Assembly (NCBI GenBank): GCA_029260935.1
Contig: JAJDCJ010000008.1
Span: 3,905 to 67,904 of the forward strand
Source: Patescibacteria group bacterium
GTDB taxonomy: Bacteria > Patescibacteriota > Minisyncoccia > Phycocordibacterales > Phycocordibacteraceae
Direction of reading: 5' to 3'
DNA length: 64,000 nucleotides
In this document: positions 1 to 64,000 of the stretch, in pieces
Numbering within the stretch: position 1 is the stretch's first letter
Layout of the letters: each line of letters starts with the position of its first letter
Position numbers and translations under genes: made by a program
Notes under the pieces: model-generated
Databases searched by the model: none
What the model saw: only the letters and a program-made list of their open reading frames with translations
What the model was told of the DNA's origin: nothing

Positions 1-2
1 CT

Positions 3-3000
3 GGAGGAAACGATTGGGATATTGTTGCGGGATTACCTGGAGCAAATAATACCAACTTCAGCATTTACGATGTTACTGATGCTGCAACTCGTTTGACTAT
101 AGACACTACTGGCAACGTCGGCATTGGCACTACCAGCCCCGGCACGCTCTTTGCCCTTGGCGACACCGGCGCAAACACCATCAACATTTCCCCAACTGCC
201 ACCTCTACGTTCGGAAGCGGTCTCAACATCCGCACTGGCTGTTTTGCGGTAAATGGAACCTGTGTTGGCGGTGGGGGAGGTAGTGGCACCCCAGGGGGCA
301 CAGACGGACAGGTGCAGTACAACAATGGCAGTGCCTTCGGCGGCGCGTCTGCACTTTTCTATGACGACATAAACAATCTCGTTGGCATTGGTACGACGAG
401 TCCTGGATATAAACTTGAAGTGTATGGCACTGGAACCACAGGTGGCATTTTGATTGACGATAGTAGCACCTCGTCTGCCGCTCCACTACTCGAGGTAAAA
501 GGACGACGTTCGGACGCGAATGTTTCGCAATCATTTTCTGCAGGACTGGCACTGGCAGGTTTACGCACTGACGCAACAGTCGGTAGCGCCAAACATCTCG
601 GAACAGTTTATTTCGGCGGTAACCACACCGATGGTGCCGATACAAATCTTCTCTATAGCGCCTCAATTTCCGGTATTTCTGAAGGGACTTTCAGTAACGG
701 AACAACAATGCCAACAGGGCTCGCGTTTTACACTGGCTCAACCGGCACGGCGCTCGGCACCGCAAACCAAACTTTTGGCACAGAACGTCTCCGTATTACT
801 AACGCCGGCAACGTCGGCATCGGGACGACGAGTCCATTGGATACGTTTGATGTTGCAGGAAACATTGGTCTTACCGGTGCGGTAACGCGCCAGATACTAT
901 TGCGTGGTGGAGCAGCGAGTTCTGTGCTTTCTATTGATTTTCCTGAAACGACAGCAACAGAGACAAACCAATTCCGATTGTTTCGTAGCACCACCCAAGC
1001 CGCCGCTTCTGCTCTCCAAATTTACAAAGGTGACAATACCACAAGTGTTCAGACAAACCTCTCTTCATTTGGAAACTCGTACATCAATGCATTAGCAGGC
1101 AACGTCGGCATCGGGACAACAAGTCCGGCAAATAGTTCAAAACTTGGCGTTGAGGGCAGTTTATATTTCACTCAAGGGTTTAAGTACCACGACACAGGAG
1201 TTGTTTCAGCAAGTATCGGCTCTGCGGCTTCAACGGATATCGGGCTTACATTTGACCACCCTACAACTGATTGGAACATTGGTATTGATAACAGTGATAG
1301 TCAGGCATTCAAAATTGCAAATGGTGCCATTGGGGTTGCCGATAAAGTAACTATCACCACCTCCGGCAACGTCGGCATCGGGACAACAAGTCCGTATAAA
1401 AAGCTCTCGGTTGATGGCGATGGAGTGTTTGCGTCTACCGGACCGGTTGAGCTTATACTCCATGCAGATACAGACAATGTTACGGAAACTGACAACCCGC
1501 GCATTATATTCAAACAAGACGGTACGGCTGTTGTTGGTCGGGTCGGGTACAAATCCGGCACAAACTCTTTGGAAATAATAAATGAATTTACTGACAAGCT
1601 TAGTTTAGGAACAAACAATGTCGACCGCCTTACCATAGACTCCGCCGGCAACGTCGGCATCGGTGATACAACTCCTGGAGTTACATTGGATGTAGAAGGA
1701 AATATACGTTCTCAAGGATCACTAGCAGGTCTTATATTCAACGATAGGTCGGCAGGCGCTGCATGGCAGTGGTATGCCTCAGGTGGTACCGCTAGGTTGT
1801 ACAACGGGTCCGATAAGTTTGCTATCGATTCCTCAGGCAACGTCGGGGTCGGCAATACAGCGCCTAATGCTCTTTTGCATATCGGAGCGAATATCAGCAG
1901 TGAGTTAGGTGTATTGGTAGCAAACCAGCAGACAGCACTCGCCACCACGCTCAATGCCAACCAGCCCGTGGCAACATTTTCAGCCGGTAACACCTTGAAT
2001 GATTTCAAAAATACGCTCTATGTTGTTCGGGATACTGCGGCGGGAACAGATTGGACAACGACCAGGTGGCACGATGCAATAAATGTAGACAACTCCTTCC
2101 TTACGCCGAGGACCGACACAAAAGTATGGTGGGAACGCGACCCGAACAACAACATCCAATCATGGGGCAATGCGGCAAGCACCTACCTCACCATCAACGC
2201 AGGCAAAGTCGGGATTGGCACGGTAAGTCCTTCACAAGCACTCATGGTGTCTGGCATCGCATACGCAACTAGTGGGTTTCGCGGTCCGAGTAATGTGACT
2301 GGTGCAACAGTTAGTGATGTCGTCGCATCAGGTTGTGATTTTGAAGGAAGCATGATAACCAGTGGTGGTATTGTTACTACATTCACCTCTGCTTCCAGCT
2401 GTGCAAGCGGGTTTTCAGACGAGCGACTGAAAACAAACATCACGTCGACAGAAGACGGGTACGGCCTTGATGAAATTCTCCAGTTGCAACCGATAACGTA
2501 CAACTGGCTTGGTTCCAGCTTTAGCACAACAACACAGCTCGGGTTTATTGCCCAGGACATTGAGTTAGTGTTCCCTGAACTTATAACGGATTTCGGTACA
2601 ACCACTATTACGCTTCCTGACGGCGCAACCACTACAATTTCACACACGCTCGGGTTGAAGTATGGTGTGTTGACCGTGCCATTAGTGAAAGCAGTACAGG
2701 AACTGTACGCGATGATGGTTGACGTGAAAGAGCAGGTGCTCGCGCTCGTTGACCGCGTTACTGGTGTTGAAAGCAGGGTGGCGAGCTTGGAAGCCGAGAA
2801 CGCACAGCTTACCGCGCGCCTCTCTTTGATCGAATCCGCCCTCGCTTCCGGTACTCTCACTCCAAATATCTTGACGTCCGACGTCAAGATATCGGACGCT
2901 GACACCGAAGCTCCCGTCATTACCATGAACGGCAACAACCCAGCAACCATTGCAGTGGGCGACACCTACGCCGACCTCGGCGCAAGCGTCACCGACAACA

Positions 3001-3401
3001 TTGATCAAAACATCGGCATCCACACCTTTATTAATGACGGGGAAGTGACCACCGTGACGCTCGACACCAGCACCTCTACCACCTACACCATTACCTACCG
3101 CGCCACCGACCAAGCAGGGAACATTGGAGAGGCAACCCGCACCGTGGTTGTTGGTAGAGAAGAAGCACCACTTCCTGAGACAGTCACAGAACCCACCGCA
3201 ACCACGACACCGTCTATCGTAGAGGAAGCGTCAGCACCCACCACACCACCTGTAGTTGTAGAAACGAGTGAAGAAACACCACATGCGTCATCCACACCTG
3301 AGGCACTACCTGCCCCTGTAACTGCCGTTGAAACACCACCTGTTGTAGAGGAAGAGTCAGCACCCACGACACCGCCTTTGGGGGAGGAAGCAGTTAATTA
3401 G
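3..3401 (+). CDS. Giant repeat-containing surface/tail-fibre-like protein, 5'-partial. The reading frame is open from window position 3; the track shows a TTG at 93. It carries about 9 GNVGIGTTSP repeats, then an S74 intramolecular chaperone autoprocessing domain (SDERLKTNI...YNW...GFIAQDIELVFPEL), a coiled coil, an Ig-like (DUF5011-like) module and a Pro/Thr-rich tail.
   Basis: Long ORF with no stop back to the window start in the same frame. Periodic 'xRLTIDxxGNVGIGTTSP' repeats. The motif S-D-E-R-L-K-T-N-I followed by 'LQPITYNW' and 'GFIAQDIELVFPELI' matches the Peptidase_S74/CIMCD consensus from memory. The C-terminal 'APVITMNGNNPATIAVGDTYADLGASVTD' resembles bacterial Ig-like DUF5011. 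Confidence 0.8.
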   Translation, partial: GGNDWDIVAGLPGANNTNFSIYDVTDAATRLTIDTTGNVGIGTTSPGTLFALGDTGANTINISPTATSTFGSGLNIRTGCFAVNGTCVGGGGGSGTPGGTDGQVQYNNGSAFGGASALFYDDINNLVGIGTTSPGYKLEVYGTGTTGGILIDDSSTSSAAPLLEVKGRRSDANVSQSFSAGLALAGLRTDATVGSAKHLGTVYFGGNHTDGADTNLLYSASISGISEGTFSNGTTMPTGLAFYTGSTGTALGTANQTFGTERLRITNAGNVGIGTTSPLDTFDVAGNIGLTGAVTRQILLRGGAASSVLSIDFPETTATETNQFRLFRSTTQAAASALQIYKGDNTTSVQTNLSSFGNSYINALAGNVGIGTTSPANSSKLGVEGSLYFTQGFKYHDTGVVSASIGSAASTDIGLTFDHPTTDWNIGIDNSDSQAFKIANGAIGVADKVTITTSGNVGIGTTSPYKKLSVDGDGVFASTGPVELILHADTDNVTETDNPRIIFKQDGTAVVGRVGYKSGTNSLEIINEFTDKLSLGTNNVDRLTIDSAGNVGIGDTTPGVTLDVEGNIRSQGSLAGLIFNDRSAGAAWQWYASGGTARLYNGSDKFAIDSSGNVGVGNTAPNALLHIGANISSELGVLVANQQTALATTLNANQPVATFSAGNTLNDFKNTLYVVRDTAAGTDWTTTRWHDAINVDNSFLTPRTDTKVWWERDPNNNIQSWGNAASTYLTINAGKVGIGTVSPSQALMVSGIAYATSGFRGPSNVTGATVSDVVASGCDFEGSMITSGGIVTTFTSASSCASGFSDERLKTNITSTEDGYGLDEILQLQPITYNWLGSSFSTTTQLGFIAQDIELVFPELITDFGTTTITLPDGATTTISHTLGLKYGVLTVPLVKAVQELYAMMVDVKEQVLALVDRVTGVESRVASLEAENAQLTARLSLIESALASGTLTPNILTSDVKISDADTEAPVITMNGNNPATIAVGDTYADLGASVTDNIDQNIGIHTFINDGEVTTVTLDTSTSTTYTITYRATDQAGNIGEATRTVVVGREEAPLPETVTEPTATTTPSIVEEASAPTTPPVVVETSEETPHASSTPEALPAPVTAVETPPVVEEESAPTTPPLGEEAVN
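2865..2891. repeat. REP-A palindromic element (atatcttGACGTCCGACGTCaagatat), in-frame inside ORF1 (encodes ...NILTSDVKISD...)
   Basis: Perfect 27-nt palindrome sharing the 13-nt core GACGTC-S-GACGTC with at least 7 other copies in the window. Confidence 0.8.
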
Positions 3402-3821
3402 CATACAGAACCTGCAGAAAAAACACTGAAAGGTATCAACTAAGAAATCCTCAACGAAAAAACTGTGGAAAACAATTGGGTGTTTAATGATCCTTATTCT
3501 ATCCATTGGTAGATTAAAAATAGTTACTAAAAAACATAAAAACCACTTCGTTTGTTTTTTAGTTGCTCTTTTTAAATTATCTCGGCAAGACGAGATATGT
3601 TTATTCTATTAGGTGTGTCGGTAATATTTTTCTAATAAACTACAGCACCAATGTTTTTTACTTCAGGTGGACAGTGTGCTAATTAGCTTACTCCCAGTAG
3701 GTTTTTTTGAAACTATCAGACTACATTAACTGAAATGAAGTGGAAAAAAGGCAGATAAGACTTTTTAAAAAACCACAAACCTCCGACAAACCTAGTTAAA
3801 ATAAGGGTATGTCGGAGGTTT

Positions 3822-6800
3822 ATGGATTATATATCTGAAAAAAATAAAGAACTAAAAAATGAAGGCACCGACGTTCTTGTCTCATCGTCTGACGCTGCAA
3901 AAGTGCTCGGGTGCACACCAGACCATATTGCCAGACTTTGCCGGAAAGGAGAGTTGCGGTGTGTTCGTATTGAAAAACGATGGAAAGTATACAGAGCTTC
4001 CTTAGATCACTACTCATTATTTGCTCAAGAGCGAGCTGAAGAACTCCAAAGAAAACTTTCTGAAGAAAGAAAACAAGAATACCAACAAAAGAATGGACAT
4101 AGAAAACACAGCACATATCGTCCGACATCACCTTCTTTTTCTTCACATCCATACCATACCAACAAAATTTATTTTATTAGTTTATACACAGTGTTTGTTT
4201 TTACAGCGCTTCCTCTTTCTTTGCTCGCCGCGCAAATTTTTAACTATGAAAGAATAAAAGAATTAGTGCAGGGGAACCCTGCACCACTTTTTGAAGAAAT
4301 AAAAACAGTTACTCACTCGGTACAACAAACTATTGCTTCAGCTACTCGCGCACCACTTGGAAGCGGACAGTATGATTCCTCTTCATATGTTGCACTCGCA
4401 CTCCAACCACAAGCACTATTCAGTGCATTCAGTGATTGGTTGTGGGGCGAACCACAACTATATACACCGCCTGCGCTTGGTGTACCGCGCCGGCAAGAAA
4501 CATCAAATAACACTACGACCAGCATTGAAAGAACCCCCACCACCGTCATCCGCAACGTCACCGAACAGGTCACGGTAACTGGTGTCAGCAACGACACACT
4601 CATCACCAGACTGCAGGAACTTGAAAACAAACTTCGCTCTGAGATTCTGGTGTACTCTGCTCGTTCAGACCGCGGGAGCTCTGGAAACTATCGTGCCATT
4701 TCTCTCACCAATGCCATTCATCAGCTCACCAACACCACTATTACAACCCCAACTGTTTCAGGTGGTTCTTTCACTGACGGATCTTTTTCAGGCACATTCA
4801 GCGGACCTATCTCAGGAGGAACAGGAAGCTTCTCAACACTCACTGCATCAGGTGCAACGACACTTGACTCAACCTTGAGCGCCGCAACCACTACCCTTTC
4901 AGGCGCACTCACGGTTTCCGGTACCGCAACATCCTCTATCGCCGGACAGTTAGGACTTTCGTTTGCCCCAACTGAAGCCCACACGTTTGGCGCATGGGCA
5001 ACGGGTGTGGCAAGCAGTAGTGCGGCAAACGCCTCCCTCTACATCAACCCAAGCACCGCCACCGCAGACAGCAACCTCTTCGGTGTGGCAGTGAATGGCG
5101 CAGTCAAGTTTCTTGTTGATGCCGAGGGTGACATATTCGCAAACTCACTTACCGCATCCGGCGGCGTCACTCTCGCAACCACCACGGCTTCCACCTTTAC
5201 CGTGGAAGGCGACACCACTCTTGGCGATGCTGCCACCGACAATCTCACCATCACCGCCCGTCTCATCTCCGACCTCATTCCCAAGACGGCAAATACGTAC
5301 GACCTCGGTACCACCACCCTCGGCTTCCGCAGTGGTTTCTTCAACACCTCGCTTCTCATTGGCAACACCGCAACCACAACCATTCGTGGTGACCAAGCGA
5401 CCTCAACCTTTGCAAGCGGTATTGAAGCATCTAGGCAAATCACCGCGCCATTCTTTCAGGCAACGAGTACCTCCGCCACCTCAACCTTTGCGGGTGATGT
5501 CACCGTCTCTGGAAAAACCACCCTCGGCACTGCCTCCACTACACAAATCAGTGCCACATACGCCTCATCAACAAATGCATTCTTTGGTTCACTCTCGGTT
5601 GGCTCTCTCACCGGATTCCTCAAAGCAACCGCGGGATCAGTCGCCACCTCACTCATTGACCTGACGTCTGACGTCTCTGGTATACTCGGCACCACCTTCG
5701 GCGGCACCGGCTGGGGCACCATCACCGCAAACACACTCCTTGTGGGAAACGGCACTAACAAATTGGCGACCACCACTGCCGGCACCAACGGACAGGTACT
5801 CGCACTCGTTGGGGGCACGCCAAGCTGGGTGGCAACCACCACGTTCTCAAGCGGGCTCACATACACGGGAGGGAATGTGACAGCGGACCTCGGCACCAGC
5901 GTTGACTTAACGAGTGAAGTCACGGGAACACTCCCGGTGAGCAATGGCGGAACGGGGGCGACGACGTTTACCAACAATCGCCTTCTCACAGGTAACAGCA
6001 CCAGCGCACTCGTTGACGAAGCAAACCTCACCTTTGACGGTTCACTTCTTACTGTTACAGGCAACGCATCCACCACCCAACTTGGCTCAACAGGTTCTTC
6101 ATACTTTGCAACGAGCGGCGGCAACGTCGGTATTGGCACCACAACGCCAAATGCAAAATTGGCCATAAATACCGGTGTTTCCGGACAGCTCGTGCTGTGG
6201 AAGGGTTCGGGTGCACAATCCGGTATCGCATCAGGGCAGGTTGGTGGAGCAAATACGCTGGAATTTACTACAGATGACGCCGCCGGTGGTCAGGCAACGA
6301 GGTTATTACTGAGAGGGACCACCGCCGATGCCGATACTGAATTTTATAGAGGGGCACGAGGTGCGGAAATTCTTACTTTGTTTATAGAGGGGTCAAACGG
6401 GAATGTCGGTATTGGCAGTACCACTCCATTTGCAACGCTTGCAGTCAATCCTATTGCCGGCGACACCAACCAGTTTGTGGTGGGGAGTTCAACCGCAACC
6501 AGTTTTATTATTAACAGTGCCGGCAACGTGGGAGTTGGAGTGACAGACCCGGACAAGACACTTGAAGTGTTTGAAACGGTTGCCGATAGTCAGCTGAAAC
6601 TCTCCTACGACGCCACGCGCTACACCACCTTCCAAGTTACTTCCGTGGGCGACCTGGTGATAGACGCGCAGGGAGGCGATGCGTCGCTTTTGGATGAAAA
6701 CCTCTTTGTGTGTGCCGGCGGTTCCTGCCCTGCCGGCACACCAACGGGCACAGGAAACTTTATAGTTGAGCGTGGTATCGGTGTGGCGTCAGCCACACCG

Positions 6801-7157
6801 ATAACCGGTATTTCGGTGGGTGCCGACAGTGCCATTGTAACGACTGAAAAAAATGTTGCCGACGCCGCTCCTATTACCATTGACTGGGACAACGGCAACC
6901 AACAGCTCATCCGCCTTGCGGCAAGCCGCACCGTGAACTTCTCTAACGTTAAAGCGGGGCAGACACTCCGCTTAACGGTGTGCACGACAGCAAGTTCCCG
7001 ATTGGTCACCTGGGGTTCTACTATTCGCTGGTCGGGTGGCACGGCGCCCACGCAAACGGCAACCGCCAACAAGTGCGATGTGTTCTCGTTCCTTGGTACC
7101 CTTGGTCACACGGGAAGTGCAGTGCTAATTTTCGGCGCGTCAACGCTTAATTTTTAG
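3822..7157 (+). CDS. Giant Thr/Ser/Gly-rich surface protein with an N-terminal HTH (excisionase/HTH_17-like) domain and one TM helix, then about 1000 aa of repetitive extracellular sequence including GNVGIGTTTP-type repeats
   Basis: 1111-aa ORF. The N-terminus 'AAKVLGCTPDHIARLCRKGELRCVRIEKRWKVY' is HTH_17-like. A hydrophobic segment 'IYFISLYTVFVFTALPLSLLAAQIF' follows. Low-complexity T/S/G/A repeats and 'SGGNVGIGTTTPNAKLAIN', 'NGNVGIGSTTPFATLAVN' and 'AGNVGVGVTDPDKTLEV' motifs are shared with ORF1. Confidence 0.75.
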   Translation: MDYISEKNKELKNEGTDVLVSSSDAAKVLGCTPDHIARLCRKGELRCVRIEKRWKVYRASLDHYSLFAQERAEELQRKLSEERKQEYQQKNGHRKHSTYRPTSPSFSSHPYHTNKIYFISLYTVFVFTALPLSLLAAQIFNYERIKELVQGNPAPLFEEIKTVTHSVQQTIASATRAPLGSGQYDSSSYVALALQPQALFSAFSDWLWGEPQLYTPPALGVPRRQETSNNTTTSIERTPTTVIRNVTEQVTVTGVSNDTLITRLQELENKLRSEILVYSARSDRGSSGNYRAISLTNAIHQLTNTTITTPTVSGGSFTDGSFSGTFSGPISGGTGSFSTLTASGATTLDSTLSAATTTLSGALTVSGTATSSIAGQLGLSFAPTEAHTFGAWATGVASSSAANASLYINPSTATADSNLFGVAVNGAVKFLVDAEGDIFANSLTASGGVTLATTTASTFTVEGDTTLGDAATDNLTITARLISDLIPKTANTYDLGTTTLGFRSGFFNTSLLIGNTATTTIRGDQATSTFASGIEASRQITAPFFQATSTSATSTFAGDVTVSGKTTLGTASTTQISATYASSTNAFFGSLSVGSLTGFLKATAGSVATSLIDLTSDVSGILGTTFGGTGWGTITANTLLVGNGTNKLATTTAGTNGQVLALVGGTPSWVATTTFSSGLTYTGGNVTADLGTSVDLTSEVTGTLPVSNGGTGATTFTNNRLLTGNSTSALVDEANLTFDGSLLTVTGNASTTQLGSTGSSYFATSGGNVGIGTTTPNAKLAINTGVSGQLVLWKGSGAQSGIASGQVGGANTLEFTTDDAAGGQATRLLLRGTTADADTEFYRGARGAEILTLFIEGSNGNVGIGSTTPFATLAVNPIAGDTNQFVVGSSTATSFIINSAGNVGVGVTDPDKTLEVFETVADSQLKLSYDATRYTTFQVTSVGDLVIDAQGGDASLLDENLFVCAGGSCPAGTPTGTGNFIVERGIGVASATPITGISVGADSAIVTTEKNVADAAPITIDWDNGNQQLIRLAASRTVNFSNVKAGQTLRLTVCTTASSRLVTWGSTIRWSGGTAPTQTATANKCDVFSFLGTLGHTGSAVLIFGASTLNF

Positions 7158-7209
7158 AGTATGGAATATAGAATATGGAGTATGGAAAGGAGTATAGAAA
7201 ATAAAACAT

Positions 7210-7569
7210 ATGTCAGACACCTATAAACACCTCACCGTTTGGAAAGATTCTGTAACTTTCGCAACTGAAATATATTCAGCTACACGGGAATTTCCACAAA
7301 GCGAGCTTTTTGGACTGACCTCGCAACTGCGGCGTGCAGCCGTTTCAGTTGCTGCAAACCTTGCAGAAGGAGCCGGGAGGAATTCCAAGAAGGATTTTGC
7401 ACGTTTTGTAGATATCGCACTCGGTTCGTTAAATGAAGTGGAAACCCTGCTAAAAATTGCAGAAAACATCGGTTACTTGTCGTCCTCGGTCTATAGTGGG
7501 CTTTTTGATTCAACGCAATCAATCGGGAAGGCTCTTGGTGGTCTTCGTAAATATCTTAAGCACACATAA
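7210..7569 (+). CDS. Four-helix-bundle protein of the 23S rRNA intervening-sequence / Avd-like family
   Basis: 119 aa. 'WKDSVTFATEIYSATREFPQSELFGLTSQLRRAAVSVAANLAEG...FVDIALGSLNEVETLL' matches the TIGR02436/PF05635 pattern from memory. Confidence 0.75.
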   Translation: MSDTYKHLTVWKDSVTFATEIYSATREFPQSELFGLTSQLRRAAVSVAANLAEGAGRNSKKDFARFVDIALGSLNEVETLLKIAENIGYLSSSVYSGLFDSTQSIGKALGGLRKYLKHT

Positions 7570-7573
7570 TTTT

Positions 7574-8761
7574 ATGCCTAAACCACATTCCACATTCCAC
7601 ATTCCGTACTCTCTTCTCCTCATACTCTCCATTCCTCTTTTCTTTGTTGGAGCCGAATTCGCGTGGCAGTGGTACCACGCGAATTCGGCGGGGAACGACC
7701 CACTCCTAAAAGAGCGCATGGTGGTTTCCAGTGAAATTATTGGTAGTGAAGTGCGTTATACATATCTGGGGGAGAAACTACCCGAACTCCTTGTTGAAGG
7801 AGAGGTCGTGCGCTTACGCACAGAAACTTCGTTCAGCAGGGAGGTACACCGCACGAAAGAAGAGGTAACGCGCGAACAGGTTTCCTACCCGCGCCAAGCG
7901 TTCGCCCGCGACGTGCTTGGCGCGTGGTATTACGCGGAACACGCCACCACCACGCGCGAAGCATTTTTGAAAAAAAGCGCTTTCAGATACACCACCACTC
8001 TAGCTAAGTCAGTGTTCTTCTCTGTTGCCTATGCAGTAACCGACACCGTTTTTTCGCACGCCGGTGACGGATATATATCCGGCCTCGGCTTACAGTTTGG
8101 CACGGGGCCTATTAAACAGGCGGCGGCGTGGGGTGCAGCGCATAGTGCGACCAGTGGTGTTGTGAAATCCACTGCCACCACCTTATCAGCTCTTTCTCAA
8201 ATTTCCGATGACCTGGACGTCGTTCAGGCAGATATTGACAGGGTATTCGTTCCGTTTAACACCTCAACAATTTCTTCTTCGGCAGTTATTAGCTCAGCGT
8301 CCTTAAACCTCTATGTTGTTTCAAAGAACAATCAAGATAATGATGGCACTGATTTTGTTACCGTTATTCGGACTGACAACGCCGACTACACCACACTCGT
8401 CAGCGCCGACTACAACAATGCGGGGGCCACATCCAACCCTACTGAAGGCGTTGATACCGGGCAGAGGAAAGACATCACTTCTATTACTACGGGTGCGTAC
8501 TTGGTGTTTACACTGAATACAACGGGAATAGGGTGGATTGCCTTAAGTGGGCAGGCAAGCAACTGTTCCACCGCAACCGGCATTAGCTGTTTTGGGGTGC
8601 GTGAAGGACATGATGTGATTAATAGCCAGGTAGTTGAGAATACCACCAGCTCCGTCACCTTCAGTAGTGCGGAAGCAACTGGCACGTCCCAAGATCCGTT
8701 TCTTTCCGTGACCTACACCGTGCCAAACTTATTCGCGCCGTGGATGTTTGAGCCGTTTTAA
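7574..8761 (+). CDS. Hypothetical secreted/membrane-anchored protein. The track ORF starts at 7457; the likely start is the ATG at 7574, after the upstream gene's stop.
   Basis: Long ORF with an N-terminal hydrophobic segment 'YSLLLILSIPLFFVGA'. No recognisable catalytic motifs. Confidence 0.5.
   Translation: MPKPHSTFHIPYSLLLILSIPLFFVGAEFAWQWYHANSAGNDPLLKERMVVSSEIIGSEVRYTYLGEKLPELLVEGEVVRLRTETSFSREVHRTKEEVTREQVSYPRQAFARDVLGAWYYAEHATTTREAFLKKSAFRYTTTLAKSVFFSVAYAVTDTVFSHAGDGYISGLGLQFGTGPIKQAAAWGAAHSATSGVVKSTATTLSALSQISDDLDVVQADIDRVFVPFNTSTISSSAVISSASLNLYVVSKNNQDNDGTDFVTVIRTDNADYTTLVSADYNNAGATSNPTEGVDTGQRKDITSITTGAYLVFTLNTTGIGWIALSGQASNCSTATGISCFGVREGHDVINSQVVENTTSSVTFSSAEATGTSQDPFLSVTYTVPNLFAPWMFEPF
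7652..7689. repeat. Perfect 15-bp inverted repeat (GCCGAATTCGCGTGG / CCACGCGAATTCGGC) with an 8-nt loop, inside the CDS
   Basis: Seen directly in the sequence. In-frame, encoding 'AEFAWQWYHANSA'. Confidence 0.7.
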
Positions 8762-8887
8762 CTCATGAGAGATTATGTACCATTACGTCTACATCTTACA
8801 AAGTTCAAAAGACCACAAGTGGTATACCGGTGCCACTAAATCGCTTCTTATCTCTAACGGGCTGAAGTCTGTATAATCAACATATAT

Positions 8888-10090
8888 ATGCTCAAAAAAT
8901 TCGCCTCATTCTTTCTCTACAACAACCTTGTGCCGATTATCTTCGGGGTTCTCTTTCTTGGCGCAGGCGCAACATTTGCCGCCTCACCCGAAGCGCGCGA
9001 CGTGGTGTTTAGCGCGCAGGCGGTGGTAGCTTCGGTTGATAATGCATACATCATTTCCGCTGACATCGACGCCTATCCGTTTGACATTCAAATTACAGAC
9101 ATTGCCGAAAGTGACACACACTATTTCATCACCTACACACTGGCAACTATTGATCTTGCAGAAGGGGTATGGCGCGACGTAGTAAAGGCGCGCACGCTTG
9201 AAGTTGAAAAAGCGGTGTTGGCGGGGCGCGACTTGGGTGTGTATGCGGCGCGCCAGCTTTCCGAAACAAGAGATGCCGAACATGCGCGCCTCGTAGAAAC
9301 GCAGAAGATAGAAAAGGACCTAGGCAAGCAACAAAAAATAGTGGCAACGGTGTACGGCGGATTGGTAGGGAGGATGCTTGAACCCAGCGAGGAGGTGTTT
9401 ACAGGATACACACCGGTTGTTTCAGAACCAATTCCTACAGGGGTGGTTGCAGGTGATGGTGGGGGGAGTACAGGTGCGGGCACTGCAGTACCCGCACCTG
9501 ACCCGCGCGCCGCGGAAGCGGCGCGCCTTGCCGCGCTTGAAGCACGCATTTCTTCGCTTGAATCCGCCCTCGCTTCCGGCAGCACCTCTGCCACCCCCAC
9601 TGATGGACGTCGGACGTCCATCAGTGGGGGTGGGGACACCGAAGCTCCCGTCATTACCGTGAACGGCAATAACCCAGCGACCATCAATGTGGGCGACACC
9701 TACGCCGACCTCGGCGCAAGCGTCACCGACAACATTGATCAAAACATCGGCATCCACACCTTTGTTGACGGCAACGAAGTAACTACCGTAGCTTTGGATA
9801 CCAGCACCTCAACCACATACACTATTGTATATAAAGCAACTGACACTTCAGGAAATGTGGGAGAGGCAACACGCACCGTCGTTGTGGGAGGAGCTCAACC
9901 AGGAGCGGAACCACCAACCGTGGTACCTGAAACGCCACCGGCTTCACCTACTGCAACTTCAACACCCGCAACCCCTCCTCCTGAACCTGCCGCAACGTCC
10001 ACCCCTCCGACGAGCCCTCTTCCAGCTGTAGAAACAACTCCACCACCACCCGCAACCATAACCGGCACCACCACGCCAGAATCAATCTAA
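8888..10090 (+). CDS. Secreted protein with a signal peptide, a coiled coil, an Ig-like (DUF5011-like) module and a Pro/Thr-rich tail. The C-terminal cassette is near-identical to that of ORF1.
   Basis: 400 aa. N-terminal hydrophobic 'LVPIIFGVLFLGAGATFA'. The segment 'SLESALASG...DTEAPVITVNGNNPATINVGDTYADLGASVTDNIDQNIGIHTF...EATRTVVVG' shares roughly 90% nucleotide identity with 2830-3160. Confidence 0.75.
   Translation: MLKKFASFFLYNNLVPIIFGVLFLGAGATFAASPEARDVVFSAQAVVASVDNAYIISADIDAYPFDIQITDIAESDTHYFITYTLATIDLAEGVWRDVVKARTLEVEKAVLAGRDLGVYAARQLSETRDAEHARLVETQKIEKDLGKQQKIVATVYGGLVGRMLEPSEEVFTGYTPVVSEPIPTGVVAGDGGGSTGAGTAVPAPDPRAAEAARLAALEARISSLESALASGSTSATPTDGRRTSISGGGDTEAPVITVNGNNPATINVGDTYADLGASVTDNIDQNIGIHTFVDGNEVTTVALDTSTSTTYTIVYKATDTSGNVGEATRTVVVGGAQPGAEPPTVVPETPPASPTATSTPATPPPEPAATSTPPTSPLPAVETTPPPPATITGTTTPESI
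9595..9629. repeat. REP-A palindromic element (ccccactgatgGACGTCGGACGTCcatcagtgggg), in-frame inside CDS 8888-10090
   Basis: Perfect 35-nt palindrome. Same core as the other REP-A copies. Confidence 0.8.
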
Positions 10091-10104
10091 CCAAACTCCT
10101 CCCA

Positions 10105-10129
10105 TTTGCGGACGTCGGACGTCCGCAAA
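10105..10129. repeat. REP-A palindromic element (tttgcgGACGTCGGACGTCcgcaaa)
   Basis: Perfect palindrome. Intergenic, 3' of RAYT1. Confidence 0.8.
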
Positions 10130-10159
10130 CCTCGCATTTCCGCCCTTCTTCACCCCTCA

Positions 10160-10204
10160 CACCCAAATAATTATGGACGTCGGACGTCCATAATTATTTG
10201 GGTG
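10160..10204. repeat. REP-A palindromic element with long arms (cacccaaataattatgGACGTCGGACGTCcataattatttgggtg)
   Basis: Perfect 45-nt palindrome immediately 3' of the RAYT1 stop. Confidence 0.8.
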
Positions 10205-10215
10205 TCTGTTGTTAT

Positions 10216-10899
10216 TTATTCTAAAGTAACTCCCGCAACCTCATCAACACTAAACTCTTTTAATGTCTTTGAAACTGATTTTTTATACCCTCCTTCACCA
10301 CCAAAAAACTCAAGAAAAAACTTTCGGTCAGTTACCAACGGAAAGTTTTTCTCTCCTAAATAATCAAGGTGACTGCTCCAGCGATACGTGTTCAGAAAAT
10401 CCAACGCCTTTTTCGGGTGTGCGATGCACTGTTTTCGCCATTCCGGCACTTTTAAATCAAGCGGATTAAAGTGAATGTAGTAGGGGATATAAAGGAAGTG
10501 CGCATCACGCTCAATCAGCACCTTCTTATATTTGCCTTGCCACAATGCCCCACTCCGGTCATATTTCTCATTAAAATACTTTGAGTAGCCCCCATTGAGT
10601 TTTTTCATAAAAAGCGAAATACCATTTTCTACAACCGGCGATAACAGCAGGTGATAGTGGTTCGGCATCAAACAGAAAAAATGCACCTGCACCAACCTCT
10701 CCCGGCTCCTCTCATGATAAGTCTGCGGACGTCGGACGTCCGCAGACGGCTCTGTTGCGCGCCGTAATTGATAATAGGGAAGTACATTGCGGGTATCATT
10801 GAATTCATATATATCGTGAATGAACCGCAAATAATCTCTCTCATCAAGAAAAGTAGTGCGTTTATCAACACCTCTGTTGAGTACATGAAAGAAATCCAT
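10216..10899 (-). CDS. REP-associated tyrosine transposase (RAYT; IS200/IS605 TnpA-like HuH Y1 transposase). The track ORF extends to 10995 by reading through the 5' REP; the likely start is the ATG at 10899.
   Basis: HuH motif 'LMPNHYHLLLSP'. C-terminal Y...Q region 'YSKYFNEKYDRSGALWQGKY'. Length about 228 aa. Flanked by palindromes. Confidence 0.8.
   Translation of the reverse strand: MDFFHVLNRGVDKRTTFLDERDYLRFIHDIYEFNDTRNVLPYYQLRRATEPSADVRRPQTYHERSRERLVQVHFFCLMPNHYHLLLSPVVENGISLFMKKLNGGYSKYFNEKYDRSGALWQGKYKKVLIERDAHFLYIPYYIHFNPLDLKVPEWRKQCIAHPKKALDFLNTYRWSSHLDYLGEKNFPLVTDRKFFLEFFGGEGGYKKSVSKTLKEFSVDEVAGVTLE
10721..10747. repeat. REP-A palindromic element (gtctgcgGACGTCGGACGTCcgcagac) inserted in-frame inside the RAYT1 coding sequence (encodes ..PSADVRRPQT..)
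   Basis: 27-nt perfect palindrome. Its length is a multiple of 3 and the ORF continues through it. Confidence 0.8.
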
Positions 10900-10925
10900 A
10901 CGGCAAGTATATCTCTCTCTTACAG

Positions 10926-10952
10926 ATCTGCGGACGTCGGACGTCCGCAGAT
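10926..10952. repeat. REP-A palindromic element (atctgcgGACGTCGGACGTCcgcagat), 5' of RAYT1
   Basis: Perfect palindrome. Confidence 0.8.
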
Positions 10953-10994
10953 GGGGATAGTAAATAATAAAGGCAGGCAGGAGAGGGAATTTCA

Positions 10995-12047
10995 ATGCGT
11001 TACAATAAAGGTATGAAAAAGATTAACGTTGCCATAAATGGCTTAGGCAGAATTGGGCGTGCGTTTGTGCGCGCCACACAAAAAAGTGACGCGATTAACA
11101 TTGTCGCTATTAATGATTTATCAGACACGGAAAACCTTGCCTACTTACTACGGCGTGACACGGTATATGGCATGGCGCCTTTTGAGGTGTCGCATACAGA
11201 AAACACACTTCTCATTGCGGGAAAAGAAATTCCTGTGTATGCAGAAAAAGATCCAGCTCAATTGCCGTGGAAACAGCATGATGTTGATGTTGTGGTTGAG
11301 GCAACAGGAAAGTTTACAAAATATGCTACCTCAAAAGCGCACCTTACCGCAGGGGCAAAACGAGTGGTTATCACCGCTCCGGTTAAAGACACTCCGGAAG
11401 ACGCCGGCGTCATTGGTGCAACAGTTTTGATGGGTATAAATCACCACGAACTTAAAACGTGTGATATCAGTTCCAACGCTTCGTGCACTACAAACGCAGG
11501 TGGTCCACTCATTGCGGTTTTAGATGAGGGAATTGGTATTGAAAAGGCACTCCTTAATACTATTCATGGATACACGTCGTCGCAGTCACTGGTTGATGGT
11601 CCATCATCGCGAAAAAATGATCCACGCCGTGGACGAGCTGCCGCACAAAACATTGTGCCTTCAACCACGGGCGCGGCGACTGCAACCACGAAAGCTCTCA
11701 CTCAACTTGATGGACTCTTTGATGGCGTTGCCGTCCGTGTACCTGTGCCTGTCGGCTCACTCATTGACATTACATTTGTTGCCAAACGCGAAACGTCGGT
11801 TGAAGAAGTCAACGCCATTCTCACTAAAGCATCAAAAGACAAACGGTGGGAAGGTATCTTTACCGCAACTGACGAGCCATTAGTTTCAAGTGATATCATC
11901 GGAAACATACACGCTTCTATTGCAGACCTCTCCTACACGCGTGTGGTGGGTGGTACCTTAGTAAAAGTGTTTGCGTGGTACGACAACGAAACAGGATACA
12001 CTAATGCACTTCTTAAGCAGGTGATTGAAACAGGGGGGTATGTCTAA
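10995..12047 (+). CDS. gap: Glyceraldehyde-3-phosphate dehydrogenase (an alternative start ATG at 11013 gives MKKINVAINGLGRIGR)
   Basis: 'INGLGRIGR' NAD-binding motif. Active site 'SNASCTTN'. 'WYDNETGY' C-terminal motif. Confidence 0.9.
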   Translation: MRYNKGMKKINVAINGLGRIGRAFVRATQKSDAINIVAINDLSDTENLAYLLRRDTVYGMAPFEVSHTENTLLIAGKEIPVYAEKDPAQLPWKQHDVDVVVEATGKFTKYATSKAHLTAGAKRVVITAPVKDTPEDAGVIGATVLMGINHHELKTCDISSNASCTTNAGGPLIAVLDEGIGIEKALLNTIHGYTSSQSLVDGPSSRKNDPRRGRAAAQNIVPSTTGAATATTKALTQLDGLFDGVAVRVPVPVGSLIDITFVAKRETSVEEVNAILTKASKDKRWEGIFTATDEPLVSSDIIGNIHASIADLSYTRVVGGTLVKVFAWYDNETGYTNALLKQVIETGGYV

Positions 12048-12489
12048 TCGTATATATCTTGCAAGTGATCATGCAGGTTTTGAACTTAAAGAGTTTATAA
12101 AAGCAAAACTCACCGAAGCAGGGTACCAAGTTGAAGACTGTGGCGCCACGACTTTTGAAAAAACAGATGACTATCCCGATTTTATACAGCACGCCGCAAA
12201 AGGAGTGCAGAAAACTGAAAACAGTCGCGCTATTATTTTCGGACACTCAGGTCAGGGAGAGGCACTTTCCGCCAACCGTTTCAAAGGTGTACGCGCTACC
12301 GTCTACTATGGAGGTTCTGATGAAGCCATTACATTATCCCGTGAACATAACGACGCTAACATCCTTTCCCTTGGCGCCCACTTCCTCACACAAGAAGACG
12401 CATGGAGCGCAGTTTCCCTCTGGCTCAACACACCGTTTTCAAAGGATGAACGCCACATACGACGCATACACAAAATAGATGCGCTATAA
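12040..12489 (+). CDS. rpiB: Ribose-5-phosphate isomerase B
   Basis: 'IYLASDHAGFELKEFIKAKL...CG' is RpiB/LacAB family. Overlaps the gap stop by 8 nt. Confidence 0.85.
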   Translation: MSNRIYLASDHAGFELKEFIKAKLTEAGYQVEDCGATTFEKTDDYPDFIQHAAKGVQKTENSRAIIFGHSGQGEALSANRFKGVRATVYYGGSDEAITLSREHNDANILSLGAHFLTQEDAWSAVSLWLNTPFSKDERHIRRIHKIDAL

Positions 12490-12501
12490 AAATGTAAAAA
12501 C

Positions 12502-13170
12502 ATGACTGAAGCAATTCCTGCAATTATTCCCGAGTCACTTGATGACTTACGCGCAAAACTCACCACACTGAAGCCGTTTGCCTCGTCAGTGCAAATTGAT
12601 ATCACCGACGGTTTGTTTGTGCTCTCACAATCATGGCCAATGCGCACCACTGATAAAAAACCATTTGAAACTTTTGTGCGCGGAAAGGGCCCACTTCCTT
12701 TCTCTGAGGACTTTTCTTTTGAAGCTGATCTGATGGTTCACGCTCCTGAAACTGTTCTCAAAGACTGGGTAAGACTTGGCATCACTCGCGCAGTTTTTCA
12801 TCTGAGGAGCAAACACAATTTTTCTGAAGTTCAAAGTGCAGTGGGGGATACAGTAGAGTTGGGTGTTGCCATTGACCTCAGCGCTCCGTATGAGCGCCTT
12901 GCTTCGTATATTCCCGACATTGATTACGTACAAGTAATGGGAATTAAAACATTGGGCAGACAAGGGGAGCCGTTTGATCCGCGTGCAATTGATTTGGTTA
13001 AAAAAGTACGGCACGATTTTCCTGATGTTATAATTCAAATAGACGGCGGAGTACATATTCACTCCGCCCAGGTCCTCGTTGAATCTGGAGCGAATCGTTT
13101 GGTTGCCGGTTCGTTTATTTTGAAGGCAGAGAAACCACAGGAAGCATTTACATTTTTAGAGGAACTCTAA
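12502..13170 (+). CDS. rpe: Ribulose-phosphate 3-epimerase family protein
   Basis: 'DITDGLFV', 'DLMVHAPE' and 'VMGIKTLGRQGEPFDPRAIDLVKKVR...IQIDGGV' follow the Rpe pattern. Confidence 0.7.
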   Translation: MTEAIPAIIPESLDDLRAKLTTLKPFASSVQIDITDGLFVLSQSWPMRTTDKKPFETFVRGKGPLPFSEDFSFEADLMVHAPETVLKDWVRLGITRAVFHLRSKHNFSEVQSAVGDTVELGVAIDLSAPYERLASYIPDIDYVQVMGIKTLGRQGEPFDPRAIDLVKKVRHDFPDVIIQIDGGVHIHSAQVLVESGANRLVAGSFILKAEKPQEAFTFLEEL

Positions 13171-13173
13171 TAT

Positions 13174-14040
13174 ATGCACACAAGTCTAACCGAAGACACA
13201 CTTACTCTTCTTGAAAAAAAAGCGCGCGACGTGCGCGAGACCCTTATTCGTATGCTGACTGAAGCGGGTAGTGGACACACAGCGGGTTCTTTGGGAATGG
13301 CAGATATTTTTGTGGCGTTGTATTTTCATGTACTTAACCATAATCCGCAAGACCCAGAATGGGAAGACAGGGACCGTTTAGTGCTTTCAAATGGTCATAT
13401 TGTGCCGGTTAGATACGCCACCATGGCGCACGCGGGGTATTTCCCTGTTGAAGAAACAATGACGCTAAGAAAACTTGGCTCACGCCTGCAAGGACACCCT
13501 GAACGCACCAAACTGCCCGGACTTGAAACAACGTCAGGCCCTCTCGGCACAGGTCTTTCACAGGCCTCCGGTATGGCGCTTGCCGCTAAAATGGATAAAA
13601 AGAAGTACCGCGTGTACTGCGCCATGAGTGATGGCGAACACCAGGCAGGTAATGTATGGGAGGCGGCCATGTTTGCAGGCGCCAACAAACTCGGCAACTT
13701 AGTAGGTATTATTGACCGTAACAATATCCAAATTAACGGTATGACCGAAGAGGTGATGCCACTTGAACCACTGCAAGAAAAATACAAATCATTTGGTTGG
13801 CACGTGCTTGAAGTGGATGGCCATAATATAGAAGACATTGTGGACGCCTACGACAAAGCGCGTGCCATTTATGAAAAACCAACACTCATAGTTGCTCACA
13901 CTATTCCCGGAAAAGGCATCCCCGATATTGAGTTTGACTATACCTGGCACGGCAAGTCGCCAACCACAGAGGAGGCAAAGAAGTTTATTGAAGAAGTACG
14001 CAGTATGTGCGGAAAAGTAACCTGTGGCGATAAAGACTAG
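13174..14040 (+). CDS. tkt: Transketolase, N-terminal (TPP-binding) subunit
   Basis: 'GSGHTAGSLGMADIFVALYF', 'GPLGTGLSQASGMALA' and 'SDGEHQAGNVWEA' motifs. Confidence 0.9.
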   Translation: MHTSLTEDTLTLLEKKARDVRETLIRMLTEAGSGHTAGSLGMADIFVALYFHVLNHNPQDPEWEDRDRLVLSNGHIVPVRYATMAHAGYFPVEETMTLRKLGSRLQGHPERTKLPGLETTSGPLGTGLSQASGMALAAKMDKKKYRVYCAMSDGEHQAGNVWEAAMFAGANKLGNLVGIIDRNNIQINGMTEEVMPLEPLQEKYKSFGWHVLEVDGHNIEDIVDAYDKARAIYEKPTLIVAHTIPGKGIPDIEFDYTWHGKSPTTEEAKKFIEEVRSMCGKVTCGDKD

Positions 14041-14045
14041 GAAAT

Positions 14046-15035
14046 ATGTTAAACAAAAACATAAAACTAAATACAAAAATTTTTGATACAGACGTGGAGC
14101 GTGCACCAACACGTGACGGGTTTGGTAATGGTGCAATTGAAGCAGGAGAAAAAGATACCAATGTTGTGGTGCTGTGTGCCGACCTTGCCGACTCAACGCG
14201 CGCGCAGTGGTTTCGGGACAAGTTTCCCGACCGCTACATTGAACTTGGTGTTGCCGAACAAAATATGGCGGCGGTTGCTTCCGGCATGGCTTCAGTTGGG
14301 AAAATCCCTTTCATCACATCCTACGCGGCATTTAACCCAGGGCGCAACTATGAGCAAATTAGAACCACCGTTGCCCTCAATGAAATGCCGGTGAAAGTCT
14401 GTGGAATGCATGCGGGAGTGTCTGTGGGTCCTGACGGCGCGACACATCAAATGTTAGAGGACATTGGCCTCATGCGTATGTTACCGAACATGACTGTGGT
14501 ATATCCGGCTGACGCCGAAGAGGCGCGCAAGGCAACGTATGATTCGGCCTTTAACAAAAAACCAACGTACCTACGGTTTGCTCGAGAAAAAACTCCACTT
14601 ATGACAACGAAAGACACACCATTTACCATAGGAAAGGCATACACCATGTGGGAAGGAAAGGACCCGGAGGTCACAATTATCGGCGTGGGCCCACTACTTC
14701 ACGAGGCGCTAAAAGCAGCGGTCGCTCTTGAAAAAGAAGGTATTGCAGTGAGTGTTATAAACAGTCACACCATTAAACCGCTTGATGAGGAAACTATTTT
14801 GAATGCCATAAAAAAATCGGGTGCCGTGGTGACCGTTGAGGAACACCAAAAAGCAGGTGGTTTTGGGAGCGCGGTTGCTGAACTTCTCTCTCAAAATTAC
14901 CCAGTGCCACAAGAATATATTGCAGTTGACGACCGGTTTGGACAGTCAGGAACACCGAGCGAATTAATTGCCCATTATAAACTTGATGCCACAGCAATTA
15001 TTGACGCGGTAAAAAAAGTAAAAAAAAGAAAATAG
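14046..15035 (+). CDS. tkt: Transketolase, C-terminal (pyrimidine-binding) subunit
   Basis: 'LGVAEQNMAAVASGMA' and 'GPDGATHQMLEDIGLMRMLPNMTVVYPAD'. Confidence 0.9.
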   Translation: MLNKNIKLNTKIFDTDVERAPTRDGFGNGAIEAGEKDTNVVVLCADLADSTRAQWFRDKFPDRYIELGVAEQNMAAVASGMASVGKIPFITSYAAFNPGRNYEQIRTTVALNEMPVKVCGMHAGVSVGPDGATHQMLEDIGLMRMLPNMTVVYPADAEEARKATYDSAFNKKPTYLRFAREKTPLMTTKDTPFTIGKAYTMWEGKDPEVTIIGVGPLLHEALKAAVALEKEGIAVSVINSHTIKPLDEETILNAIKKSGAVVTVEEHQKAGGFGSAVAELLSQNYPVPQEYIAVDDRFGQSGTPSELIAHYKLDATAIIDAVKKVKKRK

Positions 15036-15132
15036 AAAGAGTAATGAACTGTATGACACCAACAGTCTTAACAAACACCATAAAAAATGAAGCAGTTTTG
15101 TTAACTAAAAAAATCTATATTAAAAATTAATC

Positions 15133-16248
15133 ATGAAGGCAAAAGAAAAAATTGAATACATAGCGTCCCTCGCTGGGGTTACTATAAACGGAAAAAATCC
15201 TTGGGACCTGCACGTACAGGATGAGCGTTTTTATGACCGTATTTTAGGAGGTGGAACGCTCGCGCTCGGTGAATCGTATATGGACGGTTGGTGGAGTGTG
15301 GACGATCTCGCAGAATTTTTTAATAAAATCCTTAGTGCGAAGCTAGATGAAAAAATTAGACCATTTTCAATAGCGCTCCACATAGCACGCGCTAAGTTTA
15401 TGAACTTACAATCTCGGTCACGTGCAACACAGGTGGCAGAAGAACATTACGATATCGGCAATGACCTCTATGAGCGTATGCTTGATACAAGAACGATGTC
15501 ATACACATGCGGCGGCTACTATAAAGATGCACATACCCTTGATGATGCTCAAGAAGCAAAAATTGATTTACTCTGTAAAAAAATTGGACTCAAAAAAGGA
15601 GATCATGTGCTTGACATAGGGTGTGGTTTTGGAGGGTTTGCAAAATATGCAGCAGAGAAATATGGTGCACAGGTTACCGGTATTAGTCTTTCTAAAGAAC
15701 AGATTAAGATTGCAAAAGAAAGAACAAAAGATTTACCTGTTGAAATACGTTTTGAAGATTACCGCAATACAAAAGGACTGTTTGATCACGTGGTTTCAAT
15801 TGAGATGATTGAAGCCGTGGGGTATAAGAACTTTCGTGCCTATTTTGAAAAAGCGCATTCAGTTCTTAAAGAGGGAGGTTTTTTTGGTCTGCAGGCGATT
15901 GTTGGTAACAAGAGTGAGGTTACCACTGATCCATGGATTGATAAATATATTTTTCCAAACGGGATGCTCCCGTCAATAAAACAACTTGGAGACTCTATTG
16001 AAGGATTGTTCGTTGCTGAAGATTGGCATAACTTTGGAGTTGACTATGACACAACTCTTCACGCGTGGTTTGATAACTTCAACAAGGGATGGCCGGATAT
16101 AAAAGATAAATACGGAGAACGTTTTTATCGGATGTGGAAGTACTATCTTTTAATGAGCGCCGGGTCATTTCGTTCTCGCAAGAACCAGCTATGGCAGATT
16201 GTGCTCTCAAAAGGTGGTGTGCTTGGGGGCTACCAAAGCGTGCGTTAA
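15133..16248 (+). CDS. cfa: Cyclopropane-fatty-acyl-phospholipid synthase family SAM-dependent methyltransferase
   Basis: 'VLDIGCGFGGFAKYAAEKYGAQVTGISLSKEQ' SAM-binding motif, with CFA-type N- and C-terminal regions. Confidence 0.85.
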   Translation: MKAKEKIEYIASLAGVTINGKNPWDLHVQDERFYDRILGGGTLALGESYMDGWWSVDDLAEFFNKILSAKLDEKIRPFSIALHIARAKFMNLQSRSRATQVAEEHYDIGNDLYERMLDTRTMSYTCGGYYKDAHTLDDAQEAKIDLLCKKIGLKKGDHVLDIGCGFGGFAKYAAEKYGAQVTGISLSKEQIKIAKERTKDLPVEIRFEDYRNTKGLFDHVVSIEMIEAVGYKNFRAYFEKAHSVLKEGGFFGLQAIVGNKSEVTTDPWIDKYIFPNGMLPSIKQLGDSIEGLFVAEDWHNFGVDYDTTLHAWFDNFNKGWPDIKDKYGERFYRMWKYYLLMSAGSFRSRKNQLWQIVLSKGGVLGGYQSVR

Positions 16249-16252
16249 AAAT

Positions 16253-16276
16253 ACCGAGGGCATCCTCGGTTTTGCG
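16253..16276 (+). terminator. Rho-independent terminator after cfa (accgaggGCATcctcggt + TTTG)
   Basis: 7-bp GC-rich stem with a 4-nt loop followed by a T-run, 5 nt after the stop. Confidence 0.55.
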
Positions 16277-16724
16277 AACGGCTATGGATTGGCTATACCA
16301 TGCAAATATGCGGCAGATGAACCTACCACTATTGCTACGAATATAGTAACCGCCATTGATGGAATCAAATGATGCCAACTGCCCACCACATTCTCGGCTT
16401 GGAGTTCTTCTTTTTTGTACCACTGGCGAACATACGGATGAACCACTTCTCCCCATATAACTTTCTCCATCATAGACCCTACCCTATACCAACTGAGGGC
16501 GTCTTGTCAAAAAGGTCTTGTATAAGCTTGAGTTAAAAAGGGTTAACCTGATCAGCCCAAAGTATTCCTCCTACAGATAAAATGGCAACTAACGTCGCTA
16601 AGATTAATACTGTGTTTTGGAATGAGTTATCAATTGCTCTGTCGACGACTCGTGCTCGTTCATTTCCTGTAAAAAGTGATTTTGTCATATTGTGTTTTAT
16701 TTTATGTTTAGGATAGTAAAGACT

Positions 16725-17684
16725 TTACATGAGTTTTGACTCCAGCTCCTCTTTCGTCAAAAGACCCGCCTGCGCGCCGATTTTCTGCACTACATAGGCG
16801 CTGTTGACGGTGCCTCGGAGCATCGCGTCCTTGATGTTCATACCACCTACCACATAGGCAGTGGTTGTGGAAGAGAACGCATCGCCTGCACCGGTGCGCT
16901 CCACCGGTGGCGCCGGGTCGGGGAACATATCGACGTGCACCATCGCTCCATCATCAAGCGCATACGCACCATCGCGCCCGTCAGTGAGTATCGGCATGTT
17001 GGGTCCGAGCGCGTGCATTTCTTTTAACAGTGTCTCTACGTCAGTGCTCTTGGAACCCAAAATGCGCTGATATTCTTCCTTATTGGCAAAAAAGATATTG
17101 GTGTGTTTGTAGATGCGCGCCAGTTTTTCAACGCCGAGTTTCATTTGGAAAGTGCCCGGCTGGAACGCAAGGAAAGTGTCGGGGTGTTTTTCAATGAAGT
17201 CTGCAATTTCATTGTGGTAGTCTTCGGTACCGTCGCCGAGCGAGGAGAGGTAGAGTGCTTTTGTTTTTTCACATCCGAGGGGAAGTGTGTATGGATACTT
17301 TTGATGCTTTACCAGAATAGTGCGCTCGGCATTGTACGAGAGTACAAAGTGGTAGTTGGTAGGAATGCCGTCGTGCATGCGCACGTGGGTTACGTCCAAG
17401 CCCTCTTTGTTAAAGTGATCTATTATTTCTTTTCCAAACCTATCATTGCCAATGTCAGTGACAAGGCCCGTTTTCAACCCAAGACGAAGCGCCGCAACCG
17501 CAGCGTTTGCGCTATTACCCACGCCGGGAATGACCGTGAGGTCTTTGTAGGGAATTTTGTCGCCCCACCGCATTGAAATACTGCAGTTTTTATTATTATC
17601 ATCACAATTCACTGTGGCATCTTGAAGGGTAATAAAGGCATCGGTTACGGTGTCACCGAGCGCTAAAAAGTCTATGTTGTTCAT
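16725..17684 (-). CDS. PfkB-family carbohydrate kinase (ribokinase-like)
   Basis: N-terminal 'LGDTVTDAF'. C-terminal 'DRTGAGDAFSS' PfkB signature. Confidence 0.8.
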   Translation of the reverse strand: MNNIDFLALGDTVTDAFITLQDATVNCDDNNKNCSISMRWGDKIPYKDLTVIPGVGNSANAAVAALRLGLKTGLVTDIGNDRFGKEIIDHFNKEGLDVTHVRMHDGIPTNYHFVLSYNAERTILVKHQKYPYTLPLGCEKTKALYLSSLGDGTEDYHNEIADFIEKHPDTFLAFQPGTFQMKLGVEKLARIYKHTNIFFANKEEYQRILGSKSTDVETLLKEMHALGPNMPILTDGRDGAYALDDGAMVHVDMFPDPAPPVERTGAGDAFSSTTTAYVVGGMNIKDAMLRGTVNSAYVVQKIGAQAGLLTKEELESKLM

Positions 17685-17774
17685 ATATATAAGTAGTGTA
17701 CCACTACAGTTTTAGGTGATACGTAAAGGCGAGTTGATGTGGGCTCAATAGCCCGCAGTGTATACTAGGAGGTA

Positions 17775-19460
17775 ATGAGTTTAGCCGAAGACTTAAAAAA
17801 AGTAGTAAAAGGAGACGTGGTAAATGACGACGCAACACTTGAAACGTATAGCCGTGACGCCAGTTTACTTTTCATGCGACCTGAGATAGTGGTGCGTCCC
17901 ACGGGTGTTGAGGATCTTCAAGCCCTCGTTCGTTTTGTTGCAAAAGAAAAGAAGAAGGGGAGCGATATTTCACTCACGCCGCGCTCGGCGGGAACTGACA
18001 TGGGCGGTGGCCCACTCACCACATCAATTGTGGTTGATATGCTGCCACATTTCAACAGTATTATTGACGTGTCTGAAAAAGAGGATAGGGAACATAACAG
18101 GGCAGGATACGCCGTGGTTGAACCAGGTGTGTTTTATAGAGACTTTGACGCAGAAACGCAAAAAAAAGGTCTTGAACTTCCTTCCTACACCGCCTCACGT
18201 GACCTCAATACTGTGGGTGGTATGGCAAGCAACGACTCGGGGGGTGAGAAAAGTTTGAAATACGGAAAGACATCACAGTACGTTGAAGAGCTTGAAATGG
18301 TGCTCTCGGACGGGGAAGTACACACATTCAAAGCACTCTCAGGGAGCGAACTACAAATAAAACTACAAGAAGATTCTTTTGAAGGGGAAATCTACCGCGC
18401 TATTTCTACTATTGTTGCCGAAAACCGTGACACTATAGAGCATGCAAAACCGCATGTGCAGAAAAACTCATCTGGCTATGCACTGTGGGATATTGGCGAC
18501 GGCGTGTCGGCACTTAATATAGCGCGCCTTGTAGTGGGCTCGCAAGGTACGTTCGGCATCATCACAAAAATAAAATTTTCACTCGTGCGTCCAAAGAAAT
18601 TCTCTTCAATGGCAGTTGTGTTTGTAAACTCTATTGAGGAGTTAGGCGCCCTCATTCCCCGTATACTTTCCCATAAACCTGACAGTTTTGAATCCTATGA
18701 CGACAACACCTTTAAACTGGCGGCACGGTATTTTCCAGAGTTTGCTTTACAAATGAAAACAAATTTGCTCGGTCTTGGACTCGCTTTCCTCCCTGAAGTA
18801 TGGCGGCTCGTAACTTCAGGTGTGCCAAAAATTGTCCTCCTTGTTGAGTTTCAGGAAAATAAACAAGAGGAGTCTTTCAAGAAAGCTCGTGCACTTATTG
18901 AAGATCTTAAACAAAATGAAAGTTCACGTGACATAGGGCTTTTCTTGGCAAAAAATGAAAAAGAAGGAAGGAAATACTGGACTATACGACATGAGAGTTT
19001 TAATTTACTGAGGAAAAAAGTAAGAGGTAAAAGAACAGCACCATTTATTGAAGACTTTGTTGTGGTGCCCGCCGTACTCCCTGAGTTTCTGCCAAAATTA
19101 AATGCAATTCTAAATGAGTATGACCTGACCTATACTATCGCCGGCCATGTGGGCGACGGGAATTTCCATATTATTCCGCTTATTGACCCCATGCGCCCTG
19201 ACGGCGTACAGTTGGTCCGGGAGCTTTCAGAGCGTGTCTATGATCTTATTCTAAAATATGATGGCTCTATTACAGGAGAGCATAATGATGGTTTTATCCG
19301 CACTCCATACATTGAGCGCATGTTTGGAAAAGACATGACCGCACTGTTTGAACAGGCAGAAGCGTCCTTTGATCCGTTGGATATTTTTAACCCAAACAAA
19401 AAAGTTATTCGCGGTGATATTGATCCTCTTGATTATTTAGATCTCAATCCACAAAAATAA
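17775..19460 (+). CDS. FAD-linked oxidase (GlcD/D-lactate dehydrogenase-like FAD-binding oxidoreductase)
   Basis: PCMH-type FAD-binding N-terminal domain 'VRPTGVEDLQALVRFV...RSAGTDMGGGPL', with an FAD-oxidase C-terminal domain. Confidence 0.75.
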   Translation: MSLAEDLKKVVKGDVVNDDATLETYSRDASLLFMRPEIVVRPTGVEDLQALVRFVAKEKKKGSDISLTPRSAGTDMGGGPLTTSIVVDMLPHFNSIIDVSEKEDREHNRAGYAVVEPGVFYRDFDAETQKKGLELPSYTASRDLNTVGGMASNDSGGEKSLKYGKTSQYVEELEMVLSDGEVHTFKALSGSELQIKLQEDSFEGEIYRAISTIVAENRDTIEHAKPHVQKNSSGYALWDIGDGVSALNIARLVVGSQGTFGIITKIKFSLVRPKKFSSMAVVFVNSIEELGALIPRILSHKPDSFESYDDNTFKLAARYFPEFALQMKTNLLGLGLAFLPEVWRLVTSGVPKIVLLVEFQENKQEESFKKARALIEDLKQNESSRDIGLFLAKNEKEGRKYWTIRHESFNLLRKKVRGKRTAPFIEDFVVVPAVLPEFLPKLNAILNEYDLTYTIAGHVGDGNFHIIPLIDPMRPDGVQLVRELSERVYDLILKYDGSITGEHNDGFIRTPYIERMFGKDMTALFEQAEASFDPLDIFNPNKKVIRGDIDPLDYLDLNPQK

Positions 19461-19523
19461 ATTTTATGAAAAAATCGCTGAACCGTTGATTTTCTAGCGA
19501 TCTTCTTATATACTCCTGTGACT

Positions 19524-20201
19524 ATGGAATTATCAGCACAAAAACGCAGTGTGACCGGCAAAGGTGTGCGTGCGCTCAGGCAGGAGGGTAAAATGCCTGC
19601 TGTTATATATGGTACAAAAGAGGAAACCCTCTCAATTCAGGTTGACTCTAAAGATTTTACCAAGGTGCTCAAAGAGGCAGGAGAGTCGTCAGTGATTACA
19701 CTTTCAATTGAGGGCACCAATAAAGATGTCCTTATTCACGACGTTGACCGTGACCCCGTGACCGACATTCCTCGCCATGCTGATTTTTATGCAGTCCAGA
19801 AAGGTCAGAAAGTTGAGGTGTCTGTTCCACTTGAGTTTGTGGGTGAGGCACCTGCAGTTAAAGAACTCGGCGCAAACCTTATAAAGGTGGTGCATGAAAT
19901 TGAGATAGAAGCAGAGGCGGTACACCTCCCTCATCAGCTTGAAGTTGACGTGTCCACGCTGGTCGCACTTGATAGTCACATTACCGCAAAAGAGATTACT
20001 CTCCCTGTTGGTGTTACATTAATTACCGACCCGGAAGAGACCATCGTAAACATTGCAATGCCTGAGGAAGAGAAAGAAGAAGAGGTACCAGAGGGGCCTG
20101 ATATGGAAGCGATTGGAATTTCCGAAGACCGAGGCAAAAAAGATGGTGACACTCCCCTTGAAGGGGAAGCAAAACCTGAGGGGGACACAGACAAAAACTA
20201 A
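19524..20201 (+). CDS. rplY: 50S ribosomal protein L25 / general stress protein Ctc. The track ORF starts at the GTG at 19518; the ATG at 19524 is the likely start.
   Basis: 'SAQKRSVTGKGVRALRQEGKMPAVIYG' L25 N-terminus, with an acidic C-terminal extension. Confidence 0.85.
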   Translation: MELSAQKRSVTGKGVRALRQEGKMPAVIYGTKEETLSIQVDSKDFTKVLKEAGESSVITLSIEGTNKDVLIHDVDRDPVTDIPRHADFYAVQKGQKVEVSVPLEFVGEAPAVKELGANLIKVVHEIEIEAEAVHLPHQLEVDVSTLVALDSHITAKEITLPVGVTLITDPEETIVNIAMPEEEKEEEVPEGPDMEAIGISEDRGKKDGDTPLEGEAKPEGDTDKN

Positions 20202-20361
20202 CAATACCCCCGCCACTGTCCTAGGACTTCCTAGGACACCTACACATTACAGTGTGAAAAAACCGCGCCATGAGGCGCGTTTTTCTGTTTATACACCTCT
20301 CATGTTTTATGCAAGGCGCCCGTTGATATAATGGAGCTGTTACCAAATAACCATATATACT

Positions 20362-20751
20362 ATGGACCTTACTATATTCTTAGCACAATTGTTCGGTATC
20401 TATTCAATTATCGGTGGTCTGGCAGTCATTGCACGCCGTCGCTACTTTATACCAGTGATTGGTGGATTTGCAGAAGAGCGTCTTACGCGTCTGTTTGTTG
20501 CAATTTTAGAACTCCTCGCGGGTCTTGCAATAGTTCTTTCTCATAACGTATGGAGCACCCTTCCTGAAAGTATTATTTCGCTTTTTGGATGGGGGCTCGC
20601 GCTTGAGGGAACCTTCTATCTACTTGCCTCAGATGAGCTGGTTGAGAGTCTGTTCAGGAAACTCAACACGCAACTCTGGTACACCGCAGGGGGGTTACTC
20701 TCCATCATCATTGGTCTTTATCTAACGGCGGTTGGTTTTAGTTTTATTTAA
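20362..20751 (+). CDS. Small multi-pass membrane protein, paralogous to 53795-54181
   Basis: 129 aa, four hydrophobic segments. Clear similarity across its full length to the 128-aa ORF at 53795. Confidence 0.6.
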   Translation: MDLTIFLAQLFGIYSIIGGLAVIARRRYFIPVIGGFAEERLTRLFVAILELLAGLAIVLSHNVWSTLPESIISLFGWGLALEGTFYLLASDELVESLFRKLNTQLWYTAGGLLSIIIGLYLTAVGFSFI

Positions 20752-20788
20752 AACCTCTCGGCTGTTTCAATTGGTATACTACTAAGGC

Positions 20789-22162
20789 ATGAAGCTTTTT
20801 GTAGTAGCTATTCTTTCATTCATATTTTTCGCACCGAACGTTACCTTTGCGGTAGGTGAGGGTGATGTTGCTGCGCGAAGAGCACAGCTTGAGCGCGACT
20901 TAGCAACACTTGAAAGCGAAATCGCAAACCAGAGCGTTTTTCTTGATGAAAAACGAACGGAGCGTGTTTCCTTAGAACGTGATATTGCTATTTTAGACGC
21001 TCAAATTGAGCGCGCGCGCCTTTCAATTCGCGCGCGTGATTTAGGTATTCAAGGCCTCACTTCCGACATTGGTAATAAGTCAAAAACTATTACGTCGCTT
21101 GACGAAAAACTTGCTCGTGAAAAAAACTCTCTTGCTAACATTTTGCGAAAAACAAATGAAATAGATGGCCACACATTCGTTGAATTTATTCTTGCCTCAA
21201 AGGACATTTCTGACTTTTTTTCCGATATTGATGCGTTTACCGCAATTAAAGTATCCCTTCGTAAATCATTTATAGAAATAGATGACACCAAAGCTACGAC
21301 TGCAGACGAGCGAGGTGCACTTGAAGTGAGGCGTACGGACCAGCGAGAACTGCGCACGTTACAAGTTTTGGAAAAACAACAGATTGAAGTGCAGGAGAGA
21401 AAACGTGCAGAAATTTTACGAGTTACTAAGGGGCAAGAAGACGTCTACCAGGAAATTATCAATACTATAGAAAAAAGTGCCGCTGAAATTCGCTCGGAAC
21501 TCTTTACTCTGCGCGACAGTGCCGCCATACCTTTTGGTGAAGCGTTGGCGCTTGCCAACCAGGCTTCCCAAGAAACGGGCGTGCGCCCTGCGCTTATTTT
21601 AGGAGTCCTCAAGCAGGAGACACGTCTTGGTGAGTTTTTGGGTACGGGAACGTATATAAATGACATGCACCCAACACGTGACGTCCCGGTCTTTTTAAAG
21701 ATTACCAAAGTGCTCGGACTTGATCCACGCCAGATGCCTGTTTCAAGACAGCCCAGTTATGGATGGGGCGGCGCCATGGGTCCGGCACAATTTATTCCCT
21801 CAACGTGGGCGTGTTTTGGTGGTTTTGTAAATGCAAGTACGGGGAAATGTGGAAAGGGAACTGACGGCACCTATGCAGGTCCATGGGAGTATGAACCAAA
21901 AAAAGATAGGATTCGCCAGTTGCTCGGCAAGAGTACTCCGGGTAATCCATGGGAAAATCAGGATGCCTTCATGGCGAGCGCTCTTCTGCTTAAAGATAAC
22001 GGCGCTGGCCGTGGCACATTTGCCTCAGAACGTTTGGCGGCACTCCGCTATTTTGCCGGATGGGGCAATGCCAGCAAACCTGCGTTTGCCTTCTATGGTG
22101 ACGGTGTTATGGAACATGCCACATTCTTCCAGAAACAAATTAATATCCTCGGCGGATCGTAA
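20789..22162 (+). CDS. Secreted lytic murein transglycosylase (MltB/Slt-like) with an N-terminal coiled-coil region
   Basis: Signal peptide, long coiled coil, C-terminal 'GAMGPAQFIPSTW' lytic transglycosylase motif. Confidence 0.7.
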   Translation: MKLFVVAILSFIFFAPNVTFAVGEGDVAARRAQLERDLATLESEIANQSVFLDEKRTERVSLERDIAILDAQIERARLSIRARDLGIQGLTSDIGNKSKTITSLDEKLAREKNSLANILRKTNEIDGHTFVEFILASKDISDFFSDIDAFTAIKVSLRKSFIEIDDTKATTADERGALEVRRTDQRELRTLQVLEKQQIEVQERKRAEILRVTKGQEDVYQEIINTIEKSAAEIRSELFTLRDSAAIPFGEALALANQASQETGVRPALILGVLKQETRLGEFLGTGTYINDMHPTRDVPVFLKITKVLGLDPRQMPVSRQPSYGWGGAMGPAQFIPSTWACFGGFVNASTGKCGKGTDGTYAGPWEYEPKKDRIRQLLGKSTPGNPWENQDAFMASALLLKDNGAGRGTFASERLAALRYFAGWGNASKPAFAFYGDGVMEHATFFQKQINILGGS

Positions 22163-22368
22163 TCGCTCACATGAACGAATCAGAACCGCGTATCCAGTCG
22201 TTGGCAAAAGAAAAGAAACGGCATTTCTGTAATGAATGTGATTCACACTGCAACTGGGTTATATGCAAGTGCCTCACACGTAATATTAATCGACACAAAA
22301 TACAAGATTTTTATAAATGCCCATGCCGCGGGTGCGAGAGGCACTAAGAGACACCCCACCTTCTGCCC

Positions 22369-22403
22369 CCCCCATTACGGAAGTCTGACTTCCGTAATGG
22401 GGG
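22369..22403. repeat. REP2 palindromic element (cccccATTACGGAAGTCtGACTTCCGTAATggggg)
   Basis: Perfect 35-nt palindrome, one of 4 copies in the window. Confidence 0.8.
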
Positions 22404-22414
22404 CAAGAACCAAT

Positions 22415-22437
22415 ATATGGACGTCCGACGTCCATAT
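22415..22437. repeat. REP-A palindromic element (atatgGACGTCCGACGTCcatat), 12 nt downstream of a REP2 copy
   Basis: Perfect palindrome with the same core. Confidence 0.8.
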
Positions 22438-22601
22438 TAATCACTATTCGTCATTTGACACCTCACCAAAACATCCCATAGCGACTTCGTAAGTCACTAT
22501 ACACAAGAAAAGAGGAGATGGATGGTAGTAAATGATAGAGAAATGGTTTTAACTCAGCTCAAGATTGCATTTTTTGTTGATTTTGTTATAGTGCTCTTTA
22601 T

Positions 22602-22856
22602 ATGAAAAAAGGGATTCATCCGGACAATTACCGACAGGTGATTTTTGAAGACCAGGGCTCTGGTACGCGCTTTCTCATTGGCTCAACAGTGGTAACCGAA
22701 AAAACAGCGAAGTGGGATGACGGCACAGAGTATCCACTCTACGTGGTTGAAATTAGCTCAGCGTCACACCCTTTCTATACGGGTGTAAAGACCACTATTG
22801 ATAGGGCTGGTCGCGTTGAGAAATTTAAAAACCGCGCTTTAAAAGCAAAAAAATAA
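22602..22856 (+). CDS. rpmE: 50S ribosomal protein L31
   Basis: '[24 protein letters not shown]...HPFYTGV'. Confidence 0.9.
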
Positions 22857-23211
22857 AGCTATGACACAAGAAAACGGAGACGAAAACACATCACTAAAAT
22901 CTCCTGAAGAACTACATCCAGCCCGTGTCCTTTTAATTGCAATTTTGGCAGTCAGCACACTCGGACTTGGTCTTGACACCATCGGCGAAGTGGATTTTGA
23001 GCCAGACCTCTTCGGTCTGTTGAAATAATATGTCTGACTGGCATTCTTTTAAAGAAGAAACTGACTGGGTAGATGATGTTCTAGACACCTTTATAGCTCG
23101 CATCCCTGCCTTTCTTGCAATCACCATTGCATATATCGGTGGTGGTTTCGCTCTTTTGTGTTTCACCCAAGAAGTTATCACTCAGAAATAAAAGAGTTAC
23201 AATAAAAAGCA

Positions 23212-24189
23212 GTGGTTACACTGCTTTTTCTAATGGAGTATATGGAAGAAAAACAACTACAGGAATATAAAGACAATCCAAAGACGGCATTTTTTGCGAG
23301 CGAATACGTACGGGTGCAAAAAGAGCTTGTACGTATTGACGCAATGATTGACAACGACGAGTCTATGCGTGAATTGGCAGAGGAAGAAAGAGACGTGCTT
23401 CAAGTTCAGTTGGACGGGCTCACAGAAAATATGACCGCAATCGTCAAGGAAACAGCTGTTGAAGAGTCAGTCCCCATTGCCGTTATTATGGAAATACGCG
23501 CTGGTGCAGGAGGGGACGAGGCACACATCTTTGCCCATGACCTCCTGACCATGTATGAACGGTTTGCAGAAAAAAATAAATGGGAAGTAAAGCCCATTAA
23601 TGATCTTTCAGTTGAAATAAAAGGAAAGGATGTCTATCAGTCACTTGCATACGAAACTGGTGTTCACAGAGTACAGCGTATTCCAGAAACTGAAAAATCA
23701 GGACGCGTACACACGTCAACCGCCTCCGTTGCCATACTCCCTATTCGCAAGAAAGCAACCATTGAACTCAAGTCCGACGATATCCAAATGGAATTTTCCC
23801 GCTCAGGTGGTGCCGGTGGCCAAAACGTTAATAAGGTGGAAACTGCGGTGCGTGTGGTGCACCTTCCTACCGGTATTGAAGTGCGTAGTGAAGCGGCTCG
23901 AAGTCAGCAAGCAAACCGTGAAAAAGCTCTGCAAATTTTGGAGGCAAAAGTAGAAGCGTTTGTTGAAGAGGAGGCAGCTAAAAAACACGCAGAGGTAAGG
24001 CGGAATCAGATTGGCACAGGGGATAGGAGTGAGAAAATACGTACTTACAACTTCCTCCAGGACAGGGTCACTGATCATCGTATAAAAAAGAACTGGCACA
24101 ATATAGAGGGTATTATGGCAGGTGAAATAGACACCATGCTTAGTGATCTTCACAATGAGGCACAGGCGCTCAAGATGGACAATACTTAA
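23212..24189 (+). CDS. prfA: Peptide chain release factor 1. The start may be one of the downstream in-frame ATGs at 23233 or 23242.
   Basis: GGQ motif '[28 protein letters not shown]'. '[20 protein letters not shown]' C-terminal motif. Confidence 0.85.
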
Positions 24190-24198
24190 TGACCCTCT

Positions 24199-24270
24199 AA
24201 CCCTCAATCTAACCCTCAATCTTTATTATCAGGGTATTTATCTCTACTGAAGGTACCCAACCCTCAATCT
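24199..24270. repeat. Three copies of the 12-mer AACCCTCAATCT, two tandem and one 37 nt downstream, between prfA and RAYT2
   Basis: Direct repeats at 24199-24210, 24211-24222 and 24259-24270. Confidence 0.6.
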
Positions 24271-24287
24271 CTACCTCAGTACTCTAT

Positions 24288-24335
24288 TTGTGCAACACTC
24301 GGTGTTGCACAAACCGAGTGTTGCACAAATTTGTT
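24288..24335. repeat. REP-B palindromic cluster 3' of RAYT2 (ttgtGCAACACTCGGTGTTGCacaa, then a second nested copy GTGTTGCACAAA + ccgagtg stem)
   Basis: 25-nt perfect palindrome followed by a direct repeat of GTGTTGCACAAA and a nested 7-bp stem. Confidence 0.7.
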
Positions 24336-24353
24336 GGCGTCAGTCTTAGAATT

Positions 24354-25007
24354 TTAGTCAATGACAAACGATTCCTTTGCAGGATTTGTTTGTACATATT
24401 CCTTATATGCTTTGGTGTCTTTAAATTGATCCAAGAGTATAGATGTGTCTATGAGCGGGTGAAGTCGAGTGTCTCCCAGGTAGTCGCGATAGCTGGACCA
24501 TGTAAAGGAGTGTTCTTTCCCTCGAACACCTGCAATTTCTCGAGGGTTTTTATGAATGTAGGCCGAGACATGTAGCAACTGCTCATTATTTTCTATATGC
24601 ACAGCTTTAAATGGCCCCTGAAAAAGATGGCCGACATGTTTGTATTTAGTGTTGAAGTACTTAGTATAAGCATTTAAAATACGTTGCATGTAACGCGAGA
24701 TGCCCCCATCTTCCCTCTCACCTACAAGCCAATGTATGTGATTAGGCATAAGTGCAAAGGTAAGTAGTGAAATATATCTTTTTTCTGTAATGACTTTGTA
24801 CGTGTCATCAATAACATTCCAATGTTTGTTAATTCTGAACGAAGTGGCGTGGCGAGAAATATTTTTAAAATCAATTGGAGAAACAAGATGTGTCATCAAA
24901 AATAGGAAGCGGAAGCGATCACTGTCGTCATAGAAAATATCCTGTTTGTTGTTGCCGCGAACCATCAGGTGGTAGTACTCTCCTGGTGCAAAATCAATAT
25001 TCCTCAT
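24354..25007 (-). CDS. Second REP-associated tyrosine transposase (RAYT; IS200/IS605 TnpA-like). The track ORF extends to 25055 through the 5' palindrome; the likely start is the ATG at 25007.
   Basis: HuH motif 'LMPNHIHWLVGE'. 'YYHLMVRGNNKQDIF' N-terminal block. C-terminal 'YIHKNP...WSSYRDY'. Flanked by REP-B palindromes on both sides. Confidence 0.75.
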   Translation of the reverse strand: MRNIDFAPGEYYHLMVRGNNKQDIFYDDSDRFRFLFLMTHLVSPIDFKNISRHATSFRINKHWNVIDDTYKVITEKRYISLLTFALMPNHIHWLVGEREDGGISRYMQRILNAYTKYFNTKYKHVGHLFQGPFKAVHIENNEQLLHVSAYIHKNPREIAGVRGKEHSFTWSSYRDYLGDTRLHPLIDTSILLDQFKDTKAYKEYVQTNPAKESFVID

Positions 25008-25026
25008 ATGTTTAATCCTACCATCG

Positions 25027-25059
25027 TAAAGTGTGCAACACTCGGTGTTGCACACTTTA
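25027..25059. repeat. REP-B palindromic element 5' of RAYT2 (taaagtGTGCAACACTCGGTGTTGCACacttta)
   Basis: Perfect 33-nt palindrome with the same core as 24288-24312. Confidence 0.8.
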
Positions 25060-25113
25060 CCTATATACAGTTGAGGTTTTGATTATGAGGGACGTTGCTT
25101 AAAACGGCTTGCT

Positions 25114-25860
25114 ATGGTACATTTTTCGGACATGTTGGATCAAAAGACAGACGAGAAAAAAAACGGCTTTGTGTCAGCTTTGTTTGAAGTGGGGGCGCAT
25201 TTTGGTTACTCACGCGCACGTCGCCATGCTTCAATGAAAGACGTCATTTTCGGCTCAAAAGGAAAGACCGATATTATTGACCTCAACCAGACGTCTCTCA
25301 TGCTTGAGGAGGCGTTGACATTTGTACGCGCACTTGGCGCATCTAAAAAGAAAATTCTTTTTGTTGGCGGTAAGCCTGAGATCCGCGACCTCGTGCGAGA
25401 AAATGCAGAAACACTCAATATGCACTATGTTGCCGGTCGCTGGATCGGAGGCACTCTCACTAATTTTTCTGAAATTAAAAAGCGTGTTGATCGTCACGCT
25501 GAACTTACTGTAGACCGTGAAGCAGGAACGCTGGCTAAAAAATATACAAAAAAGGAACGAGTATTACTGAACCGCGAAATTGCAAAATTAGAAACATTTT
25601 TCGGTGGGCTCTCAGGTATTGAACGTCTCCCTGATGCGCTCGTTGTCATTGATACACGCGCTGAAAATATTGCAGTGAGTGAGGCAAACAACCTCGGTAT
25701 TCCTGTAATCGGTTTACTCAACTCAGACGGTGACCGCTCACAAATATCACACCCGATAGTTGCAAACGATGCTTCCAGAAAGAGTGTGCTATTTTTCCTT
25801 ACGTCAATTGTTGGTGCATACCGCGAAGGTGCCGAAGGAGCTGTTGAGGCAACTACGTAG
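25114..25860 (+). CDS. rpsB: 30S ribosomal protein S2
   Basis: 'LFEVGAHFGYSRARRHASMKDVIFG' and 'LFVGGKPE' S2 motifs. Confidence 0.9.
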   Translation: MVHFSDMLDQKTDEKKNGFVSALFEVGAHFGYSRARRHASMKDVIFGSKGKTDIIDLNQTSLMLEEALTFVRALGASKKKILFVGGKPEIRDLVRENAETLNMHYVAGRWIGGTLTNFSEIKKRVDRHAELTVDREAGTLAKKYTKKERVLLNREIAKLETFFGGLSGIERLPDALVVIDTRAENIAVSEANNLGIPVIGLLNSDGDRSQISHPIVANDASRKSVLFFLTSIVGAYREGAEGAVEATT

Positions 25861-25874
25861 TGTAATAAAAAAAT

Positions 25875-26456
25875 ATGAGTTCAACTGATGATGTAAAACA
25901 ACTTCGTGATGCTACTGGTATTTCTGTAATGCAGTGTAAAAACGCCCTTGAAGAGGCAGGTGGTGATATTGATAAGGCGCTCCTTATCTTAAAAAAGAAG
26001 GGGAGTGCCATTGCCGAAAAGAAGTCAGGCAGGGACCTCAACGCAGGCACGGTGGCGTCTTACATTCACTCAACCAAAGAAATTGCTTCAATGGTTCTTC
26101 TGCAGTCAGAAACTGACTTTGTCTCAAAAAATGAAGAGTTCATGGGTCTTGCCTACGACATTGCTATGCATGTTGCTGCCACCAACCCTGAGTATATAAG
26201 ACGTGAAGATATTGACGAGGCAAAAATGAATGACATCAAGGGTCTTTTTGAAAAAGAAGTTGCAGATAAACCTGAAAACCTTAGAGACAAAATTCTTTCA
26301 GGTAAAGTTGATGCGTATCTAAAAAATATTGTCCTTCTTGAGCAGGATTTTATCAAAGATCCTGAAAAGAAAATTAAAGATCTTCTTGATGGAGCTGCGC
26401 AGAAGTTTGGTGAACGCGTTGAAGTTGGTCGTTTTACGCGCTTTTCGGTACGCTAG
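25875..26456 (+). CDS. tsf: Elongation factor Ts (short form)
   Basis: 'VKQLRDATGISVMQCKNALEEAGGDIDKALLILKKKG' UBA-like N-terminus. 'ASYIHSTKEIASMVLLQSETDFVSKNEEF'. Confidence 0.9.
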   Translation: MSSTDDVKQLRDATGISVMQCKNALEEAGGDIDKALLILKKKGSAIAEKKSGRDLNAGTVASYIHSTKEIASMVLLQSETDFVSKNEEFMGLAYDIAMHVAATNPEYIRREDIDEAKMNDIKGLFEKEVADKPENLRDKILSGKVDAYLKNIVLLEQDFIKDPEKKIKDLLDGAAQKFGERVEVGRFTRFSVR

Positions 26457-26459
26457 ATT

Positions 26460-26882
26460 ATGGCACTGGGTTTTATACCGTTTGTGGTGGGACTCCTAGG
26501 GCTCGTAGCATACCTCGTGTTTCGTTATATTGAAATACAAAAAGAGATACGTCTGTTTGAAAAAGAACGTACTCGTTTAGACAGTTTTTCAAACCACCTC
26601 TATCGTCTTTTTGTTTTCGGAGACATACCGGTTTCATATCGCATAGCGCTCATTGAGCGAGGAAGGAAGTTTCTTCATGGAATTATTGTAGTGCTCGTGT
26701 CGCGTGTTCGCTCACTGGAACGTATACTTTCTCGCATCAATCACCGTATGCGTGTCACCCATAAAAAAGAGACAGAACTTCGCGACCCTTCGGTTTTTCT
26801 TAAAACAATATCCGAGAGTAAAGAGAAAGAAAAAGTGGAAGGTGAAAAAGGGGATGGCAAAAACACCCCAAGTTCGGTATAG
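26460..26882 (+). CDS. Hypothetical membrane protein
   Basis: 140-aa ORF with an N-terminal TM helix. No recognised domain. Confidence 0.45.
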   Translation: MALGFIPFVVGLLGLVAYLVFRYIEIQKEIRLFEKERTRLDSFSNHLYRLFVFGDIPVSYRIALIERGRKFLHGIIVVLVSRVRSLERILSRINHRMRVTHKKETELRDPSVFLKTISESKEKEKVEGEKGDGKNTPSSV

Positions 26883-26905
26883 TCCATAGTATTCGTCCTT
26901 TGAGA

Positions 26906-26978
26906 GCCGTCTTAGCTCAGTTGGTAGAGCAACGGTTTTGTAAACCGTAGGTCCCCGGTTCAAGCCCGGGAGACGGCT
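26906..26978 (+). tRNA. tRNA-Thr (anticodon UGU); CCA not encoded
   Basis: Cloverleaf folded by hand: acceptor GCCGTCT/AGACGGC, D-arm GCTC/GAGC, anticodon stem ACGGT/ACCGT with loop TTTGTAA, T-arm CCCGG-TTCAAGC-CCGGG. Confidence 0.85.
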
Positions 26979-27003
26979 CTCACAGGAGGAAAACACCCAC
27001 TCT

Positions 27004-28578
27004 ATGAAATCTCCCACAGATATATCTTCTCAGTATCTACATATTGGACGCGCCGGAGACCTTACTGGTGGAGACCGTTTTTTATATCGATTTTTAGAAA
27101 CACTCCCTGCTTTTCTGTCAGTAGGCACGCTTGTCATTTTTATATTACTTTCGTTTATAAAACCGGCGCTCGTTGCCTACTTCACTATTGGCTTTTCTGC
27201 CTACTGGTTGTTTAAGACTGTTTTTCTTACCATCCATTTACGATATAATTTCAAACGGCTTCGGCACAACATGCACGTCAACTGGGGTGAGCGTCTTATA
27301 AATGTACGTCACAAGGAAGTGGTGCACGTGGTAGTGTTTCCTTTCTATAAAGAACCCTATGAGGTACTCCACGCCAGTGTTGAAGCACTTAAACACAGCA
27401 ACTTTAATAAAAAACAAATTGCAGTGGTGCTTGCTTCAGAAGAACGCGCAGGACAAGATGCACAAGACGTTGCTCGGCGTATTGAAAATGAATTTTCAGG
27501 TGTGTTCCTTGACATTATTACCACAGTGCACAGTGCTGACGTTGTTGGTGAAATTGCTGGCAAGGGATCCAACATTGCGTATGCTACAAAGGAGGCAACG
27601 CGTCTGATTGTAGACACGCGCTCACTCCCGTATGAAAAAGTGTTAGTCTCTGCGTTTGACTCAGACACCGTGGCGTACCCTGACTACTTTGCAAGTCTGA
27701 CGTGGCACTTCCTTACCGTTGAGGATCCACTTCATGCATCGTTTCAGCCAGTTCCGCTCTACAACAACAATATTTGGCAATCGCCGACACTTTCGCGTGT
27801 GTTGGCATACTCGTCTACGTTTTGGCAGATGATCCAACAAGAGCGCCCAGAGAGACTCTCTACGTTCTCCTCACACGCCATTCCGCTGTCAGCGCTCGTT
27901 GAGGTAGGGTACTGGCAACGCAATATGGTAAACGAAGATTCTCGTATTTTCTTTAACCTGTTTATGTACTACAACGGCAACTATAAAGTGGTGCCTATTT
28001 CGTATCCGGTTTCAATGGATGCAAACGCCACACCAACATTTCTAGGAACTGTTAAGAACCTTTACCGACAGCACCTTAGGTGGATGTATGGGAGTGCTGA
28101 AAATATTCCCTACCTTCTTTTTCACTTTATAAAAAACCCCAACATCGCACTGATGAAAAAAGTACGTATGGCGTTTGTACATATTGAGGGAGCGTGGTCG
28201 CTTGTTGTGCAGCCAATTATTCTTTTCGCTGTCGGCTGGCTCCCACTTTTAATTGGTGGTGCAGTATTTAATTCAACGGTTCTCAGTTACAATCTTCCCA
28301 TTGTTTCGTCGTGGTTTCTAACATCAGCAATGTTTGGGCTCGTATTCCTTGCTGTGTACGCAACACGCCTTGTTCCTGGAAGGCCAAAAGAGCGCGGACT
28401 GTTCGCCTCTATCCGCATGGTGTTGCAGTGGTTTTTAGTGCCCATCACCATGATTATCTTTAGTTCAATTCCTGGCATTGATGGTCAGCTACGGCTCGCG
28501 TTTAAAAAGTATTTAGGTTTTTGGGTGACACCAAAACAAAGAGAAGCGGAAACACACACTGCGCCTGCGGTACAATAA
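27004..28578 (+). CDS. Membrane-embedded processive family-2 glycosyltransferase (cellulose/chitin-synthase-like)
   Basis: Multiple TM segments. 'FDSDTVAYPDYF' DxD-like motif. 'QHLRW' (QxxRW) motif. Confidence 0.7.
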   Translation: MKSPTDISSQYLHIGRAGDLTGGDRFLYRFLETLPAFLSVGTLVIFILLSFIKPALVAYFTIGFSAYWLFKTVFLTIHLRYNFKRLRHNMHVNWGERLINVRHKEVVHVVVFPFYKEPYEVLHASVEALKHSNFNKKQIAVVLASEERAGQDAQDVARRIENEFSGVFLDIITTVHSADVVGEIAGKGSNIAYATKEATRLIVDTRSLPYEKVLVSAFDSDTVAYPDYFASLTWHFLTVEDPLHASFQPVPLYNNNIWQSPTLSRVLAYSSTFWQMIQQERPERLSTFSSHAIPLSALVEVGYWQRNMVNEDSRIFFNLFMYYNGNYKVVPISYPVSMDANATPTFLGTVKNLYRQHLRWMYGSAENIPYLLFHFIKNPNIALMKKVRMAFVHIEGAWSLVVQPIILFAVGWLPLLIGGAVFNSTVLSYNLPIVSSWFLTSAMFGLVFLAVYATRLVPGRPKERGLFASIRMVLQWFLVPITMIIFSSIPGIDGQLRLAFKKYLGFWVTPKQREAETHTAPAVQ

Positions 28579-28586
28579 TACTATCT

Positions 28587-29474
28587 ATGGAGCCACTTTC
28601 CCTTAAAACGCGCCGTGTGTATGCCACAACATTCTTCGTTTTGTTTTTAATTGTTCTTCCTATTGTTGGTTTGTATGCTTCCGGATATCGTCTCAGTGGA
28701 TTTTCTCTTGTTTCAACAGGGGGTATTTATGTCACCGTCCCCACCTCAGGAGTAACGCTGTCACTGAATGGACAGGAACTAGAGCGCTCTAATATATTTT
28801 CTAAAGCTTTTTTCTTTAACAACTTAACCCCAGGGTCATATGTGATTCAGGCAACGTCCGATGAGTATTATCCATGGTCAAAAAACCTCTTCGTAGAGTC
28901 GGGTTTTGTTTCCGATGTTCCCGTGCCCGCTATTGCTCAGCCATTAGTAGTTCGTGAGCTTGTAGTTGCAACCACCACTGCACAAATAGTACAGGCCAGT
29001 ATAGCAACATCAACCACTCGCGCAATAGAAGAGGAGAGATTTGAGAGTATTGTTGAGATATTTTTGGCAACCACCACCGCACTCGTTAAAGAAAGCGCTG
29101 TTGAAAACAATATACTCTCACTCACTCCCATTGATAAAGCGGGAGGAGTCGCGCTCTTTATTGAAGAAGGAAACCTACTGGTGAGGTGGACACGCAACTC
29201 ACCACCTCCAAGCTTTTTTTGCACCCGTCCTTCGTCATGTAGTCCTTTGTTTGCACTCGCGCGTAGTCGCAGTGAAGTGACCTCTGCTCAATTTTTTGCA
29301 GGAGGTGTGTTGTATCGCATGCTCGGCTCAGGTGTGTATTTTTCTGAAGTTGATATTCGCATACCACGACTCACTATCCCAGTGTTTACCGCCCCTGACG
29401 CCCAATTTAAAGTAATTGATAACTCGCTCATTGTACGTTCACAAGAGAAATACTACGAGATCATCGGGTTTTAA
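28587..29474 (+). CDS. Membrane-anchored hypothetical protein with a PEGA-like domain. The track ORF starts at 28521; the ATG at 28587 is likely.
   Basis: TM 'TTFFVLFLIVLPIVGLYA'. 'GVTLSLNGQELERSN...LTPGSYVIQATSDEYYPWSKNLFVESG' resembles a PEGA domain. Confidence 0.5.
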   Translation: MEPLSLKTRRVYATTFFVLFLIVLPIVGLYASGYRLSGFSLVSTGGIYVTVPTSGVTLSLNGQELERSNIFSKAFFFNNLTPGSYVIQATSDEYYPWSKNLFVESGFVSDVPVPAIAQPLVVRELVVATTTAQIVQASIATSTTRAIEEERFESIVEIFLATTTALVKESAVENNILSLTPIDKAGGVALFIEEGNLLVRWTRNSPPPSFFCTRPSSCSPLFALARSRSEVTSAQFFAGGVLYRMLGSGVYFSEVDIRIPRLTIPVFTAPDAQFKVIDNSLIVRSQEKYYEIIGF

Positions 29475-29483
29475 AAACGGAAA

Positions 29484-30620
29484 CTATCGTATTGTTCCTG
29501 AATAGACGTCCTCGGTAGTTTTTTCCAGTTTTTTGTGGAGTGCATCAACTTCCTCGTTGGTCAGTGTTTTATGTAAGTTTCTATAGGTCACACGAAAGGC
29601 ATAGCTAATCTTGTCTTCCCCGAACCGTTCATCGTTTTCATACTTATCAATAAGCGCAACTTCTTCAACAACATCATCTCCTATGACCTCTCGTGTCGTG
29701 TCAAAATAATCATTTGGAATAAAGTCTTTTTTTACGATAAAAGAAATATCGCGCACAACAGCGGGGTATTTGCTCACTTCTTCGTAGTGGTTACCGAGCA
29801 CCAACTGCTTTTTTACGCGCTCATCCTCTGACCATAGGAGACGAATATCAGGAAGATTCATACTCGCCATAGCCCCACGGTCTAAACCGGAGCCCCATGC
29901 CCAACCGTTGTAGACGTCTGAGTCAACGCCGAGCTTCTCTAGTACGGATGGCTTGACTACACCACTACCTAAAATTTCAAGCCAGTCATCGTCTTTCTTG
30001 ATTTCAATTTCAGTTGAGGGGTGCGTATAGGGAAATGTTTCTTTCACAAACCTAAACTCTACATCGCCGAAAATTGCCTTCACGATTTTTGACTCAACGT
30101 CTTTGAGCGTATCAAGGTCTATTTTTTTAATATCTTTTGGAGCAATGTAGAGCGCATCAATCTGATGAAAGACGTTCATATGCTCTCGGTCTACCTCGTC
30201 CTTACGGTATACCTTACCGTAACTAAAGACGCCCATCGCTTCTTTACGTGCAAGTTTTTCTTTGATAGCTTCCTGTTGGAAATAGTAGTACCACATAGAG
30301 GTGGTCTGTGGGCGCAAAATGTGAGTATCGTCAACGAAGTATGTATCCGATTTCTGACGGGCAGGGTGGTCTTCCTCAAAATCAAAGAAATCAAAAGCGA
30401 TTTCGGTGGATATAATTTCGGGCACATGGATGATGTCAAACGTCTTGAAATCTGGAATTGAAATAATTCGCTCAACCATGTCATACAAAGGACTCTCAGG
30501 TGTTCGCGACAGGTCAGGCATATGGAGGTAGCGTTTAATGCGGACTGCCTCAGTGTCAGTGCGCGCTTCAATTTTTTTGAGCAGTGTGTGCTCTTCTTCC
30601 AGTGGAATTCTAATATCCAT
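29484..30620 (-). CDS. pheS: Single-chain (mitochondrial-type) phenylalanine--tRNA ligase: a PheS-like class II catalytic core fused to a C-terminal FDX-ACB anticodon-binding domain. The track ORF extends to 30704.
   Basis: 'HPARQKSDTYFV...ILRPQTTSMW', motif 2 'YRKDEVDREHMNVFHQID', motif 3 'GWAWGSGLDRGAM'. C-terminal 'SKYPAVVRDISFIVKKD...YAFRVTYRN..TLTNEEVDALHKKLE' matches FDX-ACB. Confidence 0.65.
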   Translation of the reverse strand: MDIRIPLEEEHTLLKKIEARTDTEAVRIKRYLHMPDLSRTPESPLYDMVERIISIPDFKTFDIIHVPEIISTEIAFDFFDFEEDHPARQKSDTYFVDDTHILRPQTTSMWYYYFQQEAIKEKLARKEAMGVFSYGKVYRKDEVDREHMNVFHQIDALYIAPKDIKKIDLDTLKDVESKIVKAIFGDVEFRFVKETFPYTHPSTEIEIKKDDDWLEILGSGVVKPSVLEKLGVDSDVYNGWAWGSGLDRGAMASMNLPDIRLLWSEDERVKKQLVLGNHYEEVSKYPAVVRDISFIVKKDFIPNDYFDTTREVIGDDVVEEVALIDKYENDERFGEDKISYAFRVTYRNLHKTLTNEEVDALHKKLEKTTEDVYSGTIR

Positions 30621-30729
30621 ATTTTTACAGTTTAAGGAAAAACCCCCAGAAACACAAGGTGTTCTCCAATCCACCCACCCAACAATACTATCCAACCTAT
30701 CCACTTATGATCATAGTCAGTGGGAGGGA

Positions 30730-30756
30730 GAAATATGGACACGGCGTGTCCATATT
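30730..30756. repeat. REP-like palindrome, variant core (aaatatGGACACGgCGTGTCCatattt)
   Basis: Perfect 27-nt palindrome, intergenic between pheS-like and gyrB. Same ATATGGAC...GTCCATAT arm style as the REP-A copy at 22415. Confidence 0.7.
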
Positions 30757-30887
30757 TTATCAAAGGGGAAAAGTGAAGGAAAAAGAAGAAACATACCACT
30801 AAAAATTACTGAAAAACCACTGTAGAAAACAGAGATTTTTGCTCTATAGAGTGATATAATAAAGGGGCGCACAGAGCGTTATTTTTT

Positions 30888-33800
30888 ATGCCAAAGAAAA
30901 CCCCTACAAAAGCAGTAAAACCTAATAAAACAGCCACCAAAGCGAAAAAAGGCCCCTCATATGGAGCCGAACAAATTACCGTTCTTGAGGGTCTTGAGCC
31001 GGTACGTAAGCGCCCTGGAATGTACATAGGTACCACAGGTCCTGATGGTCTCCATCACCTCATTTGGGAGGTGTTTGATAACTCGCGTGACGAGGCAATG
31101 GGTGGCTTTGCCGACACTATTGAAGTGGCACTGCTTCCAGGAAATAAAATTCGCATCGTTGATAATGGGCGAGGTATTCCTGTTGATATACATAAACAAA
31201 CAAAAGTTTCAGCACTTGAAACCATCATGACCACACTGCACGCCGGCGGTAAGTTTGGTGGAGACGAGAGTGGATACAAAGTATCCGGAGGACTTCATGG
31301 TGTTGGTGTGTCGGTTGTAAATGCACTTTCAGTGTATACAAAAGTTGAAGTCCACAAAGACGGCGGTCACTACATACAGGAATACAGTCGTGGAAAACCA
31401 AAAGCAAAAGTAAAAAAAATCGGTAGCACAAACTTTGAAGGTACTGTTGTGGTGTTTGAAGCAGACCAGGAGATTTTCAAAGAGATTGTTTTTGACTGGA
31501 ATAAAATAGTTGCCCACCTACGCCAGCAGGCATACTTAGTGAAAGGCACACGTATTGGCATCTATGATGCCCGTGAATACGCTGGAAAAACTGACCTTGA
31601 AGACGGTGTCTATATAAGAGATATGGAGGTAGCAATCCCTTCGCAGACATTTTATTTTGAACAAGGGCTTCGCTCTCTTGTTGCGTTCAATAACCGTTTC
31701 CAAAAACCGATTCATAAAAATATCTTCTATGTTGAAAAAGAAGAAGATGGCGTTACCGTTGAAGTCGCACTTCAATATGCTGACGATATTTCTCCGCGTC
31801 TGATTGGTTTTGCAAACAATATCTATAACTCAGAGGGCGGAACTCATATCACTGGTTTTAAAACAGCACTCACCAGAACCATAAACACCTATGCGCGTAA
31901 AAATAACGTAGTAAAAGAAAGTGATGAAAACTTTACCGGAGACGATGTTCTTGAGGGTATTACTGCAGTTGTGTCGGTGAAAATGCCAGAGGTTCAGTTT
32001 GAGGGGCAGACCAAGGGAAAGTTGGGAAGTGTGGAGGCGCGTGGTGCAGTGGAAACCGTATTCGGCGAGGCATTTTCCGACTTTCTTGAAACACATCCTG
32101 ACGAGGCAAAATCAATTGCATCAAAAACTCTTTTGGCGCTCAAAGCACGCAAAGCAGCAAAGGCCGCTAAAGATTCAGTACTGAGAAAAGGTGCACTTGA
32201 CGGTATGACTCTGCCGGGTAAATTGGCCGACTGCCAAAGCAAAAGCGCTGAAGAGTCCGAGTTGTTTATCGTAGAGGGAGACTCAGCTGGCGGGTGTTTT
32301 GATGGGAACACTAAAGTGGCACTTACAGACGGACGCAACCTCACTTTTAAAGAACTTGTTGTAGAAGATAAAGATGGAAAACAAAATTACTGCTATACCA
32401 TTGATGATGGTGATGTTGGTGTTGCACCAATTCTCAATCCACGTATTACGAAACATAATGCTGAAGTGTTAAAAGTTACACTTGATTCAGGAGAAGAAAT
32501 AATTTGTACTCCCGATCATCGTTTTATGCTTCGTGACCAATCGTATCAACAAGCGCAACAGTTGACCTCGGAAGATTCTCTTATGCCACTTCGTCGTCAA
32601 CTTTCACGACTCGGAAGACGTATCACCATCAAAGGGTATGAATTAGTTTATACACCCGGAGCTCACCAATGGATTTTTACACATCTTCTCGGTGACCGTT
32701 TTAATATGAAACATAATATCTATACAAAAACGGACAATACCGCAGTACACCATAAAGATTTCAATAAACTCAACAATAATCCGGATAACTTGGTGCGCCT
32801 TGATAAACAAGAGCATATACTCCTTCATACACAATCATTACATCGAACACTTCACAGTGAAGCTTCAAAAGAGGCGGCGCGTCGTACACACAAGACACGG
32901 GAGTATCGAGAAAAGATTCGAACCATTATGAGTACGTCACGCATGCGTACACTACTCAGTCTGCGAGCAAAAAAACAATGGGAAAACCTGGAGTATAAAG
33001 AGTTTATGAAGCAGAAATTTTCTGAATTCTATAACACACACCCAGAATATAGGACTGAGAACAATGCAAATTTAAACGCAGCGCAGAAGTTGCATTGGTC
33101 CAAAGCGGAAAACCGCAAAGCTCAGTCAAAACGAGTAACTGAATTTTTCGTCCAAAATCCAGAGGTTCGTAGTGCGCTTTGTGCCGAAGCGCGTACACAG
33201 TGGGATAACGCTGATTTGCGAGCATGGCGCGCTGAAACCACCAAAAAACAATGGACATCAGAATTTCGTGCAAACCGAAAAGTCGCATACAATAAAACAT
33301 ATCTCACCAAAGCACTCAAAGCATTTAACGATATATGGAAAAAAACGAAGAACATCGATGTCGCCGCATACAATCGTATTCGAAAAGAGACTAATGATCG
33401 CTCACTCATTCGTCATGACACTATTTTGAAACGGTTCTTTAACAACGACACTAAGCGCTTTGAAGAAGCAGTTGTTAATTTCAATCACCGAATTAAACAT
33501 ATAGAGAAGGTACATGAGCGAATGGACGTATATGACTTGCAGGTAGCAGGTACTCACAACTTCGCACTTGCCAGTGGCATCTTTGTACACAACTCATCAA
33601 AACAGGGACGTGATCGCCGTACGCAAGCAATTTTACCGCTCCGTGGAAAGATTTTAAACGTAGAGCGTGCACGCCTTGACCGTATGCTTGCGTCAAATGA
33701 AATTAAAGCGCTTGTGGTAGCACTGGGGACTGCAATAGGGGATTTATTTAATCTAGAAAAGCTACGCTACCACAAAGTAATTATCGCGACTGACGCCGAC

Positions 33801-34298
33801 GTTGATGGTGCTCATATCCGTACGCTTCTGCTCACACTCTTTTACCGATACTTTAAAGAAATGATTGAAGGTGGATTTGTATACATTGCGCAACCTCCTC
33901 TATACAAAATTAAAAAAGGGAAAGATGTGACGTACGCGTATACTGATGATGAAAAAGCAGATCTTATCGGCACAGACATTGAAATTACAGAAGAAAACGA
34001 CGACACTGTTTTAGATGAAGATGAGGACGAAAACGATAGAGAAGAAGATGTACAGTCAAAGAAATCAAAACCGAAAACAAAAAAAGTCACGATTCAACGG
34101 TACAAAGGTCTTGGTGAAATGAACCCAGACGAGCTGTGGGAAACCACCATGGACCCAGCACGGCGGATTTTAAAACAAGTAACTATTGAGGACGCACAAG
34201 ACGCCGACCGTGTATTTGATATTTTAATGGGTACCGACGTTCCCGCTCGTAAATCGTTTATTCAAAGTAACGCCAAAACTGCAAAACTAGACATTTAG
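30888..34298 (+). CDS. gyrB: DNA gyrase subunit B, interrupted by a 433-aa intein
   Basis: GHKL ATPase N-terminus, TOPRIM 'EGDSAGG|C...' interrupted by the intein, C-terminal 'QRYKGLGEMNP'. Total 1136 aa versus about 650-700 for a typical GyrB. Confidence 0.9.
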   Translation: MPKKTPTKAVKPNKTATKAKKGPSYGAEQITVLEGLEPVRKRPGMYIGTTGPDGLHHLIWEVFDNSRDEAMGGFADTIEVALLPGNKIRIVDNGRGIPVDIHKQTKVSALETIMTTLHAGGKFGGDESGYKVSGGLHGVGVSVVNALSVYTKVEVHKDGGHYIQEYSRGKPKAKVKKIGSTNFEGTVVVFEADQEIFKEIVFDWNKIVAHLRQQAYLVKGTRIGIYDAREYAGKTDLEDGVYIRDMEVAIPSQTFYFEQGLRSLVAFNNRFQKPIHKNIFYVEKEEDGVTVEVALQYADDISPRLIGFANNIYNSEGGTHITGFKTALTRTINTYARKNNVVKESDENFTGDDVLEGITAVVSVKMPEVQFEGQTKGKLGSVEARGAVETVFGEAFSDFLETHPDEAKSIASKTLLALKARKAAKAAKDSVLRKGALDGMTLPGKLADCQSKSAEESELFIVEGDSAGGCFDGNTKVALTDGRNLTFKELVVEDKDGKQNYCYTIDDGDVGVAPILNPRITKHNAEVLKVTLDSGEEIICTPDHRFMLRDQSYQQAQQLTSEDSLMPLRRQLSRLGRRITIKGYELVYTPGAHQWIFTHLLGDRFNMKHNIYTKTDNTAVHHKDFNKLNNNPDNLVRLDKQEHILLHTQSLHRTLHSEASKEAARRTHKTREYREKIRTIMSTSRMRTLLSLRAKKQWENLEYKEFMKQKFSEFYNTHPEYRTENNANLNAAQKLHWSKAENRKAQSKRVTEFFVQNPEVRSALCAEARTQWDNADLRAWRAETTKKQWTSEFRANRKVAYNKTYLTKALKAFNDIWKKTKNIDVAAYNRIRKETNDRSLIRHDTILKRFFNNDTKRFEEAVVNFNHRIKHIEKVHERMDVYDLQVAGTHNFALASGIFVHNSSKQGRDRRTQAILPLRGKILNVERARLDRMLASNEIKALVVALGTAIGDLFNLEKLRYHKVIIATDADVDGAHIRTLLLTLFYRYFKEMIEGGFVYIAQPPLYKIKKGKDVTYAYTDDEKADLIGTDIEITEENDDTVLDEDEDENDREEDVQSKKSKPKTKKVTIQRYKGLGEMNPDELWETTMDPARRILKQVTIEDAQDADRVFDILMGTDVPARKSFIQSNAKTAKLDI
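32295..33593 (+). mobile_element. GyrB intein with an HNH-type homing endonuclease domain, inserted in the TOPRIM EGDSAGG^S site
   Basis: Block A 'CFDGNTKVAL' directly after GDSAGG. Block B 'ICTPDHRF'. HNH-like 'HHKDFNKLNNNPDNLVRLDKQEHILLH'. Blocks F/G 'VYDLQVAGTHNFALASGIFVHN' followed by +1 Ser and the resumed extein 'SKQGRDRRTQAILPLRGKILNV'. Confidence 0.85.
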
Positions 34299-34322
34299 CA
34301 TCTCAGCGCTTTTCAGCCTTCT

Positions 34323-34802
34323 CTAAAGTCTTCCTTTAAAAATCAGTGTCGCAACAGAAATTATTGTTACAAGTATCGCTGAAAAGAAAAATGCAGGAAG
34401 CGTTGCAATTATACCGAGCGCTATTTTTAAAAAAATACTACCGGGGACTAATACCCCCACAGTTAATGCTCCTAATGCTGTCAGTACATTGGTTGTATTA
34501 AACATCGCACTTAACCCCTCCAGTCCTATTTCTTTTCTAAACACCTCTTCAGCTGTTCGTTTGTCTTCTTCTGTATATGATATACGTGGCGCAGGAGCTT
34601 TCTCTGTTACCGGATAGGGCAACTCCTTTTCAATGGAGAGAGGGTTGATACTCTCAGGAGAAGGTGTATCTTCGCGCTCAGTAGTTACTTGAGCAGCACG
34701 CTCTACGTGTTCATGGCTTGCGGTATTTTCTATAGTTTCTTTTGTATATAGCATAAGATCTTTTTGGAGTCTTGAGGTTGTTTTATCACTGCATAGTAAC
34801 AA
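34323..34802 (-). CDS. Hypothetical membrane protein with C-terminal TM helices
   Basis: 159-aa ORF. The C-terminus is hydrophobic: 'LTALGALTVGVLVPGSIFLKIALGIIATLPAFFFSAILVTII'. Confidence 0.45.
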   Translation of the reverse strand: MLLCSDKTTSRLQKDLMLYTKETIENTASHEHVERAAQVTTEREDTPSPESINPLSIEKELPYPVTEKAPAPRISYTEEDKRTAEEVFRKEIGLEGLSAMFNTTNVLTALGALTVGVLVPGSIFLKIALGIIATLPAFFFSAILVTIISVATLIFKGRL

Positions 34803-34829
34803 AATTGGAGCTCTGTGCCCCGTCGGAGT

Positions 34830-35237
34830 TTAATAGCTATTTTCGCGAATTTTATTTTTTACCCAGCCAACTATGTGTATCAAAGCAAGTGCACCAAGAC
34901 CAACACCTGCGCCTATTATTCCTGTAGTAAAGTACCCAACAAGAAATCCAAGCGCGGCTGTATATGTTATTTCTCTTCCGAATTCAGAACCAATGACTGC
35001 TGCAATAGTTACAAGGAGAAAGTTTTCTCTGGATGGTCCTGCGCTTGCAGTCAAACCTTCAATAGAAAGAGCTTCGCCATCGTTTGTATAGTTTTTAACA
35101 GGGTGGTTGCTTAGTGCCGGGGACTTAAAGGTGTTTTCTATTGGTAGAGATACTGTTTCTGGTGAGTTATGTAGAGTCTCAGCGTGCTGTGCTCTAACGT
35201 TCTCTCCTGTCTCAGGGGTGTATTTTTCTGTACTCAT
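34830..35237 (-). CDS. Hypothetical membrane protein with C-terminal TM helices
   Basis: 135-aa ORF. Same architecture as its neighbour. Confidence 0.45.
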   Translation of the reverse strand: MSTEKYTPETGENVRAQHAETLHNSPETVSLPIENTFKSPALSNHPVKNYTNDGEALSIEGLTASAGPSRENFLLVTIAAVIGSEFGREITYTAALGFLVGYFTTGIIGAGVGLGALALIHIVGWVKNKIRENSY

Positions 35238-35239
35238 AT

Positions 35240-36307
35240 TTATTTAATAGTTTTAATTGTGTAGCGAACAATGTTGTTGTCTTTGTTTAACTCATTGATA
35301 CGACTTGCCGGGTCAATATTGATAACAAACACACCCTCGTCTTCATCTACAAAACTATCAAAGCCAAGAGTGAACTCAATACGATCACCGGGGCCAAGGT
35401 TTTGCTGTGTGGGAGACGAAAAGATATGTGAGGGGAATGTAGGAAGTACCGCGTTAAAGGTAAACTGACCTGAGTTTTTCGTTCCAATGTTTTCAACTGC
35501 AAATCGTATTGCAACTCGGTTTGTGCTGATTGATCTGTTTGGTGTTGAACTTGCCGTAAACACTCCCGTGCTTTTACTCACTACGCCAATCTCAATCACT
35601 CGTGCTGTAAGGTCAACGCGACCATTGGGGTCAGACACACTACCTCCTCCGGGCAGTGTAAAGACTTCAGTTGTTTGAGTGCCCGGTTTTCTCTCAACAG
35701 GGGTCGTGGGAGTGCCGCCACCTGTGACGGGAGTCTCGGGGTCAACAGAAATATCTTCGTTTATAATAGTGAGTGTCATTGAGCCGGAAACGGCTACCTC
35801 TGATGCTCCCTCTGGTATAAAGTCAATAAAGAGCAACGCGTTGGTAGACCTGTTTTCATCTGAAAGAGCAGTCAGGGTAATTGAATTGTCTGCATTAAGG
35901 AAGTTAAACGGTACAGTACAAAATACAGTAGTTTCAGATCCGGACTGGGTAGGGGAGGTAAAAGAAACACCATTCTCACAACTGTAACGGAATGTATAGG
36001 TACCCTCGTCTCTATTTCCTAAGTGCTCCCATGACAATACGAAAGGAGTGCCTGTCTTTACAGTGAGAGAAGGTACTGAGAGCGTAATTGCCTCGCTTAC
36101 AGCGGGAACGAAAATTGAAGTGAGTGATACTACCGCTGCTGCAAGTGAGTTAAATGCCCCGGGAACGCCTCGTGCAAGTGATAGTGAACCCCATATACCA
36201 GCTCCGATTATTGCTACAAAGCCAACGATAGCAAGAGCGCGGGTTGCCACGCGTATGAGTAATTCATTTCTATCGTTATTTTTCATATATAGAACTATAA
36301 TTATCAC
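35240..36307 (-). CDS. Secreted/anchored hypothetical protein with a C-terminal CARDB-like domain
   Basis: N-terminal TM. C-terminal 'DPASRINELNKDNNIVRYT' matches the CARDB consensus end. Confidence 0.5.
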   Translation of the reverse strand: MIIIVLYMKNNDRNELLIRVATRALAIVGFVAIIGAGIWGSLSLARGVPGAFNSLAAAVVSLTSIFVPAVSEAITLSVPSLTVKTGTPFVLSWEHLGNRDEGTYTFRYSCENGVSFTSPTQSGSETTVFCTVPFNFLNADNSITLTALSDENRSTNALLFIDFIPEGASEVAVSGSMTLTIINEDISVDPETPVTGGGTPTTPVERKPGTQTTEVFTLPGGGSVSDPNGRVDLTARVIEIGVVSKSTGVFTASSTPNRSISTNRVAIRFAVENIGTKNSGQFTFNAVLPTFPSHIFSSPTQQNLGPGDRIEFTLGFDSFVDEDEGVFVINIDPASRINELNKDNNIVRYTIKTIK

Positions 36308-36469
36308 ATAATAATTACTTTGTCAAGCCCCTTACGAAACGTTATTTTCTACAAAAAATACAACAAAAGGAGCTCTTGACAAATAGCATTTTGTTGTATA
36401 GAATAATTTCAAATCTCTCGATGCGTCATTCAGTATGTCGCACGCACTCGGATGAGTTTTTAACTAACT

Positions 36470-37108
36470 ATGAATTCCAATACGCATACGCGACACATAA
36501 GTCACGAGTATGTACGATTTTTCGGGTTTTTCTTCCTGATATTTTTTGCAACGGCAGTACTGCTCTATGTTGTTGACTTTGTTCCAGAAGCGCCGAATGA
36601 AGAAGTAGAGAGCACTGCGCAATCTCTTAATGCTTCTTTGGAAGGATCTGTTGCAAGCATTGAAAACCCGACTCGTGTTTCTATCCCTTCAATTGGCGTT
36701 AATACAGTTATTGGTAACCCAGCATCATCTGACATTAACGACCTGGATAACGCTCTTTTGGGTGGCGCTGTGCGATACCCAGGTTCTGCACAACTTGGAG
36801 AAGACGCCCCAATCTTCCTGTTCGGACACCAAAGTTATTTACCTGTGGTGAGGAACAAAGCGTTTAAGGCATTTAACGGGCTACAAAACTTGACTGAAGG
36901 GGACACCATAGATATATTTTCTGACACTACCAAGCACCAATACCGCGTACAAAAAGTTTCTTTGGTTGAAGCTAACGAGGCACTTATCCCGCTTGACGCA
37001 GGAAGCAAGACACTCGTTCTTTCAACGTGTAACTCATTTGGTGACCCCGGTGAGCGGTACCTGGTGACTGCAGAATATGTTGGCCATAAAGAAGGTCATT
37101 CACTATAA
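36470..37108 (+). CDS. Sortase family transpeptidase
   Basis: N-terminal TM. 'PIFLFGH' and the catalytic Cys in a 'TLVLSTC' (TLxTC) motif. Confidence 0.75.
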   Translation: MNSNTHTRHISHEYVRFFGFFFLIFFATAVLLYVVDFVPEAPNEEVESTAQSLNASLEGSVASIENPTRVSIPSIGVNTVIGNPASSDINDLDNALLGGAVRYPGSAQLGEDAPIFLFGHQSYLPVVRNKAFKAFNGLQNLTEGDTIDIFSDTTKHQYRVQKVSLVEANEALIPLDAGSKTLVLSTCNSFGDPGERYLVTAEYVGHKEGHSL

Positions 37109-37116
37109 AATTACAT

Positions 37117-39555
37117 ATGATACACACTAAACAAAAACTGATAGCATTTCTCATTCCTGTCCTACTCTTTTTCGGTGCGTGGATTTCTTTTGATATAGGA
37201 AATATATTTTTTGACTCACATTCCTTTGTGGCGGAGGCAGCAGGTAGTTTTGAAGATGGTACTGGTGGATTTTTTGAACGCATTGATGGCGGAGGAGGAG
37301 GCGGTGGTTTTGGTGGTGGCTGTGGTGGCTGTGGTGGCGGAGGTTTCTTTGGCGGAGGAGGAGGCGGAGGTGGAGGTGGTTTCACTCCCACAGACCCCAT
37401 CCTCCCTCTCTGTTCACTCAACCTGTACAGAAATACAATTTCGTGGACAACACACGACACCGTGAGCGTAACCATTAGTCCGCTCACTAACTCACCATCG
37501 CTTGGTGTTACATTCGCACCTAATGGCTCTCAGACATTTGTACCACCGCTTGGTGTCGGTACCCACTCATACAAATTGTTTGCATTTGGTATACAGGGGT
37601 CCGTAACTTGTCAGGAAACAATTGTGGTTCCTCCACTTCCACCACCTCCACCACCACCTCCAGTTGACGGGCCAACGTGTACATTAGATCTTTCAAAACA
37701 AAACATTGTATGGACTACCACGAATGCGGCAGGTCTTACCTTGGCACCAACCACGGCGTCACCGCTTGTGGGGAATAACCTTACCTTGAGTGGTTCAAAA
37801 GTATTTAATCCAAACCTAGGAACAGGTACCCACACCTATCGTTTGGCAGTGTTGGGACTTAACGGTGATCAGGTAACGTGTGAGGAATCACTCACCGTAC
37901 CGCCCCCACCTCCACCTAACGCACCGTTCTGTGAGTTGAGTGCCACCCCGTCTCTTGTTGATTCAGGAGATACCACAACCCTTCTATGGAATACACAAAA
38001 CGTAACATCTTTGGAGATTGACCAAGATATTGGTTTAGTAGTACCAACCAGTGGAGGGTCAAAAGTAACACCCACTATCACCACCACTACTACCTACACC
38101 GGTACTGCCCTTGCCTCAAACGGAGATACGGCAACGTGTAGTGCGACAGTTACTGTCACACCACCACCTCCGCCCTCGGGACCATCTTGTACACTTTCAG
38201 TAAATAAGGCACACATTAATCCAGGTGAGAGTATAGAAGTTTCGTGGACGTCCAGTAATGTAACGAGTGGTTTTGTTGATCATAATGTCGGTACCACATC
38301 TCCAGTTTCCTCAGGGTTCATAACTATCTTCCCATCGGACGACACAGAGTACACAGGAACATTCACTGGTCCCAATGGCGACGCTGTATGTTCTGCAACG
38401 GTTACCATTCAAAAAAGTGTCTGTACAGGAAACTGTGGCGGCGGTATCAATCCTCCAACAGTTGTATTGTTTGACACTCCTAATGAACAGCCACTTGCCT
38501 TTGTCTCACTTTCGCAAATTCCCTACACAGGTTTTGAGGCAGGAGTATTACTCACGTTTGCATTCTGGTTCGCCGTTGTGCTGTGGAGTATTGCAATGAC
38601 CTATATCTTTGTTGGGAAAACGAGCATTCGTTACTTAGCGAGTCATATACTTGGTCTTGATACACTCATCCACACGCGTTTTAACGCCCGGAGAAACACT
38701 CTGTCTTCAGACAATGGCCAGCACAAGCATCTTGAGTTAGGTTTGGAAGGATACGAAGAAAATGACGAGGCGCATGCATCAGTTGAGAGTGAGTATTTGT
38801 CCTCTGTCGCTCCAGCGCCTACTCAACCTATAGAACATATTTCTGCAGTAGACGAACTGGTTTCTAGTTTGTCTACCTCTACGGCACCAGCGCCACTACA
38901 CACTGAAGAGTCAGTAAGTAGCAGGCAAGCGCACGACGGCATCCCTGACCTTATGGACGTGCTTGAGTCTCGCGCAAACGCAGCAGGAGTACTTGTCTCA
39001 GGTGACACGTTCCATACGGTCGCAGAACTTTCAAACGAGCGTTCAGAGGTATTAAAATTGTTTGGGGATATTCTAAATGAGGCAGTTAAAACCCTTCCTC
39101 GCCAAGACGGGTGGATACACCTTTCTTTACCTACGCTAGAAACAATAGTGTCCAGTCTTACATTGTCAATAGGCACTGCGACACCAAAACCACTTACCCC
39201 ATTCACATCAAAATCTAGAATTATTACTGATTCGGCTGCAGAGAGAATTGTTCAAGCGATAGTAACCGGCAGTCGTGACGAGGCATTTTCTTTGGTAAAG
39301 CAACTTGAGGAAAGTAATGTCAGCGCAACGAAAGTGATTGCCGACATCGCAACGCTATGCGACCAACTTTACAAAGCACGAAAAGACAACACATCGCTTG
39401 AAAATGTTCTCCTTTTGGAGAAGGCAGGCGAAGTGCCTCTTGAGCGCCTCCATGCAGTTGCAGTCTTCTTCTCAGAAGCACTCAGCACTACCTATGCACT
39501 TCCATACACAGGGGTAAAGATAGCACTCGCCCAGGCGTTTGATAACCACACATAA
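37117..39555 (+). CDS. Cell-surface protein with a Gly-rich segment and four or more Ig-like Cys-containing repeats separated by poly-Pro linkers. It carries an internal IPYTG + TM + basic sorting-signal-like segment (aa 468-505), about 300 further residues, and a LPYTG near the C-terminus.
   Basis: 812 aa. Signal peptide. 'GGGGGGFGGGCGGCGGGGFFGGGGGGGGGG'. Repeats 'PPPPPP..C.L...W.T.N......G..Y.......G....C...TV'. 'IPYTGFEAGVLLTFAFWFAVVLWSIAMTYIFVGK'. It immediately follows the sortase gene. Confidence 0.65.
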   Translation: MIHTKQKLIAFLIPVLLFFGAWISFDIGNIFFDSHSFVAEAAGSFEDGTGGFFERIDGGGGGGGFGGGCGGCGGGGFFGGGGGGGGGGFTPTDPILPLCSLNLYRNTISWTTHDTVSVTISPLTNSPSLGVTFAPNGSQTFVPPLGVGTHSYKLFAFGIQGSVTCQETIVVPPLPPPPPPPPVDGPTCTLDLSKQNIVWTTTNAAGLTLAPTTASPLVGNNLTLSGSKVFNPNLGTGTHTYRLAVLGLNGDQVTCEESLTVPPPPPPNAPFCELSATPSLVDSGDTTTLLWNTQNVTSLEIDQDIGLVVPTSGGSKVTPTITTTTTYTGTALASNGDTATCSATVTVTPPPPPSGPSCTLSVNKAHINPGESIEVSWTSSNVTSGFVDHNVGTTSPVSSGFITIFPSDDTEYTGTFTGPNGDAVCSATVTIQKSVCTGNCGGGINPPTVVLFDTPNEQPLAFVSLSQIPYTGFEAGVLLTFAFWFAVVLWSIAMTYIFVGKTSIRYLASHILGLDTLIHTRFNARRNTLSSDNGQHKHLELGLEGYEENDEAHASVESEYLSSVAPAPTQPIEHISAVDELVSSLSTSTAPAPLHTEESVSSRQAHDGIPDLMDVLESRANAAGVLVSGDTFHTVAELSNERSEVLKLFGDILNEAVKTLPRQDGWIHLSLPTLETIVSSLTLSIGTATPKPLTPFTSKSRIITDSAAERIVQAIVTGSRDEAFSLVKQLEESNVSATKVIADIATLCDQLYKARKDNTSLENVLLLEKAGEVPLERLHAVAVFFSEALSTTYALPYTGVKIALAQAFDNHT

Positions 39556-39565
39556 TTAAAAATAT

Positions 39566-39931
39566 ATGTCACTAGAAAAAAGAAATACACCAGAAAGAAA
39601 TCTACGTACAGGAGTTGAAACGTCTCCTAAGCGCGAGCAGATCACACTCCCCAGATTAGATGCGTCTCCTGTCCACACTACCGCCTTACATGAACCAACC
39701 ACTTCACTTGCAACACACTGGAGAACTCAGCGCCGTAATCCTAAAGCTGGCGAAACCCCATTTAGCAAATCTCCTTTTACTCCAGGTTGGAAAGTAATAG
39801 GAGCTTCGCTCATGACCATTAGTGCTTTCTTGTTAGTGTTTACTTCAGGCCCTGCAGGCCCTGCCGCTTTAGGTTTTATTGTGGGACTCAGTGTAATTTT
39901 TGCAGACCTGTTTGGATGGACTCCAAAATAA
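39566..39931 (+). CDS. Hypothetical small membrane protein
   Basis: 121-aa ORF with a C-terminal TM 'ISAFLLVFTSGPAGPAALGFIVGLSVIF'. Confidence 0.45.
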   Translation: MSLEKRNTPERNLRTGVETSPKREQITLPRLDASPVHTTALHEPTTSLATHWRTQRRNPKAGETPFSKSPFTPGWKVIGASLMTISAFLLVFTSGPAGPAALGFIVGLSVIFADLFGWTPK

Positions 39932-39955
39932 TAAAAACAAAATAATAAAAACTTA

Positions 39956-39994
39956 CCCCCCCATTACGGAAGTCTGACTTCCGTAATGGGGGGG
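39956..39994. repeat. REP2 palindromic element (7-C/G arms), followed at 40009-40022 by a REP-A core
   Basis: Perfect palindrome ccccccc-ATTACGGAAGTCtGACTTCCGTAAT-ggggggg. Confidence 0.8.
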
Positions 39995-40008
39995 GTTGGG
40001 TCAATGAA

Positions 40009-40022
40009 GGACGTCCGACGTC
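40009..40022. repeat. REP-A core (GGACGTCCGACGTC) with imperfect arms
   Basis: Exact core match; arms tgaag...cttca with a bulge. Confidence 0.6.
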
Positions 40023-40114
40023 GCTATTTACTTCATATACCCTGCTTCAAACAGAGCCCTTGACAAAATACAGTATAGGAGTATACTAGTAGAGTAATAA
40101 TTAAATATAAATAT

Positions 40115-40402
40115 ATGTCACAACCATTTACACGAGAGAATTATTCTGACCGAGGAGTCAACGCATTTTTTGTCCGAACAGCAGTAGGCGCCGTAGTTCC
40201 AGCTGTCGTAGGAGGAGCAGTGGTAGCCGAGAATACGTTTGATTTTTTTGATGAGTTAGATTTTTCAGCAGGAGAGATCTTTGGATTGTCGGTTATTGCA
40301 GCAGTAGTGGGTATGTTTGTAGGAAGTCTCTTAGGCCTTAAACGACAAGATAAGATATATGATGCGGCAGGCACGTATCCTAGTGAAAGTGAGTCTAACT
40401 AG
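40115..40402 (+). CDS. Hypothetical small membrane protein
   Basis: 95-aa ORF with two hydrophobic segments. Confidence 0.45.
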   Translation: MSQPFTRENYSDRGVNAFFVRTAVGAVVPAVVGGAVVAENTFDFFDELDFSAGEIFGLSVIAAVVGMFVGSLLGLKRQDKIYDAAGTYPSESESN

Positions 40403-40420
40403 AGAGTCTCGTTGCTCAAC

Positions 40421-40450
40421 AAAAAAACCACCCTCTCGGTGGTTTTTTTG
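40421..40450. terminator. Bidirectional rho-independent terminator (aaaaaaaCCACCctctcGGTGGttttttt) between convergent genes
   Basis: GC-rich stem flanked by an A-run and a T-run. Confidence 0.7.
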
Positions 40451-40469
40451 TTTTAAGTAAGAAGCGCAC

Positions 40470-42221
40470 CTAATCAAGAGCTCTCTCTTTTATCTTTTTA
40501 AGAAGGGTTTCAAGTATCTTCTCTAGCTTTTGAGCGCCTTCGCTACCCCCACGCCCCTCAACAGTCACCGTGTTTGACTCAACTTCTTTGTCGCCAATGA
40601 CAAAGAAGTAGGGAACTTTTTCAAGCTTTGCTTGGCGTATGCGTTTGCCAAGTGATTCGTCGCTGGCATCAAGTTCAACGCGAATTTTTTCGTCTTTAAG
40701 TTTTTGGGCAACTTCTTTAGCATATTCAACGTGTTTTTCAGAAACTGGTAATACTTTGACTTGAATAGGCGAAAGCCAGAGAGGATAGGCCCCGTTAAAA
40801 TGTTCAATTAAAAGTGCCAAAAACCGCTCATACGAGCCGAGGATAGCGCGGTGAATCATAACTGGTGTTTTCTTTGATCCGTCGCTGTCGGTGTACTCAA
40901 GTTCAAATCGTGCCGGCATAGCAAAGTCTATTTGAACAGTTGCAAGTTGTCGTTCACGACCAAGCGCATCGGTAAACATAAAGTCAAGTTTTGGTCCATA
41001 CAGTGCCGCTTCGCCCTCCATGCGTCGTGCGTCAAGTTTCATGTCGTCTGATACTTGCTTCAGCAAAACTTCTGCCTTTTCCCAGTCTTCATCAGTTCCT
41101 ATATATTTTTCAGGAGTATGAGGGTCTCGCACAGAAAGCGACACCCAGTGGTTTCCCCACATACCAAGCGCAGAATAGAACTCTTTTATAATATTCACGA
41201 TGTTTTTTGCTTCATCCGCTACTTGATTGATGCGGCAGAAGACGTGGCCATCGTCAACGGTAATGGCACGTACGCGGGTAAGACCTCCAATTTCTCCCGG
41301 CTGTTCGTCCCGATACTGCATCGTACTTTCCATAAAGCGAATGGGGAGGTCGCGGTAGCTTCTCGGTTCGCTTGCATAAATTTGCGTATGATGCGGGCAA
41401 TTCACTGGTTTTAGAACGAACTCATCATATTTACTTTGTACCGTGAGTAGCTCGTCACCGAATTTTTCAGCGTGCCCAGATATTTCATAGAGTCGGCGTT
41501 TTGCCATGTGGGGTATGGTGACAGGTTGCATGCCATAACGCTTGCTAATCTCGAGTAGTGCTTCATATAGGGCGCCTCTGAGCGCTGTGCCCTTTGGTGT
41601 AAAGAGTGGCAGGCCGGCGCCAACAAGTTCTGAAAATGTCCACAGTCCCTGTTCTTTACCTATTTTTCTATGGTCGCGTTCTTTCATTTCTTCGCGCATA
41701 TGCTCGTACTCCTCTAACTCTTCTTTAGTATCAAACGCGAGTCCGTAAATACGGGTGAGCATGGTGTTGTGCTCATCGCCACGCCAATAGGCGCCAGCTA
41801 TACGGTCAAGTTTGAATGAGTCAGGAGCAATGTCTTTTGCAGGGCTTTCACTATGTCCACCACGACACAGGTCGGTGAAGGTTCCTGCCGTATAGAGTGT
41901 GGTATCTTCACCACGCTCGTTGATTTCATCAATTAACTCAATCTTATATTCATTTCCTTTAAACGCTTCTTTTGCTTCCTCCAGAGTTACTTTTGTGCCC
42001 TCCATCGCGTGCCAGCTTTTTAGCATTGAACGCATCTCTTTTTGAATTTTTTTCAAATCCTCCTCAGTTGGTTTCTCGCCTCCTCCAAAATCAAAATCAT
42101 AATAAAAGCCATTTTCAACAGCCGGACCAATAGTCGTCTTGGCGTGAGGGAAATACTTTAAAACAGCGGCTGCCAGCAGGTGGGCAAGAGTATGGCGTTT
42201 TTGATCAACTGAATGTTCCAT
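40470..42221 (-). CDS. thrS: Threonine--tRNA ligase, N-terminally truncated form lacking the TGS domain
   Basis: 'HTLAHLLAAAV' editing-domain HxxxH. Class II motifs 'FRNEDIDATH...', 'RVRAITVDDGHVFC' and 'GPKLDFMFTDALGRERQLATVQIDFAMPARF'. Anticodon-binding C-terminus. 583 aa. Confidence 0.9.
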   Translation of the reverse strand: MEHSVDQKRHTLAHLLAAAVLKYFPHAKTTIGPAVENGFYYDFDFGGGEKPTEEDLKKIQKEMRSMLKSWHAMEGTKVTLEEAKEAFKGNEYKIELIDEINERGEDTTLYTAGTFTDLCRGGHSESPAKDIAPDSFKLDRIAGAYWRGDEHNTMLTRIYGLAFDTKEELEEYEHMREEMKERDHRKIGKEQGLWTFSELVGAGLPLFTPKGTALRGALYEALLEISKRYGMQPVTIPHMAKRRLYEISGHAEKFGDELLTVQSKYDEFVLKPVNCPHHTQIYASEPRSYRDLPIRFMESTMQYRDEQPGEIGGLTRVRAITVDDGHVFCRINQVADEAKNIVNIIKEFYSALGMWGNHWVSLSVRDPHTPEKYIGTDEDWEKAEVLLKQVSDDMKLDARRMEGEAALYGPKLDFMFTDALGRERQLATVQIDFAMPARFELEYTDSDGSKKTPVMIHRAILGSYERFLALLIEHFNGAYPLWLSPIQVKVLPVSEKHVEYAKEVAQKLKDEKIRVELDASDESLGKRIRQAKLEKVPYFFVIGDKEVESNTVTVEGRGGSEGAQKLEKILETLLKKIKERALD

Positions 42222-42279
42222 AATATATAAAATAATAGCACAACCACCTTATATAGTGATATCTTCTCAGTACCCGACC

Positions 42280-42316
42280 CCCCCCATTACGGAAGTCTGA
42301 CTTCCGTAATGGGGGG
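42280..42316. repeat. REP2 palindromic element, followed at 42331-42344 by a degenerate REP-A core (GGACGCCCAACGTC)
   Basis: Perfect palindrome with 6-C/G arms. The downstream 29 nt match the sequence following the 39956 copy. Confidence 0.8.
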
Positions 42317-42664
42317 TAAGAGTCAATGAAGGACGCCCAACGTCACTATGTTTGGAATAACAAGAAATACTGAAAACAGTGTTGGGTTAAAAAACACTCA
42401 GGATTATTCAGGATATGATATAGAGAAGATATGATTATTCCTTCTTTTAGGGAAAAGAGGGCTGGGAAAGAGTCTGATAAAAATTATACTGACCTTACGG
42501 TACTCTCAGCTCTTTCTATTTCGCTCATAACTTCATATGAAGATTTTGAAGACTGGGAAATTGAACGAAGGAACATCTGTTCTGATCAATGTGACAACGC
42601 TGGTTTTCGGACATTCAGTATGGATTGGCTCTTATGTGTCATTCGCTGTATGAGGGGGAATTAA

Positions 42665-45600
42665 TTACAACTTCTTAACTTTGTCAATAAGTATAGACTG
42701 TTCATCATTTCGTTTTGATACTTTCCCTTTAATTAAAACACAGGTACCTGCAACCAGTGCATCTTTTGAGTCTTGGTAGACTTTCGGGAATGCCACGGTT
42801 TCAATTGCATCATTCCTGTCACAAATAGTGAAAAATCCCATACGGTCTCCTTTTTTGGTAATAATAGTTTTTGCCTGCTCAACCACCCCGCCGATAATTA
42901 CAGGGAAACCATTGCGGTCCTCGTCAAGCGCCGCTCGTATAGAATCTTTGTATTTCTCAAATGTCTCAGGGTGTTGGTCAATTGGGTGACCGGACACGTA
43001 AATGCCTAACAGTTCTTTTTCCCACGCGAGTTTATCGCTCAGCGGGGTCGTATCTTCTTGCGAAATATCAAGCTGTGGCGTGTGTGCCTCAAGGGTAAAC
43101 AATGCATTTTGGTTTTCAGGCACGTCACTTTTTCTTGTTTGTAATGCAAGTATTTCGTCAATGCGCTCAAACATTTCTTTTCTGTCGCCAAACGAGTCAA
43201 GAGCTCCTGCTTTTATGAGTGCTTCAATTCCTCTTCGGTTAAGCACCTGCGCTGGCACACGTGAAGCCAAGTCTCCAATACCACTAAAAATATTTTCCTT
43301 CCTTTTTTCAATAATTGAATGTGCGCCACCTTCACCAAAGTTTTTAATTGAATTGAGCCCAAAGCGAATAGTATTGTCGTCAATAACAGTAAACGTCCAC
43401 TCAGATTGATTGACATCAGGAGGAAGCACGGTAATACCTAATCGGACACATTCGGCAACGTGAATGGCTATTTTATCAACATTGCCGGCGTCGGCCGTCA
43501 TTAAAGATGCCATGTAGTCGGCGGGGAAGTGTGTTTTCATATAGGCAGTCTGATATGCCACTTTTCCATAACTTGCCGCGTGCGCCTTATTAAAACCGTA
43601 CGCAGCAAACGGCTCAATCAACGCCCAAATATTTTTTGCCCGTTCTTCGGAAATGTTTCCGTGCTCAACACATCCGGAAATAAACTTCTCTTTCTGCGCC
43701 TCCATTTCAGCAGGGATTTTCTTACCCATGGCCTTCCTTAGATTGTCCGCCTCAAGCCATGAGTAGCCTGCAATTTCAATGGCAATCAATAGCACGTCGT
43801 CCTGGTACGTGATGATACCGTATGAACGCTCTAAAATTTTCTCCATGCGCGGGTCAAGATACGTAACCAACTCAGGATTTTTTTTCCGTGCAATGTAAGC
43901 AGGGATTGATTCCATAGGTCCCGGCCGATACAGCGCTACCATAGCGTTAATATCATCAATTGAAGATGGTTCAAGCTCTTTCAAATAGCGTGTCATTCCA
44001 CCACCACTCAGCTGGAACACTCCTTCGGTATCACCATGCCCAAGCGCTTCAAATACTTTTTTATCATCAAAGGAAATGGTATCTATATCAACCTCAATAT
44101 TTTTTCGTGCGCGTACCCGTGTGACAACACCTTCAAGAATTGAAAGAATAGTAAGCCCCAAGAAATCAAATTTCAAAAGCCCGGCATCTTCAACGGCGTG
44201 CATATTGTACTGCGTAATAACTGCCTCTCCGTGTGGGTCGTACTGCACGGGTACAAAGTCGGTAACAGGCGACGGTGCGATAACAATACCGGCGGCATGA
44301 ACTGAAATATGGCGTGCATTTCCCTCAACGCGTTTGGCGGTGTTTATAATAGTTTCAACATCCTCATCTTCTTGATAGAGCACACGGAGCTCCTCCTCCA
44401 TTTCAAGTGCCTTGTCAATAGTCATGGGGAAGCCTTGGCTGCCAAAAGGAATAAGCTTGGCAATGCGGTCGCCCACGCCATATCCATAGCCAAGACTGCG
44501 CGCAACATCGCGCACGGCAGCACGCGCCATCATGGTGCCGAAGGTTCCAATTTGTGCTACTTGTTCTGTGCCGTATTTTTTCTTTGCATACTCCAATACT
44601 TCTTCGCGACGTATGTCAGCAAAGTCCATGTCAATATCAGGTGCTTTTGGTCGCTCCGGGTTAAGAAAACGCTCAAAGGGTAGTTTGTACGCAATCGGGT
44701 CTATGCTGGTAATACCGACAAGAAAGGACACGAGGGAGCCGGCCGCGCTTCCTCGTGTTGTTGCCACAATCCCACTTTCTTTTGCAAACCGCAGTAAGTC
44801 AGACACTACGAGAAAGTACGGCGCAAATCCTTTGTCGTTAATAATTGAAAGTTCATACTTGATACGTGTCTCTACTTCTTTTGTTTTCTTCATCCCATGC
44901 GCACTCAAACCTTCCTCGGTTATTTTGCTGAGCTCTTGCTCGTAGGTAGTGCCTGCAGGAATAGGAAGATTAGGGAACAACCACGAGCCAAGTGACAAGG
45001 TAATTGAAATACGAGAAACAATAGCGTCTATGTTTTGGAGTGCGTCAGGGTATTCTCGGTAGCGCTCTTCAAACTGTTGCGGGCTTATAAATGTGCGGTC
45101 ATTACCGTCTCTGTGTGCGCTCGGGTCTGCAATTTTTCGCACCACATCACGCGCGTCGCAGTCTTCTTCTTTTAAATAGTACACACCGTCGCCGGCGACC
45201 AAAGGTAATCCCATCTCGCGCGCGCGTGTGGCGTGTGTATGTATATCGTCCCGCGTGCCATTCCACCCAAGGCGTGCAAACACCTGATCTTTGCCGAAAA
45301 TTGAAACCAGTGTTTTTGCCAGTGAGGCACCACCTGAGACAATAGCGCTTTCAGGAACAAGGACAATGAGGTTTTCTTTGTAGGCGCTCAGATGTTCCTC
45401 AGTTGCTCGCACATTTCCTTTTTCTTCAAGCTGTGCAGCTGACACTAGTTTTATAAGGTTGTGATACCCGTTCGTGTTTTCGGCAAGTACAATAATATGT
45501 GCACGCGTATCGGCAACCATGACATCAAGGTCAACACCAAGTAGTGGTTTTATTTCAGCCTTCTCACACGCCTTGTAAAATTCAATGGCGCCGTACATGT

Positions 45601-45736
45601 TATTGCGGTCAGTAACGGCAAGCGCCTCCATGCCATAGTTTTTTGCTTTACTAATCAGGTCGCCAATCTGAGGGAGGCCGTCAAGTAAGCTATAGTGTGA
45701 GTGAATAGAGAGATGAACAACAGACATACTAGCCAT
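42665..45736 (-). CDS. dnaE: DNA polymerase III alpha subunit
   Basis: PHP domain N-terminus 'VHLSIHSHYSLLDG'. Pol III alpha core motifs. 1023 aa. Confidence 0.9.
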   Translation of the reverse strand: MASMSVVHLSIHSHYSLLDGLPQIGDLISKAKNYGMEALAVTDRNNMYGAIEFYKACEKAEIKPLLGVDLDVMVADTRAHIIVLAENTNGYHNLIKLVSAAQLEEKGNVRATEEHLSAYKENLIVLVPESAIVSGGASLAKTLVSIFGKDQVFARLGWNGTRDDIHTHATRAREMGLPLVAGDGVYYLKEEDCDARDVVRKIADPSAHRDGNDRTFISPQQFEERYREYPDALQNIDAIVSRISITLSLGSWLFPNLPIPAGTTYEQELSKITEEGLSAHGMKKTKEVETRIKYELSIINDKGFAPYFLVVSDLLRFAKESGIVATTRGSAAGSLVSFLVGITSIDPIAYKLPFERFLNPERPKAPDIDMDFADIRREEVLEYAKKKYGTEQVAQIGTFGTMMARAAVRDVARSLGYGYGVGDRIAKLIPFGSQGFPMTIDKALEMEEELRVLYQEDEDVETIINTAKRVEGNARHISVHAAGIVIAPSPVTDFVPVQYDPHGEAVITQYNMHAVEDAGLLKFDFLGLTILSILEGVVTRVRARKNIEVDIDTISFDDKKVFEALGHGDTEGVFQLSGGGMTRYLKELEPSSIDDINAMVALYRPGPMESIPAYIARKKNPELVTYLDPRMEKILERSYGIITYQDDVLLIAIEIAGYSWLEADNLRKAMGKKIPAEMEAQKEKFISGCVEHGNISEERAKNIWALIEPFAAYGFNKAHAASYGKVAYQTAYMKTHFPADYMASLMTADAGNVDKIAIHVAECVRLGITVLPPDVNQSEWTFTVIDDNTIRFGLNSIKNFGEGGAHSIIEKRKENIFSGIGDLASRVPAQVLNRRGIEALIKAGALDSFGDRKEMFERIDEILALQTRKSDVPENQNALFTLEAHTPQLDISQEDTTPLSDKLAWEKELLGIYVSGHPIDQHPETFEKYKDSIRAALDEDRNGFPVIIGGVVEQAKTIITKKGDRMGFFTICDRNDAIETVAFPKVYQDSKDALVAGTCVLIKGKVSKRNDEQSILIDKVKKL

Positions 45737-46324
45737 TATATAGTAGGAGTGGATGAAGCGGGAAGGGGACCACTTGCGGGCCCCGTTACAGTTGCTGCCG
45801 TTGCCTTTCTTGTTCCCTTTGAGTACGCCCTTTTTAAGGATGTGCGCGACTCAAAAAAACTCAGCGCAAAAAAACGTGAATACTTTGAGGGGCTCGTACG
45901 GGAGTTAGAAAAACAAGGTATGGTGCGTGCCTGTATGCACTCTTCTCCTGAAGGGTATATTGACCAACATGGTATTGTCCGTGCCACCCAATCCGCACTT
46001 GAAAAAGCACTTGTACGTTTGAATCTCCCTCCCGAACAGTGCCATGTGTATCTGGACGGTTCCCTCAAGGCACCTGCAGTGTTTGAAAAACAAGAGACTA
46101 TTATAAAAGGGGATGAAACTGTACTTCCTATTACACTAGCCGGTATCATGGCAAAGACAACTCGCGACGCCTATATGCATACAGTATCAAAGCAGTATCC
46201 CGCATATAGTTTTGAAACTCACAAAGGGTACGGGACAAAGAAACACTACGAGGCACTTGAACAACACGGAATGTGCCCACTCCACCGCAGGACTTTTATA
46301 GACTTGACAAAGCATATAAAGTAG
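45701..46324 (+). CDS. rnhB: Ribonuclease HII
   Basis: 'IVGVDEAGRGPLAGPVTVAAV' and 'DSKKLS'. The start overlaps the dnaE start on the opposite strand. Confidence 0.85.
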   Translation: MNREMNNRHTSHYIVGVDEAGRGPLAGPVTVAAVAFLVPFEYALFKDVRDSKKLSAKKREYFEGLVRELEKQGMVRACMHSSPEGYIDQHGIVRATQSALEKALVRLNLPPEQCHVYLDGSLKAPAVFEKQETIIKGDETVLPITLAGIMAKTTRDAYMHTVSKQYPAYSFETHKGYGTKKHYEALEQHGMCPLHRRTFIDLTKHIK

Positions 46325-46573
46325 TTTAAGATATTTTTCATATGGTACAAAAACCCGGAAATGAATCCTGTAATCGCTTTTATTCAGATAATAAATATGC
46401 ACTGAATGCTTCTCTCGTTTTCTCTGTAGCTCTCGCAGTCATAGCTCTTTTATCAGGCGACCTCAACATGGAGCGTATTGACCCTACGTGGCTTGACCGC
46501 AACTAAGGTACGATTTTATTTATTTAAAAATACGGTACTATAGACAAACGAACAGTATTTTAACTCTAACTAT

Positions 46574-46948
46574 ATGAATGATATACAACAGACAGATGGA
46601 GGTTCAGTTGACCCAAACATGGCGGCAAAAGTGATGGCGCTCTTTGGAAAAATAGACGGAACCCTTAATGAACTTAATATAGACACGCGTGACAAAAAGC
46701 AGGTTCAGCAGAATCTTATGGAGGCAATAGCCGCTGATTTATTGGTACGCTTGGGCAGTAAAATGGATGACGAAGGCAAGGAGAAACTTGCTGAATTGAG
46801 TAAAAACAAGGGTGAACCCAACCTTGCAGAAATCTCTGGCTTCTTCCGTGAGTCATTTTCACAAGAAGAACTTCTTGAAGATTTATCCCTTGCAATTGAG
46901 AGCGTTCTCTCTGATTTTGTCGCCGAAATGACTACGGGAGCGTCATAA
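46574..46948 (+). CDS. Hypothetical protein
   Basis: 124-aa ORF, helical/acidic. No recognised domain. Confidence 0.4.
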   Translation: MNDIQQTDGGSVDPNMAAKVMALFGKIDGTLNELNIDTRDKKQVQQNLMEAIAADLLVRLGSKMDDEGKEKLAELSKNKGEPNLAEISGFFRESFSQEELLEDLSLAIESVLSDFVAEMTTGAS

Positions 46949-46987
46949 ACTTGCAATGTAGCCGTTTTAATGTAAGATTTCTTTCAT

Positions 46988-47284
46988 ATGGTAGTTAGAA
47001 TGCGCCACACGCGATCGCATACAAAAAATCGCCGAAGTCACCACGCTTTGGATGGTGAGCGCGTGTCAGTATCAAAAGATAGTAATACTGTGCATCCTCG
47101 CCACAAGGCACTCCTTGACGGCACCCCGTACCGCGGCCGCTCGGTTATGGACAAAACAGCGCGCACCAAAAAAGGACATGTAGAGAAAACCGAAGCCAAG
47201 GCAGATGCAAAAGTCATAAAAAAAACAAAAGACGACGTGAAGGCGGAAAAAGACACAACTATAGACGAGCAAAAGAAAACATAG
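46988..47284 (+). CDS. rpmF: 50S ribosomal protein L32 with a Lys-rich C-terminal extension
   Basis: 'RHTRSHTKNRRSHHALDGERVSVSKDSNTVHPRHKALLDGTPYRGRSV' fits the L32 pattern. Confidence 0.7.
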   Translation: MVVRMRHTRSHTKNRRSHHALDGERVSVSKDSNTVHPRHKALLDGTPYRGRSVMDKTARTKKGHVEKTEAKADAKVIKKTKDDVKAEKDTTIDEQKKT

Positions 47285-47498
47285 CATGAGCGAGAAGCCC
47301 CCAAAGAAAGAATGGAATGTGGGGCACGCGGTTCTGGCAATTGTTTTTTATCTCTGTTTGGCAGCCACCCTTCTTTTCGGTAAAAACGACAAAACAAAAG
47401 AAAGTTAAAACACTCAGCCGAAGGGTCGGGTGTTTTTTTCTGTGGACTGCGAGGTGGCTCCCTTTATTCTTCGCGGTATACTAGGCACAGTTCTTTAT

Positions 47499-48377
47499 AT
47501 GGCATCACGACATCTTTCACGTATGAGTGCGCTTCAAGCGCTTTTCGCAGCCGATGTGTTTGGCGACCTATCGCTCAAGCACACGCTTTTAATGCTAGAG
47601 AACAACAGCTCGTCTCTTGAAAAACAAGATGAAGACACCTCATTTACCGTAGTACTCCTTAAGGGAATTATTGCAAAACGTGACGAGTTGGATGCTGTTA
47701 TAAAAAAAGCCGCACCTCAATGGCCACTTGAAAAGATCGCCACCATTGATAGAAACATTCTCCGCATCGGACTCTACGAGCTTTTATTCGGGGGCGAACT
47801 AGCAGTACCTCCAAAAGTTGCACTCAATGAATCAATTGAACTTGCCAAATCTTTCGGTGGCGACTCCAGCTCGCGTTTTGTAAACGGTGTGTTGGGTGGC
47901 GTGTATCGCGACCTCGGAAGTCCACGAAAAGACGAAGCACCCAAAAAAGAAGAAAAAGAATACTTAGCGGGAATTATGGTGTGTGCCTCTTACGGGGGCG
48001 AGCTTTATGTTGCTCTCGTTAAAGATCCATTTGATACATGGACACTCCCGAAAACTCACTATACGGAAGGTGAATTGTCAGACACAGCCGCCATGCGTGT
48101 CGCACGCGAGGAATTGGGGCTTGAAGATGTAGTACTCCAGGCGCCATTGTCAGAGCATGAATATGATGCCCATGAACCAAAAGCTGGAGTAGTAAGAAAA
48201 AAAGTCGGCTACTTCCTTGCATGCTCAAAAAAGACCCCACTCTCCAAACAAAAAGGGAAACATGTGCTTGATGCACAGTGGTTTAACGTTGATGCGTTGG
48301 ATGAAATTACCATGTATGACGACTTGCGCAATAGCGTGCAATCAGGTATTCTCGTGGCACAAAGTACGTGTATATGA
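47499..48377 (+). CDS. nusB: NusB-NUDIX fusion protein: an antitermination factor NusB domain plus a C-terminal NUDIX hydrolase domain. The track ORF starts at 47430; the ATG at 47499 gives MASRHLSRMSALQALF.
   Basis: NusB 'RNILRIGLYELLFG...PKVALNESIELAKSFGGDSSSRFVNGVLGGVYRD'. Nudix box 'GELSDTAAMRVAREELGLE'. Confidence 0.7.
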   Translation: MASRHLSRMSALQALFAADVFGDLSLKHTLLMLENNSSSLEKQDEDTSFTVVLLKGIIAKRDELDAVIKKAAPQWPLEKIATIDRNILRIGLYELLFGGELAVPPKVALNESIELAKSFGGDSSSRFVNGVLGGVYRDLGSPRKDEAPKKEEKEYLAGIMVCASYGGELYVALVKDPFDTWTLPKTHYTEGELSDTAAMRVAREELGLEDVVLQAPLSEHEYDAHEPKAGVVRKKVGYFLACSKKTPLSKQKGKHVLDAQWFNVDALDEITMYDDLRNSVQSGILVAQSTCI

Positions 48378-49072
48378 CCCATGATAAAAAACCAGCATTC
48401 AGGGCTTTTTTAAAGCGAGCAGGGATTTCGTTTACTGACGAGACCCTTTTGAAGACAGCGTTTACCCACCGCTCATACCTGAACGAATCACACATTGAAG
48501 GTGAGCATAACGAGCGTCTTGAATTCTTGGGGGATGCGGTGCTAGAGCTTGTGGTAACTGATTACTTATTTAGAACATACCCAGACATTCCGGAGGGACA
48601 GTTGACTGCATATCGCGCGGCCCTCGTTAACTCAACAATGCTCGGGGATATTGCAGAAGAGCTTGGTATGAACGAATGTCTTTTTCTCTCAAAAGGTGAA
48701 GCAAAAGACACGGGGCGCGCGCGCTCGTCAATTTTGGCCGATACATTTGAAGCAGTCGTCGGTGCGCTGTACATGGATCAAGGGTACGAAGCATCCGATA
48801 GGTTTATTACACAGTATGTTTTGTCCCGCACAGAGAACATGATTGAAAGTGGTGCGTGGAGGGATGCAAAAAGTGCATTTCAAGAATATGCACAAGCAAC
48901 ACATGGTTTCACCCCACGATATGAAGTAGTGCGTGCCGAAGGACCCGACCACGACAAGCATTTTGTAGTTTCAGTGTTGGTGGGCGAGGAAGTAATGGGC
49001 GAAGGTGAGGGAAGCTCAAAACAACACGCAGAGCAAAACGCCGCCGAAATCGCCCTCGCCGCCAAAAAATAA
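48368..49072 (+). CDS. rnc: Ribonuclease III
   Basis: 'HRSYLNESHIEGEHNERLEFLGDAVLELVVTDYLF' RNase III signature, with a dsRBD C-terminus. Confidence 0.9.
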   Translation: MYMTHDKKPAFRAFLKRAGISFTDETLLKTAFTHRSYLNESHIEGEHNERLEFLGDAVLELVVTDYLFRTYPDIPEGQLTAYRAALVNSTMLGDIAEELGMNECLFLSKGEAKDTGRARSSILADTFEAVVGALYMDQGYEASDRFITQYVLSRTENMIESGAWRDAKSAFQEYAQATHGFTPRYEVVRAEGPDHDKHFVVSVLVGEEVMGEGEGSSKQHAEQNAAEIALAAKK

Positions 49073-49132
49073 GCAGTCGCTGTGCGGTATCCTCCCTAAA
49101 TAGGGCTGTTTTTCTGTTACACTAAAAAGACA

Positions 49133-49399
49133 ATGCCGAATTCAGTTATTTTTAATGAAGAAGAACCGTTGGGCACACTGGTTGCACCTACACCACAAAA
49201 AGCCGGGCTGACACGCTCTATAATGCGTGCTGGTTTTGCAGGATCAATGGGGGATGCCAGTATATTACTTGCCGTGGGGGCAGCCGTCATGATAGGCATT
49301 AGTTTTTTTATTCTTGCCTCTGCCATACAGGAGCCACCACAGCTAGGAAACGACGTCCTTCGTAGTGATGAAGTAGTTCCTGACTACGTCCCACGGTAA
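49133..49399 (+). CDS. Hypothetical small membrane protein
   Basis: 88-aa ORF with TM 'ILLAVGAAVMIGISFFILASAI'. Confidence 0.35.
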   Translation: MPNSVIFNEEEPLGTLVAPTPQKAGLTRSIMRAGFAGSMGDASILLAVGAAVMIGISFFILASAIQEPPQLGNDVLRSDEVVPDYVPR

Positions 49400-49411
49400 T
49401 ATATCGTTGCT

Positions 49412-49927
49412 ATGCCTCACGTAAAAACACAGTATACAATACGCGGGTTTACACTCATTGAACTCATCGTGGTCATTGCAATTATTGGCATGCTTTCAAG
49501 TGTGGTACTCGCACTTCTTTCAAGTGCCCAAAAAGACGCAAAAGACAAACGAAGAATTTCGGACATGAAGCAATTACAGAATGCGCTTGAGTTGTACCAC
49601 GTTGACCGCAGAGAGTATCCAAAAGAATCAGAAGGTGCAAATGGCAACATTACAACGAATGCAACGTTTAAAGCACTCCTCAAACCCTACCTTCGCGGAA
49701 CCCCAACCGACCCAATAGACAGTGGTGCATTTTCCTATTATTACGACGGTGCGCACCTGTGTGGTGGAAAGTTGTACGTGGTTATTTTCGCACGCCAAAT
49801 GGAAGACCCAAGTAATGCCAACTACGATCAGTTTCTTAACAGTACGTGCCTCGGTGCAGTAGACGGTGAAGGGCGTGGTGGCGGAGTGGAGTCGTATAAT
49901 ATTCGGGTGGGCCCGAGTAGTGGATAG
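49412..49927 (+). CDS. Type IV pilin / pseudopilin (prepilin-type N-terminal cleavage/methylation domain)
   Basis: 'RGFTLIELIVVIAIIGMLSSVVLALL' class III signal peptide. Confidence 0.8.
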   Translation: MPHVKTQYTIRGFTLIELIVVIAIIGMLSSVVLALLSSAQKDAKDKRRISDMKQLQNALELYHVDRREYPKESEGANGNITTNATFKALLKPYLRGTPTDPIDSGAFSYYYDGAHLCGGKLYVVIFARQMEDPSNANYDQFLNSTCLGAVDGEGRGGGVESYNIRVGPSSG

Positions 49928-49957
49928 TCAATTTTCGTATCGTACAATACAAGCACT

Positions 49958-52129
49958 ATGCATCTTAGTAAATTAGAAGTTTCTGGGTTCAAATCATTTG
50001 CCAAAAAAACGGCATTTTATTTTGGAGCGCCGGTGGTCGGTATTGTGGGTCCGAACGGGTCGGGAAAATCAAACGTAGCAGAGGCAATTCGGTTTGTTTT
50101 GGGTGAGCAGTCAATGAAATCAATGCGTGGCAAACGTGGTGAGGACCTCATCTGGAACGGATCAAACACTGTGCCACGCGCAAACAGAGCGAGCGCTATA
50201 CTGACCTTTAACAACACATCACGTTTTTTAGATGTTGATTTTGATGAGGTAAGTATAGAACGTGTCGTTAATCGCGATGGCACGAATGAGTACCGCCTCA
50301 ATGGGAGCATAGTGCGCCTTAAAGATATTGTGGCGCTTCTTGCAGGCGCCAACATTGGTCAAACCGGACACCATATTATCTCCCAAGGTGAAGCTGATAA
50401 AATCCTATCGGCATCTCCTCGGGAGCGCCGTGAAATGCTAGAAGATGCACTAGGGCTTAAAGTATTTCAATACAAAAAAGATGAAAGCGTACGTAAGCTT
50501 GAAAAGACAGAAGAGAACATGCGCCACGTTGAGGCGTTGAGAAAAGAAGTACAACCACATCTACGTTTTTTAAAACGACAAGTAGATAAGATACAAAAAA
50601 CAGAAACACTGCGGAATGAAGCACAATCTCGTTTTCAAACGTATTTTCAAAAAGAAGATGCCTATATTCGCCACACAAAAGAAACGCTGACACGTAAAAA
50701 AGAAACCCTTGACGCTCAGATACAGGAAGTGAGTGTGAGTATCAAAGATGCACGGGCAACACTGTCGCAGTCAAGTAATTCGTCTGATACTGAGCGTATC
50801 GTCTCTTTGTCCGAGAATGTAGAGCAGGTGCGTGAGCAAAGAAGGGTAGCACTTCAGGAAGGTGCACGCATTGAAGGACAGTTGGAGGCGCTTGAACATA
50901 TAGCTCCGGAGGAAACACTCCCGCGTGCAGAGTTAGAGCGCTTTCTTCAAGAACAGGAACGTGCGTTTGGTGAAAACCACACCTCACTTGAAAGTGCAGT
51001 GCAATTTACCAAAACACTCTTTACTTCATTGAGGCAACTCCTGCGTGGACCCAGTGCCGACACCTCAAAAATAAACGAGCTTAAAAAACTCAAACAAGAA
51101 AAAGACGAAAAGGAAAAACAGTTGGCACTTAAAGAGCGTGAGCACACTGAACAACTAGATGCCATTAGAGGAGAGTTGGAGGAGAGTAGGACCACTGAGC
51201 GTGAAAAAGAGCGCGCACTGTTTGGACTCACCGCCAAAGAGCGCGAACTGAGGCATGCGCTTGATTTAATTCAAACTCACGTGCGTACTCTTCTTCTTGA
51301 GGAAGAAGAGTATACACGCGAACTTAGTGAGGTTGGCACACTTATCGGACACGCGGCAATTTCTTTTGGGAAAAGCGAATACACAGAAACACCACGCGAC
51401 GGTCAACGCTCAGAAAAAAACGACCTCCAGAAAATTAAAATACGTTTAGAGGAAGCAGGTGCTTCAGGAGGGGCTGAGGTGCTCACGGAATATAAAGAGG
51501 TGAGTGAAAGAGAGACATTTCTTGAAAAAGAAATACACGACCTCACTCTTTCCTCGGAGAGTCTACGCTCACTCACGGCCGACCTTGATTCGGAATTAAG
51601 CTCGCGTTTTAAAGTAGGTATGCTCTCAATCAATAAAGCATTTTCAGAGTTCTTTTCAATTATGTTTGACGGTGGCTCCGCTTCCTTGGTGTTTGTAAAA
51701 GAGCCACCACGCAGAATAAGAAACGTACTGGACGAAGATGACAACGGTGTGCCGGACGATAGGGAGCGTATGGTTGAGGGCATTGACGTGTCACTTTCAA
51801 TACCACGCAAGCGCATCAAAAGTTTAGTGATGCTCTCAGGAGGGGAACGCGCACTTACGTCAATTGCGCTTATTTTTGCAATGAGCTCAGTAAACCCGCC
51901 GCCATTTCTCGTGCTTGATGAAACTGATGCCGCACTTGACGAGGCAAACAGTAGGCGCTACGGCGATATGATTAAGTCACTTTCTGAAAAATCACAACTT
52001 GTATTGATTACACATAACCGCGAAACTATGAGTCGCGCACACATTCTCTATGGCGTCACCATGGGGGGCGATGGAGTATCCAAAACACTTTCAATAAAAC
52101 TTGAAGACGCAGTCCAAGTAGCCAAGTAA
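49958..52129 (+). CDS. smc: SMC-family chromosome segregation ATPase (short, 723 aa)
   Basis: Walker A 'GPNGSGKSNVAEAIRFVLGEQS', long coiled coils, signature 'LSGGERALTSIALIFAM', Walker B 'FLVLDETDAALD'. Confidence 0.8.
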   Translation: MHLSKLEVSGFKSFAKKTAFYFGAPVVGIVGPNGSGKSNVAEAIRFVLGEQSMKSMRGKRGEDLIWNGSNTVPRANRASAILTFNNTSRFLDVDFDEVSIERVVNRDGTNEYRLNGSIVRLKDIVALLAGANIGQTGHHIISQGEADKILSASPRERREMLEDALGLKVFQYKKDESVRKLEKTEENMRHVEALRKEVQPHLRFLKRQVDKIQKTETLRNEAQSRFQTYFQKEDAYIRHTKETLTRKKETLDAQIQEVSVSIKDARATLSQSSNSSDTERIVSLSENVEQVREQRRVALQEGARIEGQLEALEHIAPEETLPRAELERFLQEQERAFGENHTSLESAVQFTKTLFTSLRQLLRGPSADTSKINELKKLKQEKDEKEKQLALKEREHTEQLDAIRGELEESRTTEREKERALFGLTAKERELRHALDLIQTHVRTLLLEEEEYTRELSEVGTLIGHAAISFGKSEYTETPRDGQRSEKNDLQKIKIRLEEAGASGGAEVLTEYKEVSERETFLEKEIHDLTLSSESLRSLTADLDSELSSRFKVGMLSINKAFSEFFSIMFDGGSASLVFVKEPPRRIRNVLDEDDNGVPDDRERMVEGIDVSLSIPRKRIKSLVMLSGGERALTSIALIFAMSSVNPPPFLVLDETDAALDEANSRRYGDMIKSLSEKSQLVLITHNRETMSRAHILYGVTMGGDGVSKTLSIKLEDAVQVAK

Positions 52130-52170
52130 GGCATGAGGGAATAAGGTGCCCGGTACTAAGGAATAAGGTG

Positions 52171-52310
52171 CGAGGCGCTAGGTGACAGAAAAATTAGGAC
52201 ATCCGATGTCCTAATATGACAAGGCGAGGCGCTAGGTAACAGGTGACACACATAAGAAAAATTAGGACATCCGATGTCCTAATATACCAGAGGCCCGGGC
52301 CTCTGGTATA
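52171..52310. repeat. Intergenic repeat block: a two-unit tandem repeat (gcgaggcgctaggtRacag...aaaaATTAGGACATCcGATGTCCTAATat), each unit with a 23-nt palindrome, followed by a 28-nt perfect palindrome TATACCAGAGGCCCGGGCCTCTGGTATA
   Basis: Palindromes at 52193-52215, 52261-52283 and 52283-52310. Direct repeats at about 52171-52190 and 52223-52243. Confidence 0.75.
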
Positions 52311-52377
52311 TTGCTATTAAAACTAAACCCTCAACTCTAAAACAAACCTCAAAAAAAGAGTCTGTATAATAGGGTGT

Positions 52378-53670
52378 ATGAACGACGAAAACAAGCATCC
52401 ATTTAAAGAGTTTCTTGCATACGTGGCACGCGCCCAAGCACTATTAGGTCTTTCAGACGCCGATGTAGGCTCCCTGCTTGAAGCAAATGCCATCATTAGA
52501 AAAGACCTTTCTGTGTCGCGTGGCGGTAAGCCGACAAAACTGCCGGCATACCGTATTCAATTTTCAAATGCTCGTGGCCCCTACAAAGGCGGTATTCGTT
52601 TTCATCCGGACGTTGATGAAGAGGAAATAAAGGCGCTTGCCGCAATGATGGCAGTGAAAAGCGCTGTAATTAAGATTCCATTCGGTGGGGCAAAGGGTGG
52701 GGTCCAGTTTAATCCCAAGGACTATTCAAAAGATGAAGTGCATATGGTGGCACGCGAGTTTGTGCAGGCGTTTTATGAGTACATGGGTCCTAACAAAGAC
52801 ATACCTGCTCCTGACATTTCAACTGACGCAAAAATTATGGGAGTTATGGTGGATGCATATGAAGGTGTGGCGCAGGAAAGCGCTCCAGCTTCTTTTACCG
52901 GTAAGCCAATTTCGCTTGGCGGTATTGATGGGCGTGATACTGCAACGGCGCTTGGTGGCATTATGGTGTTGGAATCCTATGTGAAAGAGGTCGGTTTAAA
53001 ATCAGAGAACCTAAGAGTTGCAATTCATGGTTTTGGTAATGTAGGCGCCCACGCCGCGGTTTTGTTGCACGACCGCGGCTACCTCGTGGTGGGGCTTGCC
53101 GACACAAAGGGCTCGGTTATGGCAAGCCATGGACACAGCCTTGATCCAAATGAGTTTGTGCGTGTCAAAAAAGAAACCGGCTCTATCGGAAAAATGTATT
53201 GCACTGAAAAGGGGTGTGATGAGAAAAAAATGCACGAAGACCATGTGACAGTGGGAGAATCAACTGATGTACTCACCATGCGGGCTGACATTATAGTGCC
53301 GGCAGCTGTCGGAGGCGTTATCACCACATCAGTTGCCAAGAAAATGAAAGCAAAAATTGTTCTTGAACTGGCAAACGGCCCTACCGTGGCCTCGGCTGAT
53401 GAAATTCTTGAAAGTAACAACGTAACGGTTATTCCTGATGTTTTGGCAAACGCTGGCGGAGTGTCGGTGTCATACTTTGAATGGCTCTCAGGAAGAACAG
53501 GGGAGCAGTTTACCCGTGCTATGGTAGCTGACCGTCTTTCCACATTGATGGAGTCAGCGTGGAAAGACATCTCTCGTTTTTCAATGCAGAAAAAGGTATC
53601 TTTACGTACCGCTGCCTACGCACTTGGTATGGAGCGTATTTTACAAGCGGAACGTGACCGTGGGCGTTAA
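52378..53670 (+). CDS. gdhA: Glu/Leu/Phe/Val-family (glutamate) dehydrogenase
   Basis: 'GPYKGGIRFHPDVDEEEIKALAAMMAVKSAVIKIPFGGAKGG' and the Rossmann motif 'AIHGFGNVGAHAA'. Confidence 0.9.
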   Translation: MNDENKHPFKEFLAYVARAQALLGLSDADVGSLLEANAIIRKDLSVSRGGKPTKLPAYRIQFSNARGPYKGGIRFHPDVDEEEIKALAAMMAVKSAVIKIPFGGAKGGVQFNPKDYSKDEVHMVAREFVQAFYEYMGPNKDIPAPDISTDAKIMGVMVDAYEGVAQESAPASFTGKPISLGGIDGRDTATALGGIMVLESYVKEVGLKSENLRVAIHGFGNVGAHAAVLLHDRGYLVVGLADTKGSVMASHGHSLDPNEFVRVKKETGSIGKMYCTEKGCDEKKMHEDHVTVGESTDVLTMRADIIVPAAVGGVITTSVAKKMKAKIVLELANGPTVASADEILESNNVTVIPDVLANAGGVSVSYFEWLSGRTGEQFTRAMVADRLSTLMESAWKDISRFSMQKKVSLRTAAYALGMERILQAERDRGR

Positions 53671-53794
53671 AATACCCCCCCTCGTAGAGGGGTTTCTAGA
53701 TATATGTTGCTAATCCCCATACTGTCTACACCAGACGTTGATGTTGTGTTTAAAGGGGTACACTAAAAGTGGTTACTAATAATTAATAGATTAT

Positions 53795-54181
53795 ATGGAT
53801 ATTTCATTGTTCCTCGCTCAAGCATTCGGAATATATTTCGTCGTGATGGGTCTCGTCATGTTCAGACGCAATACCATTAGTATGATAATTTCTTCTTTCG
53901 CCGAAAATCGTGCACTGAAGTTTTTCGCAGGTGTTTTTATACTCATACTTGGTATTATTCTCGTGCTTGTGCATAACATCTGGGAAGGACCAGCGTGGCA
54001 GGTGGTTATCACAGTGTTTGCATGGCTTACGTTCATTAAAGGTATTTTCTATCTTCTTGTGCCACAAAATATCTACATGGGGTTGGTTCGCGCACTCAAC
54101 AAATCAAATGTATTCCTTGTAGGAGGTATTGTTGCTGTAGTAATAGGAGTATGGCTTGCCTCAATCGGCTTTGGCTACTAG
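53795..54181 (+). CDS. Small multi-pass membrane protein, paralog of 20362-20751
   Basis: 128 aa. Alignable over its whole length with the 20362 ORF. Confidence 0.6.
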   Translation: MDISLFLAQAFGIYFVVMGLVMFRRNTISMIISSFAENRALKFFAGVFILILGIILVLVHNIWEGPAWQVVITVFAWLTFIKGIFYLLVPQNIYMGLVRALNKSNVFLVGGIVAVVIGVWLASIGFGY

Positions 54182-54210
54182 TTCCGTTTCCCTCAACATG
54201 TTTCTGAAAA

Positions 54211-54242
54211 CACCGGCGCGTCTAAAGAGCGCCGGTGTTTTC
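54211..54242 (+). terminator. Rho-independent terminator (ACACCGGCGC-gtctaaaga-GCGCCGGTGT + TTTT)
   Basis: 10-bp GC-rich stem with a T-run, 30 nt after the stop. Confidence 0.7.
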
Positions 54243-54331
54243 TATCCTTTCTCCAAAATGTTTTCTATTCTTTTCTTCTCACAAAACTGCCAACTCTAAA
54301 AACTATCAAGAGCAGTCTTGTGAATGTGAAA

Positions 54332-54380
54332 GAAACCCCTCCCATTACGGAAGTCTGACTTCCGTAATGGGAGGGGTTTC
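54332..54380. repeat. REP2 palindromic element with extended arms (gaaacccctccc-ATTACGGAAGTCtGACTTCCGTAAT-gggaggggtttc)
   Basis: Perfect 49-nt palindrome between convergent genes. Confidence 0.8.
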
Positions 54381-54555
54381 TCAGCGTTTTATTTCACTGT
54401 GATTTCCACAGTTTTTTCGCTAGGAGTGTCACGCCTTCTCTTTCTTTGTAGCAAAACTTGATATATCAAGTTTTGCTTTAATGTTATTTACTGGAGGCAC
54501 TGGTCGTGAATAAACAAGGTTAAGTTAGAGTAAAAAACATCTATACAAGTAGTTT

Positions 54556-56478
54556 TTATTTAATAAGTCGAAAATCAATAGTTCGCTCGTCTAGATTCAC
54601 TTTCTCAACGGTAAAAGACACGGGGTCGCCAAGACGAATAGTCGCGCCAGTGCGACTACCCACTGCCGCAAACTTTTTTCTATCGTGTACGTATGTGTCG
54701 TCAGTTAAGGTTGCAAGGCGCACCATGCCGTCAGCGTCGCTTTCTGTGTCTCGGATAAAAATACCCCAATCGGTAATGCCGGACACCACACCTTCTCGTT
54801 TCTCTCCGATGTGTTTTGCAAAATACTCAACTTGTTTGAACTTAACGCTAGCGCGCTCCGCCTCAACCGCAAGTGCTTCGCGTGCGCTTGCGTGGAGCGA
54901 GCGCTGTTCCTGTTCCTCAGGCGTTACTTCAAGTTCCTCTCCAAGCAAAAGTTTGCATATGGTGCGGTGCACAATTAAATCCGGGTAGCGTCGTATTGGG
55001 GACGTGAAGTGGGTATAGAAGGGAAACGCCAGCCCGAAATGCCCGATATTTTTTGTCGTGTAAATGGCCTTTGCCATAGTGCGAATAGTTGCCGTACGAA
55101 TCAGGTTCTCCTCAGGGGTGTCTTTTATGGTGTCAAACAACTCGTTTAAATCCTTCACCGAAACACCTTGTTTATTAAGCGAGAGCGAATGGCCAATAGC
55201 GCGCAAAAACGAAATAAGCTCGTCCAAACGCTCTTCTTTTGGTTTATCGTGGACACGGTATACAAACAGCTGACTTTTTTTGCCCAGTTTTTGCGAGCCA
55301 TAGGTGGCAACTTCTCGGTTTGCCAAAAGCATCAACTCCTCAATCAATTGATGGCTCTCCGTATGTATAATTTTTTCAAATCCAACCACCTGCTTGTGTG
55401 CATCAAGAGTTGGACGTATCTCGTCAACGTCAAACATAATAGCGCCGTTCTTTTTTCTCCCCGTGCGTAAGGTAGATGCCAGTTTCCACAAAAACGATAA
55501 TTCGTCATTAAACTGTTCCTTAGGATCTTTGAGTATACGGTCAGCATCCTCGTAGGTGAGGCGTTTGTCTGAGTTAATGACTCCACGTGTAAAGCGTCTA
55601 TCCGCCACTTCGTTTTTCTCGTTTATAGTAAATACCGCAGAAAAGGTAAGGCGGTCTTCATTTGGGCGCAAACTACAGAGGTCTTCTGAAAGTTGCGGTG
55701 GCAACATAGGAATAGTGCGGTCAACCAAGTACACGCTTGTTGCCCGCTTATACGCCTCGTCGTCAAGTGCGGTGTTAGGACGCACAAAAAAAGAAACATC
55801 TGCAATATGTACACCAACTTCATATGTACCCTCCTCAGTTTTTTTCAAAGAAATAGCGTCATCAAAATCCTTTGCGTCCTTCGGGTCAATAGTCAGCGTG
55901 AGTGTGTCTCTGAAATCTTCCCGGCTTTTCAAGTCTTCATTAGTCCACCTACTCTCATACAAAGACTGTGCTTCATCAATAACTACTTTAGGGAAGTCGC
56001 TGTCAAACCCACGAGCAACCACAATTGCCTTCATTTCAGTTTCATGCTTGCCGGCCACGCCCAGCACACTATCAACTTCCACAGTCTCTTTCAAATGCTC
56101 CCACGAAGTTACTTTGGCGACCACCTTATCGCCCACTACGCCTCCTAAGGCCCCTTCAACACGGAAGTCAAAATACACACGCGTATCATCAGGTTTAAGG
56201 TAGGTGCCGTCTCTTTTTTTCACCAACTCACCTACAAATTGTTCCGTTTTTCGCTCAAGGACCTTAACCACACGCCCCATTTTTTTGCCATATTTTCTCT
56301 CGCGTGTAATTTCAATAAGGTCGCCTGAAAGCGCTCCACCAAGCCATTCTGCAGGTATTTCAATATCGTCAGTGTTTTCCTGAAGTAAAAATCCCTTTCC
56401 ACTTTTGGTCACTGAAACAATACCCGATAGCTTACCCTGCAACACCTGATGTGATTTTTTCCTATGCCCTTTCTCCAT
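54556..56478 (-). CDS. rnr: Ribonuclease R / VacB-family 3'-5' exoribonuclease
   Basis: Cold-shock N-terminal domains, RNB domain motifs 'DFDDAIS...' and 'HFGLAFPFYTHFTSPIRRYPDLIVHR', C-terminal S1 domain. Confidence 0.9.
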   Translation of the reverse strand: MEKGHRKKSHQVLQGKLSGIVSVTKSGKGFLLQENTDDIEIPAEWLGGALSGDLIEITRERKYGKKMGRVVKVLERKTEQFVGELVKKRDGTYLKPDDTRVYFDFRVEGALGGVVGDKVVAKVTSWEHLKETVEVDSVLGVAGKHETEMKAIVVARGFDSDFPKVVIDEAQSLYESRWTNEDLKSREDFRDTLTLTIDPKDAKDFDDAISLKKTEEGTYEVGVHIADVSFFVRPNTALDDEAYKRATSVYLVDRTIPMLPPQLSEDLCSLRPNEDRLTFSAVFTINEKNEVADRRFTRGVINSDKRLTYEDADRILKDPKEQFNDELSFLWKLASTLRTGRKKNGAIMFDVDEIRPTLDAHKQVVGFEKIIHTESHQLIEELMLLANREVATYGSQKLGKKSQLFVYRVHDKPKEERLDELISFLRAIGHSLSLNKQGVSVKDLNELFDTIKDTPEENLIRTATIRTMAKAIYTTKNIGHFGLAFPFYTHFTSPIRRYPDLIVHRTICKLLLGEELEVTPEEQEQRSLHASAREALAVEAERASVKFKQVEYFAKHIGEKREGVVSGITDWGIFIRDTESDADGMVRLATLTDDTYVHDRKKFAAVGSRTGATIRLGDPVSFTVEKVNLDERTIDFRLIK

Positions 56479-56577
56479 GGGGGCACTATATCATCTATCG
56501 TCAATAAAGAGAGTTATGTCCTTGTCACAGCCCTTCTGCAATTGACCTTTCCCCCTTTGTTTGCTACAGTTTCCCAC

Positions 56578-57024
56578 ATGTTAAAGATTCGTTTCCAAAG
56601 AACCGGTCGCAAAAATGACCCTGCCTACAAGATAGTAGTTACTGAACACACCAGTGCCCCTCAGGCGGGTAAAAATGTTGCCGTAGTTGGCTCATACCAT
56701 CCTAAAACAAAACACACCGTTATTGACGCAGAGGTGGTTAAAAAGTGGCTTGGTCATGGAGCACAGGCTTCGGGAACGGTCCATAATCTCCTGGTTTCAA
56801 AGGGTATTGTTGAAGGGAAAAAAGTGAATGTTCTCTCAAAGAAAACTCCAATCGTACAAGAAGAAAAAACGGAAGAGGTAGCTGAACAAAAGGAAGAAGA
56901 AGTGCCTGTAGAAGCTCCGTCTGAAGCGGAAAAACCAGCACAAGAACCAGAACCAGTCCCTGAGGCAGACACAGCAGGAGAGTCTGCAGAAACAGAGCCC
57001 GCACCGGAAAAAACTGACGCATAA
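56578..57024 (+). CDS. rpsP: 30S ribosomal protein S16 with an acidic/Pro-rich C-terminal extension. The track ORF starts at 56464.
   Basis: 'MLKIRFQRTGRKNDPAYKIVVTEHTSAPQAGKNVAVVGSYHPK'. Confidence 0.85.
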   Translation: MLKIRFQRTGRKNDPAYKIVVTEHTSAPQAGKNVAVVGSYHPKTKHTVIDAEVVKKWLGHGAQASGTVHNLLVSKGIVEGKKVNVLSKKTPIVQEEKTEEVAEQKEEEVPVEAPSEAEKPAQEPEPVPEADTAGESAETEPAPEKTDA

Positions 57025-57146
57025 CCCACGCCAACACTCTTGGCTTTTGTTTTATATAAACGTATTGAAAATTATTACAGTACGGTGCATACTGAAAGAG
57101 AGCCGCAACGACGGCACTCCTTAAAAAGTAAAACAGAAAGTCAGTT

Positions 57147-57473
57147 ATGAATGATCAAGAATTTTTAGAATACGTAGTAAAAGGACTAGTAGATAACCCG
57201 GATGACGTACAGGTACATCGTCAGGTAGATGAAATGGGTGTACTTCTTACATTGGATGTAAGTCCAAATGATATGGGGAAGGTAATTGGTCGCTCAGGAA
57301 ACACTGCAAAAGCAATTCGCATTCTTCTTCGTGTCGTTGGTATGAAAAATAACGCTCGCGTTAACTTGAAGATCAATGAACCCGAGGGAAGTCAAATGGG
57401 TGGCGCGGTGGATGCTCCACAGCAATCAGCATCAAGAAGCGTTGATGAAGCTCTTGAGGACCTAAAACTCTAA
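57147..57473 (+). CDS. KH-domain RNA-binding protein (YlqC/KhpA-like)
   Basis: 'VIGRSGNTAKAIRILLRVVG' KH GXXG motif. Conserved position between rpsP and trmD. Confidence 0.8.
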   Translation: MNDQEFLEYVVKGLVDNPDDVQVHRQVDEMGVLLTLDVSPNDMGKVIGRSGNTAKAIRILLRVVGMKNNARVNLKINEPEGSQMGGAVDAPQQSASRSVDEALEDLKL

Positions 57474-57495
57474 TCAAACAAAGAAATTCAGAATT

Positions 57496-57536
57496 AAAAC
57501 GTCAAAACCCCCTACCTAAGGGGGTTTTGACGTTTT
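57496..57536. terminator. Very stable hairpin (AAAACGTCAAAACCCCCT-acct-AAGGGGGTTTTGACGTTTT): bidirectional terminator/attenuator between the KH gene and trmD
   Basis: About 18-bp perfect stem with A/T-run arms. It overlaps the start of the upstream-extended trmD ORF. Confidence 0.55.
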
Positions 57537-57553
57537 ACTGTATATACTGCATT

Positions 57554-58204
57554 ATGAACATCATGCACTTTCACGTTATAACACTCTTTCCAGAAGCGTT
57601 TGAATCCTACATCCACGCGTCAATTGTTGGACGCGCTATTCGTGATAAAAAAATAAAAATATCGTTTTATAACCCTCGCGATTTTGCAAAAAACAAACAC
57701 CGCCGTGTTGACCAAAAACCCTATGGTGGTGGCCCCGGCATGGTGATGGAGGCAGAAAGCGTGTTGCGCGCCACCGAAAAGGCAATCGGGAAAAAGAAAG
57801 ATGTTGAGGTTATTTTCTTTGATACCGGAGGCACAGAGTTTACCAACACTTCTGCACGTAAGATTGTCAAAAAAAATAAACACGTCGTGTTTATATGTGG
57901 CCATTATGAAGGTATAGATGCACGGGTACAGAAAATACTCAAAGCTAAAAAAGTTTCAATAGGAAATTACACGCTCACCGGTGGCGAACTTCCGGCGTTG
58001 GTAGTGATTGACGCAGTATCAAGACAAATAAAAGGCGTGCTTGGAAATTATGATTCACTTGAAGACGACCGCATTTCAAGCTCTGAAGTCTATACCCGAC
58101 CCGAAACACTGGTATGGAAAGGGAAGAGGCATACCGTGCCAAAAGTGCTCTTGTCTGGCAACCACGCCGAAATAGAAAAGTGGAAACAAAACAAAGCCCC
58201 CTAA
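57554..58204 (+). CDS. trmD: tRNA (guanine37-N1)-methyltransferase
   Basis: 'MHFHVITLFPEAFESY...KPYGGGPGMVM' and 'ICGHYEGIDARV'. Confidence 0.9.
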   Translation: MNIMHFHVITLFPEAFESYIHASIVGRAIRDKKIKISFYNPRDFAKNKHRRVDQKPYGGGPGMVMEAESVLRATEKAIGKKKDVEVIFFDTGGTEFTNTSARKIVKKNKHVVFICGHYEGIDARVQKILKAKKVSIGNYTLTGGELPALVVIDAVSRQIKGVLGNYDSLEDDRISSSEVYTRPETLVWKGKRHTVPKVLLSGNHAEIEKWKQNKAP

Positions 58205-58306
58205 CATGTGTGTGAATCTCGAGATTCGCACACAGTGGTCCCTCTACCACCCCTTCCGGAGCGAAGCCACTATCCACAGGGTTGGGTTGACAGACCCACA
58301 AAAAGC

Positions 58307-58335
58307 TTGACGCTCAAACGTCAATAGCGTAGTAT
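58307..58335 (+). promoter_or_regulatory. Candidate sigma70-type promoter upstream of rpoB (TTGACG-17 nt-TAGTAT); the -35 sits within a TTGACG...CGTCAA inverted repeat
   Basis: Hexamer spacing match only; about 135 nt upstream of the rpoB ATG. Confidence 0.3.
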
Positions 58336-58470
58336 GGTCCGTACACACTGTTTTGATTGAGTTTTGGCTGATACCCCGCTTTGAATACATTATTCGCTCA
58401 TACGTTAGGTAAATAATCTAAGGGACGCAAAAGCCCAGGAGAAGGGGTTGTCTGCGTTTTATATTGCATT

Positions 58471-61400
58471 ATGGGACACACCCTCAAACAAAAGCGCTTT
58501 AAACGCTATCGGGACGCTCGCGTTTCGATGCCTGACCTTGTCGGGCCGCAAGTTGCCAGTTTTAAAACTTTCCTGACTGAAGGTTTTCCAGAGCTCCTCA
58601 AGGAGTTTTCTCCGGTCACTGATTATTCAAAGAAAAAATTTGAACTTGAGTTTGTCGGGTTTGAAATAGGTGAACCGAAAGTAGACGAGTATCAGGCAAA
58701 GGAAAATAAAATGTCCTACGACGCGCCTATTAAGGCTACCGTCAAGTTGGTTAACAAGCAGTTAGGTACTAAAAAGGAACAGTCAGTCTTCCTTGCCGAT
58801 ATGCCCATGATGACCAACCACGGCACCTTTATCATAAATGGTGTTGAGCGAATTATCGTACCCCAACTGGCACGAAGTTTCGGCGTCTTTTTCACTTTAA
58901 ACGAGGTAAAAGGGAAGCCACGTTTTGGTGCAAAGATAATCCCTGCGCGTGGCGCGTGGATTGAGCTTGAGTCAGACATTGACGGGGCTATTTATGTAAA
59001 AATTGACAGAAAAAGAAAATTTCCAATCACCACACTTCTCCGTGTCCTCGGAGCAACCTTTGACCGTGACATGCTTACGTTGTTTGAGCGTATCGGGCAC
59101 GGCAAAGCAGCAATACAGGCGACTCTTGAAAAAGACCCAGCAACAACTCCTGAGGAGGCATTTATTGAAATATACAAACGTCTTCGTGATGGTGACTTGG
59201 CAACAAAAGACACCGCACGCGATTACGTGATGGGACTTCTCTCACCTGAGCGCTATGACCTTTCGCATCCTGGACGACACCGCTTTAACCAGCGTTTCTC
59301 AATGCCGATGGACGACAAGACTCTAGAGCGTCGCACACTGTCGCTTGATGATATGGTCGCCATCGTGGGCCATATTATTGAACTGAATAATACTCCAGAC
59401 GCCGAAGCTGATGACATTGACAACCTCGGTTTTCGCCGCGTACGTCAGGTAGGTGAACTGCTTGAAACTCGTGTCCGTGTTGGTCTCTCTCGCATGAAGC
59501 GAAATATCCAAGACCGCATGTCAACAATTGATGCTGAAACATCACTGCCAATGCAAATCGTAAACCCACGACCACTGGCAGCTGCTATTAAAGAATTCTT
59601 TACCGCAAACTCACTTTCGCAACTTGCAAAACAACAGAATATTCTTGAAGAACTTGAAGAGCTCCGTACTGTCTCAGCACTTGGCCCCGGTGGTCTCACC
59701 CGAGAGCGTGCTGGTTTTGAAGTGCGCGACGTGCACACCAGCCACTACGGAAGACTCTGTCCTATCCAGACACCCGAAGGTCCAAATATTGGGTTGATTT
59801 TACGTTTGAGTGCGTACGCCCGCATTAACAGCTTCGGTATTATTGAAACGCCCTATGCAAAAGTTGTAGACGGTGTCGTCACCGATGACATTGTGTACCT
59901 TAATGCATTTGAAGAAGAGGATGTACCTATCGCCCACGCCGCAATTCCCGTGAGTGAAAAAGGCACACTAAAAGACGAGCTTATTGAAGTGCGTTTTAAA
60001 GGCGAGCCAGTGCTCTTGCCGAGAAATGAAGTGAAATATATAGACATCGCCACTAACCAAATGTTTTCAATTGCAACGTCAATGATCCCGTTTGTTGAAA
60101 GTGATGACGCCAACCGAGCACTCATGGGCTCAAACATGCAGAAGCAAGCAACACCCTGCATCGTTCCTGAAGTACCTCTCGTTGCAACTGGTATTGAGGA
60201 AATTGCTGCGCGCGACACCGGACGGCTTATCTATGCCAATGAGTCAGGCGAAGTGGTCTCAGTTGATGCAAAACACATCACTGTAAAAAACACAAAAGGA
60301 AAATCTGAAAATTATACACTCCAGCCATTTACCATGACCAATGAGTTTTCTGCGTTCTACCATCGCCCCGCAGTGGCGCTCGGACAGAAAGTAAAGAAAG
60401 GAGATCTGCTTGCCGACTCATCTTCAACTGACAACGGGCAGTTAGCAATCGGGCAGAATGTACGTGTAGCGTTTATGAGTTGGGCAGGTGCCAACTTTGA
60501 AGATGCCATCATTATTTCAGAACGTCTTGTGCGTAACAGTAAGTTCTCAACCATCCACATGGACGAGTTTGAAGTTGCCGTACGTGACACCAAACTTGGC
60601 CCGGAAATGACCACTCCTGATATTCCAAACGTGTCTGAGATGCGACTCCGCAACTTAGACGAAGAGGGTGTCGTGCGCATCGGTGCTGAGGTACGACCAG
60701 GTGATATTCTTGTCGGAAAAGTTACTCCAAAAGGCGAAACACAGCTGACTCCTGAGGAACGTCTCCTCCGTTCAATTTTTGGCGACAAAGCGAAAGATGT
60801 AAAAGATACCTCGCTCCGTATGGAAGGAGGAAAACGCGGTCGTGTCGTAGGAGTAAAAGTATTCTCACGAGAGAATGGCGACTCGCTTGAGTCAGGAACT
60901 ATTAAGAAAATTTATATTACGGTAGCTCAAGTACGTAATGTCTCAGTTGGTGACAAACTTGCCGGACGCCACGGAAACAAAGGAGTTATCTCCCGCGTTC
61001 TTCCAATTGAAGATATGCCGTATACAGAAGACGGTGAGCCAATTGACGTTATTCTTACTCCACTCGGAGTGCCAAGTCGTATGAACCTCGGTCAGATTCT
61101 TGAGGTTCACTTAGGGCTTGCCGCACATACCCTTGGATACCAGGCAATTGTGCCGCCATTTGCGAGCGCTACTGAAGAGGAAATTAGGGCAGAATTAACT
61201 GAAGCAAACCTTAACCCGGACGGCACTATGGAGCTCTACGATGGTAGAACAGGAGAAAAATTTGATCAAAAAGTCACCGTTGGGTACATGTACGTATTGA
61301 AATTGCACCACATGGTGGAAGATAAGATCCACATGCGCTCTATTGGTCCGTACTCACTTATTACTCAGCAACCGCTCGGTGGTAAAGCACAAAACGGAGG

Positions 61401-61680
61401 ACAGCGTTTTGGAGAAATGGAAGTATGGGCGCTCTTGGGCTATGGCGCGGCATACACACTGCGAGAAATGCTCACTATTAAATCAGACGATATTCAAGGT
61501 CGGTCGGCTGCATTTGACGCGATAGTAAAGGGGAGAGACATTGAACACTCAAACACTCCAGCGTCGTTCAACGTGCTAGTAAATCAGTTGCGCGGACTTT
61601 GTCTGGATGTCGTTTTGGGCAAAGAAGAGGGGAGCGATGACAACTCTACATCACACATCACGCGAAAAAGTACTCGGTAG
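58471..61680 (+). CDS. rpoB: DNA-directed RNA polymerase beta subunit
   Basis: 'GPGGLTRERAGFEVRDVHTSHYGRLCPIQTPEGPNIGLI' and 'RHGNKGVISRVLP'; 1069 aa. Confidence 0.95.
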   Translation: MGHTLKQKRFKRYRDARVSMPDLVGPQVASFKTFLTEGFPELLKEFSPVTDYSKKKFELEFVGFEIGEPKVDEYQAKENKMSYDAPIKATVKLVNKQLGTKKEQSVFLADMPMMTNHGTFIINGVERIIVPQLARSFGVFFTLNEVKGKPRFGAKIIPARGAWIELESDIDGAIYVKIDRKRKFPITTLLRVLGATFDRDMLTLFERIGHGKAAIQATLEKDPATTPEEAFIEIYKRLRDGDLATKDTARDYVMGLLSPERYDLSHPGRHRFNQRFSMPMDDKTLERRTLSLDDMVAIVGHIIELNNTPDAEADDIDNLGFRRVRQVGELLETRVRVGLSRMKRNIQDRMSTIDAETSLPMQIVNPRPLAAAIKEFFTANSLSQLAKQQNILEELEELRTVSALGPGGLTRERAGFEVRDVHTSHYGRLCPIQTPEGPNIGLILRLSAYARINSFGIIETPYAKVVDGVVTDDIVYLNAFEEEDVPIAHAAIPVSEKGTLKDELIEVRFKGEPVLLPRNEVKYIDIATNQMFSIATSMIPFVESDDANRALMGSNMQKQATPCIVPEVPLVATGIEEIAARDTGRLIYANESGEVVSVDAKHITVKNTKGKSENYTLQPFTMTNEFSAFYHRPAVALGQKVKKGDLLADSSSTDNGQLAIGQNVRVAFMSWAGANFEDAIIISERLVRNSKFSTIHMDEFEVAVRDTKLGPEMTTPDIPNVSEMRLRNLDEEGVVRIGAEVRPGDILVGKVTPKGETQLTPEERLLRSIFGDKAKDVKDTSLRMEGGKRGRVVGVKVFSRENGDSLESGTIKKIYITVAQVRNVSVGDKLAGRHGNKGVISRVLPIEDMPYTEDGEPIDVILTPLGVPSRMNLGQILEVHLGLAAHTLGYQAIVPPFASATEEEIRAELTEANLNPDGTMELYDGRTGEKFDQKVTVGYMYVLKLHHMVEDKIHMRSIGPYSLITQQPLGGKAQNGGQRFGEMEVWALLGYGAAYTLREMLTIKSDDIQGRSAAFDAIVKGRDIEHSNTPASFNVLVNQLRGLCLDVVLGKEEGSDDNSTSHITRKSTR

Positions 61681-61709
61681 TTTATTACAGTAATAATTAA
61701 AAGGGATAT

Positions 61710-64000
61710 ATGGAACAAAAAAGAGGAACAACACCAAACACAGCAGACTTTGACTTCATGCTACTGAAGCTTGCGAGTCCTGAGAGTATTTTGGAGTGGT
61801 CATGGGGTGAGGTGAGAAAACCCGAAACAATAAACTACCGTACACAACGTTCAGAAAAAGACGGACTCTTTGACGAGCGTATCTTTGGTCCTGAAAAAGA
61901 CTTTGAGTGTTACTGTGGTAAATACAAAGGTATTCGCTTCCGTGGCATTTTATGTGAAAAATGTGGAGTTGAAGTAACACGCGCAATCGTACGACGTGAG
62001 CGCATGGCGCACATTGAATTGGTCAGCCCTGTTGCTCACATTTGGTTCTTGCGCAGTGTCCCTAGTCGCATCGCCATGATGCTTGGTGTTACCGCAACTG
62101 ACGCAGAAAAAGTCGTCTACTTTGCCGGGTACATTGTAACGAAAGTGAACGAAACCGAACGTGCGCGCCTCATTGGTGAGCTTGAAAGTGAATACAAATC
62201 AAAACTCAAAACAATCACGAATGAAAAAGCTCAGACTGAACTCAAAAGTCTCATGCTTGCGGCAAAAAGTGATATTGAAAGCGTACACGAAGGGAAGGTG
62301 TTGGATGAAATAGACTACCATCGTTTCTCGGTAAAATACGGGAGCTTCTTTGAAGCAGGTATCGGCGCTGAGGCAATTTATAATATCTTTAAGAAACTTA
62401 ACCTTGAGACACTTATTAAAAAACTTGAGGAACGTCTTGAGACAGCCGGAGCCGCCGAGCGTGAAAAAGTGAACAAGCGTCTTGCGCTCGCCCGATCAAT
62501 GAATACTGCAAACATTCGCCCTGAGTGGATGTTCTTGACGCGCATTCCCGTTATTCCACCGGCGTTGCGCCCTATGGTGGCCCTTGAAAGTGGACGTCAT
62601 GCAACATCGGACGTTAACGATCTCTACCGAAGAGTAATCAACCGAAACAATCGTCTCTTGAAACTACGCGACATTTTCGCCCCTGAAGTTATTTTGAGGA
62701 ACGAGAAGCGTATTTTACAGGAAGCCGTTGATGCACTTTTGGACAATTCTATTCGTCGCGGAGGAAGCGCCTACTCACCAGGAAGCGCCGCACAAAAACG
62801 TCCTCTTAAATCACTCGCCGACTACCTTAAAGGAAAGCAGGGTTACTTCCGTTCAAACCTTCTGGGTAAGCGTGTTGACTACTCTGGTCGTTCAGTGATT
62901 GTGGTTGGCCCAAGTCTTGCACTGGACCAGTGTGGACTACCAAAACACATGGCACTTGAACTCTTCCGTCCTTTTGTCCTTTCAAAACTTATTGATCGCG
63001 AACTCGCGCATAACATTCGTGGTGCAGGTCGTCTTATTGAAGAAAGCATCCCTGAAGTGTGGGCAATTCTTGAAGAGGTTATCAAAGGTCGCTACGTGTT
63101 ACTCAACCGTGCACCAACGCTTCACCGACAGGGTATCCAGGCGTTCCGCCCGGTTCTGATTGAAGGAAATGCTATTCAACTACACCCATTAGTAACACCA
63201 GCGTTCAACGCCGACTTTGACGGAGACCAGATGGCCGTTCATGTGCCACTTTCAGACGAAGCACAGCTTGAAGCAAAAACTATTATTTCAGCACACCGCA
63301 ATATCCTGAAGCCAGGTAGTGGTGACCCTGTTGTTGCAACCAGTCACGACATCGCGCTCGGTGTATATTGGATGACGCGAGAAATTGAAGGGGCACAAGG
63401 AGAAGGAAAGTACTTCCACTCACCAAACGCCGCTGGTCTTGCATACGACTTCGCAGACGTATCACTTCAGGCAAAGGTATGGATACAAGCGTCTGCTGAC
63501 TCACCACGCTACGCTGCATTTAATGGTGAGCGTTTTGAAACAACTGTTGGACGTATCCTCTTTAACTCAATTCTGCCAAAGGATTACCCGTACATTAATA
63601 AAGAAATTAAAAAAGGAACACTGGCAAAAGTCATTGACGACCTCATCAAGAAATATGGCATTGATGATATGCCGAGCATTCTTGATAAAATAAAAAACTT
63701 TGGATTTGATTTTGCTACAAAGTCAGGAATTAGCTGGAGTATTGCAGACCTCGTTATTCCTAAAGAAAAAACAAGCATTGTTGAAAAGGCCAGTGGCGAA
63801 GTACGACACATTCAAGAACAGTATCAGCAAGGACTCCTCACTAAAGAAGAAAGAACACGTCTCTCAATTGAGCTTTGGCTTAAAGCCAAAGGAGACCTTG
63901 AAGACCTTGTTATGCCGTCAATTGATCCGCTGTCGTCCGTTGCCACTATGGTCAATTCAGGAGCTCGTGGTTCAACAGGAAACCTTGTGCAGATGACCGG
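61710..64000 (+). CDS. rpoC: DNA-directed RNA polymerase beta' subunit, 3'-partial (runs off the window end; absent from the ORF track because there is no stop)
   Basis: Zn-finger 'CYCGKYKGIRFRGILCEKCGVEV', 'NADFDGDQMAVHVPLS' catalytic loop. Confidence 0.95.
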   Translation, partial: MEQKRGTTPNTADFDFMLLKLASPESILEWSWGEVRKPETINYRTQRSEKDGLFDERIFGPEKDFECYCGKYKGIRFRGILCEKCGVEVTRAIVRRERMAHIELVSPVAHIWFLRSVPSRIAMMLGVTATDAEKVVYFAGYIVTKVNETERARLIGELESEYKSKLKTITNEKAQTELKSLMLAAKSDIESVHEGKVLDEIDYHRFSVKYGSFFEAGIGAEAIYNIFKKLNLETLIKKLEERLETAGAAEREKVNKRLALARSMNTANIRPEWMFLTRIPVIPPALRPMVALESGRHATSDVNDLYRRVINRNNRLLKLRDIFAPEVILRNEKRILQEAVDALLDNSIRRGGSAYSPGSAAQKRPLKSLADYLKGKQGYFRSNLLGKRVDYSGRSVIVVGPSLALDQCGLPKHMALELFRPFVLSKLIDRELAHNIRGAGRLIEESIPEVWAILEEVIKGRYVLLNRAPTLHRQGIQAFRPVLIEGNAIQLHPLVTPAFNADFDGDQMAVHVPLSDEAQLEAKTIISAHRNILKPGSGDPVVATSHDIALGVYWMTREIEGAQGEGKYFHSPNAAGLAYDFADVSLQAKVWIQASADSPRYAAFNGERFETTVGRILFNSILPKDYPYINKEIKKGTLAKVIDDLIKKYGIDDMPSILDKIKNFGFDFATKSGISWSIADLVIPKEKTSIVEKASGEVRHIQEQYQQGLLTKEERTRLSIELWLKAKGDLEDLVMPSIDPLSSVATMVNSGARGSTGNLVQMT

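What the first reader, a model, noticed from the sequence alone, without database searches (positions are those of the whole stretch)
29484..30620. Single-chain, mitochondrial-type PheRS (PheS core + FDX-ACB domain) with no pheT in the neighbourhood
The roughly 378-aa protein has PheS class II motifs 1-3 and a short N-terminus without the long bacterial coiled-coil arm. It ends in a domain of about 95 aa matching the ferredoxin-fold anticodon-binding domain (SKYPAVVRDISF...YAFRVTYRN...LTNEEVDAL). That domain is normally at the C-terminus of PheT or of monomeric mitochondrial PheRS. A standalone alpha-like chain carrying its own anticodon-binding domain implies a monomeric PheRS, which is unusual for bacteria.
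Basis: partly seen in the sequence, partly recalled or inferred. Interest (0 to 1): 0.6.

Follow-up and report, generated by a model that had tools for sequence, protein, structure and literature searches.

The report
Mitochondrial-type single-chain PheRS in Parcubacteria
This gene encodes a one-chain phenylalanyl-tRNA synthetase of the kind known from mitochondria, and in a large group of ultra-small bacteria it sits where the usual two-gene enzyme (pheS-pheT) sits in their relatives, which bears on where the mitochondrial enzyme came from.

Summary
Window 29484-30620 (minus strand) encodes a 378-aa protein with a PheS-type class II core (PF01409, E 7e-52) and a C-terminal FDX-ACB anticodon-binding domain (PF03147, E 1e-19). 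Its closest solved relative is human mitochondrial PheRS. The Phe pocket, motif 2/3 arginines and all four residues that read anticodon base G34 in the human enzyme are invariant across the family. It is not the NCBIfam 'mystery ligase' SrmL, whose pocket and G34 readers differ. Relatives occur in at least 578 matches in the one-genome-per-species collection, all 80 inspected being Paceibacterota/Parcubacteria.

The main new result is positional. Published gene tables of two Paceibacteria with canonical PheRS give tsf-tRNA-Thr(tgt)-pheS-pheT and pheS-pheT-gyrB-secE-nusG-rplK. Genomes with the single-chain gene have tsf-tRNA-Thr(tgt)-...-[this gene]-gyrB-secE-nusG-rplK. No pheS or pheT was found in the window or in the 93 related loci screened.

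It is therefore most likely the housekeeping PheRS that displaced pheST. Two things remain untested: absence of pheST from a whole genome, and the monomeric state. I found no paper describing this. It is a new member of a known kind, with real evolutionary interest.

The parts
29484..30620 (-). Complete gene for the single-chain PheRS (378 aa; stop codon at 29484-29486)
   Evidence: ORF list. Pfam PF01409 + PF03147. Identical protein P0001 in public assemblies. AF2 model with pLDDT 93.
30498..30620 (-). N-terminal ~41 residues: short two-helix hairpin (helices 8-19 and 23-33) with the family motif R-x-D-x-E-A-x-R-x-K-R-Y-L-x-M-P-D-L-S-R. It is absent from mitochondrial PheRS and far shorter than the bacterial PheS coiled-coil arm.
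   Evidence: Secondary structure of the model. Family alignment. No PF02912 hit. The reading as a vestigial arm is inference.
29805..30497 (-). Class II PheS-type catalytic module (residues 42-272). It carries motif 2 (GKVYRKDEVD...FHQID; R139), the Phe pocket (F196-P-Y198-T199-H-P-S202, G218/G220, A241) and motif 3 (G243, G245, R248), followed by the PheS tail LPDIRLLWSEDERVKKQL.
   Evidence: Pfam. Invariant columns. Comparison by group. Residue roles from PMC3275996.
29487..29774 (-). FDX-ACB (B8-type) anticodon-binding domain, residues 283-378. The predicted G34 readers are D325, Y327, S339 and R378.
   Evidence: Pfam. Alignment to human mt PheRS. Roles of Asp364/Phe366/Ser375/Arg414 from PMC7540514. 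Invariance in the family.
30621..30887 (.). Divergent intergenic region between this gene and gyrB. It holds a unique 13-bp perfect inverted repeat (30731-30743 / 30745-30757), a possible operator or hairpin. No convincing sigma-70-like promoter was found.
30888..34298 (+). gyrB (intein-containing, 1136 aa). It is the conserved neighbour that marks the ancestral pheS-pheT slot.
   Evidence: ORF and gene list. gyrB is adjacent in 70 of the 80 GTDB loci. pheS-pheT-gyrB order in PMX.50.
25114..26979 (+). rpsB (25114-25860), tsf (25875-26456), a 140-aa ORF (26460-26882) and tRNA-Thr(TGT) (26906-26979). This is the conserved block on the other side of the slot.
   Evidence: tsf-hyp-tRNA-Thr(tgt)-hyp-pheS-pheT order in PMX_810_sub.
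27004..29474 (+). Two genes lying between tRNA-Thr and the synthetase gene in this lineage: a family 2 glycosyltransferase (27004-28578) and a PEGA-like ORF (28521-29474). They are not part of the enzyme and are present in only about 10 of the 86 loci.

Best explanation
The gene encodes the organism's housekeeping phenylalanyl-tRNA synthetase in the single-chain 'PheRS-M' form known from mitochondria. The PheS-type class II core binds Phe and ATP, makes Phe-AMP and transfers Phe to tRNA-Phe. The C-terminal FDX-ACB domain, joined directly to the PheS C-terminal tail, reads anticodon base G34 through Asp/Tyr/Ser/Arg and swings between closed and open positions on tRNA binding. There is no B3/B4 editing domain, so Tyr-tRNA-Phe cannot be proofread in cis. 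In a large subclade of Paceibacteria (Parcubacteria) this one gene has displaced the pheS-pheT operon at its ancestral position between tsf-tRNA-Thr(tgt) and gyrB-secE-nusG-rplK.

Shown here: the architecture, the fold, residue conservation, the distribution and the positional equivalence.

Inferred: catalytic activity, the monomeric state, and that it is the only PheRS in the cell.
For: Architecture and fold:
- PF01409 + PF03147 on one chain.
- The best PDB sequence matches are human mt PheRS (E 5e-55), against about 1e-30 for bacterial PheS.
- The AF2 model has pLDDT 93. Its best Foldseek matches are human mt PheRS, and it superposes best on the tRNA-bound open state 3TUP (TM 0.71, rmsd 5.1).

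Residues (19 family sequences):
- Motif 2 R139 and motif 3 R248 are invariant.
- Phe-pocket residues F196, T199 and A241 are invariant, and Y198 is Tyr in 18 of 19 (= Tt Phe258/Phe260, human Thr235, E. coli Ala294; PMC3275996).
- The four G34 readers D325, Y327, S339 and R378 are invariant (= human Asp364, Phe366, Ser375, Arg414; PMC7540514; mapping).

Conservation and distribution:
- The family is 63-74% identical over 120 listed members.
- There are at least 578 matches in one-genome-per-species GTDB contigs, all 80 inspected being Paceibacterota.

Slot equivalence:
- Canonical genomes give tsf-hyp-tRNA-Thr(tgt)-hyp-pheS-pheT (PMX_810_sub) and pheS-pheT-gyrB-secE-nusG-rplK-dcd-tmk (PMX.50).
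- Carriers of the single-chain gene give rpsB-tsf-tRNA-Thr(tgt)-...-gene-gyrB-secE-nusG-rplK-tmk.
- PMX_810_sub, which has pheST, has only one PF01409 and one PF03147 hit in its 866-gene table, so it carries no single-chain copy.
Against: - Absence of pheS/pheT was shown only for the 64-kb window and for +/-10 kb around homologues, never for a whole genome.
- The protein scores below every curated NCBIfam cutoff: pheS_mito 210 against 258, SrmL 236 against 300, pheS 159 against 237.
- Oligomeric state and activity are untested.
- The window's copy departs from the family's >=90% consensus at 8 of 177 positions, including W249G and E247D next to the motif 3 arginine.
- No clear promoter or Shine-Dalgarno sequence was found upstream.
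- A sequence-related family, SrmL, exists in bacteria with unknown function, so architecture alone does not prove PheRS function.
Confidence: 0.78

Rival explanations
1. It is an accessory PheS-like paralogue with another substrate or role, like the NCBIfam 'PheS-related mystery ligase' SrmL or a stress or backup PheRS. On this reading it coexists with a canonical pheS-pheT encoded elsewhere in the genome.
For: Its best NCBIfam hit by score is SrmL (236 bits). SrmL has the same two-domain layout. Canonical pheST does exist in some Paceibacteria. Whole-genome absence was not tested.
Against: The score is below the SrmL cutoff of 300. The five true SrmL representatives have a different pocket (His for F196, Glu for G218, Gly for S202), no aromatic at the G34-stacking position and Asn for S339, whereas this family keeps the PheRS states. 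An SrmL representative sits beside radical-SAM and Asn-synthase-like genes, while this gene sits among rpsB, tsf, gyrB, secE, nusG and rplK. It occupies the pheST slot itself. The canonical genome PMX_810_sub lacks it. A duplicate synthetase is unlikely in genomes of about 0.7 Mb.
Confidence: 0.1
2. It is the catalytic PheRS but not a true monomer. It would work as a homodimer or need a separately encoded tRNA-binding helper, such as a free PheT-B2/Trbp111-like OB-fold protein.
For: Class II synthetases are normally dimers. A PF01588 tRNA_bind ORF most similar to the PheT B2 domain lies immediately upstream of the gene in two lineages, L054 and L073. The family keeps an extra N-terminal helical hairpin that mitochondrial PheRS lacks.
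Against: The tRNA_bind neighbour is present in only 2 of 86 loci and not in this window. The human homologue with the same layout is fully active as a monomer (PMC3275996). The model superposes on the monomeric tRNA-bound state.
Confidence: 0.1
3. It is a recent transfer of a eukaryotic nuclear gene for mitochondrial PheRS, or eukaryotic contamination, rather than a resident bacterial gene.
For: The closest characterised proteins are eukaryotic mitochondrial PheRS.
Against: The gene lies in a conserved bacterial synteny block in more than 80 genomes. In an NJ tree the family (100% bootstrap) groups with other bacterial sequences (code-25 CPR, an Oligoflexia MAG, SrmL) and is not nested among mitochondrial-type sequences. 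The alternative grouping with that clade appears in 7.5% of replicates. It has no presequence and carries its own N-terminal hairpin.
Confidence: 0.02

Closest known systems
Mitochondrial phenylalanyl-tRNA synthetase (human FARS2; PDB 3CMQ, 3TUP; TIGR00469 pheS_mito; 'PheRS-M' in AARS Online)
   Same: The layout is the same: a PheS catalytic module including its C-terminal tail, fused through a short linker to a B8/FDX-ACB domain. There are no beta-subunit domains and no editing domain. The pocket is the same (FP[FY]THPS, with Thr at human position 235), as are the G34 readers (Asp, aromatic, Ser, C-terminal Arg). Both share Trp at positions 240 and 263, where canonical PheS has Phe/Leu. These are the best sequence and structure matches.
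   Different: Identity is about 30%, and the TIGR00469 score of 210 is below the 258 cutoff. This protein lacks the roughly 30-residue insertion and the presequence of the human protein, and it has an extra N-terminal two-helix hairpin with a conserved PDLSR motif. It is bacterial, chromosomal and syntenic with housekeeping genes. It forms its own clade.
SrmL, 'PheS-related mystery ligase' (NCBIfam NF051887)
   Same: It is bacterial, has the same two-domain layout and similar length, and is the top-scoring NCBIfam model for the query. It groups with the bacterial branch of the tree at 66% bootstrap.
   Different: The query scores below the family cutoff (236 against 300). SrmL representatives have His at 196, Glu at 218, Gly at 202, Tyr at 92, Arg at 263, no aromatic at 327 and Asn at 339, so neither the Phe pocket nor G34 reading is kept. 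One SrmL locus has a non-housekeeping context of radical SAM, NUDIX-like and Asn-synthase-like genes.
Canonical bacterial (alpha-beta)2 PheRS, PheS + PheT (TIGR00468 / TIGR00472; e.g. E. coli 3PCO, T. thermophilus 1PYS)
   Same: The catalytic chemistry and pocket are the same. The core is 31-35% identical to PheS, and the ACB domain is homologous to PheT B8. In related Paceibacteria this enzyme occupies the same chromosomal slot.
   Different: This is one chain instead of two. It has no long coiled-coil arm (no PF02912 hit) and no B1-B7 domains, so it lacks the editing site and the four-helix-bundle interface. Its scores are far below both cutoffs.
PheRS-M-like genes of huge phages
   Same: A 348-aa homologue with the same two domains passes the TIGR00469 cutoff at 308 bits. 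It lies on a 340-kb phage-like scaffold. A full-length match also exists in the 634,780-bp GenBank record LR745206.1, 'uncultured phage'.
   Different: It is only about 34% identical to the query, lacks the N-terminal hairpin, and falls with the mitochondrial-type sequences in the tree. It is an auxiliary viral gene, not a resident housekeeping gene.

Membership tests
Mitochondrial-type single-chain PheRS (PheRS-M / TIGR00469) | PheS-type class II catalytic core with motif 2 and motif 3 arginines and the aromatic Phe pocket | tested here: met
   PF01409 at E 7e-52. R139, R248, F196, T199 and A241 are invariant in the family and Y198 is Tyr in 18 of 19. Residue roles from PMC3275996.
Mitochondrial-type single-chain PheRS (PheRS-M / TIGR00469) | FDX-ACB (B8) anticodon-binding domain at the C-terminus of the same chain | tested here: met
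   PF03147 over residues 283-378, E 1.1e-19, 71 bits against a cutoff of 31.
Mitochondrial-type single-chain PheRS (PheRS-M / TIGR00469) | G34 recognition set (human Asp364, Phe366, Ser375, Arg414) | tested here: met
   D325, Y327, S339 and R378 align to these residues. They are invariant in 38 and in 19 family sequences. Roles from PMC7540514.
Mitochondrial-type single-chain PheRS (PheRS-M / TIGR00469) | Three-dimensional similarity to solved mt PheRS, including a mobile ACB domain | tested here: met
   The top seven Foldseek PDB matches are human mt PheRS (E about 1e-35). TM is 0.71 to the open state 3TUP and 0.57 to the closed state 3CMQ.
Mitochondrial-type single-chain PheRS (PheRS-M / TIGR00469) | Score at or above the curated TIGR00469 cutoff (258.35 bits) | tested here: not met
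   The query scores 210.3 bits. The sister representative P0121, 55% identical, passes with 264.3 bits.
Mitochondrial-type single-chain PheRS (PheRS-M / TIGR00469) | Works without a beta subunit: no pheT in the genome | tested here: inconclusive
   No pheT or pheS was found in the window or in the 93 related loci screened, and the gene occupies the pheST slot. No whole genome could be scanned.
Mitochondrial-type single-chain PheRS (PheRS-M / TIGR00469) | Monomeric and active in tRNA-Phe aminoacylation | not testable with these tools
   This needs protein biochemistry.
SrmL (NF051887) | Score at or above the curated cutoff (300 bits) | tested here: not met
   The query scores 236.2 bits. True members P0195, P0226, P0255 and P0249 score 376-447 bits.
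SrmL (NF051887) | SrmL-type active-site and ACB signature, as seen in five representatives: H196, G202, E218, Y92, R263, N339, no aromatic at 327 | tested here: not met
   The query and its family have F196, S202, G218, D92, W263, S339 and Y327. The signature was derived here from five sequences and is not a published definition.
Canonical bacterial PheS alpha subunit (TIGR00468) | Score at or above the cutoff (237.45 bits) and an N-terminal coiled-coil arm (PF02912) | tested here: not met
   The query scores 158.6 bits. There is no PF02912 hit at E <= 0.1.
Canonical bacterial PheS alpha subunit (TIGR00468) | Partner pheT gene, usually adjacent | tested here: not met
   None is present in the window or beside any of the 93 homologous loci.

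The most novel reading that the evidence does not exclude
The single-chain PheRS arose once, in bacteria, by an in-frame deletion inside a pheS-pheT operon that joined the PheS tail to the B8 domain. The Paceibacteria gene still sits, in the same orientation, exactly where pheS-pheT lies upstream of gyrB. Mitochondria, and huge phages, would then have acquired their PheRS from such a CPR-like lineage, rather than eukaryotes inventing it. Supporting points are the shared derived residues W240 and W263 and the same fusion junction in both forms, and the family is not nested inside the mitochondrial-type clade. The alternative is that a foreign PheRS-M gene displaced pheST in situ. This is not excluded, because the core is only about 35% identical to any canonical PheS representative.
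Probability: 0.2. Interest if true: 0.85.

Novelty: new member of a known kind. Interest (0 to 1): 0.62.

Why it matters
[quoted passage not shown] Here a large bacterial radiation, with at least 578 matches in a one-genome-per-species collection, appears to run on the single-chain form, installed in the pheS-pheT slot.
- **Origin of mitochondrial PheRS.** The question now has a concrete bacterial comparison set and can be tested by phylogeny.
- **Translation fidelity.** These cells would translate Phe codons without cis-editing of Tyr-tRNA-Phe.
- **Marker genes.** pheS and pheT are standard single-copy markers for bacterial phylogeny and MAG completeness (my own knowledge). If these lineages lack them, such markers would be systematically missing or mis-scored there.
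- **Annotation.** NCBI records name family members 'hypothetical protein'.
- **Engineering.** It offers a compact bacterial PheRS.

Tried and rejected
1. **Whole-genome test for pheT.** No tool gives more than +/-10 kb around a hit. The single genome-contig scan went to mapping the family. Walking the 681-687 kb contigs would have needed about 35 look-ups.
2. **Sequences of canonical Paceibacteria PheS/PheT**, needed to separate in-situ fusion from xenologous displacement.
   - I searched GyrB and L11 homologues and looked up five of their loci. All five carried the single-chain gene.
   - A gyrB scan of IMG/VR found no Paceibacteria contigs, the best hit being 51% identical.
   - The one canonical PheS among the top 150 representatives (P0263) came from a non-CPR Gram-negative.
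3. **Relics of pheT around the gene.** The small ORFs between the gene and gyrB show no similarity to PheS or PheT.
4. **Free tRNA_bind (PheT-B2-like) ORF as a regular partner.** It is present in only 2 of 86 loci.
5. **Literature.** Ten full-text searches found no paper on a bacterial monomeric PheRS or on SrmL. Supplement searches of three other CPR papers gave nothing useful.
6. **tRNA-Thr(tgt) as a DNA anchor** for a metagenome scan. Rejected because the sequence is generic.
7. **Foldseek against AFDB50.** The library was unavailable. The BFVD viral library gave only distant class II synthetases.
8. **Promoter and terminator scan.** It found nothing above chance.
Full report
**1. The observation**

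An ORF on the minus strand runs from ATG at 30620 to a stop at 29484-29486 and encodes 378 aa. A GTG 28 codons upstream would add an N-terminal extension. However, 120 homologues of 375-401 aa begin at the same MDI/MEI position, so the ATG is the start.

Pfam finds tRNA-synt_2d over residues 42-272 (E 7e-52) and FDX-ACB over residues 283-378 (E 1.1e-19). It finds no Phe_tRNA-synt_N coiled-coil domain.

None of the large ORFs of the window is a PheT. tblastn with E. coli PheT and PheS (locus L006) finds nothing else in the window. The rest of the window is housekeeping: dnaE, rpoB, smc, thrS-like, rnc, trmD, rpsB, tsf, prfA, and gyrB with an intein. Named homologues are from Candidatus Kaiserbacteria and Parcubacteria. 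[quoted passage not shown]

**2. What the protein is**

*Sequence and structure.*
- Against PDB sequences the best matches are human mitochondrial PheRS (E 5e-55). Bacterial PheS chains score about 1e-30, and PheT chains match only the last ~100 residues.
- An AlphaFold2 model built on 38 family sequences has mean pLDDT 93 and pTM 0.83.
- Foldseek against the PDB puts seven human mt PheRS entries first (E about 1e-35). The best superposition is on the tRNA-bound open state 3TUP (TM 0.71, rmsd 5.1 A), against TM 0.57 for the closed state.

*NCBIfam places it between families and below every cutoff.*

| Model | Score (bits) | Cutoff (bits) |
|---|---|---|
| SrmL, 'PheS-related mystery ligase' (NF051887) | 236 | 300 |
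| pheS_mito (TIGR00469) | 210 | 258 |
| pheS (TIGR00468) | 159 | 237 |

*Residue-level comparison settles which of these it works like.*
- In the family, the motif 2 arginine (R139) and motif 3 arginine (R248) are invariant, and so are the pocket residues F196, T199, S202, G218, G220 and A241. The pocket residue Y198 is Tyr in 18 of 19.
[quoted passage not shown] T199 corresponds to Thr235 of the human mitochondrial enzyme (PMC3275996).
- In human mt PheRS, anticodon base G34 is read by Asp364, Phe366 (Tyr-beta-731 in T. thermophilus), Ser375 and Arg414. Asp364Gly abolishes activity (PMC7540514).
- Using the alignment, these map to D325, Y327, S339 and the C-terminal R378. All four are invariant in the family.

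*SrmL is different.* The five true SrmL representatives (376-447 bits) have His at 196, Gly at 202, Glu at 218, no aromatic at 327 and Asn at 339. One of them lies beside radical-SAM, NUDIX-like and Asn-synthase-like genes. The window protein is therefore PheRS-like in both substrate sites, and SrmL is not.

*The window's own copy.* It departs from the family's >=90% consensus at 8 of 177 positions, mostly conservatively. The less conservative changes are W249G, V108S and G42E.

**3. Distribution**
- The family is tight: 63-74% identity among the 120 best hits, all with PF01409 + PF03147.
Of these, 578 encode a relative.
- The best 80 are all Paceibacterota/Parcubacteria MAGs: Kaiser-, Zambryski-, Nomura-, Yanofsky-, Colwell- and Doudnabacteria, Spechtbacterales and Minisyncoccia.
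- An exhaustive phmmer search of 1.84 billion cluster representatives found 161 representatives at E <= 1e-30. They include:
  - a deeper sister (P0121, 55% identical), which passes the pheS_mito cutoff;
  - AT-rich sequences from a lineage that reads TGA as Gly at invariant glycine positions, that is, genetic code 25 (my reading), which points to CPR Gracilibacteria/Absconditabacteria;
  - one Oligoflexia MAG protein;
  - SrmL;
  - many mitochondrial-type sequences;
  - a group of about 350-aa proteins, one of which lies on a 340-kb phage-like scaffold.

**4. The positional argument**

This is the main new result.

*Local synteny of the single-chain gene.*
- Across the 80 GTDB loci, gyrB is the immediate neighbour in 70. 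It is co-directional and downstream in 35, and divergent (as in the window) in 35.
- tsf lies within 6 kb on the other side in 35 of the 80, flanked by rpsB and tRNA-Thr(tgt) in the counts over all 86 loci.

*Published gene tables show what occupies this position when the enzyme is canonical.*
[quoted passage not shown] - In Ca. Microsyncoccus PMX.50 the order is pheS - pheT - gyrB - secE - nusG - rplK - dcd - tmk (PMC9763046 supplement 2).

*Loci carrying the single-chain gene read as follows.*
- Gene - (small ORF) - gyrB - secE - nusG - rplK - (dcd) - tmk: Yanofskybacteria GCA_001794195.1 and four further loci.
- rpsB - tsf - tRNA-Thr(tgt) - ... - gene - gyrB.

The single gene therefore lies in the slot of the two-gene operon, and in half of the genomes in the same orientation. 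The window shows the inverted variant, with two extra genes (a glycosyltransferase and a PEGA-like ORF) between tRNA-Thr and the synthetase.

*Co-occurrence.*
- PMX_810_sub, whose full 866-gene table is held, has exactly one PF01409 and one PF03147 hit. The canonical genome therefore lacks the single-chain gene.

I take this as strong but indirect evidence that the single-chain enzyme replaced pheST rather than joining it. The direct test, a scan of a whole genome, could not be run.

**5. Mechanism**

*Shown:*
- a PheS catalytic module including its own C-terminal tail (LPDIRLLWSxDERVKKQL);
- a linker of about 6 residues;
- a B8-type domain starting Y-x-E-V-S-K-Y-P-x-x-x-R-D-I-S-F;
- a predicted open arrangement resembling the tRNA-bound human enzyme.

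*Inferred:*
- Phe activation and transfer as in other class II PheRS.
- tRNA-Phe selection mainly through G34.
- A hinge motion of the ACB domain.
- No editing, because B3/B4 is absent, so fidelity rests on the synthetic site.
- A monomeric state, by analogy with the human enzyme. This is unproven.

The N-terminal 41 residues form a short two-helix hairpin with a family-specific motif. It is absent from mitochondrial PheRS. It may be a vestige of the PheS arm, which is also inference.

**6. Evolution**

An NJ tree on 355 columns, rooted on two canonical PheS sequences, gives these bootstrap values (200 replicates):

| Grouping | Support |
|---|---|
| Parcubacteria family + P0121 | 100% |
| ... 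plus the code-25 sequences | 72% |
| ... plus the Oligoflexia protein | 73% |
| ... plus SrmL | 66% |
| Family grouping with the mitochondrial/phage-type clade instead | 7.5% |

This method is crude and the tree is only indicative.
- For a single origin of the fused form: both forms have Trp at positions 240 and 263, where canonical PheS has Phe/Leu, and both share the same fusion junction.
- The slot and orientation are what an in-frame deletion within pheS-pheT would produce.
- Against a recent in-situ fusion: no canonical PheS representative scores above 129 bits, or about 35% identity, with the query. The alternatives are rapid divergence after fusion, or displacement in situ by an incoming gene.
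- I could not obtain canonical Paceibacteria PheS/PheT sequences to decide between these.

**7. Novelty**

Ten full-text searches found no description of a bacterial monomeric PheRS. The review literature calls the monomer unique to mitochondria, and AARS Online lists PheRS-M only with FARS2.

Database curators have evidently seen relatives. TIGR00469 catches some, NF051887 names a neighbouring family, and JGI labels members 'PheS alpha chain' while NCBI labels them 'hypothetical protein'.

The mechanism is that of a known enzyme kind, so I file it as a new member of a known kind. Its interest lies in its scale, in the exact replacement of pheST, and in what it may say about the origin of mitochondrial PheRS.

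Noticed in passing
window 30888-34298 (+): gyrB carries an intein: 1136 aa against about 700 aa in relatives, and PF14890 Intein_splicing appears in the public gene call. Several related Paceibacteria GyrB proteins (1128-1163 aa) also have PF14890, while others lack it.
   Followed up: partly
window 30731-30757: A perfect 13-bp inverted repeat, AAATATGGACACG / CGTGTCCATATTT, with 1 nt between the arms. It lies in the divergent intergenic region between the synthetase gene and gyrB and is unique in the window. It may be an operator or a hairpin.
   Followed up: partly
L054 9532-9987 and L073 9505-9927: A free-standing tRNA_bind (PF01588) ORF, most similar to the B2 domain of PheT, lies immediately upstream of the single-chain PheRS gene in two lineages only. 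One of them is a Doudnabacteria MAG.
   Followed up: yes
L087 10001-11047 (ENA ERZ19027398 scaffold_19, 340,874 bp): A 348-aa PheRS-M homologue that passes the TIGR00469 cutoff sits on a phage-like scaffold with PHROG helicase, PhageMetallopep and PcfJ hits and mostly unknown small ORFs. A full-length match also exists in the unannotated GenBank huge-phage record LR745206.1, 634,780 bp.
   Followed up: partly
L091 9463-10833: The closest outgroup of the family (P0128, 456 aa) has 13 in-frame TGA codons. Two fall at invariant glycine positions of motif 3, so I read TGA as Gly, that is, genetic code 25. The locus is 32% GC and lies next to an F-type ATP synthase operon. The database translation with Trp at these positions is wrong.
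   Followed up: partly
L177 9001-10149: A true SrmL 'mystery ligase' (387 bits) is divergently placed next to a radical-SAM enzyme, a NUDIX-like protein and an Asn-synthase/QueC-like ATP-pyrophosphatase. This suggests a small-molecule or RNA-modification pathway rather than translation.
   Followed up: no
window 10216-10995 (-) and 24354-25055 (-): Two ORFs of 259 and 233 aa carry an IS200-like Y1 transposase domain in their C-terminal part. One sits between prfA and rpsB.
   Followed up: no
window 47430-48377 (+); L004 17564-20464: There are unusual domain fusions in translation and transcription genes. The window has NusB fused to a NUDIX domain. A relative has a LeuRS with a NUDIX hit inside it.
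   Followed up: no
window 93-3401 (+), 3822-7157 (+), 37117-39555 (+): These are very large ORFs with little annotation. The first is 1102 aa with an endosialidase-chaperone (Peptidase_S74) domain and an Ig-like domain, which resembles a tail fibre or surface protein. The second is 1111 aa with only an N-terminal HTH_17. The third is 812 aa with no significant Pfam hit.
   Followed up: no
L002 20885-21134 (ENA NILS19-1 scaffold_1): An alternative-oxidase (PF01786 AOX) gene is called on a 687-kb Parcubacteria scaffold next to the FAD-linked oxidase gene. This is unexpected for a fermentative CPR genome.
   Followed up: no
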